A stretch of 64,000 bases of DNA, from assembly GCA_010093815.1 (NCBI GenBank), contig ML996575.1; one strand, 5' to 3'. A program made the translations under genes and the position numbers. Below the pieces are notes generated by a model. It did not search any database and was not told the DNA's origin. It saw only the letters and a list, made by a program, of their open reading frames with translations. This DNA is from Pseudovirgaria hyperparasitica. Taxonomy: Eukaryota. Below are positions 1 through 64,000 of the stretch, in pieces (positions within the stretch are counted from its first letter, which is position 1; every line of letters starts with the position of its first letter).

Positions 1-79
1 ACGAATGTACGAGAGTACTGACAGTCAGATACAATTTTCATTTGCAACTCCCTTACCCTGGAATGCTCCTATGTCAGGC

Positions 80-2653
80 TTATCGGAGAGTAATGGTTTC
101 GATCTGCCGCTCGAGACGTTTGATGCCCAGTTTAAAGCTATGTTTCTCTTTCGTGGAGTCATAGACAGCTTCGCCATCCATCACAGAGGCAATGTAGATA
201 GGTCCCACGACATTGTAAAATCCGTCCCCAAGCGGCCTTAGTATCATGGGCATAGAACAGCCATAGATTATCCAGGCCTCATCTACGATATCATCTGGCA
301 AACAGCAGACTAAAGTCACGTTCTCGGCAATGCCAAGCGCGTGGCTTTGGAGAAGCACGATCCGGCCGGTCAAAATGTCTGATCTGCACATGTAAACATA
401 CATGAGCCGCACTCCGCCATTGAAACTCTCCTTGTCGAAACTACCGTCCTGGTCAGCGGCCAGGAGATACTCCTGCAAGTTATCCATATCCGTACCACGA
501 AGACTGGCCTCTCTGAGGCGGTCACGGAACGCCTGAAACGCAACAGCGAAATCACCTCGATACATTCGGAAATAGGCTTTCTCGTCCTCGAAAGACTTTT
601 CTTTGTATTCGGTCGAGGACCGATACATGAGCGTATACAGCCATTGCGCTGTTCCAAGGATCAGATCGCCTCCAGGAGACAGTGCGTCTAGATGATCAAA
701 TATGTCAAGGATCTTTTGTGCTCTTCCATTCACTGGCGGATAGGCGAACCGGAGTCCGTCGAGTTTGATTGCTCGAACCCGCATACACCATTCGTCATCT
801 TTGAGAAAGCGATCTCGACCCAGAGGACAAGGCCTCGGGCCTGAAGCTTCATGCCGAAATGGTTCGAATTTGGACTTAGTGAGTAGCCCGTCCATCCAAT
901 TCGGAATCCAAGTCGGCAGAAAAGATTGATAAAGAGAGCCATTAGAACCGCGCCACTGGACCTGGTCCGAACAGCGTCGTACATATGGGAGGTACTCGAC
1001 ATAGTTGTGTTTCTTGCAGCGATCTAGAGCGTATCTGAAAGTTCTTGCTATAGTCCAGTCATAGTCCCCATCGGCAAGAAGAGGATCGATGTCGTGCGCC
1101 AGCCCATACAATGCAAAAATACGGTCTCTTGGGTCAGATGTATGAAGTTTGCCCAGTTCGAGAACCAGATTCAGGAGACTTCCTATATATGGAATCGGTC
1201 CACCCTTTGAATCGGCCACGGCAGCTGCTTTCATCCAATCTCGGTAGTCGCGCCTGTACGAGATGAAACTTTTAGAGGGTATCGCAAGACTCACAATGTG
1301 TTTCAACTTCTTCTCCCATCTGCTATTCAAAGCATGTCGCTCAGGATCCTTCGTCGGACTCACATACTCCGTTTTCACCTCTGCAAGTGCATGTTGAAAA
1401 GTGAATAAACCTGTTCCCGTTATGATAGTGCTCTGACAATGCACAACGACATGATTCGCCATTAACAGCTCTTGCTGGGTCCATAACCGAGTCCAATAAT
1501 CGTCGGCCATAATGCCATCCAGAGGATTCCATAGAGATGGATCGTGTCCTAGCAGTACATGAGCATTCTTTGCAAGGGTTGCCATAGTGATCTCTATTTC
1601 TTCCTCCTGTTCTGCAATCGCCTCGAATTGGGCCAGATGCTTGACACATGGCTCCATGGGGTCAAGAAATTGGTCTATCCAGACCCTGACCCATTGAGCT
1701 TGTGTGTATATGCATTTTGTCATACCAACGTACATTTTTCTCTCGTCGCTGTCTCGTTGGTTGATGCACAAGTCGCGGATCCATAGCCGAATTGGTTTCT
1801 CCTCGTCTCTAATGTCACGGAGGGCTTTCAGGGTATTGGGAGCAACCCCTGACCAGTGATGCCCAGCCGATTCGTTGCTACAGCCAAGTAGGACTCTTTC
1901 GCTAGACTTTCCGGCCATATATGACACAGCGTCAAATATCGGTTCTGTGTTCAGGGATACGACGATCAAGTGACCCTCCAGAGGCATATCACGTTTTCCA
2001 GGGGCCAATTCTAGTAGGCGAATATCTTTTGCCCTGACATTGATCGGTGAGTACCGAAGCTGCAGGTTCTCTTTCAAACCATCAAGATTCTGTCGACCAA
2101 GGTCCTCGTATGAGCGCCACATTTCAAAAGGACTCGGCCAGATGTCGATATCTGGGCTTTCATTTTGCCTCAATGTGACCATTCTTCTCCTAAAACCGCC
2201 TATAAAAATTTCCTCCATCAATCGCTGACCCGCGGCATCAGCAGGAGTAAGCATGGGTTCTCTTATAGCACAGGCATGAGCCATGAACTTGTGCACTGCA
2301 GCTTCAAATACTCGAACGCCTGCCTTCTCGCGTGGCGCATCCGACGTCCAGATCAGATTCTCGTATATAGTCGCCGCGTCGTCAATTATCTGTTGGCGCC
2401 CTTGTTGTGAGTCGAAGAATTCCTGGTAGTCAATGTTCCCCTGTCCTGGCCTCTTCGGACTGCAAACACTTTGCCTCGCCCGGTCATGTGCTTCATCCAT
2501 CTCCTCGTGGGAATATACACAACTTATAGGGATATCCGTAATAGCCTCTTCAGATCTAGAATTTGACGAATACAATAATACGATTATGCAGCCGGTACCA
2601 CTATTTTCTAAGATACCCTGCCTGTTAGGACAAGTGAGATGAAAGTTATACAT
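80..2653 (-). CDS. HET-domain protein (HET-6-like), paralog 1; real start may be Met at 2500
   Basis: IRLLEL..G, FDAVSY, LWIRDLCINQ, IY..A..V.VW, YWTRLWTQQE, DPRDRIFALYGL, LPTWIPNW and C-terminal GCSMPMILRP...VGPIYIASVMDGEA typical of HET-6-like proteins. Confidence 0.9.
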   Translation of the reverse strand: MYNFHLTCPNRQGILENSGTGCIIVLLYSSNSRSEEAITDIPISCVYSHEEMDEAHDRARQSVCSPKRPGQGNIDYQEFFDSQQGRQQIIDDAATIYENLIWTSDAPREKAGVRVFEAAVHKFMAHACAIREPMLTPADAAGQRLMEEIFIGGFRRRMVTLRQNESPDIDIWPSPFEMWRSYEDLGRQNLDGLKENLQLRYSPINVRAKDIRLLELAPGKRDMPLEGHLIVVSLNTEPIFDAVSYMAGKSSERVLLGCSNESAGHHWSGVAPNTLKALRDIRDEEKPIRLWIRDLCINQRDSDERKMYVGMTKCIYTQAQWVRVWIDQFLDPMEPCVKHLAQFEAIAEQEEEIEITMATLAKNAHVLLGHDPSLWNPLDGIMADDYWTRLWTQQELLMANHVVVHCQSTIITGTGLFTFQHALAEVKTEYVSPTKDPERHALNSRWEKKLKHIVSLAIPSKSFISYRRDYRDWMKAAAVADSKGGPIPYIGSLLNLVLELGKLHTSDPRDRIFALYGLAHDIDPLLADGDYDWTIARTFRYALDRCKKHNYVEYLPYVRRCSDQVQWRGSNGSLYQSFLPTWIPNWMDGLLTKSKFEPFRHEASGPRPCPLGRDRFLKDDEWCMRVRAIKLDGLRFAYPPVNGRAQKILDIFDHLDALSPGGDLILGTAQWLYTLMYRSSTEYKEKSFEDEKAYFRMYRGDFAVAFQAFRDRLREASLRGTDMDNLQEYLLAADQDGSFDKESFNGGVRLMYVYMCRSDILTGRIVLLQSHALGIAENVTLVCCLPDDIVDEAWIIYGCSMPMILRPLGDGFYNVVGPIYIASVMDGEAVYDSTKEKHSFKLGIKRLERQIETITLR

Positions 2654-2793
2654 ATACGGGTTCTATCCATTTTTCAGCTCTCGACAAGGCCGCACCCGAG
2701 CACCCGAGCCCCACTCGCTATATATGCAACTGACCGTTTTGAGTGGGCCAAGAAACAATGCTAGGATTAGTGACATGCAACCACAGGCGCCTA

Positions 2794-3285
2794 TCCGTCT
2801 GTAACTTTTTCAGCGCAACTCTTGGCACGCGCGGTGTGCGCAACACACCACTTTTTCTCCTATTCTTAAAACTTACCTTTACCCTAATATCTCTAGAAAT
2901 AGAACTCTAGGAAGTTTTTTAATAATATATAAATATACTTCTATATAGTCTCTTACTTTCTATATAAGAAAATTAATAAAAAAAATAGATTAATTAGTTA
3001 TTCTAAGAAAAGCTCTATAAAATAAAGTACTAAGGTATATAGTAGAGAAAATAAGAAAATAGAGATTTTCTCTATTATCTATCTCTTTAAGACTCTTTAG
3101 TCTTTAAAATAACTTAATAAATATTCTTTAGGTATAACTAAAGGTATATATAATCTTTTAATATCTTTTCTAATTTTAATACTAGAGTTATTAAAGGAAA
3201 TATAGGTTTTTAAGAATAAGAGAAAAAGTGGTGTATTACGCGCACGACGTGTGCTAAGAGTTGCGCTGAGAAAGTTACGGACGGA
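2794..3285. mobile_element. Non-autonomous TIR element (MITE, ~490 bp), RIP-mutated
   Basis: ~78-bp imperfect terminal inverted repeats (TCCGTCTGTAACTTTTTCAGCGCAACTCTTGGCAC... / ...GTGCTAAGAGTTGCGCTGAGAAAGTTACGGACGGA), very AT/TpA-rich interior, TA on the left flank and CA on the right. Confidence 0.85.
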
Positions 3286-3480
3286 CACACAGTCCGTACC
3301 TGCCAGTTACCAGATTCTTGACCACGCCGAGGCAAATGGCTAAACTTCCGGAGAATCTATTCCCGGATATTATAAGTTCTATCACACTTGCTTCAGAGTG
3401 TATGAGAGCCCAGTTGTAGTCATAGCCTTACAAATTTCTTCGGTCGGTGGCAAGATCCCGACTCAAGTCACGGCTGCTAA

Positions 3481-6000
3481 TTACCCAAGCATTGAACTAT
3501 CCCATAGGGTTACAGTTTCGATTTCATACTCTCTTCCATTCCAAGTATGTCTCGATGAATTTGGGTCGAGCCCAATAACAGCTTCGCCATCCATGACCCC
3601 TGCCACATAAACCGGTGCAATGACTTCATAGAACCCCGTTCTGTGCGGTCGCAGTATCATTGGCATCGGGCATCCGAATACAATCCAGATCTCATCACCA
3701 TTGCCTGCTGTCTGTTGTGAGCCTTTGACGTAGACCTGGTGTGTTAGACCAAGTAGTTGCCTGTATTCCGTGGTCCCGCTGGTTATAATGAGTGTTCCAT
3801 CATCAAACATGGCGTGATCTGCTAGCGCGGCGAATATGAACTGCGACTCTTTGTCATGATCTGTCAAGTAACCACTTTCCACAGCGTGGTGCACACGCTC
3901 GATCATATCGATGTTATCAGACTTGTCTGGATAGTTGCGAAGAAAGTCGAATAATGCCGTCAGTGCTGCGCATAGTGATCCTTCGTAGTTTTCCAGGCCG
4001 AAATTTGGAGGTGTTGCCAGTGCTAATTCTGTCAGATCATCTGTTCTATGTGCCTTATTGATCGCATATGCCAGGGTTTCTCTCCACTGTCTATAAACTC
4101 CTGTTCGCAGGACGCCGCCTGAGCTCTCGCGAAGGAGAACGTCCAAGATATCGATCCTAAGTGAAGGGTTTGCTGACAGGAAAGAACACGCCAGATCGAC
4201 GTGGGCTAGGCGATATCCTCGAATACTCAAGGTCAATTTCTCAATTGATACCGGGCTGGGTAGAGGTAGGAGCTCTCCTGATGCAGTATACAGTTCTGGA
4301 AGGAAGGACATGTCCAAGTTTACTGTATCCCAGTTTGGAATCCATGATGGTATCATCGCCTTTCTGTAAAACTGTTGGGGAAAAGCATTGTCTAGAGGCT
4401 TATGCCCAGCTTTCCTATCGTCTTGAACTTCATGGTCGCGATGCTCGTTGTCGTGAGGCCTCTTCTTATCGAATTTCTTTCCTAGGACTTCGTTCTCGCA
4501 AAGCTCGATAACATGGTTTTTGACACGTAGGGCAAATCCCAAAAATGCAAGGCTACACCTCTTTTCAACGAAGAAACTGAGTGCACTGGCAAAGACCTGT
4601 GCTGTTGACCATGATGGATCGACATTGATGTCGTTTGGGTTATAGTCTTTCGCAATGCCGAGCAGACCTAACACGCGGTCTTTCGGCTTCGTTACTGCCA
4701 GCGGTCGGCAATTTTGGAGATGATAGAGTAGGGAGCCAGGTTGAATTTTGCGCCACCTATTATCCTCTATAGGATCAGGCATCGCTCGCATGTTCCGTAC
4801 GACGGCGATAGATTTTGCTGGTATCGGCGAATATGCGATGGCGCGAAAAGGGCCATACCATTGCTTGTAGAATGGTTTCGATTCTGTACTGGTCATAAGC
4901 CCCCGTTTGACCACAAAAACAGTCTGTAACACAATGAGGCTCTGTCCACTAATCTCTTTGCTTTTACAATGCAACATCAACGACTTGGCGAACACTATCT
5001 CCTGCTGAACCCACAGGCGTTCCCAATAATCGTGCGACATTATCTTTTCGATCGGTGACCAAAACGTTGGGTCGTCTCCCAAGTCCACTCTCATCTCATA
5101 CTTGAGCATATCCCTGGTCAACTTTGTGAGGTATTTGGGGTGTTTGTCAAGCCTCCATGTTTGCGTCCATACTTTCAGCCTTCTAAAACACGGTGCCGTG
5201 TCGTCGATTTCAATATCGAGCCAAGCTCTCACACGGGTAGCTGAGGTATAGATCTGTTCCATAAGCTGTAACTGGTCTCGCTTCTCGATTTCATCGGCCT
5301 GGTTGATACAGATAGAATCCATCCATATACGGACCGGGAAATCTTCACGTCGTATATCCCGAAGTGCCTTGAAAGAGGTGGGAGAGATTGGTTGCTCCCA
5401 ATGGGTTTGAGGCCCGCCTTTACCGGAACATGGTAGATAAACACTTTCGGAACGTGACCATTGATAGGAAACGGCATCGAATGCGCCGATATCGTTAATA
5501 CAGTGGTTGGTAAGAAAGCCCCGAAGAGGATCTCCAGACTTTCCTGGAAGGACTTCCAGCAGACGCGTCCACATCTGAGCATTCTCAAGAGGTTCATAAT
5601 ATATCTCTAGTTCCTCGTTATAAGGTACTTTAGTCTTAGGGATGACTTCCACCACTGTCTCTGTAATCTCTCTCTCCTCCTCTTCCAAATCCTTCAATAT
5701 CTCGACGTTACTGTCAATATTTCTACGTGCGATTGACTTAGTCTCAGCTAGTCTCGGACCAGGCTCCTTGAGTTGAATGCTCATATGTCTCCTGAGGTGG
5801 TCCTGTTGTGGCAAATGTTTACAATCCCAGTATTCGTCATTAGTAAGCTCTGCGCCTGAGGATGCGTCTTCTTGCTCTTCGTAAAGTCTAGTCAAGGATG
5901 AATCATTACCGAGAGAGGCATGGCGAGGCTCACTTAGTGTCGCCGAGGTCGCGAGCGTGGAATCATTCCATTGTGCTTGTCGGGTAGGGTTGTCTCCCAT
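3481..6000 (-). CDS. HET-domain protein (HET-6-like), paralog 2
   Basis: TRLLEVLPG, FDAVSYQW, IWMDSICINQ, EKRDQLQLMEQIYTSA, YWERLWVQQE, PKDRVLGLLG, IPSWIPNW, GCPMPMILRP...VYVAGVMDGEA. Confidence 0.92.
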   Translation of the reverse strand: MGDNPTRQAQWNDSTLATSATLSEPRHASLGNDSSLTRLYEEQEDASSGAELTNDEYWDCKHLPQQDHLRRHMSIQLKEPGPRLAETKSIARRNIDSNVEILKDLEEEEREITETVVEVIPKTKVPYNEELEIYYEPLENAQMWTRLLEVLPGKSGDPLRGFLTNHCINDIGAFDAVSYQWSRSESVYLPCSGKGGPQTHWEQPISPTSFKALRDIRREDFPVRIWMDSICINQADEIEKRDQLQLMEQIYTSATRVRAWLDIEIDDTAPCFRRLKVWTQTWRLDKHPKYLTKLTRDMLKYEMRVDLGDDPTFWSPIEKIMSHDYWERLWVQQEIVFAKSLMLHCKSKEISGQSLIVLQTVFVVKRGLMTSTESKPFYKQWYGPFRAIAYSPIPAKSIAVVRNMRAMPDPIEDNRWRKIQPGSLLYHLQNCRPLAVTKPKDRVLGLLGIAKDYNPNDINVDPSWSTAQVFASALSFFVEKRCSLAFLGFALRVKNHVIELCENEVLGKKFDKKRPHDNEHRDHEVQDDRKAGHKPLDNAFPQQFYRKAMIPSWIPNWDTVNLDMSFLPELYTASGELLPLPSPVSIEKLTLSIRGYRLAHVDLACSFLSANPSLRIDILDVLLRESSGGVLRTGVYRQWRETLAYAINKAHRTDDLTELALATPPNFGLENYEGSLCAALTALFDFLRNYPDKSDNIDMIERVHHAVESGYLTDHDKESQFIFAALADHAMFDDGTLIITSGTTEYRQLLGLTHQVYVKGSQQTAGNGDEIWIVFGCPMPMILRPHRTGFYEVIAPVYVAGVMDGEAVIGLDPNSSRHTWNGREYEIETVTLWDSSMLG

Positions 6001-6543
6001 ACTTAATAGGTTGCAACAGAAGGGAACAGATACGATAGCTACTCAATGGGGTGATTAACTCTAATGTTTGAAGCAAACTCCGGTTTCGAGACCGCCAGGC
6101 TGAGACGATGCGGTTGCTGCTAGTAAGACACTCGCATGCAGGCAATATGAGATCTGGGATTGGGTGCTGTTACATGCGGCTGCAAGAGCTGTCACATTAA
6201 TCTTTCCTTTCTTGTCATACTGCTGCACAGGTAGGTGTTCAGGGCGTCGTCTAATGCGACAAGCAAGGATTCTGACCATCTGTCATTTGCCTAGAACCTG
6301 ACTCTCTTGGCATTTTTATTTTTGTGCATTTGTTTTACACACCCCTATTAGATAGTTATTCTACCTCTACTTCTATATAAGAGTATATATATTAGAATAT
6401 TTATATAAACTTATAAAGTAGAATAAGACGATAAATCCTATAACTTTTTTAACTTACTAATTTATTTTATAATAAGAGAGTTTAATTACTTAGAACAGAG
6501 AAAGAAGATAGTTTCTAAGAATTAGTAGCGTATTTTTCATATA

Positions 6544-7276
6544 CCCGTCCCACGCACTTAGGAGTTATAACCTCCTAAGTGCTCCCGACTTAAAATATAT
6601 ATATATACTTTAACGGTACTATATAAATAATATATTTAAATATAATAATACTACTATATCTAGAGTCCCTTATACGTACTAAAATAAGAAGGAGAAGATA
6701 TAATCTACTATTCGTGACTTTTAGAACGCGAAATTTAGATTATTAGCGGCCTTAGCGCGTTATTATTACGTTATTATTATATAATATACGCGTCACGTCT
6801 AATATTATAATTATAGGCTTAAAAATAGGCTATAGAAGTGCCTACTATAGGTAAATATAACTAGAATACGAGTAATTAACCCCTAGATAATGTAAGAATA
6901 GGGTTATTGGATAGTAGTGTAGCCAGATGGAACAATGGGGTGTATTCTGTCACAGAACGAATTACTACCGAACCCTTTCGGTAGGAATCCGAGAGTATAT
7001 ATACAAAGGGACGCCGATCTGTCTAGCACGTGACTGTTCACCGCCCTTCACGTCACCTCCTGACCCTGTCAGCTGAGGTACGTGCAGGTCGAGTCCTGCC
7101 TAAGGCTGAGTCCTGACAGATAACTAGAAAGAAGTTAACGAGTAATAAATATATAGTATTAGCTATATAGATGTCGCTATCTTTATTTTATATATATATA
7201 GTACCGTTAAAGTACATATGTATATTTCAAGTCGGAAGTACTTAGGAGGTTACAACTCCTAAGTGCGTGGGACGGG
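6544..7276. mobile_element. Tc1/mariner-type MITE with ~80-bp TIRs and TA target-site duplication
   Basis: TA|CCCGTCCCACGCACTTAGGAGTTATAACCTCCTAAGTG... and ...ACTTAGGAGGTTACAACTCCTAAGTGCGTGGGACGGG|TA; TIR differences are C>T/G>A transitions. Confidence 0.9.
6891..7118. mobile_element. Solo LTR (228 bp) nested in the MITE
   Basis: TGT...ACA ends (TGTAAGAA/TCCTGACA), perfect 5-bp direct repeat GATAA at 6886-6890 and 7119-7123, higher GC than the host element. Confidence 0.85.
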
Positions 7277-7452
7277 TAGGTTATCTTCTTAAAACTTCTA
7301 AGAATTTTTAAAGAGTCTTCTCTATCTCTTTAGAGTAAGTTTATAAGAATAAATAAACTTATAGAAGAATAAGAATATATTTAATTACTTATTTTATTTA
7401 CTTTTAAGACTCTTATATACTTAGATAAGGCGTAAAAGTAGAAAGAGCTCCA

Positions 7453-7487
7453 CCCGTCCCACGCACTTCGGAGTTGTAACCTCCGAA
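7453..7487 (+). repeat. Third, isolated TIR fragment related to the 6544 MITE
   Basis: CCCGTCCCACGCACTTCGGAGTTGTAACCTCCGAA matches the MITE TIR start. Confidence 0.8.
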
Positions 7488-7878
7488 TCAGAAAGATAGG
7501 GGTGAGAACACGTATGCACGAGTGCCTAGGTAGTCAGGTTCTAGGAAAACGACAGATATTTAGGCATAGCCGTCAGTCTCTCCACACACAAAGCGGGGCC
7601 ACAAAGCCGAGAATTTGCCCGTCTGATGCAAGAAAAGAATGTCATCAGTGGCCTAGGCTTGTCATGAATGCTTTCCTCATGCTTAATATGTTTGCTAATT
7701 ATTTGATAATGAAGTAGAGATAAGGCCAAGCCACCCCCGCTGCATGTTACCTGTCAAAATCGCAGATACAATATTTGTTTGTCTTGGTATGACTTGTTCC
7801 CCCTACTATGAGAGTGAGACTCCTCGTACGTATAGTCACGAAGTTCTCCATCTGCTATTACTCATGATGGTACTTCGG

Positions 7879-10357
7879 CTATTTTGCAAAGTGGAGATCG
7901 TAATTCAGCCATTTCCGTGCAACCACGCCAGCCACGTCAAGGCCAGGCTTTCCGTACGTGAGGGGAGCATAGAAGATGAAGACTGCAAATACAAGGGCAA
8001 GAATCGCGCTCGTCGCTATCCATGCTCCAAGAAGGTTTTGACCACCGAGTCTTTCTCTGACAGGCTTGCGGATGGATGCTGTTTTTCTCTTACCTGGGAT
8101 TACGATTGAAACCTCATTCGAGCTGAGTGGCTCAATATTGAAGATAAACTCAACCAGAGCGCCAGTCACTAGAGTGGAAGCCAGATGGGCGGGCAGATAA
8201 TGGTGCAAGAAGAGCTGTCGTCCCATGAGGAAGAACGGAAAATAATGAGCTGCCCAAGTCAGGAAGAAGAAGCCGGTGCTATTGTAAATACGTGATCTGG
8301 TTCCTGACATGCTTGTTAGCTTCAAAAGGCTTTCGATGGCATGACAGATGTCACTCACTGTCATCTAAAGCATCCATTCCTCTCCTGAGTGCGAGTTGAT
8401 CTGCTCCAAGGATACCTAGAAATACTGCAAGAAGGGCGCTGCTAAGCCACCAGCTGATTGGGTTTCCCAGGAAATATATCTGAGAGCGAGTTGAATTCTC
8501 AGTCCAGAAAGAGACCCCACGAAGGAGAAATGGCCATGCGATTGGAAATGATGCGTAGGGATGACTGCTCGTGAGAGCATTGTTGTGGTAGAACATAGCT
8601 CGTTGAAGCTCAAGGTATTTCTTGAGAAATGGCATCCGTTTGGGCTTGCGCGGTTCCCGGATTAAACGATCGCTGTCCAAGGAAAGCGAAGGGATTTCCT
8701 CGACGTACCACGTGTTGCTAGACTGCTGGACGTTTTTGTTGCCATTAATTTCTGCTTGCTTATAGGCCCAGTCAGGAAGAGGGCTAGTGTGTGTCCACAT
8801 GGCTACTCTGGATGTAAAGTGGACGAGTTTAAAGTGTGAAGACATTGTCTTGAACTCCTGACCAGGTTTCGCCCCATCGATCCGAATCTCAAATAAAGTT
8901 TCGTTGTGTCGTGTACCAGCGGCATCTTCAATACTCACAGTTGTAAATTCTTGATTCGTTGGGTAGTACGGAGACGCGACGTCATGGGTCAATAGAATGG
9001 TATCTGTAACCAAATGACGAAGCTTAACAATGTCGCCATGCTTCACCTTCTGTCCAGTTGAGCCAGTGAGAGGGGACCCGGGAAGGATTTGCCAGTGGTT
9101 GTTAGTATCATTGTGAGGGTAACCTGTCACCTGTTGACCTTGACTAGAGATACGTCCGTCATCGTATCGTAGCGGGTATACGTCTGGATGGCTGTGGAGA
9201 TATGTCTTAGTCTCTTTGTGCCTCAAAGTTAAGTGATCATAATATTCGATGTTGACAGAGCTCATGGTCATAAGATTGTCGCTGAGTGTCTCCTGAAATT
9301 CGGGCGTCATAAAATCGTCACCTGGACCAGAGCGGGTCAAAATAGTGAAGTGAACCTGGAACCAGAAGAGATAGAGAATAAAGGGGATTGCAATGAGTCC
9401 AATTGCACGAGCAACGAAGTGCTTGGCAAATTCTTGCAGTGATAAAGCGCCTTGTCGACGATTAATGTCCAGCAAGCTCCACAAATCAATAGCAACCGGC
9501 ACGCCAATGGAGAAGAATGTAAAGACGCCCACGTATTTAGTGGAAATGACACAACTTAGTGCCACGCCTGTGAGGAGGAGCCATTTCCACCATTTCCGGC
9601 CGAAGGCCTCATGTCTTTGCTTGTAGAACTTGACATAACATAATACACTGAGTGCCATGGAAAATATCAGTGTCGCATCCAGGAGTATAAGACGAGTTTG
9701 TCCAATGTGTGCATTGTCGAACAGCATCAATCCAGCTGCTGTAACACAGGCAGGTAAGGAATAACCAGATTCCCACATGATGAGGAACACTGTTGGTACA
9801 GTGAGAGCGCCAAGAGAAGCGGGCATCGCACGGTATGCAACGTAGGGTACATTGTTCGTGATGTATGAATCACCAATGTTGTCAAACAGGAAGTCTCCAT
9901 CGTAGCCAACCAGCCAGCCAGCAAAAGCAAAGAGAAGCTTCCCAAAGGGAGGATGAACGTCGAAGAAGTACATTCGGCGCAGGTAATAAGACGCAAACTA
10001 TGTTGACCCAAAGCGTTAGCTCTTGTGTTCGAAAATGGCTATGTCGTTGCATAGCTGCTGTGCCTGTCCGTCCATCGCCGACGATTTATGGCCTACCTTG
10101 CCGAAGTGAACTTCATCGAACACTACCTGGTCTGGGTGACCGATGGACCAGAATCGTGTCACGAATGCAAGTACTGTAATGATAGTAATGGCTAGCCTAT
10201 AGTCCCATTCTGCTCCCTGCGACGGATGAAGCTCTTGCTTGGCCTTCGCAGCTATCTCTACAGCTGCCTCAGATGCTCCATCAGGCACTGGAGTGGTGAC
10301 ACGCTTCTCTTTCTTGCGTTGCCGTACGCTACCAGCGGATTGTGAGGGGGACGACAT
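7879..10357 (-). CDS. PMT4: Dolichyl-phosphate-mannose protein O-mannosyltransferase, Pmt4/PmtC type (3 exons)
   Basis: VVFDEVHFGK|FASYYL, FFDVHPPFGKL, STKYVG, MIR repeats (YLHSH, LLTHDVASP), SSHPYAS; introns ~10096-9998 and ~8358-8304. Confidence 0.93.
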
Positions 10358-10839
10358 CGGATCTGGCAGTGCTTGCCTGCTCAAATGGCTATGCGCGCGT
10401 TTGCGTGTACGTGTTGTTTAGGGCGTAGGTGAGATTGGACCAGTTGGGGAACATTCGAAGGAAAGGACTAAAGAAGACTTGAGCATAGACCCAACTTGCT
10501 AAATAACAGCTTGCGGGAGACTCATACAAACAAAGGCGGATGATTCTGGCGGGAAAAAGAATGTGGTAAAATTGCAAACGAGATAGCTGTACCTGTGTTC
10601 GAATGGTGGAAGCAACGGACCCCTGTGTGCTTGCTGGTTGGTGCGTCTTGCCCCACAGCGGATTCAATGATCCATGATGGATGGATTGTGGCTGACAACC
10701 TAGGGCTTCCGTATTAACCAGTATAAACCTCATCTCATATTGTCGGAATAGTTAAGCAGCTTCTAACCCCTTCAGTGAACATAAATGTGAAACGTAGAGT
10801 CGCAGCGAGTATTGTTAATATAATTCGAGGCATAGTTTT

Positions 10840-11969
10840 TTATATCTTGGAAGCTTGCTTAAGGATGTCCTTCGTGAGCTCATCTCCAGACTTCCTTTCC
10901 TCAGCGAATCTACCTAATTTGATCAATCGGCCTATCATTTCCTCATCGCCGAAGCGCGAATTATGTTCAAATTGCGGTTCCTGTGCGTATGCGACCCGAG
11001 CACAATCCACCAGTATGCGTGCAGTCATTCCGAACACTCTGAAACGTGCAGGAGGATCTGACGAGAGATACGTCTTCTCGTTCTTGGGAAGAGTGACCGA
11101 TTTTGGGTTCACTGGCACAAAGAAGCTATGCATGCGCCAGCGACTCTCATGCCAGTCCGTCCAAGTTCCTCGATACCAATCTGCTGGGAAACCTGCGGCT
11201 TCAGCTCCAGGCCTGGAATCTACATCATCACCTTGAGTTTGAGCCGAGGAGTTACTGTGATTACTACTCGCATGCAAGAAGTGCTGGAACGGAGCAGTAA
11301 AAACTGCAGCGACTTCTTTTGCATCTAATCGTGGTATCAGCGTCTCCTCGATACGTTTCGACGCGTCAACCGTTTGGCTCCGTGGTGCGTCCGCCTCTGC
11401 TCTTGTGGGCGACAGATATGCTACACACGGTCTGACGCCCAACTCGGTCTTTGCAAGGTTTGCTGGAAGCTGGCACAAGTGTTCTACACGAAACGGATAT
11501 GGCAGTTTGCTGTCCGTGAGCGGTAACCCGATTTCTTCGTATGCTTCGCGTCTAGCGGTTTGAAACGGCGTCTCTGACAAGGAATCGGCTTTTCCTGTGC
11601 AGTCTTCTGTCAGCGTTATCTCAACCAGTCTAAGGTTACAATGCACCTCCCGGTAGCGCCGCATGTCCGGCATCTACATTCTATCAGTCAGATTCATTTC
11701 CATAGCATATATCCGTACACGAAGAGAGCGTCTTGGATCTCATCGTTAGGACCACTTTGAGATCGCCATGGGGATCTGCAAATAACAGGATGAGTACAGC
11801 AGCCCTTCGTGAGAGAGGCGTGTTATAGTATTGTGTCGGTGGCGGAACGTAAGCTCGCAGGCGCGCGAGTGCTTGCTTATGCCGCTGTCAGAGACAAGTC
11901 CGGTGCAACTTGAAGCCCGACGGTAGTGGCATGAATACATACCGTAGATGCAGGTGAGAGACTTGCCAT
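10840..11969 (-). CDS. PCD1: Nudix hydrolase, peroxisomal CoA diphosphatase (PCD1/NUDT7-like), spliced
   Basis: RRAAVLILLFAD, HAALPGG|KAD....TPFQTARREAYEEIGL Nudix box, EVAAVF, VFGMTARILVD. Confidence 0.85.
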
Positions 11970-12428
11970 AGCGAGAGACACGGTTGCTGCAAGCCATAAC
12001 TGAGAACTGAATACTCGTGGACGGCGGAGGTAACGAGAGGTGACGTAGCGGTTAATTAGTGTATCCATTCAATGGATGCCTCGGCCTTCCAAGACCATTC
12101 GGGATGGATGCTTTACGCCATAAATAATCGGTTCACGCATTCGCACAGTTCGTTATCCGGACATCTACTCTGAAATTTCTCATTCTTGTTTAAGAAATTA
12201 TGAAGACCTTTGTCTCTGCACCGACGCGAAACTCATGCCTAGATAGTTCAATGAATGTCTTGTAATGGTAATTATATATGGAACATGCAGGTGCAGATCC
12301 ATATTCACCACCCCTGTCCGATAATGCCCGTTAGCCACTGGAGAACCTTAGGACGCCTGCAAAAGAAATCTTTTATTTGCCAGCGTTTAAAGGTTGTGAT
12401 ACTACCAAGAATTACAAAAGTCCACAAG

Positions 12429-13743
12429 TCAATCCTTGCTGAATTTTCTTTTGAACCAACTTTTCCTCTTGTCGCCTGACGACTCTCTTCTAGACAGCGT
12501 CCGTGGCCTCGATTCGTTGTTACGCACGGCCTCTCCAGTCGTACTAGGACTAATTCCGAGCGGAATATGGCTTTTCCCAGAAGAATTTTTTGGTGGAACT
12601 GTAGGTGCAAGAGCATTTGGATAGTTAGGCGGAGAGTAGGTACCTGTTGGTGCCATGTGTAAACACGAGTAATTGGCATCAGGGCCATATTCTTCCATGA
12701 TAGGAGCACTACCAAACCCAGTAAATGCATATTGATCAGCAGCATCTGCCCTGTTAACGGGTATGTTCCTTTCAATCGAACTATTCTCACTGCTTGGATC
12801 AGTGGTATTTGTCCACGGCTCACTGCCACTCCCAGAAACACCTGTGTTGACGGTATCGCGAGATTGTTGGTAGCCTGCATTGGGATACACCGGAGCACCG
12901 TTGTTATAACGACCGGCTTGTGGATCCGACATCATTCGCTGGTTATATCGGTTTCGTGAGGGACCAGCTACGGGAGGTGCATAAGTTTGATCATTGTAGT
13001 TTTCTCGAGCACCACCATTGCCATTACCGTAACAGCCTCCTATGTTCGAGTGACGGGTCTGCGTTCGCTCATTATTGCCTGTTCGGTTACTTAGCGTACG
13101 GGATCTGAATTTAAGACTGAGCAAGTACCGGCAAAATAACTGCTCCTGCGGCTTTGGTATGTACTGGCCGCATCAGGCGCTGTATCTGGAGGAACAATCA
13201 GACTGAATCGTGAGCTATGTGGGTGGATCTGTTTGTATACCGGCTCTCAGCAAAGTCCGTCTCTTGTATTCGGTATCGATTGCCGCTTCGAAGGACTTTA
13301 TTGTATCGAGGGGACGTTCCCAACGTGGTCTTGTTGGATTCGAAAGGTCCGGTTCAGCTACAACGAACAGAGCAAAGGTCTTAGAAAGATTGCGCATGAT
13401 TTACATTATGCGATACTTACCGATCGGATTACCAAATGTATCAAGGTGGGAGAACGATCGCAGAGGCGCTAAAGTCGATTTCTCTAGAGCTGCAGCTACT
13501 GCAAGTGCTGTCAGTACATAGGTCATACTTGGCTTTGGGTGACATACTAGGTTGCGCTTCATTCATTGCCGCATTGGGGTCTGCTTTGCCGGTCGGAGTG
13601 AAATGGCTTTTTCGTTTCTCCTCAGCAGTCTCTTTGATGGTCTTAGTGCTGGTCGAGCCCTGCGACTTGTGGCTCTTTTCACTCTTGAAGCTGAAGGTAG
13701 ACTTGGATCGGGGATGTTGCGGGGGGCGATCCATGCTGGACAT
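12429..13743 (-). CDS. Conserved fungal DUF2406-type protein, multi-exon
   Basis: KADPNAAMNEAQP and EPDLSNPTRPRWERPLDTIKSFEAAID motifs; C-terminal KRKSWFKRKF; canonical splice sites link the ORF pieces. Confidence 0.75.
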
Positions 13744-15135
13744 ATTGGCAGAAAGTTATAATTATAAATAATGAAGTAAGCGGTGATTCCGTGTGTGGGA
13801 TCGGAAGTATGTAAGGTATATGCGCTCGAAAAGTGAGCGTGTGAGATCCGAAGCGTTCGATCAGAGGTTGGTAACGATGGACCTGGAAGGTTGGTATACA
13901 GCAGGCCAGGTTGCGCCAGAAGATTCGTAGTGTAGTAGCGAGCGTAATGATGAGCCTAAACAAAAGGCAGGGTAACTTTTTCAAAAATATGGCAAATATA
14001 TGCGCATTCAGTTGCAGTTGGCAGGGTGAAAGAAAGACCGTGGTATCTATGGTGAGAAATATGTGTTAGGCGACGCCTGCAAGTAAATGGTCCTCAGGCC
14101 AGGTTGGTGGGAGGTGGAGACCTATGATTGCGCATACACACTACAAATGGATGCGCGCCATCTGTGCCGAATAATAGGTATCTACCTGGCAGATCTATTC
14201 ACTCGCAACCATTACATATTGTTATCGCCACTCCTTTACATTTAACACAGGACCGGATGCTAGCTACTGATGGGCTACTGAGCGACAAGAAAAAAATGCA
14301 ACAGCCATTAGCGGTTTCATGATGGGAGACAACACCCATGAGCTTCCGAGCGTTGCAACATCTTACATGGTGATAGCCCAGTCCCAGTGATGACGACGAC
14401 GGTTCACAGCGCATCATCAATACACATCTATCGATAATAGCTGCATGCAAAAGTGGAGCCCTCATTGCACAGCCCGACAGCCCCAGGCCAGTCCCGCCCA
14501 ATTTTCCTTTATGTACATAGTAAATACCCGGCTGCCCGTCCTGCACTCGATAATGCATGAAACCATGCCTCTTGTGCTCTAGCTAATTCTCTGCCACTGC
14601 CCTCGCATTGCCAGCAAATGGACGAGTGTACTGTACCTTAAGTCCCTCCACCCATGAGCATGCGCATTGCCAAGAAAATGTTTCAAGACAGGTCAGACTG
14701 GTAATACTGCTGCTCCGTACCCAGAACCTCGATACTCCTCCTATCATCCGATGCTTGATCGAGACGTCTTGTACTTACTATTCTCCACATCAAAAGCCTT
14801 TGCCACGAGAGGCCTTCGTCACAATGTCTAAATTCTCAACCATTAGCGATCCAATACGATTGTTACTTTGTTGCTTACCCATTCTACTGCCACACGTTGG
14901 TACAATATCGTGTGAACATAGCCAGCGTGCTTAGCATGCCCGTCGTAATTGTTGCCACCTGTGTGCACGGATCACTTTGGGTGGGGGCGGCACCGCCCGG
15001 CCAGTCCACTAGCACGAAATCATCTCGACTTCAGCTCACCGTCTAGTATTTAGTGCTTTCTGTACGATCTCCTTCACGCCCTCACCTTTCCTGTACGATA
15101 CTACGAACAATTGAATTTTTATCACATTCACTGAT

Positions 15136-16634
15136 ATGGGTTTCTTCAAGAAGAAGAACAAAGGTGAAGGCAAGAACAGCCCAGTGCCTGAAACCAATCC
15201 TTACGCCCAGGACAACTCTTCGAAACCAGACGCGTACCAAAGTGCTTCTACCAATGGTTATGGAAATTTAGGCTCTGCTCCTCCTCCGCCATATACTCAC
15301 AACAATTCTGTCAATGATGGTGGTTTTAGAACTCGAGACAATCAAGACTATGACTCTTCACAGGCTCGGGATGAAAAATCACCTGTGCCTCAAGGTGGCT
15401 ACGGAGGCACTCAGTATGGTGGTAATTCTGCTTATGGCGGTGGTAGATATGGCGGAGGACATTCTTACGGAGACTATCCCGGTAGGAAATGACTATCATG
15501 GAAACAAAGCAGAATGACTGACCCCCTAGCCGGTACCAATTCGTATGATACGACATCCAGACTTGCTCGTCGTGCAGGTTATGGTGGTTTAGGTGGAGCG
15601 GATATTCGAGATGACCCCAATAGAGAAGCCTTATTCGGGAAAGCACCGCAACGAGACCATTCCGCCAATCCCTATGCCTCATCAAGTAACATGCTCGCAG
15701 GACCGACGGGTCATGCTGCGAGCGGTGTTGGGCGGAGCGAGCTATTTGGGAATGCAGCAGATCGTGTCCAGCGAAGACAAGATGACCTCGGAACTGGCCA
15801 TCGAGAATACGAAGACAACTATGATGGTCTTACTGAAGAGCAAAAAGAGGCTCGAGATGTGAAGAGAATTCGTCAAGAAGCAAACGCATGGCGTGGTGAA
15901 TCTGCACAATCTGTAAAAAGGGCAGTAGCAACGACAGATTCGATTAAAGAAATGGCTGCAGCGACTCGAAAGAAAATTTATGACCAGGGCGAGAGCTTGA
16001 ATAAGTCCGAGAAAATAATGCATGCTGCAAAATACCAGGTGGAGCAAGCAGGGAACGGTATACACAGACTAGGCAAATTGCAGAGTGTGTTTTCAATAGA
16101 CCCTGCTACAAAAGATATATCTGCGAAGCAGGTGTTACACATGGAAGGACATGCAAGTGCGTCTCATACTTCTCGCAACACTATGCTAATTAATCCTTGT
16201 AGGAAAAACACCAAGCTGAGAAACGCGCCATGAACGAGCACCAACATCAGCAAACCCAATTGAAGAACTCTCAGCCTCCCAAACAAGATACCGTATCCCA
16301 TGCTCCCAAAAGAACACCCGATCCGAAGTATTTCGTCCCCGATGAAGACGATTCAGATGCAGAGAGACAGATGGCTTTTGAAGAAGGTAAGCGCCTATAA
16401 TTTTACACAAATGCAGCTGGAGATGATCTAAATACAAGGCTGACCTTTGTTCTAGACATTGACAATGGTCTCGAGCACATGCGGCGGGGTGTTGCAGACA
16501 TCAAGTTTTTAGGGACCGACATGGGTAGAGAGATTGCGCGACAGAACGAGCATATCGGCAAGATCGACGAAGGTGCACACAAACTCAATTCAAACATTGA
16601 GTTGCAGCGCCATAAATTGGACAGTTTCCGATAA
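15136..16634 (+). CDS. SEC9: Sec9/SNAP-25-like Qbc t-SNARE (4 exons), divergent SNARE helices
   Basis: NPYA and REALFG/RSELFG N-terminal motifs; Qb helix with IYDQGE; after splicing a Qc helix DIDNGLEHM...MGREIARQNEHIGKIDE ending in TAA at 16632-16634; introns begin ~15482, ~16132, ~16387. Confidence 0.82.
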
Positions 16635-17109
16635 TAAGCACATGCTACACGTAGGATTCTTTAGCGATGACGAAGTTGATGCTGCATGTCACTGTCCAAG
16701 AGGAGGATATCTGAACACTGTAGTGAAGGGTCATACATAGGCTGTATGCTTCTACCGTCCAGCAGAGACTTCAGAGTAGTTCACATAGCTCGCCGACGTT
16801 CTTTAGGTCCATACTCAGTCAATAACAACACACACTTAAGATTACACTTCCCATCGAAGGCTCGTTCCTGTGGCCTTGTCTTTGTAGTTGGATTATTCGG
16901 TGATCTGTTTCACCACCTCTGAAAGGAAATGTTTACGAATCTGGCCACGTCGACTTAAGCTATAAGTCGGTCCTTTTCTACAGGGTACTAAGTACTATTT
17001 ATTCACTGTTCACGGGCTGTCGCCATTATGTCTTTCCCTATAAGTTAGTAGCTCGTCACTGTGCGGTCTTTCGTAACTTATATTTCCTATCATACTTATA
17101 CTATAGACC

Positions 17110-18520
17110 TACTGCAAGAGGTCAGCTTCCCGATAATAATTAGCTTAATATTCCCATTATATGTACACTATATCTTCATTAGTAGGCTTAGATAAAAGAA
17201 CTAATAGCTCTAGAATTATATTCTATATCAGCCAGCCTAAGCATCTTAAGTCCATCTCTATATCTTATCTACAATCCTATTATTTTCTGATCCATGTTTG
17301 ATGTGTGGAAGTCATACTGACTTACCGCTTTATATACCAATACTACTTATAAGATGTTATAAACAATATTTGAATGCGTTCGCCGCTCGCATCTGTTCAT
17401 AAGAGCTTCGAAGCGTGGCGATGTTTTGACTGCAATGTAGGCTGTATCACTTTTGAGGAAAAGTTTCAGAAAATTGGCTGTAGTGTTAGTTATGAACAGT
17501 AGTTTTCTAGACTATGTCTCATGGACCGGCTGGGTCTGTAGAACCTACATTTCTCTCTTGTTGCTCGTGGATCTGTCTGTGTATGTCGCATTAAGAGTCA
17601 GGTCCATGGCATCCAACGCGGCCTAATCGATCCACAAGCATTAGTAGACTCAGTACTCTTATCACTTCACGTCAACCGTTGCTTCGATGATACAGACAGG
17701 GCTTTGGACACTTTCCATGCAGTGCGATTGGCATAATTTGAGTTATTTGACAGTAACGATTGACACGAATCGCGCTTTGCTTGCTAGGGTCGGTCCAAAC
17801 ATGACTCGGATACAGAATCTTTCGAAACAAAAGTTCATAAGCCCTTGATGCACTATCAATGATCAGAACGTCAATTTTACCTCGTTAAGTGAAACTTTAC
17901 GCTTTAACACTCTGAAAGATGTTGCACGTGGCGTACCACGGGAGATCCTACTAGCTGCAGCTGTCTCGCCTTCTTTGAGGTCTTCTCTGTCGGCCCCCAT
18001 GGCCATGGCGTGCACCGAGCCAGACCTCCAGGAATGGTATAGTCTCGTACGGATGATATCGACGAATAGACAATAGAAAAGGCGTTAGAGGGTCGTGAGA
18101 TTAGGCGTATAGATGCAACGTCGAAGCGAGGTTGAAATCTTGGTGTCCCTTAACCATACCCTTAATTGGGATAGCGTGGCTGGAAACTAATGCAGTCTCT
18201 GCCGAGGAAATATGCCTGCAAGTGTCAATGAGATGGAATGTATACGAGGCTGTCATATACACTGCTGTTAATGGTGGGGGTTTACGTCCGAAAGATAGGT
18301 CTAGATTGACGACATCGTAGCTTGTAGAGACATCCGATCTTTCACAAGCGGCACAGGTATTAACAAGGCGGGACTTTTTTCCACACTGTCATTCAAGGAA
18401 GCTTGGAGTGGCTCTAGTATCTCGTTTCAGCGATTTCAGACAGCCTCGTCAGATACTGATTCGTCATGAACCCTGGGCTGAAGTTGTTTCGGTTCGTCGG
18501 TTGTGGTCCTGTACTAAATT
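17110..18520 (-). pseudogene. Decayed SF1 (Upf1/DNA2/NAM7-like) helicase relic
   Basis: Ordered motif remnants on the minus strand: LVQG(P) with frameshift ~18517, LQASLNDSVE 18408-18379, YATC, KIDVLIIDSASRAYE 17878-17834, IQILFITSYK* 17375-17343, IVDKI*RWT*D 17275-17243, KLIIIGK 17146-17126; many stops and frameshifts. Confidence 0.6.
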
Positions 18521-18845
18521 GCTAGGTCGGGAGCTTGCTTTCCGCAAACCATCATAAACGTCCAGTAGTCGAAATCGGGGCATTGATATCTGTTGTGGCT
18601 TTCCTGCAGCTACTGCATCCGTCTCCGGGCTTAATACTATAAATCACGGTAGGAATTACTCCCAACTTGTAAAGTCCCAGTGCACTCCTGGTCCATCATT
18701 TAAAACCCCATCTCGTTCCGAGTTTCCTTATCATCAATATTGTCTTTCAGCTATTCCAAGGCGATCTTCGTATCCCGTTTGACCGAGTAACATGGTTTCG
18801 TCTCTCACAAAGACTAGGAACAGGCTTTCTGGTATCTTCAGTAAG

Positions 18846-20153
18846 ATGGGTGGTGGACCAAAAGAAACGCTACTCGTAGCGATCGAATTCCCGGAAAGCA
18901 AAGAGTTAGTGGACAGGATGAGAAAGAAATTTCCATATGTGGACATCGTCTGGTATCAGCATGATCCCAAAAAAGGGCCAGTTCCAGAGCGTAAGTTTGG
19001 CGTGCGTCCTGTGTCAGACTTGGTCATGCCAGCAACTCCGTTGAGCATTTTCAAACAAAGTGCTAAACTCATGATTTTTCAGATCTGTTCCGCTCCGTAA
19101 CTATATTAGTCACTATGTTCAGCCTTCCGTCAAAGCTGTCACTGGTGCCGGAACTGCGCTATGTACACTTCTTCAGTGCCGGGATCAATCACATCTACGA
19201 ACATCCTCTCTACAAAGATTCGAAGATTCCCCTGACGACCTCAAATGGCGTTCATGGGCCTCAGATCGCAGAGTGGGTCGTTATGACGGCGTTATGCCAG
19301 AATCATTCTTACAACCACTGGCACGCACTTCAGCAGCAGAAGAAATGGGGCAATTTCAGAGACGTGAAAGTTCGGGACTGGGCTGGTCAGAAAGTCGGTA
19401 TTCTTGGTTATGGTAGCATCGGCCGTCAGGGTAAGCCATTCGAACTTTTTCATTTCCAGGTTCAGACTGTTGTACAGTACCAGTCGAACTATCCATGATA
19501 TCCTCTATGTCTGAGCTACGTTCTAATTTTACCCACCATCACGAATTCAAGACAAGGTACAGGACTAACGAAAGCTCACAGTCGGCCGTGCTTTTGCTGC
19601 TCTGGGTATGACCATCTATGCATATACCGCCTCTCCACGCCCAACACCATCGTCACGTGTTGACAACGGTTATATTGTACCTAACACCGGCGATCCGGAT
19701 GGCAGTATACCAACCGCCTGGTACTCCGGCACCTCAAAAGCCTCCCTGCACGACTTCCTCTCGCAAAAATTCGACATAATAGTCCTGACGCTCCCGCTAA
19801 CTCCCTCAACAACGCACCTCCTCGGCACCGAGGAATTTGCTATTCTCGCATCCCAACCCCATCCACCTCTCCTGAGTAACATCTCGCGAGGACAAATTGT
19901 TGACCAGGCAGCAATGGTGAAGGCTCTACATGATGGTGGACTACGAGGTGCATGTTTAGATGTTACAGATCCAGAACCATTGCCGGAAGACAGTGAGTTA
20001 TGGACGGCAAAAAATGTCATTATCACGCCGCATGTTAGTGGTGGAAGCGAGAAGTATCTGGAGAGAACGTGGGATATACTGGAGATGAACGTGGGCCGGC
20101 TGATGGAGGGAAAGAAGTTGATCAATCAGGTAGATCGCCGAAGAGGCTACTGA
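18846..20153 (+). CDS. D-isomer-specific 2-hydroxyacid dehydrogenase (3 exons; alternative start 18792)
   Basis: SAGINH, GILGYGSIGRQ Rossmann motif, LPLT, NISRG, LDVTDPEPLP, TPHVSG. Confidence 0.9.
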
Positions 20154-20485
20154 AGAGAAGAAAAAGGCCAGAGAGAAAACCAAGGTGAGCCCACATGAGG
20201 GGCGGAACAGTGCTCGATAAGAGCGATGACTTTGCGTACCAGACTTCATTTATGATGCGACACGCTTGTGAGCATGTATTCATGACATAGGAGCATAAAC
20301 TGCTATAGATGCTGTACTGGCGATGCCAACCAGCTGATCAGATTCTAGATGCCATAAGTTCAACCCTTGCACCACTAAAATAGGGCCCAGGAGGTTTTAC
20401 ACCGAATGAACGAGTCTTCACTCCTATCTACCACATAGTAGTCTCTCTTCACGATAAAGCTCGTTTACTCCAGACTTGAGCCTCC

Positions 20486-21963
20486 TCACAACTGACTGTC
20501 CATGCTTTCCCTTCTCAGCAACCTCTCAGCCTCCACTCGCCCGTCAAAGCTATACAGCCATCCCTGAAATCCTGGATCCTGCAATGCATTCGGGAACCCA
20601 CACGTCTCCCTCCCCGTGACTCCGACGCCCCCTTCACGCCTATACGTTCTATCTCTGTCCTCCTGCTCCTTTCCATCCGGCAACGTCCATATGGCTCCCA
20701 TCTTATCCGTCATCCTCCCAACGAACCTCGTGCGCGGACGTCGCTCTCTCTCGAACAAAGCCAGAGCACGACGCACTTCAACAACAGAGGAACTATAACC
20801 AAGCAAATTCGAAAGAAGCGAAGCATCCTCAAACCCCATTGCTGCACCAGACCCAAGAAACGGCTTCATCGCATGCGCCGCATCCCCGACCAACGCGACC
20901 GCCAACCTCTCCCCTTCCCTCGCCCGCGCCCATGATCTTGGCACCGACACATCAGCATGATAGTCCAACACAAGCCACTTCAAAAAGCCTGTCCCATGCT
21001 CGATCAATGTTCTAATGCGCGGATCCCACGGCGCGGAATACAATGCCAGCAACTCCGCTTTCGAAGCCGGTCTGGGGCCGCGGAATAGCGACTCGTGGAT
21101 GGCGGCTGCGTGTGGCGAAGCAGAGACGTCTGTGGTCAGGGCGAGGTAGAAGTCGTCTTTGAGCAGGTAGCCTGTGGCCATGGTGTGTGGGCCCTGCCAG
21201 ATATGGACAGATGGAGGGGAGATCAGGGAGGACATGCCGAGGGCGTGCATGTCCGATACAGACATCAGGACGCGAGTCACGATGAGGCCGCTCCAGCGTG
21301 GGGTGATGGGTTGGGTGTTGAGGAAGGTGCGGGTGCTGCTTGCTTGGCCGTCGGCGGCGAAGAGGAGGTCTGCAGTGTGGTATATTGTGTCGTTTGTGGG
21401 TGTAGTAGTGCATATTGAGCCAGTGGTAAAATTGGTACGAGAGATATCGACGTTGGCACCGAGGTGGATCTTGACGCCGGCAGATTGAGCAGCGGAGTAG
21501 AGGATCTTGCGCAGGTCGGCGCGGTGGATGACGAGGAAGGGGGAGCCGTATTGTTGCTCCATGTCTGGCTCGAGAGAAAGAGCAGCGAGAGGGTTGGGGT
21601 CTGCAACGCCATCATGGGTGTTGGATGGCTGTGCGCGGTAGGAGTGGGATACCCAGTAATGGGATGCGGATGATCTGCTTCTGACTGCTTCCAGAAGGCC
21701 GAGAGTGTGCAGGACACGGGTAGAGTTGGGTGGTAGAACGATACCGGCCCCTACCTATCAAAAATCATGAGTTGAGGTCTGCTGGAATAGATGCATATGA
21801 TATATACCTCTTTGAGCTCTACATCACTTTCGAATATCGTGACGTTGTATCCGAATTTTCGGAGGGAGATTGACAGAGCTAGGCCGACAAGTCCGGCTCC
21901 GATCACGGCAATTTGATATCCGGATTTGAATCTCTCTGGTGACTTTTCGCCAATGCCTTCCAT
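20486..21963 (-). CDS. FAD-dependent monooxygenase (salicylate-hydroxylase-like), one 5' intron
   Basis: IAVIGAGLVGL FAD motif, IHRADL, AADG..S..R, LVGDAAHAMKPFLGSGAAMGFEDA. Confidence 0.88.
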
Positions 21964-23850
21964 TGTCAAGTATCTTTTTGATGCACGTCAAACAGTCTTC
22001 TAGAGGTAGCCGAAGTTATTACATCTATGTGATCGCTTAGAGTTCAAAAAGTCAGATGGATGGTTACACGACTGAAGTATGCGCCTCACTCGCCGCGGAC
22101 ATTCCAATCTGGCGGGAATCGCTTGTGTACAGGGGCACCTAGCTTGCTATCGCAGGGGTCATGTGAAGTACTATGAAGGTTTGATCATTACGTGTTAGTT
22201 GAATACCAGAAGTTCAAGTGTCGGTATTCACATATTGTGCGAGGAGCATCATGGTATGTTTTCCATATGACTTGACCTGGAGGTCTCAATCTCGCTTCGA
22301 CGTAGTCTGTTTCCATTTCCTGATCCTCCATATGATGCTCGTATATGGTTGCGAATGCATCCGAACATCTGATTGGCTGCATTACATTCGGGCCTGTTGT
22401 GGTTACCCCTTCCACAAGCTCCCTTGCTGATCTACAATCGGAGAGCGCTGCATTTGACCGAGTGAGGTTGAGCCTGATCCCGGGCCGTTGCAGATGGTGT
22501 ATAAGACATACAGGTTTGTGGGCTTATTTGTGGTGTGACTGGTGTTATTCCGGCCATCTAATTGCGTTTGCTGGCTACCACAGAAGTTACGAAAGAGACA
22601 CAATGAAACCAGACGAAGAAAGAAACAGGACGAGCCGAGTGACCCTCAGATAAGAAACAGATCACAAAATTGCACAAACGTGACACTGACCATCACTGAG
22701 GTAAGGGGCGCGACATTTTGAAACCAGAATCGAGGCAAACCTAAGTTGTCTCCTTCTGAACATACATCGGCATGTCGGCATCGGCACTTGCAACGCCTTG
22801 CCCACGCCGTGAACTGTTATGGGCAATTTGATGCCAGTGCCATGGCCTTGGAAGTGGAGAGTCGGAGGCCGACGATGCGCCGTGCGTGTGTCGGTGTGAA
22901 TGAATGCAGAGGCATAGACTACACAACAACACGTCTGTAGTTCCGATGCGTGATGAAGATGAACATGATAGAAGATCACTATGGGAACGAACGTGCTTTT
23001 TATATATCTATGTGTGTGAAAAGCTTTGACGCTATACCCGATCCGTTCATTACCTAATCACACAAAAGTAACTGAATGCGAGCGAGCACCGAGTTATCAA
23101 TAGAATCAAGCATTGAAACACAAAGTATGTCTATGGGATTACGAAATCAAGTGTGTCTGGCGAACAAGGACTTCGAAGACTTCTGAGCGCGAATGTGCTA
23201 TCTCGAAGGTCCCACTTTCACCCTGGTTCCTGCTTATCGATAGATTGGTTTTGATCCATTGAAGGTTTCGACTCTGTAACCGCCTCGTACGTGGCTGAAT
23301 CTCTACCACACGCTACCCGAAGCATCATGACTCAATGAGCAGGAGCTCACGTCAATAATACCCTGCATGGGTATCTGGTGTGGTGATAGCTTGAGAGATA
23401 TCGTCGATCGAGCACACTTGCAAGACCATGCCTGGCTGAAAAATGATAGGCGCTAGATTTATTATTCCACACGTGGCTTTCAGTTCTTCAAAATGAATAG
23501 GACTATTGCCTCACGCTCTCGAGACGCAATCTGCAGAGTTTTGTTATTGCAGCTGAGGTCGAGATGTACAGAAGAGGCGTGGGTTAGAGGATCAATCAGT
23601 CAGAAGATTTTCTGGTAATGGTAAGGCTAGGTTGCCGACATCATATGCCTTTCGTTTCCGGAGACCATCTGCTGGCAGAATGAGTATTCCTACGTCTCCC
23701 CAAATGTATAGTTCGTCACAAACGGATGCGTTACGTCATAGTCACTTACTTCATCTCAACCTTATCCGGCGCATGAACCTTAAGCATTGAACAGCTTGTC
23801 AGTCCTGAAGCAAAATATCATAGGTAACCACTACAAAGCCTACGATCATA

Positions 23851-24135
23851 ATGGTATCATCAAAGGACTCTGGTACATGGCGCCCTGTCTACAACGTCCT
23901 TCAACACTAATCTCATATCTCAGACATAAAGTCCCTACCTGACAAGGCCACACAAGCAGACAAGGACTTGGCATATAAAGTTGCCGCAAACATCAAACCA
24001 GGGCACAAGAGTGGAGAGTCTAATATCAAAGAGACCATAGAGTCTGCTGCCACCAAAGAGGAGAATCTGATCTCGAAACGAACGGTCGGAGGTGACGATG
24101 GAGGGGAGTCGGGGACAGCTGAGAGGAGGGTTTAA
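23851..24135 (+). CDS. Unannotated small hydrophilic protein (77 aa, one intron 23873-23923)
   Basis: ATG, GTACAT donor, ACTAAT branch and CAG acceptor give an open frame MVSSKDSDIKSLPDKATQADKDLAYKVAANIKPGHKSGESNIKETIESAATKEENLISKRTVGGDDGGESGTAERRV*. Confidence 0.6.
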
Positions 24136-24504
24136 AGATGAAAGATCTGGTATGTAAGGGGCGTCATGGTAGAATGTATGATACTTGCTATGAATACTTT
24201 GATCGCAAACGCGACACGTCTTCCGCTAGTTATCAGTGTATACCATTTACTAATGAGACGATGTGCTCGTCTGAAATGAAATGCTCCATAAATACTCGTT
24301 TGGGCCATATTGGATGAAGTACAGACTATGCTGCTACATCGAAAGCCACCTGCTCTCATGCAACTATGCCCAGCACGTTGTCAGGCATTCGTGATTCATC
24401 GCGTGTAAAACTCACCAGCACGAGCTCATCCCAAAACCCCGCCTACGCACCCCACAAATCTCCAAACGCCATGCCCTAAGCCGGAAATGCGCAGCCATTC
24501 AGAT

Positions 24505-25623
24505 TTAGATGTCATTGTAACCCAGGTAGGTTTTGGGCAAGTTCTTATCTACCACCGCCCACGCCCATGCCCTTCCTGCCTCCCCACACCAAAGCGCCGA
24601 GGGATCCTCAGACTTCTGCAATACTCCGTCCTTCTCTAGCGCTTTGATCTCATGGCCGGTCGTGTATGTCAAAAAGTGTTCGCAGTCTTTATCCTCAAGT
24701 GCAAGCGCGTTGCCACTAATGCCATGACACAGACAGGGCTCCTTGGTCAGTAGACCTCGTTCTTTGATGCACTCCCGGCCTTTCCTTATTGCGCTCTCGA
24801 TCTTGTCCTTCAGATTTGGGAAGTATCCTTTGATTTGGTCTAGACTGGCGACCACGCCTGGTGCGCCGTGGCAGAACTGTACGAGGCGGTCTTTGCCAGG
24901 AGGTATTGAGGACGGCCAGTTCCCACTGTCGAATTGGTAGCTCAATAGTGCTGCTAGATCAGCTTCAATCTTAGGAGCCCATGTTGGGTCTGTGAGGACA
25001 ATTTGAGTGATTATGCCAACGGCACCGTGTACTGCACCAACGTAGGCTTTGCCGTGCCATTTCCATGGCCTGGGAGTGTCCATGATTGTGTCGATAACGG
25101 CGTCGGCTGAGTCATCAATGAGATCTAGCATTTCTTCGTTGTCGCTGAAAGATCTCCGCACCAGTCTTAGGAAGTAGAGGTAGCCTGCGCCGCCATAAAG
25201 CCACTCGATGGACGCTCCAGGCTCCGCAGCAATATCTTTGTAGTTGCATAGTTCTTTTACCGTGTCTTCATCTTTTGCTGTGGCGGCGTATAGCGCAAGA
25301 AGCGCCATGATGTCGTCGCTGACACCGCATTTCTCTGGTGATGGACCTGGATAGTCTTTGATGTTTGCTTGTGCTTGTTCCAGATAGGCCGCAGACCAGG
25401 TTGTTAGTGGAAAATCTTCGATCTCTAAGTCTGGATAGAGTCCATTGAGTGTCGCAAACAGATGAGCCACCGATGTTGGACCGTAATAGAATCCACCACC
25501 CGCTGGTATTTTGTCTGGAGGATACTCTGTCACTAATCGCGTGAGTGAGGCAACGAGTTGCTTCTTTGGATCTCGGCGAGCAAGCGGGGCATCATTCCTG
25601 AAAAATCGTGACTTGTGTGACAT
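24505..25623 (-). CDS. LanC-like protein (LanCL/GCR2 family)
   Basis: WLYGGAGYL, WKWHGKAYVGAVHG, GNWPSS, QFCHGAPG, CLCHGISGN: catalytic His and Cys/Cys/His zinc ligands present. Confidence 0.9.
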   Translation of the reverse strand: MSHKSRFFRNDAPLARRDPKKQLVASLTRLVTEYPPDKIPAGGGFYYGPTSVAHLFATLNGLYPDLEIEDFPLTTWSAAYLEQAQANIKDYPGPSPEKCGVSDDIMALLALYAATAKDEDTVKELCNYKDIAAEPGASIEWLYGGAGYLYFLRLVRRSFSDNEEMLDLIDDSADAVIDTIMDTPRPWKWHGKAYVGAVHGAVGIITQIVLTDPTWAPKIEADLAALLSYQFDSGNWPSSIPPGKDRLVQFCHGAPGVVASLDQIKGYFPNLKDKIESAIRKGRECIKERGLLTKEPCLCHGISGNALALEDKDCEHFLTYTTGHEIKALEKDGVLQKSEDPSALWCGEAGRAWAWAVVDKNLPKTYLGYNDI

Positions 25624-26088
25624 TGCTGCAGCTGCTTAGCGTGCTAACCTGACTTGTGATAAATTGCAGATAGTTCTATGATTCGACGTTGTTATGCCTG
25701 CCTCTGGTCTGTTGTGCTAGTTCCTTTGAGAGTGGTTTTGATGTTGAAGTTCAGTAGGCTGAGACTGTGGGGCGGCGCGAAGTGACGTAGCTTGGTCAGA
25801 CAGCTGACAGGCGGGATGTTTGCAAGTAAGGAGGTGAAAGGCTGAACTTTCATTCCAATGTTCAGTCGGTGGTCATTATTGACCCAGGCTTACTCAGATG
25901 CTGTTCTTATCTCGTATGTACTACGACATCCGCAGTAGCAACATGTATGAGAGCTCGAACAAGGCTTGGTAGGGGGTTTGATTCAAGGTTTCTAGCGGGC
26001 CTCAGGTGTCTTCTTTGGTGAATCACATAAAGAAGATGCAAGCCTAGTGCAGTCCTTGAAAGGGGAAGCATATATACGCATGTCATGT

Positions 26089-27377
26089 TCATCTAACCCT
26101 GCTTCGTCTGGATCTCTTGACTTCCACCTCTTCCAACTTTATAACCTGGTGCTCTTCAGGCTCGAGGGATCTTTTTAATTTCTTTTCAGCCACTGTAGTT
26201 GTTTCAATGTCTTCGATTTTGATCTTCCCATCTGCTTCACCCTTGATTATCTCTGCCTCATCTTTCACCTCCACTTTAGCGACAAGCCTCTCCGAGAACG
26301 CCCTGAGATCGGCAGTAAAGAGCACCGAGTGTGCCCAGCCTGCTTCTCTGCCCCAGAGTTGCCGGAAGCGATTCGCAACGGCGTCATATGTAGCCTTAGT
26401 CAGGCTACTATGCTTCCCCTTTCCAAATTTGTAATCCCGCTGGGCTATCTGCCAGACGTGTGTGTCAACAGGTACTGCTTCGCCCCAACCCAGTCCCATC
26501 AAACAGACGCAATCTGCAACTTTGGGCCCAACGCCTTGGAGCTCCAAAAGCTGTTCGTGTGCATGCCGGTATCCTTCTCTTCCCCCTTCCACCAGCTCTC
26601 CGGTGGACTGCTTTCCCTTAAATGATTTGGCGCTTTCTGGGTTTCTGAGGCTGTCCAACCAGCCAAGTTCCTTCTCTTTAGCCACAATCTGTGCTGTTCG
26701 ATGCAGATACTTTGCCCTGTAGCCAAAACCTAGATCTCGCAAGTGTTGTTCGACTTTCGGTCCGACAAGCGCTTCGGGGGGTGGGAAGTCGTGGTAAGCT
26801 TGAGTACCGATATGTCCAATTAGCGGCCCATAATTTAGGCACAACTTCTCCACCATCTGCGATATCCTCGCGATGTTGTTATTGCTACTGCAAATAAATC
26901 CTACCAGAGCCTCCCAAGCATCTTGTTTCAGTATCCGTACTCCCGTGAACTTTGGCGCCTTCTTCTTGAAATTTGAATCTGCCGAAGCCCATTGCTCATA
27001 TAATTGCGTAAGATTTGGTTCGAGGTTCAAATAATGCTTTAACAGCTTCAAAGTATCATCCTCCTCCACTGTAGACTCTGCTACCGAAGCCGCATGCGAG
27101 TAGGGAGGTGTAGGAGGAGCGAGAGCAGCGGCAGGAAAAATGGCTCGGTAGTGAAGATACTCGGGGTCTTGACGGAGGGACAGTATGCGACCATGCAGCG
27201 TACATGACCATTCATCATCGGCCGATTTGCGCCATCTGTATGGTCAGTCATCTTCAGTGAATGGCCCGCAACTGAAACGTACCTGAACGATTGGCCACAT
27301 CGTAGGGTTGTATTGATGCAGAGCTCTGACAAACTGACCGGCAGCTTCTGCCACTCTGTGATGCGAAAATTGCCCAT
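26089..27377 (-). CDS. OGG1: 8-oxoguanine DNA glycosylase/AP lyase
   Basis: TLRCGQSFR|W, FICSSNNNIARI, LGFGYRAKY, HhH-GPD LQGVGPKVADCVCL...VPVDTHV, AGWAHSVLF. Confidence 0.95.
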
Positions 27378-27697
27378 TCTGACCGTATGAAAGGTAGGAA
27401 AAGCAGCAGAAGTAAAGAGACAGGGGAACTTCTCTCAGGCTTTTGCGCGTTAAACGCGAACGCGCCCTAAATCATTTTACATGCCTTAGGCACCAATCTA
27501 CCGAAGCTAGAACTTCTCTGGATCTTCAAAGCTCCGAGAGCCTCATTGTTCAGTCTTTTGTAAACATCACAACCGCCATACTGCTTTACAGAAATCTTTA
27601 ATTGATATCTCGTGCAGGCCTGTTGTACTACTTGACATCTAGACGGCAACTTGTCCAAGCTTCTAAGCTTGCTGTGCGCAAGGACTGAGTTGCGAAG

Positions 27698-29651
27698 ATG
27701 AATGGCGGCGAGTCCTATGGCGGTGGCCGAGGTAAGTATCTTACAATCATGGCTGTGCAGCTACTGATTGCAATATGTTATAGAACGACACGGCTCAGGT
27801 CGCGATTATGTATGGTATACTCTCTCATATGCTTCGAAACTGGGCTAATCTGACAGAAACCGCGCGGAGACCGTGACGACCGCCGCGACCGACGTCGCCG
27901 ATCTAGATCTCCCAGACACGGAGGGTCAGGTGGAGGATCGCGCAGAGACTACGAGGTAGATACGTACTCTTCAAGTCGCGACTACAGGGAGCGTGAACGC
28001 GAGGACAGGTACGCAGGTCGTAGCGACAACAGGCGCGAGGAAAGAGGCGGTTGGGGTGGTGGCCGTGACAATCGAGGAAGCAGACGCGATGATGGCGATC
28101 GTCCTCCACGTCGCGATCGTGGTGATTTGTTCGATGATAGAGGCGGAAGAGGCAGAAGAGAACGTGGTGGCGGTCACGAACGAGCCGAGCAACGACCTCG
28201 TAGTGCCAGCCCGCCCCCGAAGAGAAAGGAGCCTACACCAGATCTGACTGACATCGTACCGATCCTTGAGCGCAAGAGAAGATTGACTCAATGGGACATT
28301 AAGCCTCAGGGTTATGAGAATGTCACCGCGGAGCAAGCGAAGCTATCTGGAATGTTCCCTCTGCCAGGCGCACCGCGTCAACAACCTATGGACCCAAGTC
28401 GTTTGCAAGCCTTCATAAACCAACCGTCCGGCTCCGCCACGTCATCTTCGCTGAGACCATCCAACGCGCGACAAGCAAAGCGATTGTTCGTGTACAACAT
28501 CCCTGCATCAGCGACTGATGAATCGATTGCAGAGTTCTTCAATCTCCAACTCAATGGCCTGAACGTCATACAAGGAACCGATCCTTGTGTCAATGTAGCC
28601 ATTGAACCTAGCCGACAATTCGCATTATTGGAATTTCGCAACACCGAAGATGCTACGATGGCACTAGCACTTGACGGCATCTCGATGGAACCAGACGCTA
28701 TGGATACTAGCAATGGCGCGTCCAATGGCAAGCCTTCAGGCCTGAGAATCTCTCGTCCGAAAGATTACATTGCGCCAGCACCGGACGCGGATGAGGAACC
28801 GCCCCAGGAAGGTGTCATATCCAATGTTGTCAAGGACAGCGCCAACAAGATTCTTATCACGAACATTCCTGTCTACCTTAGTGACGATCAAGTCACCGAG
28901 CTTCTCGCTGCCTTTGGTGTCCTCAAAGCATTCACTCTTGTCAAAGATACAGGCACAGAGCAGTCGCGAGTGAGTTGTTACCCTCGCTCCGTTCAACGTA
29001 CCAGGTACAACACTAATCTTTGCTTTCTAGGGTATCGCCTTTTGCGATTATGTCGACCCACAAGCCACCGATGTCGCCGTCGAGGGCCTCAACGGCATGG
29101 AGCTTGGCGATGCACAACTCAAGGTACAGCGAGCTAGCATTGGTATCACGCAAGCATCTGGTCTTGAGATGGGTGTCAACGCCATGTCAATGCTCGCCGG
29201 GACTACCTCCTCTGAGCTTGAGCAAGGTCGTGTCTTGCAATTATTGAACATGGTGACGGCTGAAGAGCTCATGGATAACGATGAATACAAGGGTGAGTCA
29301 TGTGGTCTTCTAAGTAACTCATCTAGCATACCAGTACTGACACATTGCAACAGAAATCGTTGAAGATGTCAAGGATGAATGCAGCAAGTACGGTCCCGTG
29401 CTGGACATCAAAGTCCCTCGCCCAAGTGGTGCTCGTCAAAACCCCGGTGTTGGTAAAATCTTCGTCAAGTTTGACAAGCCAGAAAGCGCACAGAAAGCTC
29501 TTGCGGCGCTCGCAGGCAGGAAATTTGCAGACAGAACTGTTGTGGTGACGTTCTTCGGAGAGGTATTCACCATCTACCAATCTTTTTTCCCCTCTCCACA
29601 AGATATGCTAACTTTGTCCCACAGGAGTACTTCGACATCAACGCCTGGTAG
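27698..29651 (+). CDS. U2AF2: U2 snRNP auxiliary factor large subunit (U2AF65), multi-exon
   Basis: RS domain (RRRSRSPR), KRRLTQWDIKPQGYE ULM, RRM1 and RRM2, C-terminal UHM (GVGKIFVKF...LAGRKFADRTVV...EYFDINAW*). Confidence 0.95.
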
Positions 29652-30402
29652 AGCTGCCGTCATCCCGGATTCGATGGATCTTGATGAACTCTACGTCTCC
29701 TGCCTTCCCCCCCCCCCTGTTTTCCGTTTCCATCCAAATGTCCTCCTCCTTCGTCTCATTCAAATGGTTTTGTCGGGAAAGGCGAGGAGGGGTCCCTCTC
29801 CGTTACGTGTAGTTAAATATTTGTTGTCATTTGGAAAATCAAACTTCCAAGGATCACGGGGCCTTTGTATTTGTATCGCGTGCACTTGAAAAACAGTTCG
29901 GTGGCGGACAAAGAAAAGTTTCCAGTCGAATGCCATAATAAGTCGCGTCTGTGCTTTTTTTTGACTGAACGCTTGGTCCTTTCTTTCACCATCTGATCGG
30001 GTCTTAGTCGTCACTTTTCTGAACTAACTATCGAGTAGAATCGGCTATGAAACATCAGTGAAACCTTGAGTTATTACCTTCAAGGTAGTCCCGAAGAATA
30101 GTCGTTCACCTAGCGCGGTGGATCTTTCCGGAACAAAGGAGGAGTAGCTAGCTTCAGCTTCTTCGAAACATCATAACACTCCCCCCGCTCGAAGGACAAG
30201 ATAATTGCGCTTACTGCTAGGGAAAAGTTTCACGTTGTGTATGAAGATGGGTTCGTTTACTGCTAAAAGACTGCCAGGAGAAGCCAGGAGAAAAACCGTA
30301 TTGTATTGATCGTCACGCACTGCGCCATTCCAGTCCGGATACGCTCTACTCTCAAGTATCGACACTAGAGCAGCTACTTTACTAATTCGCCCATATGTCA
30401 TC

Positions 30403-30912
30403 CTACGCCGCGCTCCCATCCGCAATCTTCGTGTCTTCCGGCTTGCCCACGCTATCCCTCCTCCGCTTCTCCGCCACGGCCAATTCGTCAGCGCCAGGTG
30501 TCTTCGGGATCTCTGTCAGCACGGCCGGATCACGCAGGCGTGCCTCACGCTGCTCTGGTGTTTCTTCGGCCTTCTTTTGCGCAAGATTTTTGTCTATTGA
30601 TGCAACGCTGCCGCTACGCGCTCGCTGGGTTTGGGGTGATGTGGGTGTGCCATCCAGTTCGACTGGTACGCTGTTTATGCTTCTGGTGGCGATGTCGATG
30701 AAGGGCTGGCTTGCGGCCGCGGATGTCTGGGATGGTGGTCAGTCGGCCAGCAAGCAAGCAAAGCATGTAGGTTTAGGGAAAAGACGTACCGTCTTGTGCG
30801 GGAAGGAGCCAGAGCGAACAACGGGGGAGATGGGAGGAGCGGTGTCGTCTTTGGATTTGGAGGAAGGGGGCTCGGAGGGTCTTACGGTGAGTTGTTCTGG
30901 CTGTGGAGGCAT
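30403..30912 (-). CDS. Hypothetical low-complexity protein (148 aa, intron 30789-30727)
   Basis: GTACGT...CTGAC...CAG intron joins MPPQPEQ...HKT in frame with TSAAASQ...VELDGTPTSP...GSAA*. Confidence 0.6.
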
Positions 30913-31921
30913 ATTGACCTTTGTCGAATTAATGTGTAGACGAGCGACTTTGTGATAGTTGAGTGTCGAGTATTCCTGGGCTTTGCCTATGTCTAGAGTC
31001 GATCTAGTATCTGTATCCCCGCCTTTGTGTACTAGTTCATGTATATCTGTTCGGTTCTTTAAGGCAGCTCTTAGCCTTGATTCCAAGAAGTCTCAGGTGC
31101 CCCGTACGGCTGAAACCTGGCGGGACCTGACGCTGGTGACGCTGTAGGATCCCAGGCGCTTGACAGGCTGAGAAAGCGCTAGCAATAGGTGCCGGGCGCC
31201 TTGAATACCTAATCTCGTCTCGTTAGTATCTTCCTTGCGGGCAGGCAAACACGCCGGTTGGGCACGGGAATATATAGACTGGCGTACCTGTGGCTAGTGG
31301 CTGAAGTCAGAGGTAGGTCGTAGCTGTGCGGAGTGCTGTTGATGGTTCGAGTGGTCTGATAGAAGCTGTACACGAATATAATAATCAGGACGTAGTTCGA
31401 AAAAGTCAATGACAAAGTACAGCCTTGTGGTGTGGAGATGAGATGTCGGGAAGCTATTACTATGCTGGAGAGCAAACAGAACAAAGTGGGGTTAACGGGT
31501 TGAAGGGTCCTTTGGCGGCGGCTTCTAACGCTAACAGTGGCTGATAAGACTGATGCCACTCTGTCGATTCCTGCCTTAAAGCCTTAGAGCCCTTGAAACC
31601 GAGCTCTTGGCGTATAAACACTTCCTGACTTCCTATTGTGGCGTGAAGTGCCGTGCTGCTATTTTCGGCAACCACCTACATGCGCACAGACATCTTGAAA
31701 CGTATTATGACATCAATTGGAAAATCTGAAAGCCGTATTGAAACGCCGGGTCCGGCTCCACGCCAAGCGCCAAAGTGCCGGTATGTTCGGAAAATACGCC
31801 GAATCCATGAAAAACCCCTTCCGAGATGTTACAACTTTCTGTCAATGAAGAAGCCTGCAAGACCCAAACCATAACACCCAGTGCTCAAATATGATACCAC
31901 GATCATCAGACCGATATAGAC

Positions 31922-34057
31922 TTACAGCCACTCCGGGCTCGGCGCCATTACTGTACTCGTATTTGGTGACACCCGGTCATCCTGCAGCGCAAGAACCTTG
32001 TGCGGCTCAACGAGCCCTAGTACTTTGATACTCTTCTTGAGCTCTTTCTGACGTCGCGCATCTTTAACTCTTTCTAGAATGCTTTTCCTCGGCATTTTAT
32101 TCGGAACATACTTTGGGCTCTTTTTTGGCTTTGGAGTGGTGGGCCAACTGTCGAAGGCGCTGTATTCATCATCTTTCTGCCTCGACGAGAATGAACTTGA
32201 CGAAGCCGGCTTTGTGCGACCATACGAAGTCTTAGACGGTTTTTTCCTGGGTTTGTAGAGCGCGATCGAGAAGTTTTCGCGAGAAATTAGTGGCTGTGAG
32301 CCTGAGGAGCGGGATGGATGAAACATAACACTGGAGCTAGCACGTCTCATTTGACGTTGTACTTTGGTGACAGTATTGGCAGCTGATTTGGATATCATCG
32401 TCGTCCGACGTTTGATTTGCTTCGCAACTTTCTGAGCCGATGTATAGGAGACCTGCCCGGAGTCGTGCATTGTATTGGAAGGGGTGACAGGTAATCGAGG
32501 AGATTCCGGTGTGCGAGGAACAAACTTTGGCAAAGCTGTTCGTGAACGTGAGCCTACACTAAACGACGCAGCCAATGGCGACGAAAGTTGTTTACCAGTT
32601 CGTGGAAGTACCAGGGGAATCATAGTCGCACCTCGTTTCTTGACCAGTCGAGTCTCGGCTGGGTTGCTCTGCCTTTCTGGTTTGAGAGACTGAGTACCCC
32701 TTCGACCTTGCCGCAGTGTTGGTATTTGAAGCTGCTCAAGCGACCGATGCCCGTTAGAAAATGGGTAAAGTTTGGGATGAAAAGGACTGTAGGGTGACGA
32801 CACTTTATATGCAACACCGTAATTCTTGCCATGTTCTGGTCGAGATGTTCTTACATTAGAAGCTTCGCGGTTTCCTTTTTGTACCGCTAGGGTCCCTGCA
32901 GAAGGGTATCTCTTTGGTACTTTAGCACCCATAGATGTCTCGGAATCAGAGCCTTTGTAAGTTGAAGATGGTAACAAGACTGGCTGACTAGCGTTCAAGC
33001 GGAATGCTGTTGAGTTCTGTGCTGCTGCTATAGCTCGAGTGGCTTGACTGGATTCCATGCGGGCAAGCCGCTCGGTAGTCTCAATGGGCCTTATGAAGTC
33101 TTCCGGTGATGGAGACACAACCAGCTCTCGATATCGTTCGACCATAGTTGCATGACCGACAGAGTGCTCGCGGGTCTGGCACGTCCTGTCAGTTATTTTG
33201 GAGGAGGCACCATCATCACCTTCCGGGTCGTCGGCAATGCTGGACATCCTGGCAACGAAGCTTCGGCGTCGCCCTGGTACAGAGGACTGAGTTGGAGTCT
33301 CCGTTTTAGTCGTTGCAAAGTCCGCCCTAAGCAACGATTTCCAAGGAGGGGGGCCGAGCAATGTATCAGCTTGTGCGTCTCCCTGAGCATTCGAGGCAGT
33401 GACCGATTCTGCAGGCGCTGGTTCTGGGGCCTCGAGAGTCAAATCAAAGGACTGTTTACTACGTTCTGACGACGGTGTGGACGATCCGCTCAGGAATGTT
33501 GCGTGTTCAGGCGAAGGACTTGGCATCAACGGTTCGAACAGGCGAGGAGTTGACGTGCGCGTTCCAGAACCTGCTTCGTCCTCAGATGACATGCCAGGCC
33601 CTATGACGACTGCGGAATGATTGCGCCGCTTCTGTGATTTCGGCGAATGTGCCTGTCTCTTCCACCATTCTTCGGCCGGTGTCGTTGGCGCGGCGGTGCT
33701 GTAGATACTTGACGAGGACGATACCGGAAATGGTGCCCTTAGGTGTCCTGGGGACATTGGGATACTCAAAGGAATAGGTGGTAGAGGCTTGTTTGGGTCA
33801 ACGGGTGGCAGGGACAGGTCTTGATACCATCTAGCTGAATCAACAGCGACCTGCATACCTTTCGAGGTTTTGGCGGGGGAACGAGCAGATCGAGCGACGA
33901 TATGAAGCTTTGGGGAGCTTTGTATCAATTTCCTAGGAGGATGAGAAGTAGTGGTAGTCTGAGTTGCCATTTCAGAGGACTTCTCTAGTATTTCTTTCTT
34001 CGGAATTGTAATTGGGGGTTTGCTATCGAACAAAGCGATGCTCTCGAGGTGGGACAT
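31922..34057 (-). CDS. Hypothetical Ser/Pro/Lys-rich, probably disordered protein (711 aa)
   Basis: Long uninterrupted ORF; basic C-terminal segment RRQKELKKSIKVLG. Confidence 0.75.
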   Translation of the reverse strand: MSHLESIALFDSKPPITIPKKEILEKSSEMATQTTTTSHPPRKLIQSSPKLHIVARSARSPAKTSKGMQVAVDSARWYQDLSLPPVDPNKPLPPIPLSIPMSPGHLRAPFPVSSSSSIYSTAAPTTPAEEWWKRQAHSPKSQKRRNHSAVVIGPGMSSEDEAGSGTRTSTPRLFEPLMPSPSPEHATFLSGSSTPSSERSKQSFDLTLEAPEPAPAESVTASNAQGDAQADTLLGPPPWKSLLRADFATTKTETPTQSSVPGRRRSFVARMSSIADDPEGDDGASSKITDRTCQTREHSVGHATMVERYRELVVSPSPEDFIRPIETTERLARMESSQATRAIAAAQNSTAFRLNASQPVLLPSSTYKGSDSETSMGAKVPKRYPSAGTLAVQKGNREASNVRTSRPEHGKNYGVAYKVSSPYSPFHPKLYPFSNGHRSLEQLQIPTLRQGRRGTQSLKPERQSNPAETRLVKKRGATMIPLVLPRTGKQLSSPLAASFSVGSRSRTALPKFVPRTPESPRLPVTPSNTMHDSGQVSYTSAQKVAKQIKRRTTMISKSAANTVTKVQRQMRRASSSVMFHPSRSSGSQPLISRENFSIALYKPRKKPSKTSYGRTKPASSSSFSSRQKDDEYSAFDSWPTTPKPKKSPKYVPNKMPRKSILERVKDARRQKELKKSIKVLGLVEPHKVLALQDDRVSPNTSTVMAPSPEWL

Positions 34058-35406
34058 AAGTCACGAGAAGACGTCCAGATGGCCGAATGCGACCAAGAAG
34101 ACTACATACCAAAGTGGGCACGGTCCATGACTTACTCCAAAGGCACGGATGAGAATGATATGTTATCATAGACCAGGCGAAGCCAGCGATGCGCACAGTC
34201 GCTTCAATGAAACAAGTTTCTATAGGCGCTTGCCATGATACCCCAGTATAAGATGGTTGAAACCCGTGGTATGGTAGATAGTATGCGTATTCTGACGATT
34301 CGTGCGCAAATGTGGGATCATAACGATCACAGCAATCACAGCTTCTGGATGAATCATCCGCGTCGACAGGCCATACGCACGACTCATGGACTTTGGATTC
34401 TCGTCGGCGTTAACAGTATAGATTGCTTTGCTGTCCTCTGTGCGCACATAAGTCGATAAGAGCCTCGTGCAAGAAAAGGCGCGGGGGCTTTGAGAATGTG
34501 ACAGCAGGGCCGTGCAGATCGCGTAAGGGTCGAAAGCGTGGGCATGACCAGGATAGATGGTAAATGCAAGTCATGGCTCTGGACTATTTTGTGCTTTCTC
34601 CGGGGCTATTTGCTTCTTCCTAATTTTCGCTTTCTGCATAAATAGTCGGGCCGGTACTGAGTCTGAAGGATGAAAAGCAAACGAAACGTGAGATAGGCCG
34701 AAGTGAATTGTGAGGCCTTCATCCATGCCACACGATTAACCAATGGCCATGCTTGGGGATGACTCGGGAACGATGTATACACAATATACAGTACAGGATA
34801 CGTTGTACCGGAAACCTCGGCACCGTAGACATGCTTGACCGTACGAAAACAGTCCACAGTCGGACTGCCCTCAAATTACGGATTAGGTGACGACACGTTG
34901 GAAGATGCCAGGAAGAGCCGAGGACCTTGGTTATCGAAAGTGGAGGCGACGCAAGGGATATGTGCGTACGGCGTGAATATGGATGAGGATGTGGATATGG
35001 ACGTGGATGTGTATGTGAATATCTCTCAAGGCGGAATGAAATCCTCGAATCCTCGAAATTGCGATGAATCCGTTCCCACTTTGAGTCTTTAGATCTAAGG
35101 TTGCTTGCTACATGATGGAACCTGGGCCCACTACACATTCCACGCTAGTCCGCTTCTGGTTCTTTGGCGTCTGATGTCCGATATTTGGATACATGCCTTA
35201 ATGCCTTAGGCTTAAAGCTTAGGAACAGCCTTGCATGGACATGCCGTCATGACGTCGACGCGATACACCGCGATACACCGTGAGGTCTTACCTACGCGTT
35301 ACCATCACCTGCACACCGGCAGTTCCTACAAGTAAATTACTTGCTCCCACCGTATCCACTCTCAGTCGAGTGCGTATCACTCTAACCTTGACCCTTGCTA
35401 CCAACA

Positions 35407-36360
35407 ATGTCCAAGAAACATACCTTAGATGGCTTCTTTCAGCCAGCCGTTCAAGCCAAAAAAATCAGATTGACAGCCTCTTCTGAAACGTCAAATCATG
35501 ACACCTACCCGTATTCAGTACCAAAACTGCCTCCTGAGATCACCGAAATCCTCTCCTTCTCACCAGCGGACGAAGGCAAACTCATAAACGACAAACCAGA
35601 TCTGGATCTTTACTATTTCTCACCATATGTGTCCAAGGACATTGAGAAGGAGCTCTTCAGCTTCCTAAGAGAGAACCTCTTCTTCTATCGCGTCCAATAT
35701 AGCATCAAACGAGGGCCTGTAGAGACTCAGATCAATACACCACGGTATACAACTGTATTTGGAGTAGACGAGTCATCGACTTTCGGAGCAGAAGGTCATT
35801 TGCTAGATGCACAGTCCGGGAAGCCAGTTCCTCGAGACCGATACAAGTGTAGACCACGACCAATTCCAGACTGTCTGGAGACCCTTCGAAAGATAACTGA
35901 AGGCACCACTGGTGAGAAGTTCAATTTTTGCCTCGTGAACTACTACGCGAGCGGTAACGACAGTATCTCTTATCATAGTGATGATGAACGATTCCTAGGC
36001 CCAAATCCTGCAATCGCTTCATTCTCGTTTGGCGTGAAGAGAGACTTTTTGATGAAGCATAAACCAGCAAAAAAGGATGGAAAGCAAATTGAGATCGATT
36101 CAAAGCCCATAAGGTTTGAGCTGAAATCTGGAGACATGATACTCATGAGAGGACCCACGCAATCGAATTGGTTGCATAGCATACCGAAGAGAAAAGGAGG
36201 TGATGTTGACAAAGGTAGGATCAATATCACCTTCCGACGTGCTATGGTGAGAGGTGGCACAGACAATTATTACCAGTATAATGTGGGAACTGGTATCGCT
36301 TTTCGTTGGGATGCTGTGAAGAAGGATATGGTCCCTTGGAAGCACGATAGCCACTCGTAG
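35407..36360 (+). CDS. AlkB-family Fe(II)/2-oxoglutarate dioxygenase (ALKBH2/3-like)
   Basis: TPR, FNFCLVNYYASGNDSISYHSDDE (HxD), WLHSIPK, RINITFR. Confidence 0.92.
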   Translation: MSKKHTLDGFFQPAVQAKKIRLTASSETSNHDTYPYSVPKLPPEITEILSFSPADEGKLINDKPDLDLYYFSPYVSKDIEKELFSFLRENLFFYRVQYSIKRGPVETQINTPRYTTVFGVDESSTFGAEGHLLDAQSGKPVPRDRYKCRPRPIPDCLETLRKITEGTTGEKFNFCLVNYYASGNDSISYHSDDERFLGPNPAIASFSFGVKRDFLMKHKPAKKDGKQIEIDSKPIRFELKSGDMILMRGPTQSNWLHSIPKRKGGDVDKGRINITFRRAMVRGGTDNYYQYNVGTGIAFRWDAVKKDMVPWKHDSHS

Positions 36361-37884
36361 AGGTGCTGAGGCAACACCACGCCACTTATGGAAAAAATAA
36401 GCTTCATTCGCTTCAACGACGCCATGACATTTATAGAGTGAGCGGTATGTCTTGAATGAACACCAACCAGTCTTCTTAGCCGTAAGAAGCATAGCGCCAG
36501 CGCATCCAATCCATACTCTGTAGCATCTCATGAGGAGAATAACGGACCGGAAGGTGATTTGACGGCAGATTGCGCTTTGACTATGGCCAGCTGTTCGCTC
36601 CTCATCAACCGTGTTCTTGCGAGTACTTCCGGTCGATTGCTAGAGTATCGGGTTTGATACTGCCTTGATCCTTGACCTGCTGTAAATCGCCGGTGCCTTA
36701 TCCCTAGACTTCGAGGAAACAATGTTCGGAGTGGCCGTCGCATGATGCACACCATCAAGCAGACTGACTTTGAAGTTCGAGAGTCTCATACTCTGGCAGC
36801 GAGATGCCAGCGTCATGATTTATGTCTTCGTTGAGGCGGATATAGACGGCGTTAAGAACTCTGATCTTGCTTCATTCCCATCCCATCGCGTAAGCTGTGG
36901 TCTGAGTCACAGTAGACCTGATGAGCTGGTAGCGATGATGATTAGACCGAAAGTTGGACAGCCTCATGTCTATGTGGTTCATTCGGGACTTCTAATATCT
37001 GGAGGAAGGTCAGATGAGGTTGGATTTCACGTTCATATGCGGGGTCTTGGCGATGCATCTGAAAACCTGAAGCTTAACCTGCTGCCGCCGCGCAGCCAGA
37101 GATTAGAGGGGGCTGAAGACCGCCCTCCATCTCTGCCTCATGTATCCTGTCGTAACCATTCCTCTATTCATATTCCACGAATCTCTGTCTATCCGGGGAA
37201 TCACTGCTCTTATCGTCCGATCCTATAAGCACCACCACTGCCCGCATTCGTCGACTCTGCCAAGCCCTCCGCTTTCGACCATCAGCTTGAATCGTTAGCA
37301 AACCCATTGCCACACAAAGCGCGTAACGTACGGATTGATCGCTGTTTTCCAACAACACACCAACATCGTCATTGGTCAGGCAAGAGCAGAGAGTACGATA
37401 CTCATATAAGGTGGAGCCTGCGCTTCAAGTAGAACCTGACAGCCAGCTGCCAGGAGCAACAACAGGGCACCAAGACGAGGCTCGAGTGAGCAGCAGCTTC
37501 CACGAAAGCAAGCCCAACGGGATCTGTCGATGAACTTATCGATTTAGATTGCCTTAAGAACAAAACGACGTATTTGCGACACAAAAGGTTGCAAGCGCAA
37601 GCTGGGGAATCTCGGTCCTCTGGGTAGAGGGTGATTACGCAGTGCAAGCAAGACAACTCGCGCGAGAGTATATAAGGAGCTTAAGTCCGTTCAATTTGAG
37701 ATCCTTTTGATTTCTCAGGCCTTCCTCACCAACTCCCGACTTCGACTGTCGGCGCCACCACCCTGCAGGCAGTAAGTTGCCATAATAGCGGATCCATCCA
37801 CTCCACAAGGCGCTTAAGTCCGCTGTCTCCGAAACACTCTTCGACTCTTTGCGATACCAAACTATATCATCAAAGCAGAGCAAC

Positions 37885-40536
37885 ATGACGCCTACACCAC
37901 CATCTGCAAGCTCTTCGAGTGCTGGACAGTCTCCGGATGCTCGTTTTAGGGTCGTTCGGAAGCGCAATCGGGTACCATTATCGTGTGGACCCTGTAGACA
38001 TAGGAAGTGAGTCCTACACGTAAATGCTATCATCGGGATCAGAGGCTAAACAACAGTCAATAACAGGCTGAAATGCAACCGAGGACATCCATGCGATAAT
38101 TGTACAAAGCGCGGTGACATAGCGTCGTGCGCCTACGCTACTCCCGGAAGTCGAAAGAAGAGCACAAGCAGCAATACTAATACATCCCCAGACGATATGC
38201 AAAACAGAATAGACCGACTAGAGGGACTTGTGCTCTCGTTGATGACCAATGGATCACAATCTGCAGGACCCGTTGCTGCTGCTGCCGCCATTGCTGAAAA
38301 CAGCTTTGGCTCTGAGCCCGGAAGCAGTTCACTGAGCATCGACGTTGATGCGCCGGAGTCGATGAAAGAGGAGGGTGAAAACGACGAAAGCGACGTCGAA
38401 CAAGTCGCCAAGTCTATCGGAGTCATGAAAATGGATAACAATCGAACCATATTCGCGTCGGAGGCTCATTGGTACGCCATCCTGGGTGAAATCGCGGAGG
38501 TCAAAAACTACTATAATGAGAACAAGAAACAGTACGATGACCATCTGAAGCGTGTACAAGCTTCGCAAGGAACTGAAGCTCGACCCGGTATGACCTATCT
38601 CCTGGGCTCAACGAAGCCTGCCACACATGCAGAGATTCTGGCTTCCTTCCCGCCGAAGCAATCTGCTGATCTTTTAATCACTCGGTATTTCAATACCTAC
38701 GATCCTTCGCTACACATCGTACATGGTCCGACGTATCAGAAACAGTACGACCGCCATTGGCAGACTCCGTCAGAAACACCTGTGATATGGTTAGGGATGA
38801 GTTTTGCGATGATGTGCATCGCTTTGCAGTCATATCATCGAGCTGGTGACGAGCCTCCAGAATATTTTGGGACAAGCTGGCAACTATCTTCAGATTATCG
38901 GCGGCTTACTGCACAATGTTTAATCCTTGCGGATATCACACAACCAATTGCGCACATGCTGGAGACCCTCATCCTGCATGTCTATGGTGATTATGCGCGT
39001 AGCAGGGACGCTGAGTCTGGCATACTCACAAGCGTCACAATCATTACACGCCTTGCTATGCGTATGGGCTATCACCGGGATCCTGGTGCTTATCCAAACA
39101 TTTCAGCGTATGAGGCCGAAATGCGCCGTCGTCTTTGGTCTGCAGTGCGGATGTCCGATTTGCTCTTTTCTGCACAGGCTGGATTACCACCAATCGTGCG
39201 AACGCGAGACAGTAATACCGAGCTACCGCGAAACATATATGATGACGAGCTCTATGAAGGTATTGTAACTTTACCGCCCTCTCGACCAGCGACAGAAATC
39301 ACTCCTGTGTCGTACCTCATTGCCAAGTCTCGAGCTCTCTTCCTTTTCGGCACGGTTATAGAAGAGGTCCATTCGCTAGCACACTCTCAGTATGAAGACA
39401 TCATGAAACTCGATCAGCGGATACGAGAAATGCAGACCACCATAGCGCCCCATTTAAGAATGAGATCGATTGAAGAATCTGCCAGAGACACCTCAAGTCT
39501 CATCATGCAACGATTTTCACTGGATCTTCTCAATCTTAAGAGCATCACTTTACTCCACCGCAAATACCAAGGACCTTCACGCCACAACCCTCGCTTTGCA
39601 TACTCTAGACGAGCGTGCATAGACGCAGCTATGACTATCCTGAAGCATCAGGCAGCGCTTCATGACGCATGCCGCCCTGGTGGCCGACTTCGCAGCACGA
39701 AATGGTTTATCTCATCCCTGAATACTCACGATTTTTTCCTTGCCGCGATGATCGTCGCCCTCGACCTCTACCACACTGTCGAAGCTGAGCGATCAGGTCG
39801 GACAACCTCGAACGAAGTCTACATGTTCTCCAACGATCGGCGGTCGGAGATGCTATCAGCCATCGAGCGCAGCGCGCAAATCTGGGACGGACTAAAGGAC
39901 GGCTCCATGGAAGCTTTCAAAGCGAACGCGACTCTCACAGCCATGATCAACACCCTCAAAGCTCGTTCCAACATCCGATCAAATTCATCATTTGCGCCGA
40001 CCAATGGCGCATTCGCTGGCACTACGGGTCTTGATGACCCCAACATTGCACCCGAACATTCAGCCGCCATGACTCTCGGCATGCTTTCAACGGGTGCTCT
40101 CACGCCCAATTCGGCTGCTTTGTTCGACGCTAAAGCCGCTTATCCGACACCCAATATGGCGAATGACCTCCCGATGCCACAACAGCCCCAAACTGGCGAC
40201 CTAGCGCCTGGAAATTTTGCCACCGAGGGTGCCATGCGTGCAGCCTCACCGTTCAGCTCTTTGTTCGGATCCAGTCTGGCGTTCCAGGGCATGGAGGCGC
40301 CCACCAACGATGTCAACTGGGACGCCTGGGACAACTACATTCAAGGTGCTAGCATGGACATCAACAACATGTGGCCAATCGAGGGTACGGGGATGCCTAC
40401 ACCTATCCCGGATGATGGCATGGGCGGTCAGCAAATCCATCAGCAAGCGCAGAACCATGCGAACAATTTATTTGCACAAGGCAATAATGTGAGCTTGTAT
40501 CCTGAAATGCAGGAACCGGGTCATACTGGACTTTGA
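37885..40536 (+). CDS. Zn(II)2Cys6 transcription factor with fungal-specific middle domain (intron ~38007-38067)
   Basis: RKRNRVPLSCGPCRHRK|LKCNRGHPCDNCTKRGDIASC; AMRMGYHRDP...EAEMRRRLW. Confidence 0.93.
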
Positions 40537-41444
40537 GGAGCGATGCCTTGCATGTTTTAATTCGATTTTGTCTCTATTAGCAGCGTGACATAAGCCTCGA
40601 TTGGATGGAGCGAGATACGCGCGGGATATGAAAGCCTATATGCTGAAGCAATGCCAATCAAGAGCATTAGCAAGACGGGCTGGCCTGAAACCAAAGAGCG
40701 AAGATGCTCCAAAATTACATCGTCGTGTATTATAATCTAGACCGAGGCTCGCAGTGCGAATTCAATGATACCACTCCCTTTAGGGGCATCTCCCCCCACC
40801 ATTAATGTTTCTTATAGATAGACATATGTGCTTGCGTGAAGCCAATGCAAACATTCTTGCGCCCTAGAGTTCGATATTGATACACTTCATCCGCCAGTAC
40901 TGGATTAAATCAGATTAATGACGTGGAATGGTGACGGTGTATGTAAAAGGAAATGTGGAGCACTGTGACTTCTCTCCGCTCATGCCGGTCGACACTTTTA
41001 CGAAACTGAATATCTGCCGTTGGATAAGATAGAGATAAGTTTGCTAGAGACTCGTGGATCGCTATTTTGTAAGCCTGAGCGGCCATGCCTTCGAGGATAG
41101 CAATCAGCCAATGACAAGACTGTCTAGAGAAGCCAAAACTGGGGTTTTTGTCAAAAAGGCAACTATGTATATTTTTAAGTATTTGGTGTATGTGGAGTCG
41201 AGAACGATTCGATGAGGCTGAGCCAGAAGCGAATACGCTCGATCATACACACCCCCATACATTCAATCCCGATACGCAACTAGCGCGAACCAGCGGTATC
41301 CGCATCGGGAAATCATTTCCTAACTATATTATATATAAATACCCAAGATACCAGATACCAGTTTTGTAGATCTGCATATCTTCGAATTATTCCCTATTTC
41401 CCATACATATACAGCCCGTCTCGTAGAACACGCACACGCACACA

Positions 41445-41941
41445 ATGTCTTCCACTGAGTCCACCGGCAACACAATCGTCGCCTCAACCCAACCGACAGC
41501 CTCAACACCGCTCACAACCCACGCCGGCAGCTGCCACTGCGGCACCGTCACCTTCACCGTGCGCAGCCCGGCGTTTCCAGGCCAGGTTGTTGTCTCGTGC
41601 AACTGCAGCATATGTTCCACGCATGGCTATCTGCTCATCTATCGGCCGCATGAAGATTTCGTCTTTACTGCTGGGGAGGACAGACTTAGGGTGTACTCGT
41701 TTCCGGGCGTGCATAAGGGGAAGATTGGGCATTGGTTTTGTCCGGAGTGTGGGACGAGTGTGTATGCGGCGAGTACGGATCCGGGGTATCATGGGGCTGG
41801 GTTCAAGGCTGTTAATGTGAGTGTCTCTCCGGGTGGTGCAAGGGTGAGAGTGGAGGGGCTGATTGTGTGTAGGTGAGGACGTTGAAGGATGTGGACTTGA
41901 GGAGTTTGGAGCTCAAGCTTGTTGATGGCAGGTCTTTGTAG
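41445..41941 (+). CDS. GFA/CENP-V (Mss4-like) zinc-binding protein (intron ~41817-41872)
   Basis: GSCHCG, CNCSIC, FCPECG, AVN|VRTL. Confidence 0.88.
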
Positions 41942-42139
41942 GTTTCGATCGATGGGAGTGATGAGACTTGAGCGAGGACTGGCGTTGTTGTGGATTGTAC
42001 CCCGAGGAAGGTACGCTGTCGAAACGAGGGGAATTGTAGGAGTTCTGCCAGGCTTGAGGTTATGTATGAAGAGAAACTCTGATACTGTAATACTACGTGC
42101 CAGACACTGAGTCGAAGTTGGGTGACAGAAGAAAGGCAT

Positions 42140-43189
42140 TCAGGATTTCTTTTCATATTTCCTTGTTCTATGCATTCTCTCTTCATAGCCCGCACTCTCT
42201 CCTGTATGCCCTTCCTTCCAACAGCTGCGACAGTAGAGATCGCCATCACATCCAGTACATTTCAGAGTTGCGTCATCATTGCATATAATGCACCACGACT
42301 CAATCTCATCGTCCGTGAACTTTGGTAGTGACTTTGTGACTTTAGTGGGTTTCTTCGAAAGAGCAAATGAGGGAGCTGAAGGTAACGACAGTGCGTTCAG
42401 ACGTGCTGTGAGGGCATTATCAATGTCTTCCTTTGTAGGCGTGTCAACAGGCTGCGTGGATGGTGCCGATGGAAGCGAGAGAGGAGTTTGCGAGCTGTCT
42501 GGTTGGATATCGGAACTTGTATCCATATGTCCCTTCGAGTCCTCTTCAGCATGTTCTTCATCTTCACCTATTCCATCTTCCTCGCCCCCGTATTTCTGGT
42601 CCATCTCCAATTCGGCGAGGACTTTGGCCACATACTCGTCTGCGTCTCTTTCGTCCTGTTCATCCTCATGCTCCTCACTATCCTCACCATCACTACCTCC
42701 AGTCTCTTCCATCTCTCCTATGTTTCCACCCTTTCTACCAGGCTGCAATCTCGGCACATCCGGAATTACTCTCCTCGCCTCCTCCACTAATTTCCCCAGG
42801 TCTTGGGCTTCACCTCTTCCCACCATCCACTCTTGACTATCGCCCGGTCCCAGCTCTCTCAATAGCTCCTCAAGCGTCTTCTCATCATCACAATCCCTCG
42901 AGCCACCCGTAAATGCCGTCTCAATCTCAATATCATCGCCGTCGGCACCAAGAGGCTGCGCGACGCGTCGTTGGTTCGCCTTGGCTTTTTCCTTGCCTGG
43001 ATTACCAAGCGCTTTGAAACGCGCGGCAAGATCTATGATCGGATCTGAATCGGGCTCGGCGAGATCTGACGTGATGTCGGGTATTGCGTCAGGCCTGGTG
43101 GAAAGCACGGACTTGGATGTGGAGAGATTGATGGGCGTCTGTTTGAGCGCGTTCAAGCGTGCGAGGAGATCATCGTCAGTCGAAGGCAT
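42140..43189 (-). CDS. ANCHR/ZFYVE19-like protein with C-terminal zinc finger
   Basis: Repeated L.ARL.AL motifs, acidic linker, WCIICNDDATLKCTGCDGDLYCRSCWKEGH. Confidence 0.75.
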   Translation of the reverse strand: MPSTDDDLLARLNALKQTPINLSTSKSVLSTRPDAIPDITSDLAEPDSDPIIDLAARFKALGNPGKEKAKANQRRVAQPLGADGDDIEIETAFTGGSRDCDDEKTLEELLRELGPGDSQEWMVGRGEAQDLGKLVEEARRVIPDVPRLQPGRKGGNIGEMEETGGSDGEDSEEHEDEQDERDADEYVAKVLAELEMDQKYGGEEDGIGEDEEHAEEDSKGHMDTSSDIQPDSSQTPLSLPSAPSTQPVDTPTKEDIDNALTARLNALSLPSAPSFALSKKPTKVTKSLPKFTDDEIESWCIICNDDATLKCTGCDGDLYCRSCWKEGHTGESAGYEERMHRTRKYEKKS

Positions 43190-43431
43190 ATCTGCAGAGT
43201 CGCTTGGCTCTAGTAGCTTTCATCCGTAGTCTTTTGACATTGCGTCAAGTCAGGCTTCGTAGCAGGTTACAGGTTGTGAGAAGTTGAGGTTGGAGGGGTT
43301 GAAATGTGGTGGCGGCGGCGGCGGCGGAGCGGGGCGGAATAATCACTAACGCTCAGACCTCAAGAGATATGTATTATAGGTGACAACTGTCTTAGGTATA
43401 TTACGACATTTTGCTTTAGTACAGTAAAAAC

Positions 43432-45430
43432 TCATCCCGTTTTGATCAGCCAAAAGTACCAAGCAAAGGCAACACCTCCAACCTTTACTAAGCTCCATGA
43501 GAACTCCGCCCAGAGCAGCGCTAACCCCCTTTTTTTCTTCTTCTGGGTGGTATGCTTAGCAGTCACCCTCGTCTCTCTTTTCGTAGGGCCGAAGTTGCCA
43601 GCATGGTTGATGAGTGGATATGTATAGGTTGATTTCGCAGAACTGCCAGAACGCTCACGAGCGTAGCCATTACGTGCGTTGAGCACCGACCTATTTTCGG
43701 CGGACGTCGAACCGTTCACAGATTTGTCTTCTGCGTAGGAAGACTGTCGGCTATGATGGATTTCAGTCTTTTCAAACTCTGCCGACGACATTGCCTTGCT
43801 GGAGGTCGGTAGGATACTACTCGAATCTAGTGGTGTGTTGATTGACCCTGGTAAGCGCCCGACCATGACAAGCGCAGCCCGTAGAAGAAGGCAAGCGAAC
43901 GTGATGACCACGAGAGTGACATATTGTAGAAAGATACCAAGTTGGTCTGGGAGCAAGCACTGATGGGTCTGGATCGTGTTGCTACTCCCAACTTCGCTCT
44001 CCAGAGTATTCCCGTACTTGTCGATAGGGTTCCACATGCTAAGCATAAGAATACCTGGGAGTCGTACACCCATCGCCCAAGATATGGATTTCACAGTAAT
44101 CTCGCGAATGCCCTTTCCCGCAGAAGAGTATCTGCGGTGGACCACTTCGCAGTAGTCATGGTCATCTCCCGAGAATGCGTACGATATGTTACCAACTTTC
44201 TCCGTAACCTCTTTTGATATCTGTTCAGTCAGAACGTTCTGGTATTGATACCCTGCGCTAACAGAAATGGCATTTCTATGATCTGGATAAACCGGTTCCG
44301 TCTGGCCTTTGGGTGGTGGTGTCGGGGGATGACGTTCTCGCATAGGACCACATGGCTCCCCTGGAGATCTGTACAACGGAACATGAGTAAGTAAGATCGT
44401 TGGGAAGCCCGGCGGATCTTCTTGAAATTCGGGCAGCATGTTGCTCGCCAGATCATCCGTATCTACTAGCTCGTGTTTATAAAGCTGTACGGTGTTAAGA
44501 CCTTGTTGACGCCTGAGCTCTCGAATGACTGCACGCTTCTTTGTGCTTTGGACGTTATCCAGAAATTCCTGTACGGGTTTCCATATCTGTTCGTCTGTAG
44601 TTGAAGTCGAGCCTTTGGCACTGAGAGAGACTGAGTCAAGGGAAACAAATGTATGATTCGCAATGACATCGACCCTGCTACCTTCACCAAAATAAGCTTG
44701 AAATCTTTTCCTCACAGAAGTCTGTATCCCGCTCGCGAATCCCAGGTCGTGGTTCCCCGGTAGACTGTCGATCAGCTTACGCCCGGGTTGGCCTTCTCTT
44801 GGAACGACGCCCGACTTCGTCCAAGCTGGATAGAAAAGTTTCCCAAATCTATCATACTCTTTCAACCAAAACTTTTGTCCGTATTGTCGCCATTGCACCT
44901 CTTCGCTTTTGGTAGTTGTTGTGGACCATTCCCGGCCGCCATCAAAAAGATCTCCGAGGAAAAACACAGTATCAGGGTATAGAACATTGTTGATTCTGGT
45001 CCATGCACGATGAATGTAGTTATCGGTATGTAAAGTGGTGAAAGTGGACAGAGGCCACGGACGTCCGGGGTAGGTATGCGGATCAACTAACTGTGGATCT
45101 GCCACGAAGGCGAGTCTGTGGGGTTTGGCATTTGACGGCTATACACCAAATTAGTACATGATTTTGGTCCAGTCTTATGTGAGATGTACTCACCCATTGC
45201 TCCCATGTATCCCAGTCGCACGAAGCAACACTGCGATCGAAGACAGTCCGCTCACCCCAGTGTAATGTCCATATCCATAGCACAACCAAAACCGGAATAG
45301 CTCCTACAAGATCTCGTGCATTCCACCGTCTCTTTGCGTTTATGAGATTCCTCCGAATGAAGCGATATCCTATGCGGAGGAAGTCTGATGGCTCCGAGAA
45401 GGACGGACGTGAGCCTCCATGGCCGTTCAT
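43432..45430 (-). CDS. CDC1: Cdc1-type Mn2+-dependent metallophosphoesterase (GPI remodelling), one intron
   Basis: ADPQLVD, FLGDLFDGGR, PGNHDLG, LLTHVPL, FSGDDHDYC, C-terminal transmembrane segments. Confidence 0.88.
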
Positions 45431-45876
45431 GTTAGACTATGTAGTCGCTGGTGCACTTGTGCAGCATTTTCTGGGACTCGGAACAAGGATGCAGGATCTT
45501 GGTGTCGCAAGAAGCTTTGTAGATTACGTGGACGGGAGACGCGGACCTATTGTCCTACGGAGCAGGTATCGATAGCGGCTGCATGAGATCTAAAGTTGAT
45601 GCATGCAACAAAAGTACAACAGCCGTCGAGCTATGTTCAATCAATCACATTTTGTTATTGAGGATTATTGATTTTCATCCCAACAATTGCGCTCAGAGTT
45701 GTGCATTGGTATAGATCTGCTACATGTGCAACAAATGCGCGCGATTCCACGGCTCCAAAGCCTCCAATGGGAAAGTAACGGCACAAACATCAACCAAAAC
45801 GCCCCCACGGGTTCCCAAAATACTTCGAGTCGCAGTCTGCCGCTGAAGCGAGACTTTCTGGCCCTATGAATTAGGG

Positions 45877-47438
45877 TCATGATTTGAAGATCAACTTGAA
45901 CTTGAACGTAATCGCAAATGCAGGGTCCGAGATAGCCACCTCTTCACCATCCGTAAGTAGCTCCGAAAGCTTCTTTGTCAAGTTGGGTCGCGTTTGCTGT
46001 TCGAGCGCCGGTGGTGACTGATAGTATATCGACTTCTCTTCTGAGCGAATCGTAGGTTTTTTAAGTTGTCTATGTCACGTCAGAAGCTGCGCCTTTCGGG
46101 GGATAGGATACTTACGCTTCAGGTCTTTCGGCTAAGCTGTCAATGAAGTCCTGGAGGATAGAATCTGGATCGACTACGAGGGGTTTTGCCAGATTTCCGC
46201 ACACTGGACAATCATCCTTCTTCATATGCTCAAAGGTATAAGTGTAGACACCTGCATCTCCAGTGTACATCATGTAGTTATTAGTGCCAGGAAAGCCCAA
46301 GAACGGGTTCGCATTCGTAGCAATCTTGAAAGCCTCGTTACAACAGCTTGCAGCTACAATGGCGTTTGTCGATGCAATCGCTGGAATGATGTTTTTGACA
46401 ACACCTTGCGTCATTGAATACGTGACTCCAGGTATGTTGAACTCTTGGGCTCGCTTCAAAGCCTTCTGATAAAGCCAGGTAATGTGCTCCGGGTCATCGG
46501 TATCAAGAGAGTCACCCTTGCGTTCCTCTTCCCATGCAATTATATGAGCCCACTCGATGCAATGCTGAGGTTGTCGTGGGATTGTTGCCAATGTGCATAG
46601 AGGCACAGCAGCTCTTGGGGCATTCATATCGAGTTGACATTCTATGCAGGAAGTCATGGTTGGGAAGATGACTTTCGCTTGACCTTTGAATCCTTCAGTG
46701 CCACCATCGATCAGAGGCTTCATGCTTTCCGGATTGTTTTCATCCACCATGCCAACCAGAGTAGCATTCATCCACCGCCGAGCCTCAACGCTATCCAGAC
46801 CACAAACGACCATGGTGAACTGGAGATAGTAGTCTTCATCCTTATCTTGGATCTTTCCGCAGAAAGGCGTGATCTTCACGCCCTTCACGCGCTTTTCCAC
46901 AAATTTAGCAGCAACTTCTGCTTTCGGCTTGCCTACATCGGCCTGCCGAAACAAAAACTGCCTGTTTAGATTGGATACGTCAATCGTATCTATCCGTGAA
47001 ATCAGTACATATCAGGTCTGCAGTGCAATGCGCGTACCCATGTCGATAACATGTATGTCCTTGAAGCCAGAGAGGGCGAGATTCTTCAGAATCTCACAGC
47101 CAAGGCCACCGGCGCCTCTGTCCAAAATGAGCGTGTGTATGCATGCTATGAATATCATATACAAACATGACTCTGTGGTCATTAGCACATCAGGATCACA
47201 AACAAAGCCATAGAAAGTGACGTGCGCACAATATCTTCGCACTCTGTAATGCTGATCTGACGGGTGGGCCTGGTTCCCAATCTGGATCTGTGAAAGGACC
47301 AGGTCGGCTCAGGATAGTATCAAGGTATTTCCTGTGAGTGTCAGCTGTCAGCTAGGAACGAAATTATACTAGATGCAAGTACCATCTCTGTTGCGACTCG
47401 GGACCAGTTGTCCGATCTGGCATTACTTCCTCTGTCAT
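45877..47438 (-). CDS. UBA3: NEDD8-activating enzyme E1 catalytic subunit, multi-exon with a 6-nt micro-exon
   Basis: [62 protein letters not shown]. Confidence 0.95.
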
Positions 47439-47740
47439 TTTTGAAGTTCTTTGTTTGAAACCAATACGCTCGCCGCTGTCACAGCTTCAATACCAGGCAG
47501 CTATCGCTATTTGGGGATAAGGAGCGGTCGCTTTATCGATAACGTCACGTGCTCACGCGTTAATGTGAAGTCTTGAAGTTGATCGTTTTATCTTCTTCGA
47601 AATTTCTATTCACAAATCGCTTACTACTATCAGCGCTTTCCGGACATACCAAAAAGCTGTTGACTTGCAGGAGCGTACCCCAGATCGCGTACCCAGATAT
47701 TAGTATATGACATCGAGCTATTGATGGCGTTAAGGACAAC

Positions 47741-50700
47741 ATGGATGACTTCCTTACGCCTGTCACGGTGACTAAGAGAGATAATAGTAGGGCCTTGCAT
47801 AATACTCCAGTCAAAGCCACTGTCAAGACCATCACCTCACCTCAGGATGCTCTGGCAATACTGCGCGCTCAACCTGATATTCATGCTTTGGAAACAGTGC
47901 TGGGATGGCTCAACAACGATCAGCCAGACTTCTCAATGGCTGATCCGGCTCCATCTTCATCTCAGATCATATATACCCTTGTCAATTCCACTCTTCCAGA
48001 CTACTGGCAGACTCTCGTGCAGTCCAGATCAAAGAATGTCCCGATCTTAGTGGGAGTGCTCCGCACTGTGAGCGGCTTAGGGGCTTTGCTTGCTCGACTA
48101 AGAACACTTATTACTCAGAGAGGACAGAAAGACGAGCCCAGAAACGCGGAAATCACAAGGCAGCATCTCGAGGACGCGGTCTCAATTCTTGCCAGCGTAC
48201 TCGATGGCAATCAAACTTCCAGAAAGATATATGACTCTCTACTATGTTCGGTCAAGAATGATATGAGACGTTCACTAGCGTGGAAGGAGTACATCGCACA
48301 GATCGCTGGTGGAAAGGTCTTGTCTGTCGTGGCCCAAGCGGAAGAAATACTAAAGAAGGGCTCAAAGCAGTATGACGGCTCTTGGCTCGCCGACGGCACT
48401 CGTTTTGCCGCATGGTTGGGGCATAACATTGCTGTAATGGTCTGCGCGGTAGAAGGAGAAAACCGGGCAGATATACAGATGGCAGCTGCTCGGTTGACTG
48501 GCAAGGCATTAAGTCTTGGGCATCGAAGTGTGTTGCTCGATACATCAGTTATGTTACGAAGCTGACATCAGGATAGATAGACTGGTGAAGGAAATAATCT
48601 CCATGGCTCTTGAGAACGGAAACCACATCTCGTTATCAGGCTGGATTCCCAAACTGCAGAACAATGAACAGTGCCGTTTTCTTGATAGCTGCCTGTCGGA
48701 CAGCATTCCACAGCTCATGGAAGCAAACGCACGTATACCGCTCGATGCTAGACCTAGAATCGCTGGTGCCGCAGCTCTCATTCAGACTCTGATATCGGAG
48801 TCTCCTATACTCAAAGACGCCCTTTCTTCTTGGCTCGTCAAGTGTTCGACTACGGGCGTAGACCCCTCTGTCCTGGTAATACGCGCTGTTGTTGCTATTG
48901 TTGCTCTGGATGAAGGTAACCTCAATTTTCCATCTCCAGGCTCGGTTGGACATCGCTGAAAATGAGCCAACAGATCGTCTGCAGACCTTAACGGAGAAGC
49001 TAATGGCTGATTTTGGGGACAGTCTCTATATCAGACATACCCCAATCCTTGTTCAAGAATGTAAGGCCTCTTTTGATCGCTATGTGGAGCCTCAACTTAC
49101 AGACCTCACTCAGGTCTGACCAGAACGCTCCTACTTTGCTTCGGACACATCCATCGTAAGCAATCGATGGCACTGTTCATGCTCGCGAGGTCGAGTACTC
49201 ACATGACGGCAATCTCAAACAGGCTTTCTGCCTCATCTCCGCGTGCCCGTTTCTTAGGCATGGCAGTTGGGCAAATCGTTTCGGGTCTTGTCGATAACTC
49301 TGAGACTGTCATGAAGTTTGACTTCGACGCTAGTGAGAAAGAAGATCTGGAAATGCTGCGTCAGTTAGTGAGCTTTGAAGATACCATTGGGAATGTGGAG
49401 GACTTGACTCAGGCTGGCTTGCCAAAGAAGGACAAAGGTATTGAAGCAAAGAAGCGCCCTGCAACGAAATCACAGACAGTTGCGAGAACCTCAACACAAA
49501 CCCAGATATCGGGTCCGCGCATTGTCGAAGTACTTGATGATTCAGACGAAGACGAAGATCTGGTACCGTATAGCAAACCCGATTCCGACCCTGAAGATGA
49601 GGACGATGACCCATCGATGGTCAAACGTGATAAACCGACTGCACCTGTGTAAGTGATCGACACCACTTGGATGAAGGGTCGCTCATGATATCTGCAGATA
49701 TATACGGGACCTCATGTCGAGTGTCCGCGATACAGAGAATTACGATCGACATATTCTGGCCTTCCGAGCAGCACCCGCACTGATACGCCGCAAGACAGGC
49801 TTCGGCAAGGAAGTCATAGATCACATAGGTGACCTTGCAGGGCTTTTTATTGGCTTGACCGATCATTTCGAACTCGATGAGGAGTTTGATGAGGTTCGTC
49901 AGCAGGCTTTGATCGCCATCTTGCTTGCTCAACCTGCATCGATCGGCAAAGTATACGCAAGGGCTTACTTCGAAGGAGAATATTCTATTAGCCAACGTCT
50001 AGCAATTTTGAGTGCAATGGGACTAGGGGCAAGGGAATTGGCTGGCTTCGAAGACTTTGAGCAAGACCAAAAGATCAAAGAGGCGTCGAAAGCCTTCCCT
50101 TCTAAAAAGTTGCCGCCTCATCTCCACCAAATCTACGCAGATGAAAGCCAGCCGGTGGCCGCTCTGTCCAGACGTCTTGAGCAGATGATGATCAAGCCGA
50201 TGGCTCTGCAAGCTGCCGATAAGGCCTCGGGTCCCAACATCCTCAAAGTACGAACGTTTTCATCTCGGATGGAAGTAGAGAAGAAGCGCAAGAAACCTAT
50301 TGCAAACGAGCTAGCAAAGGTCGTCGCCCAGAGTTTCTTCTTCCCTTTGACTGGGCGGTGGTGGTCGCATGTTCAGGCATAGTATGTCACTTCCCCCAAT
50401 ATACTTCTTCCGTCAAGATATTAACCTGCAATTTCTAGCGGCCCTTCAACTATTCAATCGACACCTCACTTACTGCCCACCTACCTCCGAACGCTCTCAC
50501 TCCTACTGCACTCGTCAGGCCCGTCTACCCTCTCGCTGCCATCGATGACGTCCGAATTCTGGGATCTTCTTCTGTCGCTTCGGACCGTTGCAACGGGCGA
50601 CATAACTATCATGGAGGCTATGCTATTCTCCATTCTGACTCTACTAGATGTGAACGAAGACCATAGGCGGATCGCACAGGAGCATCCGAAAGAGCTGCTA

Positions 50701-50871
50701 GAGACGCAAGTCTGGGTGAAGGGTGTATGGGAAGCGATGGGCAAGGGGTCAGAGGGGAGCCAAGATGAACGTGTCAGAATGCTTGCTGCCAGCATATTGG
50801 TCAGAAGTCAGGAGGTCGTTGAAAAGTACCAGAGGATGCTTATGGGAGATATGATGGTACTGGACAAGTGA
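47741..50871 (+). CDS. TEL2: Telomere length regulation protein Tel2 (TTT complex), multi-exon
   Basis: ISNRLSASSPRARFLGM, KPDSDPEDEDDDP...PTAPV|YIRDL, YSISQRLAILSAMGLGARELAG, FFFPL. Confidence 0.88.
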
Positions 50872-51205
50872 CGAACCCCATTCGATGGGTTAACTGCAGA
50901 TTATTGTGCGACGTCCAGATAGTGGACCGTCAGGCTAATCCAGTACATATTCAAGTTTCTCACTGCATAATCTTGCAATAACCGTCTGCATATCTGGATC
51001 GTAACGCGACCTGCCCATATGAAAGTAAAAGGTCATTCATGATCATTTCGACGCCTTTCCAACGCGTTGACTCTAGGGTATCTACACGATCTCGTCAACT
51101 TCGCCTACCACTAAGCCATGGACCATACAACTCACCATAATCCAAAAAGAAAAACAAATGCCGCCACACCTCCGAGCCACATATATATGTCCTTTATTGT
51201 GGGCC

Positions 51206-51433
51206 TCAGTTTCTGCCCATGATTCTATCGTCCCTGGACCGGACAACTCTAGCCTTGTCTTGTGGCAGCGGACGGAGTTCGTCGTTTGGATCCTTCCCTT
51301 TGCTCTTCCCATGATCTTCCGGTGGCATACTTGATAGGTGAGACATTTCCCATTGCTTGCGCTGGCGCGACTGCTCGAATGCAGCTATGTCGTCTTGGGT
51401 GAGCGTTATGAGCGTTGCAGGCCGGCGGAGCAT
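51206..51433 (-). CDS. CDC26: Anaphase-promoting complex subunit Cdc26
   Basis: N-terminal MLRRPATLITLTQDDI signature; 75 aa. Confidence 0.85.
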   Translation of the reverse strand: MLRRPATLITLTQDDIAAFEQSRQRKQWEMSHLSSMPPEDHGKSKGKDPNDELRPLPQDKARVVRSRDDRIMGRN

Positions 51434-51712
51434 TGTGGTTTTGTGTTGAGATGTGGTGGCGCGTGGTGGACTGCAGATATGATGCAGAGGCGTTGGCGAA
51501 AAGTAAGGATATCGGCCAAGAGTATGAATAGGATAGAGCGTGTAGTGGTGTAGTTATTGTTGTTCAAATGCTGTGAGTTTGCGCGCGGCGATCTCATCTC
51601 CGCCCGGTACGAGAGAACGAAGCCACTAGCGTACTTCGTGCCGGGACGTTGTCCCCAGTCAAAAATGAGCTGCCCTTTGTAACATTGCGCATCAACAGCC
51701 TCGACAGCGGCC

Positions 51713-53086
51713 ATGTCACAACTACCCTTTCAATGGCCTACGAATCTTTTTCGGGCGCCATTGACAAAGGATGTGTCGAAAAATGTGATTGGGGTGTGCC
51801 GGAGCTTCCACGCCTCGCAGTTCCAGCGTGACGAGGCCAACGATTCTCGAGGTTCGTCACTAGCTATGCCACTGCACTACAGTGTCATTCCTGTCATTGA
51901 ATCGGATTGACATGTTATAGGGCCTTCCTCATCTACGCCAGATCGAATTGCGAGATCTCAACTCGCCGCGAGACAAATCAGCAATCTGCAGGCAGCGCGA
52001 GGATTCCAGCGGAAAGGATTGCGCGGCGGCGTTTTCAAGAGCGGTGCTGTACAGAGCCCACCTCTTCATATGCGGAATGCGGGCCCTGTGGTTCGGCCTG
52101 TAACAGATCCGAGTCAAAAGACGCCGAATGTGGGCTTCGTCATACGGCGTACAACAGAACCGGCCCAAAGGATGAACCGATCTCCTGGCAGACTCCTTAG
52201 TCGACCGACCTCTAGTCCACAGATGCGAGCACCACAAGGCGGAGGAGGTAGGGGAAGGGGAGCTACGCGAGGCGGCAGAGGACGCAGAGGAAACCGAGGA
52301 AACCGAGGTCGGGGGCGAGAACTCCAGAGAGAAGGATACACAGAGCCAGCTGATGAGGGAATCCATCCCGACGAGATCGAGGACGGCGACGAGCTCAGCA
52401 ACACGATGGTGCGATTCTTGCGCGAAGAGCACGAAAGGGTGAAGGGCGAGAAACCATACCAGCTCGAAAAGCCGGATGCAGGCGCGCTGCTCGACGAGAC
52501 CAGGACATCGCTCCCGCCTATGCCCTGGAGCTTGCAGAAGATTCCTGCCCGTAAGCTGTTGACGCAATATCTCGAGGGCACGACGCCCATGGCTTGGAGC
52601 CCATTCGCTATGCCGCTTGGTAAATCCGAGCATCTCGACGCGAAGCGCATGATTTCAGGACTTCTAGTGCACTTTGAGCCCAAAGCTGGCGGTCCCCCAG
52701 ACCGCACGATGAACAAGCAGATGGGACTCATTAACCAGCGGGCCATGTCGAAAGCCATGACCAAGCTTCGCGAGTACGAGGCAACGAGGATGAAGGCTGA
52801 GGGCATAAAGGTGGACGAGACCGTCCGGTTCAAGAGCATACCGAAGCACCTGCGCGAGGAGACGACTATGCGCGTCCTCGCTGGCCAATATGAGTTGTCG
52901 AGCAGCAAGGACGAAGAGTCTGGTGAGAACGCATCGAAGGATCCGCTGGTAAAGAACGTTGTCACACGTGCGCTTCAGGTCAATCCCTCGTATGACATGA
53001 CAAAGATGGACGCATTCATGAACGTCGTCGATGGCCTGATAGCAGGCAAGCCTCGGGGTAAGGCGCCGAAGATGGGAATCACTTGA
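51713..53086 (+). CDS. Hypothetical, probably mitochondrial, RGG-rich protein (intron ~51852-51920)
   Basis: Presequence-like N-terminus (CRSFHAS) spliced to the long ORF containing GGGGRGRGATRGGRGRRG. Confidence 0.65.
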
Positions 53087-53251
53087 GTGAATGAGAGAGT
53101 TGAACATGCAATTTTGTAAACATAGCGTCTCATTACTCGCTGTAAATATAGAATGGAGCGGGATATATCGTACTACATCCAATCTTGACCATACCATCAT
53201 CCACGTTCCGTTATCATGTATATACACCCCGATTCTAAACCAACCAACCAA

Positions 53252-53894
53252 TCACCCAGCAAACTGCACCCAATACTCCTCCTCAAACCCCTTCATCCAC
53301 GCCCTGTACTCACCCCCTCGCCTCACCCACCCCTTAATCCCCCCCTCCAGCACCAAACTGCGCACCTGCCCCCCATCTCCCACCTCAACCAGATAATCCG
53401 CAAACCACCCCGCACATCGCGGTCCCCTCCCGCTCGACGAGCCTGTCATACACACACACTTTGTCAGCCTGACCATAAATAAACCCAATAAACAATCCTA
53501 TCTAACACACCCCGTAAGAGAGCATGTAAACAGCACACCAAGCAAGGACACGACTTGACAGGACAGGACAGGCCACAACACACATACCACAATAAAACAC
53601 CACCTCAGCCACGCCGGCGCGTCTGCACAGCTCGTATAGTTCTGCGCGGTTGGCGTGGAAGGTTTCGGCGGGGAGGTTGAGGCTGCCTTTTATGGCGCCG
53701 CCGAGGTAGTCGTTACGGCGTACGTCGATGAGGAGGAGAGGGAGGGGAGGGGAGGGTGTTGTGTTGGTGGACGAGGTGGAGGAAGATTGGAGGGTGGTGA
53801 GGGTTTGCTCGGCGGTTATGAAAGGTGCTGGGTGTTGGACTGTGGGGAATTGGGACCATGGGGATGGGGAGGTGGTTGTGGTTGTGGTGGGCAT
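53252..53894 (-). CDS. Cdc25/Acr2-like rhodanese-fold phosphatase or arsenate reductase (intron ~53587-53443)
   Basis: LIDVRRNDYLGGAIKGSLNLPA, FYC|GSSSGRGPR (Cx5R), LEGGIKGW. Confidence 0.85.
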
Positions 53895-54202
53895 AGTGAG
53901 CGTTGGATAGAGGGGAGGAGGAGGAGGAGTAAGTATTTTGTGGGTGGATAGATGGTGTTTTGAACTGGCAAGGACGTTGAGACGGTATATAACAAAGTAA
54001 TCGGTAGCTTACAGAGGCGCACCTATAATAACACAAGAGGAGATAATAAACCCAGAAGCAGGAACGGAGTAGCTGTAGCAATACCTAATTAGCTAGGTAA
54101 GTAAGAAACAAAATGCGTAGTCGCACAAACCAAACAACTCCATCGACTAATTTTGAACCGTTTATAAATTTGCTCAACGGCATTTCTTCCATCAAGCAAC
54201 AA

Positions 54203-54275
54203 GCCCGGTTAGCTCAATCGGTAGAGCGTGAGACTCTTAATCTCAAGGTCGGGGGTTCGAGCCCCCCATTGGGCT
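54203..54275 (+). tRNA. tRNA-Lys (anticodon CUU), intronless
   Basis: GCCCGGT/ATTGGGC acceptor stem, TAGCTCAATCGG A box, GAGA-CT CTT AA-TCTC anticodon arm, GGTTCGA B box, downstream T-run. Confidence 0.95.
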
Positions 54276-54865
54276 TCTTCTTTTGCTCTTCTTTTTCATT
54301 TTCCCCCTCCGCTGCCCTCTCCATCGCTTCGAAGGCGCGCTAGTACGTTAGTAGCCTGGCGCTAGTTTGGGATATTGTTTTACCATGGATGGCATGCAGT
54401 CAGTCGGTCTAATTCAACAGGACATAGGGCCGAGATTTATTATTAATGTTATTACATGGTGTCATTCCCGTTCGCTTGGTCGTCGTTATTACTCTTATCA
54501 TTGTTTATATATTAGTCACATCATGTCAATATATGCGTGTATTGTGTGTGTGTTGCACGGGTTAGGTTTGATGCATTATTTGTGCTTGCATTGCATTGTT
54601 ACCGTGCACAACTTTGCACTGAAGTTTGTCTGCTGGCAGGATGTGAGGATCCTGCAGGAATGAGACCAGCACAGAAGACTACATGTCACTTTGAGTCTTC
54701 AAGAACAGGAGTAAAACGATGGTGTCAATTATGTATATATATAAATCAATTTTTCACATCAGATCTTGTCAACGCCTCAGTCTATATAGCGATTATAGCG
54801 CGCTCACAATGTTGGGGAATCATTTAAGCGCGATGCAAAGTATAAGGAAATTCAGGACAAGACGT

Positions 54866-56722
54866 CTAGGTAAAGTGAGGAGCGTTGAGGACTATGCCCA
54901 TGAGCACACCGGCAATGGTACCGGCAACGGGGATGGTCATGATCCAGGAAAAGACCAAGAGACCGACTCGCTGCCAGTTGACGGCCTTGTAGGTGCCGTT
55001 GCAGAGACCGACACCGACGGTGGCGCCAGTGATGCACATCGAGGTGGAGACGGGGAGCTTGAATTGCGAGAAGACGAGGACGGTGATGGCAGCGCCCATT
55101 TCCATAGAGCAGCCACGGCTGGGAGAGTGGTAGGTGATCTTGTTGCCCATGACCTTCATGATGTTGTAGCCGTAGGTGATGAGACCGAGGGAGATGGTGG
55201 CGGAGAGGACAGCGAGTTGCCAGACGTCGACTTCGGCGTTCTTCTTGACAGCAGCACCAGACTTCCAGGCACCGTAGATGACAGCCCAAGGACCGACGGA
55301 GTTACCGATATCGTTGGCACCGTGGGCGAAAGAGGCGGTACAGGCAGTGAGGATCTGGACAAAGGAGTAGGTGTGCTCGACCTCGTTGGGGTACTTCTTG
55401 GCGTGGGAGTAGACGCGCTCCATGCGGGCACCTTCAGGTGTTCCGGCGATACCAGTCTGGGCGGCGTGGATGTCGTAGTGCAGACCGTAGAGAGCGCCGC
55501 AGACGATGTAAGCAGGGAGACGCTTGGCCATGATCTTCATGTTCTTGAACTCGTAGATTTCACCAGCGCCCATGGGGTTGTCGCGGAGAGTGCGCATAGC
55601 CCAGCCCATGGGACCACGCTTCTTGAGCAGACGGGCATTGAGCTTGGCCTGACCGGCGGCAACTTGTTCCTTGTAGGTGAGTTGCTGGCCTTCTGCAACA
55701 GCAAGCGACTTCTCGTGCACGGTGGCTTGTTTGACCTCGTTGTCGTCGATTGACTTGGCAGACTCGCCAGAGTGGTACTTGTTCTCCTCGTCAAGGTTCT
55801 CCTCTTGAACAACAGCGTAGTTGGGGACGGAAGCGACCTCGCCCTCTTGGAACTGGCGGAAGAAGAGCATTGGGCCCTTGAAGACGTGGAACCAGCGGAC
55901 AGACTGGTCGCGCTTGATGACCTTGGCGTAGACGTACGGGACGAAGAAGAGGCAGGCGAGAGCGCAGACACCGGCACCAGTTCCCATGGTGACACCAGCG
56001 ACGTAACCTGGGGGCTTCTTGTTAAGACCAAGCTTTGGCGAACCCTTGTAAACAACCGAGAGTGTGCAGACGGTACCGGCGATGAGGAAGAAGAATGGAG
56101 AGGTGAAGACGGCCCACGGGACGGGATTCTTGCGCAGGTGGACAACGAGCTTAATGAGCATAAAGATGGTAGCACCGAAACCAGCAGCAATAGCAGGAGC
56201 CATTCCAAGGCCGGCGAAGATGGCGCCAAGCCCCTTTCCGTCGTTCCAACCCCACTGAACGTTGCGCGCACCAGCAGTTGCAACACCGACACCAGCAACG
56301 GCAGAGATGAGGGAGTAGGTCGAGGAGACGTGAGCAGAGTGGCGCGTACACCACATAACCCATGTAGAAGCACCAGCGAGAGCACATGTGAAAGCCAGCA
56401 TCTGCACACCAGCGTTGCCCTTGAATGCATCGAGAGGAATGATACCGTTCTTGATGGTCTCGGCGGTACGAGCACCGACAGTGATGGCACCAACCATCTC
56501 GAAGATGGTACCGAGAATCATGGCCTGTCTATAGGAGATGGACCTCGACGAGACACTGGTAGCCCAGGCGTTGGCAACATCGTCTGTGGTAGTGGATTAG
56601 CTGACTGGAGTGGTGATGGAGCAAGATGGGGCAGTGTGCTACTTACTGGCACCATTGTTGAAGGCATCCAACAGGGCGAAGAAGGTGCCAATGGCAAATA
56701 TGTAGGTGTACTGATCGAGCAT
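54866..56722 (-). CDS. PHO89: Na+/phosphate symporter, PiT family (Pho89/PHO-4), one 5' intron
   Basis: AFNNGA|NDVANAWATSV, HVSSTYS, SFAHGANDIGNSVGP, LPVSTSMCITG. Confidence 0.95.
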
Positions 56723-57167
56723 CTTGGCCAAGAGGTGATGAAGAGTGCGATATCAGCCTTGTGGGTGGATTGGCAAACGAGTGCAGGATGCAGAGACAAG
56801 AAATAAGAGCAAGGGGAGGCGGCCCAGGGCTCTTTATGTGTCTCAACTCAAGAGGCCATAATTCTGGAGCCGGGCGTCTGCTCTGATCCGGATGTTGTCA
56901 GGTATCGGTATCAGGCGAAGACGGAAGGGCATAAGGTGACGGTGGGATGGAGCTGTTGGAGTCTGGAGTCGAGCAACGAGCACCTGCAGCAGGGATAGCC
57001 GTGATTCGTCAGAAGGGGGGGTAGGGATCTGGGGGGGCACAGATGTTCATGTGTGGCGTGTATATTGAGTGAGTAGAAGAGTGTGATGAGGTTGAAGTGG
57101 TGGTAGTAATTAGAGCCAATAGAGGTGGTGGTAGGTGGTGAGACGTGGACGGATGGGTGGGCCGATG

Positions 57168-58405
57168 CTTGGCAGTCAAAGCCCCCCCCGAAGTCCCCCA
57201 AGTCGGCGCAAGTCAAGGCGCGACTTGGCAGCTTGTCCGGGGTCCTTGTCCTGGTTCGGGCGGGATCCTTTGGGGGACAAGCCGGGGGTCAAGCAACCGG
57301 GGGTTCGCTGCCTATAAAGACAGCACGTGGGTCTCGTTCTCGCTCCTAACACGTCCATCAGGTCGTCTGCAACCTCCAAGCATCCTCTACATCCTCTGCA
57401 CTCTCTGCATCCTCCACCTGCTCGTTACTCTTCTAGAAGCCGTGAAGTCGGCACCAACATCTTCTAATGCACCAAACAGCAAGTCAACTGTCAACCTTGG
57501 CTCGCTTCAACACCACTTGAGTCGCTTCTGGCCCTGTGTCCCGCTGCTTTTCCACGTGTGGGGGTGCCAATCGCCATACTGCAGCTCCTGTGCATTTGGC
57601 ATCGCTATTTGTAACTCGAATCAGCCTGCGCCTGTTCTCCGTCTCGCACTGCTTCACTCACGACAGATCTGACACGAAGCAGCAGCAGGACCAGCAACAA
57701 TGACAGATACAAGCCATCGCGGCGAAGAAGACGGTTGACTGCTTGCCCAATATCTACCTCTCCGCTTAGCCAGCAGCAGCAGCAGAAGAGCATCGGCATC
57801 AGCTTCAACTTCAGCTTCAGCTGCAGCTGCAGCATCCCCGTCTGCCCCCGGATCCTGGCCTCTGTGGCAAAGAGATCTGTTAAGCCACACTGCTCAACAG
57901 GGAAGGCGAAACAGTCCGCCTGAGATCCTTTGTCGCCAAGCCTCTGCGAAAATTCTACTGCCGAACCGCTATCATATAATGAAAATAATCATCCAATGAT
58001 TCGTGGGGTGTATGGATTCATGGAGCGGTTGAGCAGTGAAGAGCGAGGACACGCCCACGTGTGGTGCATCCCTCCGTTTCCGCTAATACAAGTCTGCGCT
58101 AAGTTTGCGCTCTTGGCACTCGCGTGCTTCGGATGTCGCGTCTCTCTGGCGTTTCAATAGCCTCCACCAGGCCATCACCAAACCCACTGTTTTCACCTCA
58201 GACTCTCCTCCAAGACATTCCAGACAATCCAGACTCGCTACTATTCGCACTCTTTGTCGCGCCGGCCTTTGTGACGAATCTCGACGACGTGGGTGTCGGC
58301 CGACGCGGAAACACCCGTTTGCTGCAAGGGGAAGCGATTCACCTGTCACTCGACCCTACACTATTAATCGCCTATATGACCGGCCATCCATACTCGACAC
58401 ACGTG
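57168..58405. promoter_or_regulatory. Putative pho89 upstream region with Pho4/NUC-1-type E-boxes and PacC-type sites
   Basis: CACGTG at 57324, 57553, 58056, 58400; GCCARG (either strand) at 57168, 57224, 57496, 57854, 57935, 58112. Confidence 0.6.
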
Positions 58406-59379
58406 CTCACTGCTATACGGGCGTGTTCAACAAGGGTCCTGCCAGATTTGGCTCTTGCAGAACATTGATTCAGCCTTGTGCAACCAACTCAATGCAACCG
58501 TGCATCCTTTATCACCGCGCCGGATTGTAGAATGCCTACTTTGCCGCCGCCATGTCGTAACCATTAGCTTACAGGGACTGTCCAAGAGTCTTCAAGAGTC
58601 CTGTATGGGATTTTCCGGCCTCCATGCCAGTGGCCATTCGCCAGTCATAACCGAGACATTGGTTCTGATCAACAGACACTTAAACAGTGCTTGCATCCAG
58701 ACACGATCTTCGTGTAGATCCAAGGCGCATATGAAGAATTCGGCATTGCCATGCGAGAAAATACCGGCCCGCGATGGTGACTGCAGCCTCCGATGATTGA
58801 TAGTGGTCTCTTGGTCGAGCCCAATACCCATCACAGTCAGAACAGGTGCGAAGCCGTAATGCATTCTTCGACTTTGCGTGTCGTCGGGCTGAAAATATTG
58901 TGACAGTCTAGAATCCATCTGAGGATTCGACAAAGTCTAGAGGTCCCGAGGAGCGACGCTCTGCTTAGATCTGATTATCTTGCAGCTGGACGCCCAAAAT
59001 GGCGCTCGTATAGAGATGTCCCCGGCTCGATGTAGCCATGAGCTTGCCTTTGATGTGCGCCGTACACCGCGACAGGTCGCTAACCTGTCGTGCGATGCAG
59101 CCACCAGCTGCAGTGTCAGTAGTTACGACTATGAGAGCGCCCGGAGAAGAGTCCGAATTTAGCCCGGTGTGATTGCGATAGTGTTGACCACGTCTTGCAG
59201 AATACTGTATCACAGCACCGTGACTCGTGAGAGACATCCATGTTCACGGTGCGCCGTACGACACGAGCGTCTCGTCGAGTTCCTCGAATGCAAGAGGACC
59301 AAAAATAATAACATTGTACATGTAGGTGTGGTAGGGCCCGTGCAGTCTTGGCATGTCAGTCTGGATTCGTGTTAACGTA

Positions 59380-60675
59380 GCATGGACCTCCCTTGCAGAG
59401 GACATTGACCATATTTAACCTATCCTATATCCTAGGAACAGCGCGACGTCCTTGTTCGAGAGGTCCCAGTACCTTTTCATGGCTTTGGAATTTGATCTTG
59501 GCGTGATGATATACTGTTACTCTATTAAGCGACGAGCACGCCTGAACTGCTGCTCCTATATCATTGTAGAATTTGTAGCGCCTTCCTTTGATGTATTAGT
59601 CAATTGGAGAGCCCGGCGACGAAATGACGGCTTTCCAAAGGAAAGTACAAGATAAACTCTCTTTGCAATTCAGGAGTAGTATACTGAACCCAGCATCCAA
59701 GCTTCCGGTATCTGTGTCAATCTAGTTACTCATTATCCTTCGTCGAATTTGAGATTGTTTCTGTCATACCTTCTTCAGTCCCATCGCTGCACGTTCCCTA
59801 TGGGCGCAGACATTGCTTCTCGCCTAGTCATGCCAGATATCAGACCCACAGACATTCAAATATGAAAAAAAAGAGGAGGCAACTGCTGCGTTCGGCTTTG
59901 AAAAGACTCCCGGAAGAGCTCATGGAGGCTAACTTCATCTACATGGTCGTTGTTTGGTGCTGAATGCGGACTTTGTATACTTTGGGAACCGCTCAAGTCA
60001 CGGATTCGCTTCGACAAGCTCAAGCTGCTGTCAGTCAATCTTCCGATGGCACAATTTTCCAGCGCTCAAGAGCCTGTATGTCGGAGTCGAGGTTCCCTTC
60101 ACCAACTCACATGCAAAGCCATATTCAGCATCCCAACTCTCACTACTCTGGAGCTCGATATTCCATATTGGAAGCAAACTCTCCCATTATGGAGAGTTCT
60201 GGACAAGCACAAGTTACGAGCATCTCCTCTCACCACACTGACTCTCCCCGTCCCGCCCAGATATTACCTGAACACGTTCCCAATCCTCATCAAGTTTTGC
60301 GCCAGTCTTGTACGTTCCAAACCAAAGACAAGACGACCTCTAGAAGGACCTACTTCAGCGCAGCAGGCAGATTCATCTCCCTCAACACAGCTCTTCATGA
60401 AGCAGAGTCTGGTCTCGCAGCGACCCAGGAACAAACTGCGTCCGATTCTTTGTGAGATAACCAAGGCGCTTGACGGGCACATCGGCGTAGTGGGGGTATT
60501 TGAATACTGGCCTGCGCATGAAATCGTCCATCGCATGGTCTTGAGGTGGGTGCAGCGCAGTCGTCTCGCCGCCAAAAGCGCTGCTGAAATGGCAGATTTC
60601 GTGTTGAATCCTCTTGTACTGCCGTTCGTGATGCCTCTTCACATACTTACCCCACCTATTTCCCTGGAGTGTTGA
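59380..60675 (+). pseudogene. Possible decayed F-box/LRR-like gene
   Basis: F-box-like LAEDIDHI*PILYPRNSATSLFERSQYL followed by broken frames and a 241-aa Leu-rich ORF (LTTLELDI, LTTLTL). Confidence 0.3.
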
Positions 60676-61153
60676 GGTTTCTGCTAAGATATGCCAAGAC
60701 TCATGATGAAGAGGAGATGGCGTGGAGCCGTATATTCGATTTTGCAAAGTAATAATTACACATAGCCTATTACGGAGTCTAGAAATCTGCAACAGTATTC
60801 ATTCTTTTGAAACACATGTCACATGTACTACGACTGCGCTCGTGTCTGGCCGTTACTTGGTAGATACATATCAGAGCAGCAGTAAAAAACCACTCCTTAT
60901 AGTCAGTTCCTAGTCCTCATTAAGCCAGGATGTCATGTCATGTCATATACGACTAGTCTAGTCCTCACATTCCAGCCAGCCAGCCAACCAGTCATACATA
61001 TGATTACCTACACACAGTATCGTCCATCGGTTATTCCTCTCCGCATAGCCATCCATTCATCCATCCATACGCCCTCCGCAGTCGAAATACTGATAAAACC
61101 AGCTAGTAATACTTCGTAGCGCACCTGCCAACCCTGTTATATTCCTAACAGCG

Positions 61154-61213
61154 AGAGAGATTAAACGAGTATAAAGAGAGATTAAACGAGTATAAAGAGA
61201 GATTAAACGAGTA
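61154..61213. repeat. 21-bp tandem repeat, ~2.9 copies
   Basis: AGAGAGATTAAACGAGTATAA repeated head-to-tail. Confidence 0.9.
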
Positions 61214-61782
61214 GATATACCCCATTGGGCAGGTTTCTAATGCAGGAGGCAGGCCAAGAAGCTGCTCGAGTGGGGTGTATATGGATAGTCGGATATTGTG
61301 TATTAGAGGGTCTAGCTGCTGGCGTAGTGTGCTTGGGGAACGTGTTTGTGGGTTGGTTTTGGTAGTCTTTTGGGCTTTGTTGGGTTGTGGTGAGTTCTGC
61401 CAGAGGATGTTTGTGATGGCTGGGCCGTGCACCTGTAAGTGATCTAGAGACAATGGAATTATCCGGTGCATAGTGAATGAGCGCAAGGCGGACATAAAGG
61501 CCTCACAGTCGATTATTTCAGTATGAAATAGCACAATTGTATGTCGTGTGTTATGATGTTCCTGTACTGTATCAAAGATGTGTTTATGTGTTGCGGGTAA
61601 GGCGCCAAGCCTTCCCAACCTCTCACTTTCACCGACGTTCCAGCCTCTCATAATAACATGCAGTTCACTACACACGTCATGCCTTCTTGTTTACCATGGG
61701 CACATCGATCACCACACCCACGCTTTACTGCACTGCAACATTCTTCCCTACAAGTTGTCCTCTAAAAACTGCATAAGCGCCA

Positions 61783-62982
61783 ATGTTCACTCCACGCACT
61801 CCACGCAGAGGCAACCAAGGCAGAGGCCGCGCAAGAGGGAAAGGAGCCCGCAGCCCCGCGAAGACGCCGCTGAAGGGCATGTTTGCAGACGGTGTGTGGC
61901 ACTGCAACTGCCATCCCAGACTCCCCGCACAGCGATTCCAGGTGAAAAAGGAGAGCAAGAATAAGGGTCGGTGGTGTAAGTTGTGGATCAGCCCCCGCTT
62001 TCTAGATCCTTGAGGAAGTTATATATGCGCCCAAGAGCTAATTCTATTGCGTGCAGTCTACACGTGCCAGAAGACGGAAGCGAAACGCTGCGATTTCTTC
62101 CTCTGGGAAGATGATGCTAGGTTTCGTGAAGAAGGTGCGGTGCTGAATAATTCGCGCTCTGAGCCTTGGTCTGGGGTTGATGTCACGCCCTCCAAGCCAC
62201 GATCTGTCATTGATATCACGCCCTCCAAGCCTGCGCAACAGCGAACACAATTCGAAGATGGGGGTTTCATACGGCGCGACAAGCGAAGTCGTGACGAGTT
62301 TGAAGAGGACGACGACGACGAGTTTGGGGAGTCGTTCGATGCCGAAGCACTGGAATTGATGAAGCAAGCGGCCGAGACACCGAGCAAATCACGCAAGGTG
62401 GATGCGTTGGCCATACCCAAGAGAAGGGTTCTGCCGTGGCTGAGAGACCAGGAAGGACAGAAGAGCGCTGGTGGACTACTGACACCACAGACGGAAAGGG
62501 TGGTGAAGCAAGGACTCTTCACGACACCTACCAAAGAGACCGAACGAACAGCAGCTTCTACAACAAGCACGAGAGGCTCGATAACGCAACCACAGCTCAG
62601 ACACCGCGAACCTTCACCTTCACCTTGCACGCTCAAAGCACTCGATAGCATGTCTACACCGGTACAGCTTACCGAAGCTAGGTCGCCGTCGAAAGATGCC
62701 CCCGAACTGACGTCGGATGTGCTTGAATACCTGCGTGAGAGCAAAGTCCAGCTACCACCCCCGGTCCAAGAAGGTCTCAAGCAGCTTCTTAGTAAACACA
62801 CGTTTAGAACCCAAGGCGTAATAAAGGGTCGTGAGATCTCAAGATTGGCGCTCAAAGCCAAAGATGCCAAGATTGTAGAATTGCAGCACCGAATTGCGGC
62901 GCTTGAAGCAGACTTCGAGGCTGAGAGGGCGCAGAACAGATATCGTGATTGGGAAGTCAAGACAAGCAGTCACAATGACTGA
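61783..62982 (+). CDS. GRF zinc-finger protein with C-terminal coiled coil (intron ~61976-62056)
   Basis: WHCNCHPR...VKKESKNKGRW|FYTC......CDFFLW. Confidence 0.85.
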
Positions 62983-63748
62983 TCTATGCCTGTTGCACTA
63001 CGTTGATTATTCTCTAACGAAAGCGACTGCTTGACCTGGCTTCCTGGGACGAGCTGGGCGTTTAGATGTATCTTGCTCGTGCACCGACGGTAGCAACATC
63101 ATGTACGCCATCATTGAGCAGGTAACGCCACAGGAGCACTTGACAAATCTATGTTGAGGCTCCATTACACACAGGAAGCCCATCAAGTATACGCAAAGGA
63201 CAAGTCTGCACACAAGTCTATACTGCTTTCCATCAGATCAGGGCCGATAGCGTGCAGCGATTGGAAGGGAGGAAATAAAATGTATTGTGGCGTCGACCGG
63301 TATATTGTGACGTTAGATGTCACGATATGTTAAGCAAGGGACGGGTGGGGCCGGCCAGGAGCTGAAGCGTCTCTGATTGGCCAGGTCTGCCCTGCGCGTT
63401 TTGTGCGTTCGATTGCTGACGACAATGACAAAGCCGATGTGCCAAGACCCATCTTTTGAGGTTTTTGTGCGGATGGCGAGCGCCACGGGGGAAATATCGT
63501 ATATATTTCCCATTATCTGGGAAATTGTCTTTGTAACTACTTTCCACACCCAAATCTCTGATCAAATTTACTTTACTTGAACTTCTTGTTCAGCCTGTCA
63601 CGCCACGGTGAACTGCAGGTGCAACCCATTATTCCAGACCCCTTAACACAATCACTTTTAGACTCATAACAATTCCGACTCAACTATAGCTGTATCACAA
63701 GCACGTCCAGAAGCAATTTGAGCTGCGTGTATCCCGATCTCATCCACA

Positions 63749-64000
63749 ATGTCATCGCCACAAGGCCAGGACCGGGGAGACCCAATTTATATCACTTCGA
63801 CGATTCTGATATCAAATCTACACTGCATTTCGTGTATCAACAGTATACAAGATTGTATCACTCATTTGGCACATAATGCGGAACTCATCACCCATTCGAT
63901 CGTCGCACACTCTGTGACCATCCGTCACGATATCGATATCTCCAGCGACGCTATCCAAAACTGCCTCGATGATGCTGGATTTGATGTATACAGTGTTGCA
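63749..64000 (+). CDS. 5' end of a heavy-metal P1B ATPase (CrpA-type copper exporter), cut by the window edge
   Basis: Open frame missed by the ORF track: ...TILISNLHCISCINSI...SIVAHSVTIRH...IQNCLDDAGFDV, an HMA domain with CxxC. Confidence 0.75.
   Translation, partial: MSSPQGQDRGDPIYITSTILISNLHCISCINSIQDCITHLAHNAELITHSIVAHSVTIRHDIDISSDAIQNCLDDAGFDVYSVA

Follow-up and report, generated by a model that had tools for sequence, protein, structure and literature searches.

A strongly diverged Sec9 and a nearby HET-6-type gene pair, probably chance neighbours, in Pseudovirgaria hyperparasitica

The 64,000-nucleotide stretch of contig ML996575.1 analysed here (the window) holds a strongly diverged Sec9 t-SNARE gene and two HET-domain genes, both intact and both transcribed. 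The sequence-only reading had taken them, about 9 kb apart and separated by three ordinary genes, for one candidate allorecognition locus. The genes, the distance (9.1 kb from the start of HET2 to sec9) and the ordinary character of the intervening Pmt4, NUDIX and DUF2406 genes stand. In favour of a single locus only the proximity speaks. We favour, with a probability of about 0.5, a history in which Sec9 was shaped by an arms race, its guard was lost or is unlinked, and the HET pair is coincidental. Features are listed in Table 1.

Table 1. Features of the region around the HET pair and sec9 (positions in the window).
Feature	Position	Strand	Basis or detail
HET1, intronless HET-domain gene	80..2662	-	open frame; PF06985; contig of run X3
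Non-autonomous TIR element, multi-copy, RIP-like	2794..3285	.	78-nt arms, 87% complementary
HET2, intronless HET gene, 839 aa	3481..6000	-	PF06985; contig of run X3
Nested RIP-like repeats	6278..7557	.	outer element a 35-nt TIR element
Inner TIR element of the nest	6542-7278		101-nt arms
Solo LTR within the nest	6891-7118		TG..CA ends; target-site duplication GATAA; empty-site joint 6884-7118
Pmt4-type protein O-mannosyltransferase, conserved	7879..10417	-	domain and PDB match
NUDIX hydrolase, main open frame; more 5' exons upstream	10840..11673	-	19.4 bits, below the 21.1 cut-off; introns in runs
DUF2406 gene, head-to-head with sec9	12429..13740	-	open frame and runs
sec9 (Qb+Qc SNARE), 443 aa	15136..16634	+	exons 15136-15481, 15530-16152, 16203-16386, 16456-16634
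Single-copy intergenic stretch, earlier called a helicase relic	16700..18600	.	coding relic not demonstrated

Four sequencing runs from two samples are listed; X3 and X4, which come from one sample, behave as RNA because introns are skipped, and across three runs the listed gene pieces contain 0 other letters. All introns of the four-exon sec9 are RNA-supported, and intron 2 is of the GC-AG type. The database gene model (P0001) uses another intron-2 donor and has 7 residues fewer; the RNA supports the GC donor, and the Sec9 comparisons below were made with the shorter P0001. As in a Qbc SNARE, the protein has a pair of SNARE helices whose layers are hydrophobic or small and each of which keeps its zero-layer Gln, and it lacks a transmembrane anchor. 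The locus is the sole detectable Sec9 in the genome among the candidates scored from two canonical queries, the genome searches scoring best candidates only. The Lophium Sec9 finds this locus alone (E 0.09, 5 candidates scored); a second canonical Sec9 gives at best a weak match on another contig (E 0.15), with the sec9 locus at E 0.38. In a metagenome scan that yielded at least three sec9 loci among 591 candidate stretches, one of three loci (L044) has an adjoining U2AF-like RRM gene that matches window positions 28205-29568 at 55-67%, which is consistent with an ancestral sec9 neighbourhood. Sole copy and neighbourhood alike fit an orthologue.

The best match of this Sec9 among 1.84 billion representatives scores only 60.7 bits. 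Its Qb and Qc helices are 22-31% identical to those of all 19 aligned homologues, compared with 73% between Lophium and Ptychographa, and its terminal branch measures 2.33, those of three canonical rows 0.08-0.44; one row has a longer branch (P0014, 2.81), and the tree position of the protein is unsupported (85/59, long branch). Yeast Sec9 is absent among its 35 PDB matches at E<=10; the Sec9 of Lophium, a dothideomycete, reaches yeast Sec9 with 151 bits in a PDB search. In the core layers 14 of 32 positions are identical to Lophium and at the surface 13 of 74, the canonical pair Lophium and Ptychographa having 28 of 32 and 50 of 74; the surface positions of this Sec9 are mostly replaced. The other proteins compared are ordinary: Snc1 is close to yeast (96.8 bits), Sso is recognisably canonical (45.6 bits to yeast, a figure for the Sso of this genome alone) and the best PDB match of the neighbouring Pmt4 reaches 928 bits. 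The divergence claimed from the sequence is therefore real and, by these comparisons, specific to the gene.

Long-branch divergence alone shows neither selection nor polymorphism. It is possible, if unlikely, that Sec9 sped up for non-immune reasons, by relaxed constraint or by a change in exocytosis peculiar to the lineage, in an ordinary region with coincidental HET genes. Surface-biased change is expected under neutrality, core-over-surface conservation being expected from purifying selection alone and seen in canonical pairs as well, and many unrelated Sec9s are divergent (in the 50%-cluster library they are frequent). Against this, the gene is single-copy in both genome searches, and with Snc1 near yeast and Sso canonical relaxation does not extend to the entire bundle. 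Because fungal Sec9 is, in the portions of the literature consulted, repeatedly surveyed by NLRs and a proposed effector target, we consider an arms-race history the most likely cause. The sole Sec9, presumably essential, is still expressed and would probably still act in the Sso/Snc/Sec9 exocytic bundle; conflict would have driven its sequence apart. NLR/SNARE systems are described as having arisen independently in four fungi (reviews PMC10197012, PMC12881547). Like the exocytic SNAREs of these loci (Neurospora plp-1/sec-9, Podospora het-Z, Cryphonectria vic2/vic2a and Botrytis Bcvic1/Bcvic2, where Bcvic1 is described as other than a patatin NLR and Bcvic2 as a syntaxin), the present Sec9 is strongly diverged with its layers kept; unlike them it has no linked NLR, no patatin-NLR was found in the genome, and the sequencing runs show no differences in its gene.

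The guard postulated above would be either lost or one of the unlinked TPR-type NLRs. Domain searches agree with the earlier statement that the window has no recognisable patatin, NB-ARC or NACHT gene (0 matches in 64 kb). None of the 9 NB-ARC and none of the 14 NACHT matches of the genome lies on the sec9 contig (C11), and no NLR was recognised among the ORFs of the 60 kb upstream. The patatin search gave 11 matches among 15 candidates scored, and at no patatin locus is there an NB-ARC frame (the nearest NB-ARC is ~31 kb away, on C5), and a PLP-1-type patatin-NB-ARC-TPR receptor was not found in the genome among the candidates scored; as only best candidates are scored, a divergent NLR could be missed. 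NB-ARC-TPR NLRs do occur, unlinked, on C3, C13 and C19, two of them with an adjacent upstream HET match. The proposal that a former guard has been lost fits these results. It is weakened by the five intergenic gaps searched for a dead NLR or patatin, in which nothing scored above about 27 bits and no trace of an earlier NLR appeared.

Both HET genes called from the sequence are borne out by PF06985 matches (61.3 and 73.4 bits), open frames and unspliced RNA-like contigs. HET1 has an open frame of 860 aa, with the first Met at 2653, the next at 2500 and the HET domain at 1469-1936; HET2 has one of 853 aa with the HET domain at 4999-5481. Each is covered by an unspliced contig of run X3 with 0 other letters (24-2639 and 3232-6232, respectively; RNA-like runs X3/X4). 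Residues 400-838 of HET2 taken alone match, at 0.98 in the Atlas, clusters in which 32-68% of the members carry PF26639 (Het-6_barrel), which points to a HET-6-type architecture, a HET domain with a Het-6_barrel-like C-terminal half. HET1 is the closest paralogue of HET2 and the relation is reciprocal; the two are the products of an old tandem duplication, local to this region, of a gene of HET-6 type. The best database relative of the pair is distant (82 bits, 24% identity), and a poor AlphaFold model of HET2 (pLDDT 52, pTM 0.46) gave no Foldseek match at E<=0.001. In DNA run X2 the depth over the repeats around the genes is high, as for multi-copy sequence, and their TpA/ApT ratios are 1.58 and 1.49 versus 0.56-0.68 in genes. 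RIP-like repeats are thus present as described, but the elements, just 0.5 and 1.3 kb long, do not make a field of transposons.

The window would then hold two independent things, the Sec9 t-SNARE and the HET-6-type pair, the latter probably a chance neighbour. The genome has 77 HET matches in ~72 loci, and 3.9% of it lies as near a HET domain as sec9 does, so the linkage is only weakly unusual; the chance of a HET this near any of 5-10 plausible guardee genes is 18-33%. A coincidence of 3.9% for one named gene is not negligible and counts towards a different view, which we judge improbable, that pair and sec9 form one het-6/un-24-like haplotype in which a HET protein other than an NLR would use its C-terminal region to recognise non-self Sec9 and its HET domain to trigger death. 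The most diverged SNARE examined does lie <10 kb from the only cell-death genes found in ~124 kb, and these are intact, transcribed and without close database relatives. Precedents exist in het-6/un-24, which is reported to span a five-gene inversion (PMC2851567), and in het-B, where non-NLR HET proteins are reported to set specificity (PMC10890737). As at the Neurospora locus, a HET gene of Het-6_barrel type (judged by domain and cluster) lies near a presumably essential gene with genes between; here the partner would be Sec9, there ribonucleotide reductase. As at Podospora het-B (Bh/Bp), a non-NLR HET protein could be the sensor; Bh, however, is described as ending in a lectin fold and having a PII-like partner next to it, whereas the C-terminus here resembles the Het-6_barrel and a PII-like neighbour was not seen. 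Against such a guard, three conserved genes and nested repeats intervene, the ~72 HET loci include another close pair on C1, and none of three other sec9 loci (canonical Sec9s, one on a contig of just 3.6 kb) has a HET or NLR frame beside it. In Aspergillus oryzae most HET-gene allele swaps are reported to have given no incompatibility (cited in PMC11138114), and the SNARE guards in the literature examined are all NLRs. Stand-alone HET genes of Pezizomycotina are described as numerous, fast-evolving and non-syntenic (PMC4540973); in number this genome agrees, and the pair stands out only by its tandem origin and nearness to sec9.

That this Sec9 is a derived paralogue or decoy, with the canonical gene in an unassembled part of the genome, is very unlikely: the assembly does have 122 contigs with gaps (N runs) and best candidates only were scored, but two canonical queries gave no strong match, the U2AF-like neighbour is shared with a canonical sec9 locus, and the gene is intact and spliced.

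The dead helicase abutting sec9, also claimed earlier, found no confirmation: Pfam matched 0 of 6 frames of the stretch, which is mildly AT/TpA-rich at 16950-17450, and calibrated profiles did not bear it out either. With 20 AAA_12 loci of the genome itself, tblastn gave at best 26.3 bits (23.9-26.9 in 20 shuffles). Searches with one minus frame, against the PDB and against a protein database limited to proteins of 812-2315 aa, found no helicase; a single-frame helicase HMM gave -0.3 bits, and 7 of 200 shuffles scored higher, a weak residual hint. A frameshift-aware profile, built for SF1B alone (other helicase families were covered via Pfam only), scored 20.1 bits versus 20.1±2.6 in 150 shuffles; with RIP-broken helicases from other parts of the genome it gives 52-68. 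The helicase motif chain scored 19.8 (shuffles 17.0±4.4) and its RIP-aware form 42.2. Of 60 shuffles (36.1±4.2) at least 4 exceeded the latter value; the 12 real control stretches all stayed below it (maximum 36.0), a further weak hint, and positives reached 52-59 and 81. What remains is one 14-residue motif-II-like string of 13 bits. An SF1B (UPF1/DNA2-like) helicase pseudogene was rejected, co-linear motifs II-VI not rising above background.

Should the pair guard Sec9, HET-6-type proteins that stand alone, few of which have a known trigger, would gain a defined ligand. Stand-alone HET proteins would then carry out SNARE surveillance for the first time, and allorecognition based on a SNARE would have its first locus from a mycoparasitic dothideomycete. 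Otherwise the case warns that nearness to a HET gene means little in a genome with ~70 of them. Fungal cell-death surveillance has repeatedly drawn on Sec9, and in the literature examined a linked NLR was always involved; a sole Sec9 that yeast Sec9 no longer matches, whose partners are ordinary and which has no NLR linked to it, makes it possible to ask whether outside effectors or unlinked receptors, rather than a linked guard, drive such diversification.

The sec9 gene of the window encodes a product of 443 aa that aligns with Sec9 proteins across both helices and also matches SNAP-25. All three introns are supported by contigs from the intron-skipping, RNA-like runs; the second is GC-AG by RNA, whereas the database model places its GT donor 21 nt further upstream and is 7 residues short. 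Sec9 is presumably essential, and the window gene is, on sequence, the sole Sec9 detected in the genome.

The divergence reported by the sequence-only reading is borne out. The best database match reaches 60.7 bits among 1.84 billion representatives, and yeast Sec9 is not among its 35 PDB hits at E ≤ 10 (Lophium Sec9 retrieves it with 151 bits). Qb+Qc identity to 19/19 homologues (19 of 28 other hits were aligned, nine shorter ones being omitted) is 22-31%, against 73% between the canonical Lophium and Ptychographa proteins, and the tree branch is 2.33 versus 0.08-0.44 in three canonical rows. Nothing is unusual about Snc1 (96.8 bits over 61 aa), Sso (one copy compared; 45.6 bits over 84 aa) or Pmt4 (928 bits), and therefore the divergence is not a genome-wide rate effect. 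There are two Sso-like syntaxin paralogues, the C14 copy being the one compared with yeast. Both zero-layer glutamines are kept, and identity to Lophium Sec9 is 14/32 at layer positions versus 13/74 elsewhere, a bias that runs in the same direction in canonical Sec9 pairs. Divergent clusters are over-represented in the protein library, many further Sec9s have diverged as well, and one tree row has a longer branch. Strongly diverged examples (P0003, P0006, P0007, P0014) include Delitschia, Cytospora and Diaporthe. An orphan, hyperdivergent sole Sec9 is a solid result.

Pseudovirgaria hyperparasitica is placed in the dothideomycetes and is described as a mycoparasite on rust sori (PMC3317363); its assembly comprises 35.4 Mb in 122 contigs, and the window occupies C11:1055180-1119179. 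From the left, the order is HET1, a TIR element, HET2, nested repeats, Pmt4, NUDIX, DUF2406 and sec9, followed by 2 kb of intergenic DNA, a hydroxyacid dehydrogenase and an FAD monooxygenase. The single spliced contig over NUDIX and DUF2406 may reflect read-through or overlapping UTRs. A U2AF-like gene lies ~11 kb downstream of sec9, which it adjoins in one of three metagenome loci listed.

Coordinates of features in the window and elsewhere in the genome (C-numbers are contigs)
Feature	Location	Remark
HET1	80-2662	minus strand
HET domain of HET1	1469-1936	WIRDLCINQ
HET2	3481-6000	minus strand; WMDSICINQ
Solo LTR	6891-7118	TG..CA ends, GATAA target-site duplication; within TIR element
Spliced X3/X4 (RNA-like) contig	10836-13760	spans NUDIX and DUF2406
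sec9	15136-16634	plus strand, four exons
sec9 introns	15482-15529, 16153-16202, 16387-16455	
'Dead helicase' stretch	16700-18600	mild TpA richness at 16950-17450
LanC-like gene	24505-25635	97.9 bits
HET-NACHT matches	C47:1340-2680, C47:23479-24819	equal scores, inverted, at both ends of short contig
Sso-like paralogues	C6:991219 (L045), C14:394128 (L046)	
AAA_12 (UPF1-like helicase) matches (L034-L039, L041)	C5:1816884, C1:2736314, C22:170193, C20:646681, C4:1136155, C9:1539971, C8:925352, C6:98056, C32:87883, C9:361258	9-11 TAG/TAA stops each

The HET pair is real. Both genes carry PF06985 in open frames of 860 and 853 aa, and contigs from two intron-skipping runs of one sample span them with no gaps or differences. 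The RIP-mutated transposons said to surround them are multi-copy and RIP-like, amounting to <2 kb in total; the solo LTR has very high copy depth in DNA run X2. HET1 and HET2 share 29% identity over 737 columns. Among genomic relatives of HET2 (34 matches from 40 candidates) HET1 ranks first (179 and 74 bits; others ≤63), and it surpasses every database protein (best 82 bits; seven other hits among 7997 scored). The pair presumably stems from an old duplication in place. As a description of architecture 'HET-6-like' is reasonable, because the C-terminal half of HET2 resembles Het-6_barrel-carrying clusters (score 0.98, family in 32-68% of cluster members). The alignment consensus of the motif in which HET1 and HET2 differ (see table) is WxDALCINQ; one of the two may have an altered function. 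HET matches genome-wide (77/85 candidates) merge to 72 loci when split exons are joined, with one other pair <4 kb apart.

The neighbouring helicase relic was not upheld. Its stretch is single-copy, has no Pfam match in six frames and lies at or near background in calibrated SF1B profile tests, which give 52-81 for RIP-broken helicase repeats from elsewhere in this genome. Weak signs persist: a single-frame score surpassed by 7/200 shuffles, a RIP-aware motif chain 1.4 SD over shuffles and above 12/12 real controls, and a lone 14-mer resembling motif II. Were the relic genuine, nothing would connect it with recognition. The ten dispersed AAA_12 matches are apparently a RIP-inactivated repeat family with an SF1B helicase domain.

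As claimed, the window has no recognisable guard of NLR type. None of at least 9 NB-ARC and at least 14 NACHT matches in the genome lies on its contig (C11), inspection of ORFs ≥170 aa in the 60 kb upstream and the rest of the window revealed no recognisable NLR, and five intergenic gaps yielded no trace of a former NLR. NB-ARC-TPR receptors are located on C3, C13 and C19. The proposed genome-wide search returned 11 patatin matches with no NB-ARC frame at their loci, and therefore no PLP-1-type (patatin-NB-ARC-TPR) receptor was found.

NLR/SNARE pairs are described in four fungi (PMC10197012; PMC12881547), with four sec-9/plp-1 haplogroups in Neurospora; het-6/un-24 sits inside a five-gene inversion (PMC2851567), and het-B provides non-NLR HET sensors (PMC10890737; also compared: 10.1101/2022.04.03.486892; PMC11138114; PMC4540973; PMC6455062; PMC7159315). 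Titles and abstract openings of the literature searched, which excludes most subscription papers, mention no HET-guarded Sec9.

Non-immune acceleration of Sec9 is the strongest alternative, a one-in-several prospect given how many other Sec9s are divergent. That the HET pair guards Sec9 is rather unlikely. The share of the genome within 10.1 kb of a HET domain is 3.9%, and this proximity makes a link more probable than its low prior without establishing it; the chance of a HET so close to any of 5 or 10 candidate guardees is 18% or 33%. No HET or NLR frame occurs at three other sec9 loci among those listed, all canonical (a scan of 8 chosen flanking frames, with inspection of the others). The gene pieces listed show no differences across three of four sequencing runs (two samples), a set that gives no measure of polymorphism. 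What the sequence-only reading saw is partly confirmed, and its interpretation finds partial support. The proposed new allorecognition locus stands as a minority hypothesis and a candidate only. The primary plp-1/sec-9 paper reportedly contains a survey of sec9 neighbourhoods, with supplements, that may bear on novelty. A hidden canonical Sec9 paralogue is very improbable, since two canonical queries matched nothing strongly across the whole genome.

We favour, with a probability of about 0.5, a working Sec9 that would retain its role in exocytosis, its sequence remodelled by conflict and its guard either lost or unlinked, the HET pair being unrelated to it.
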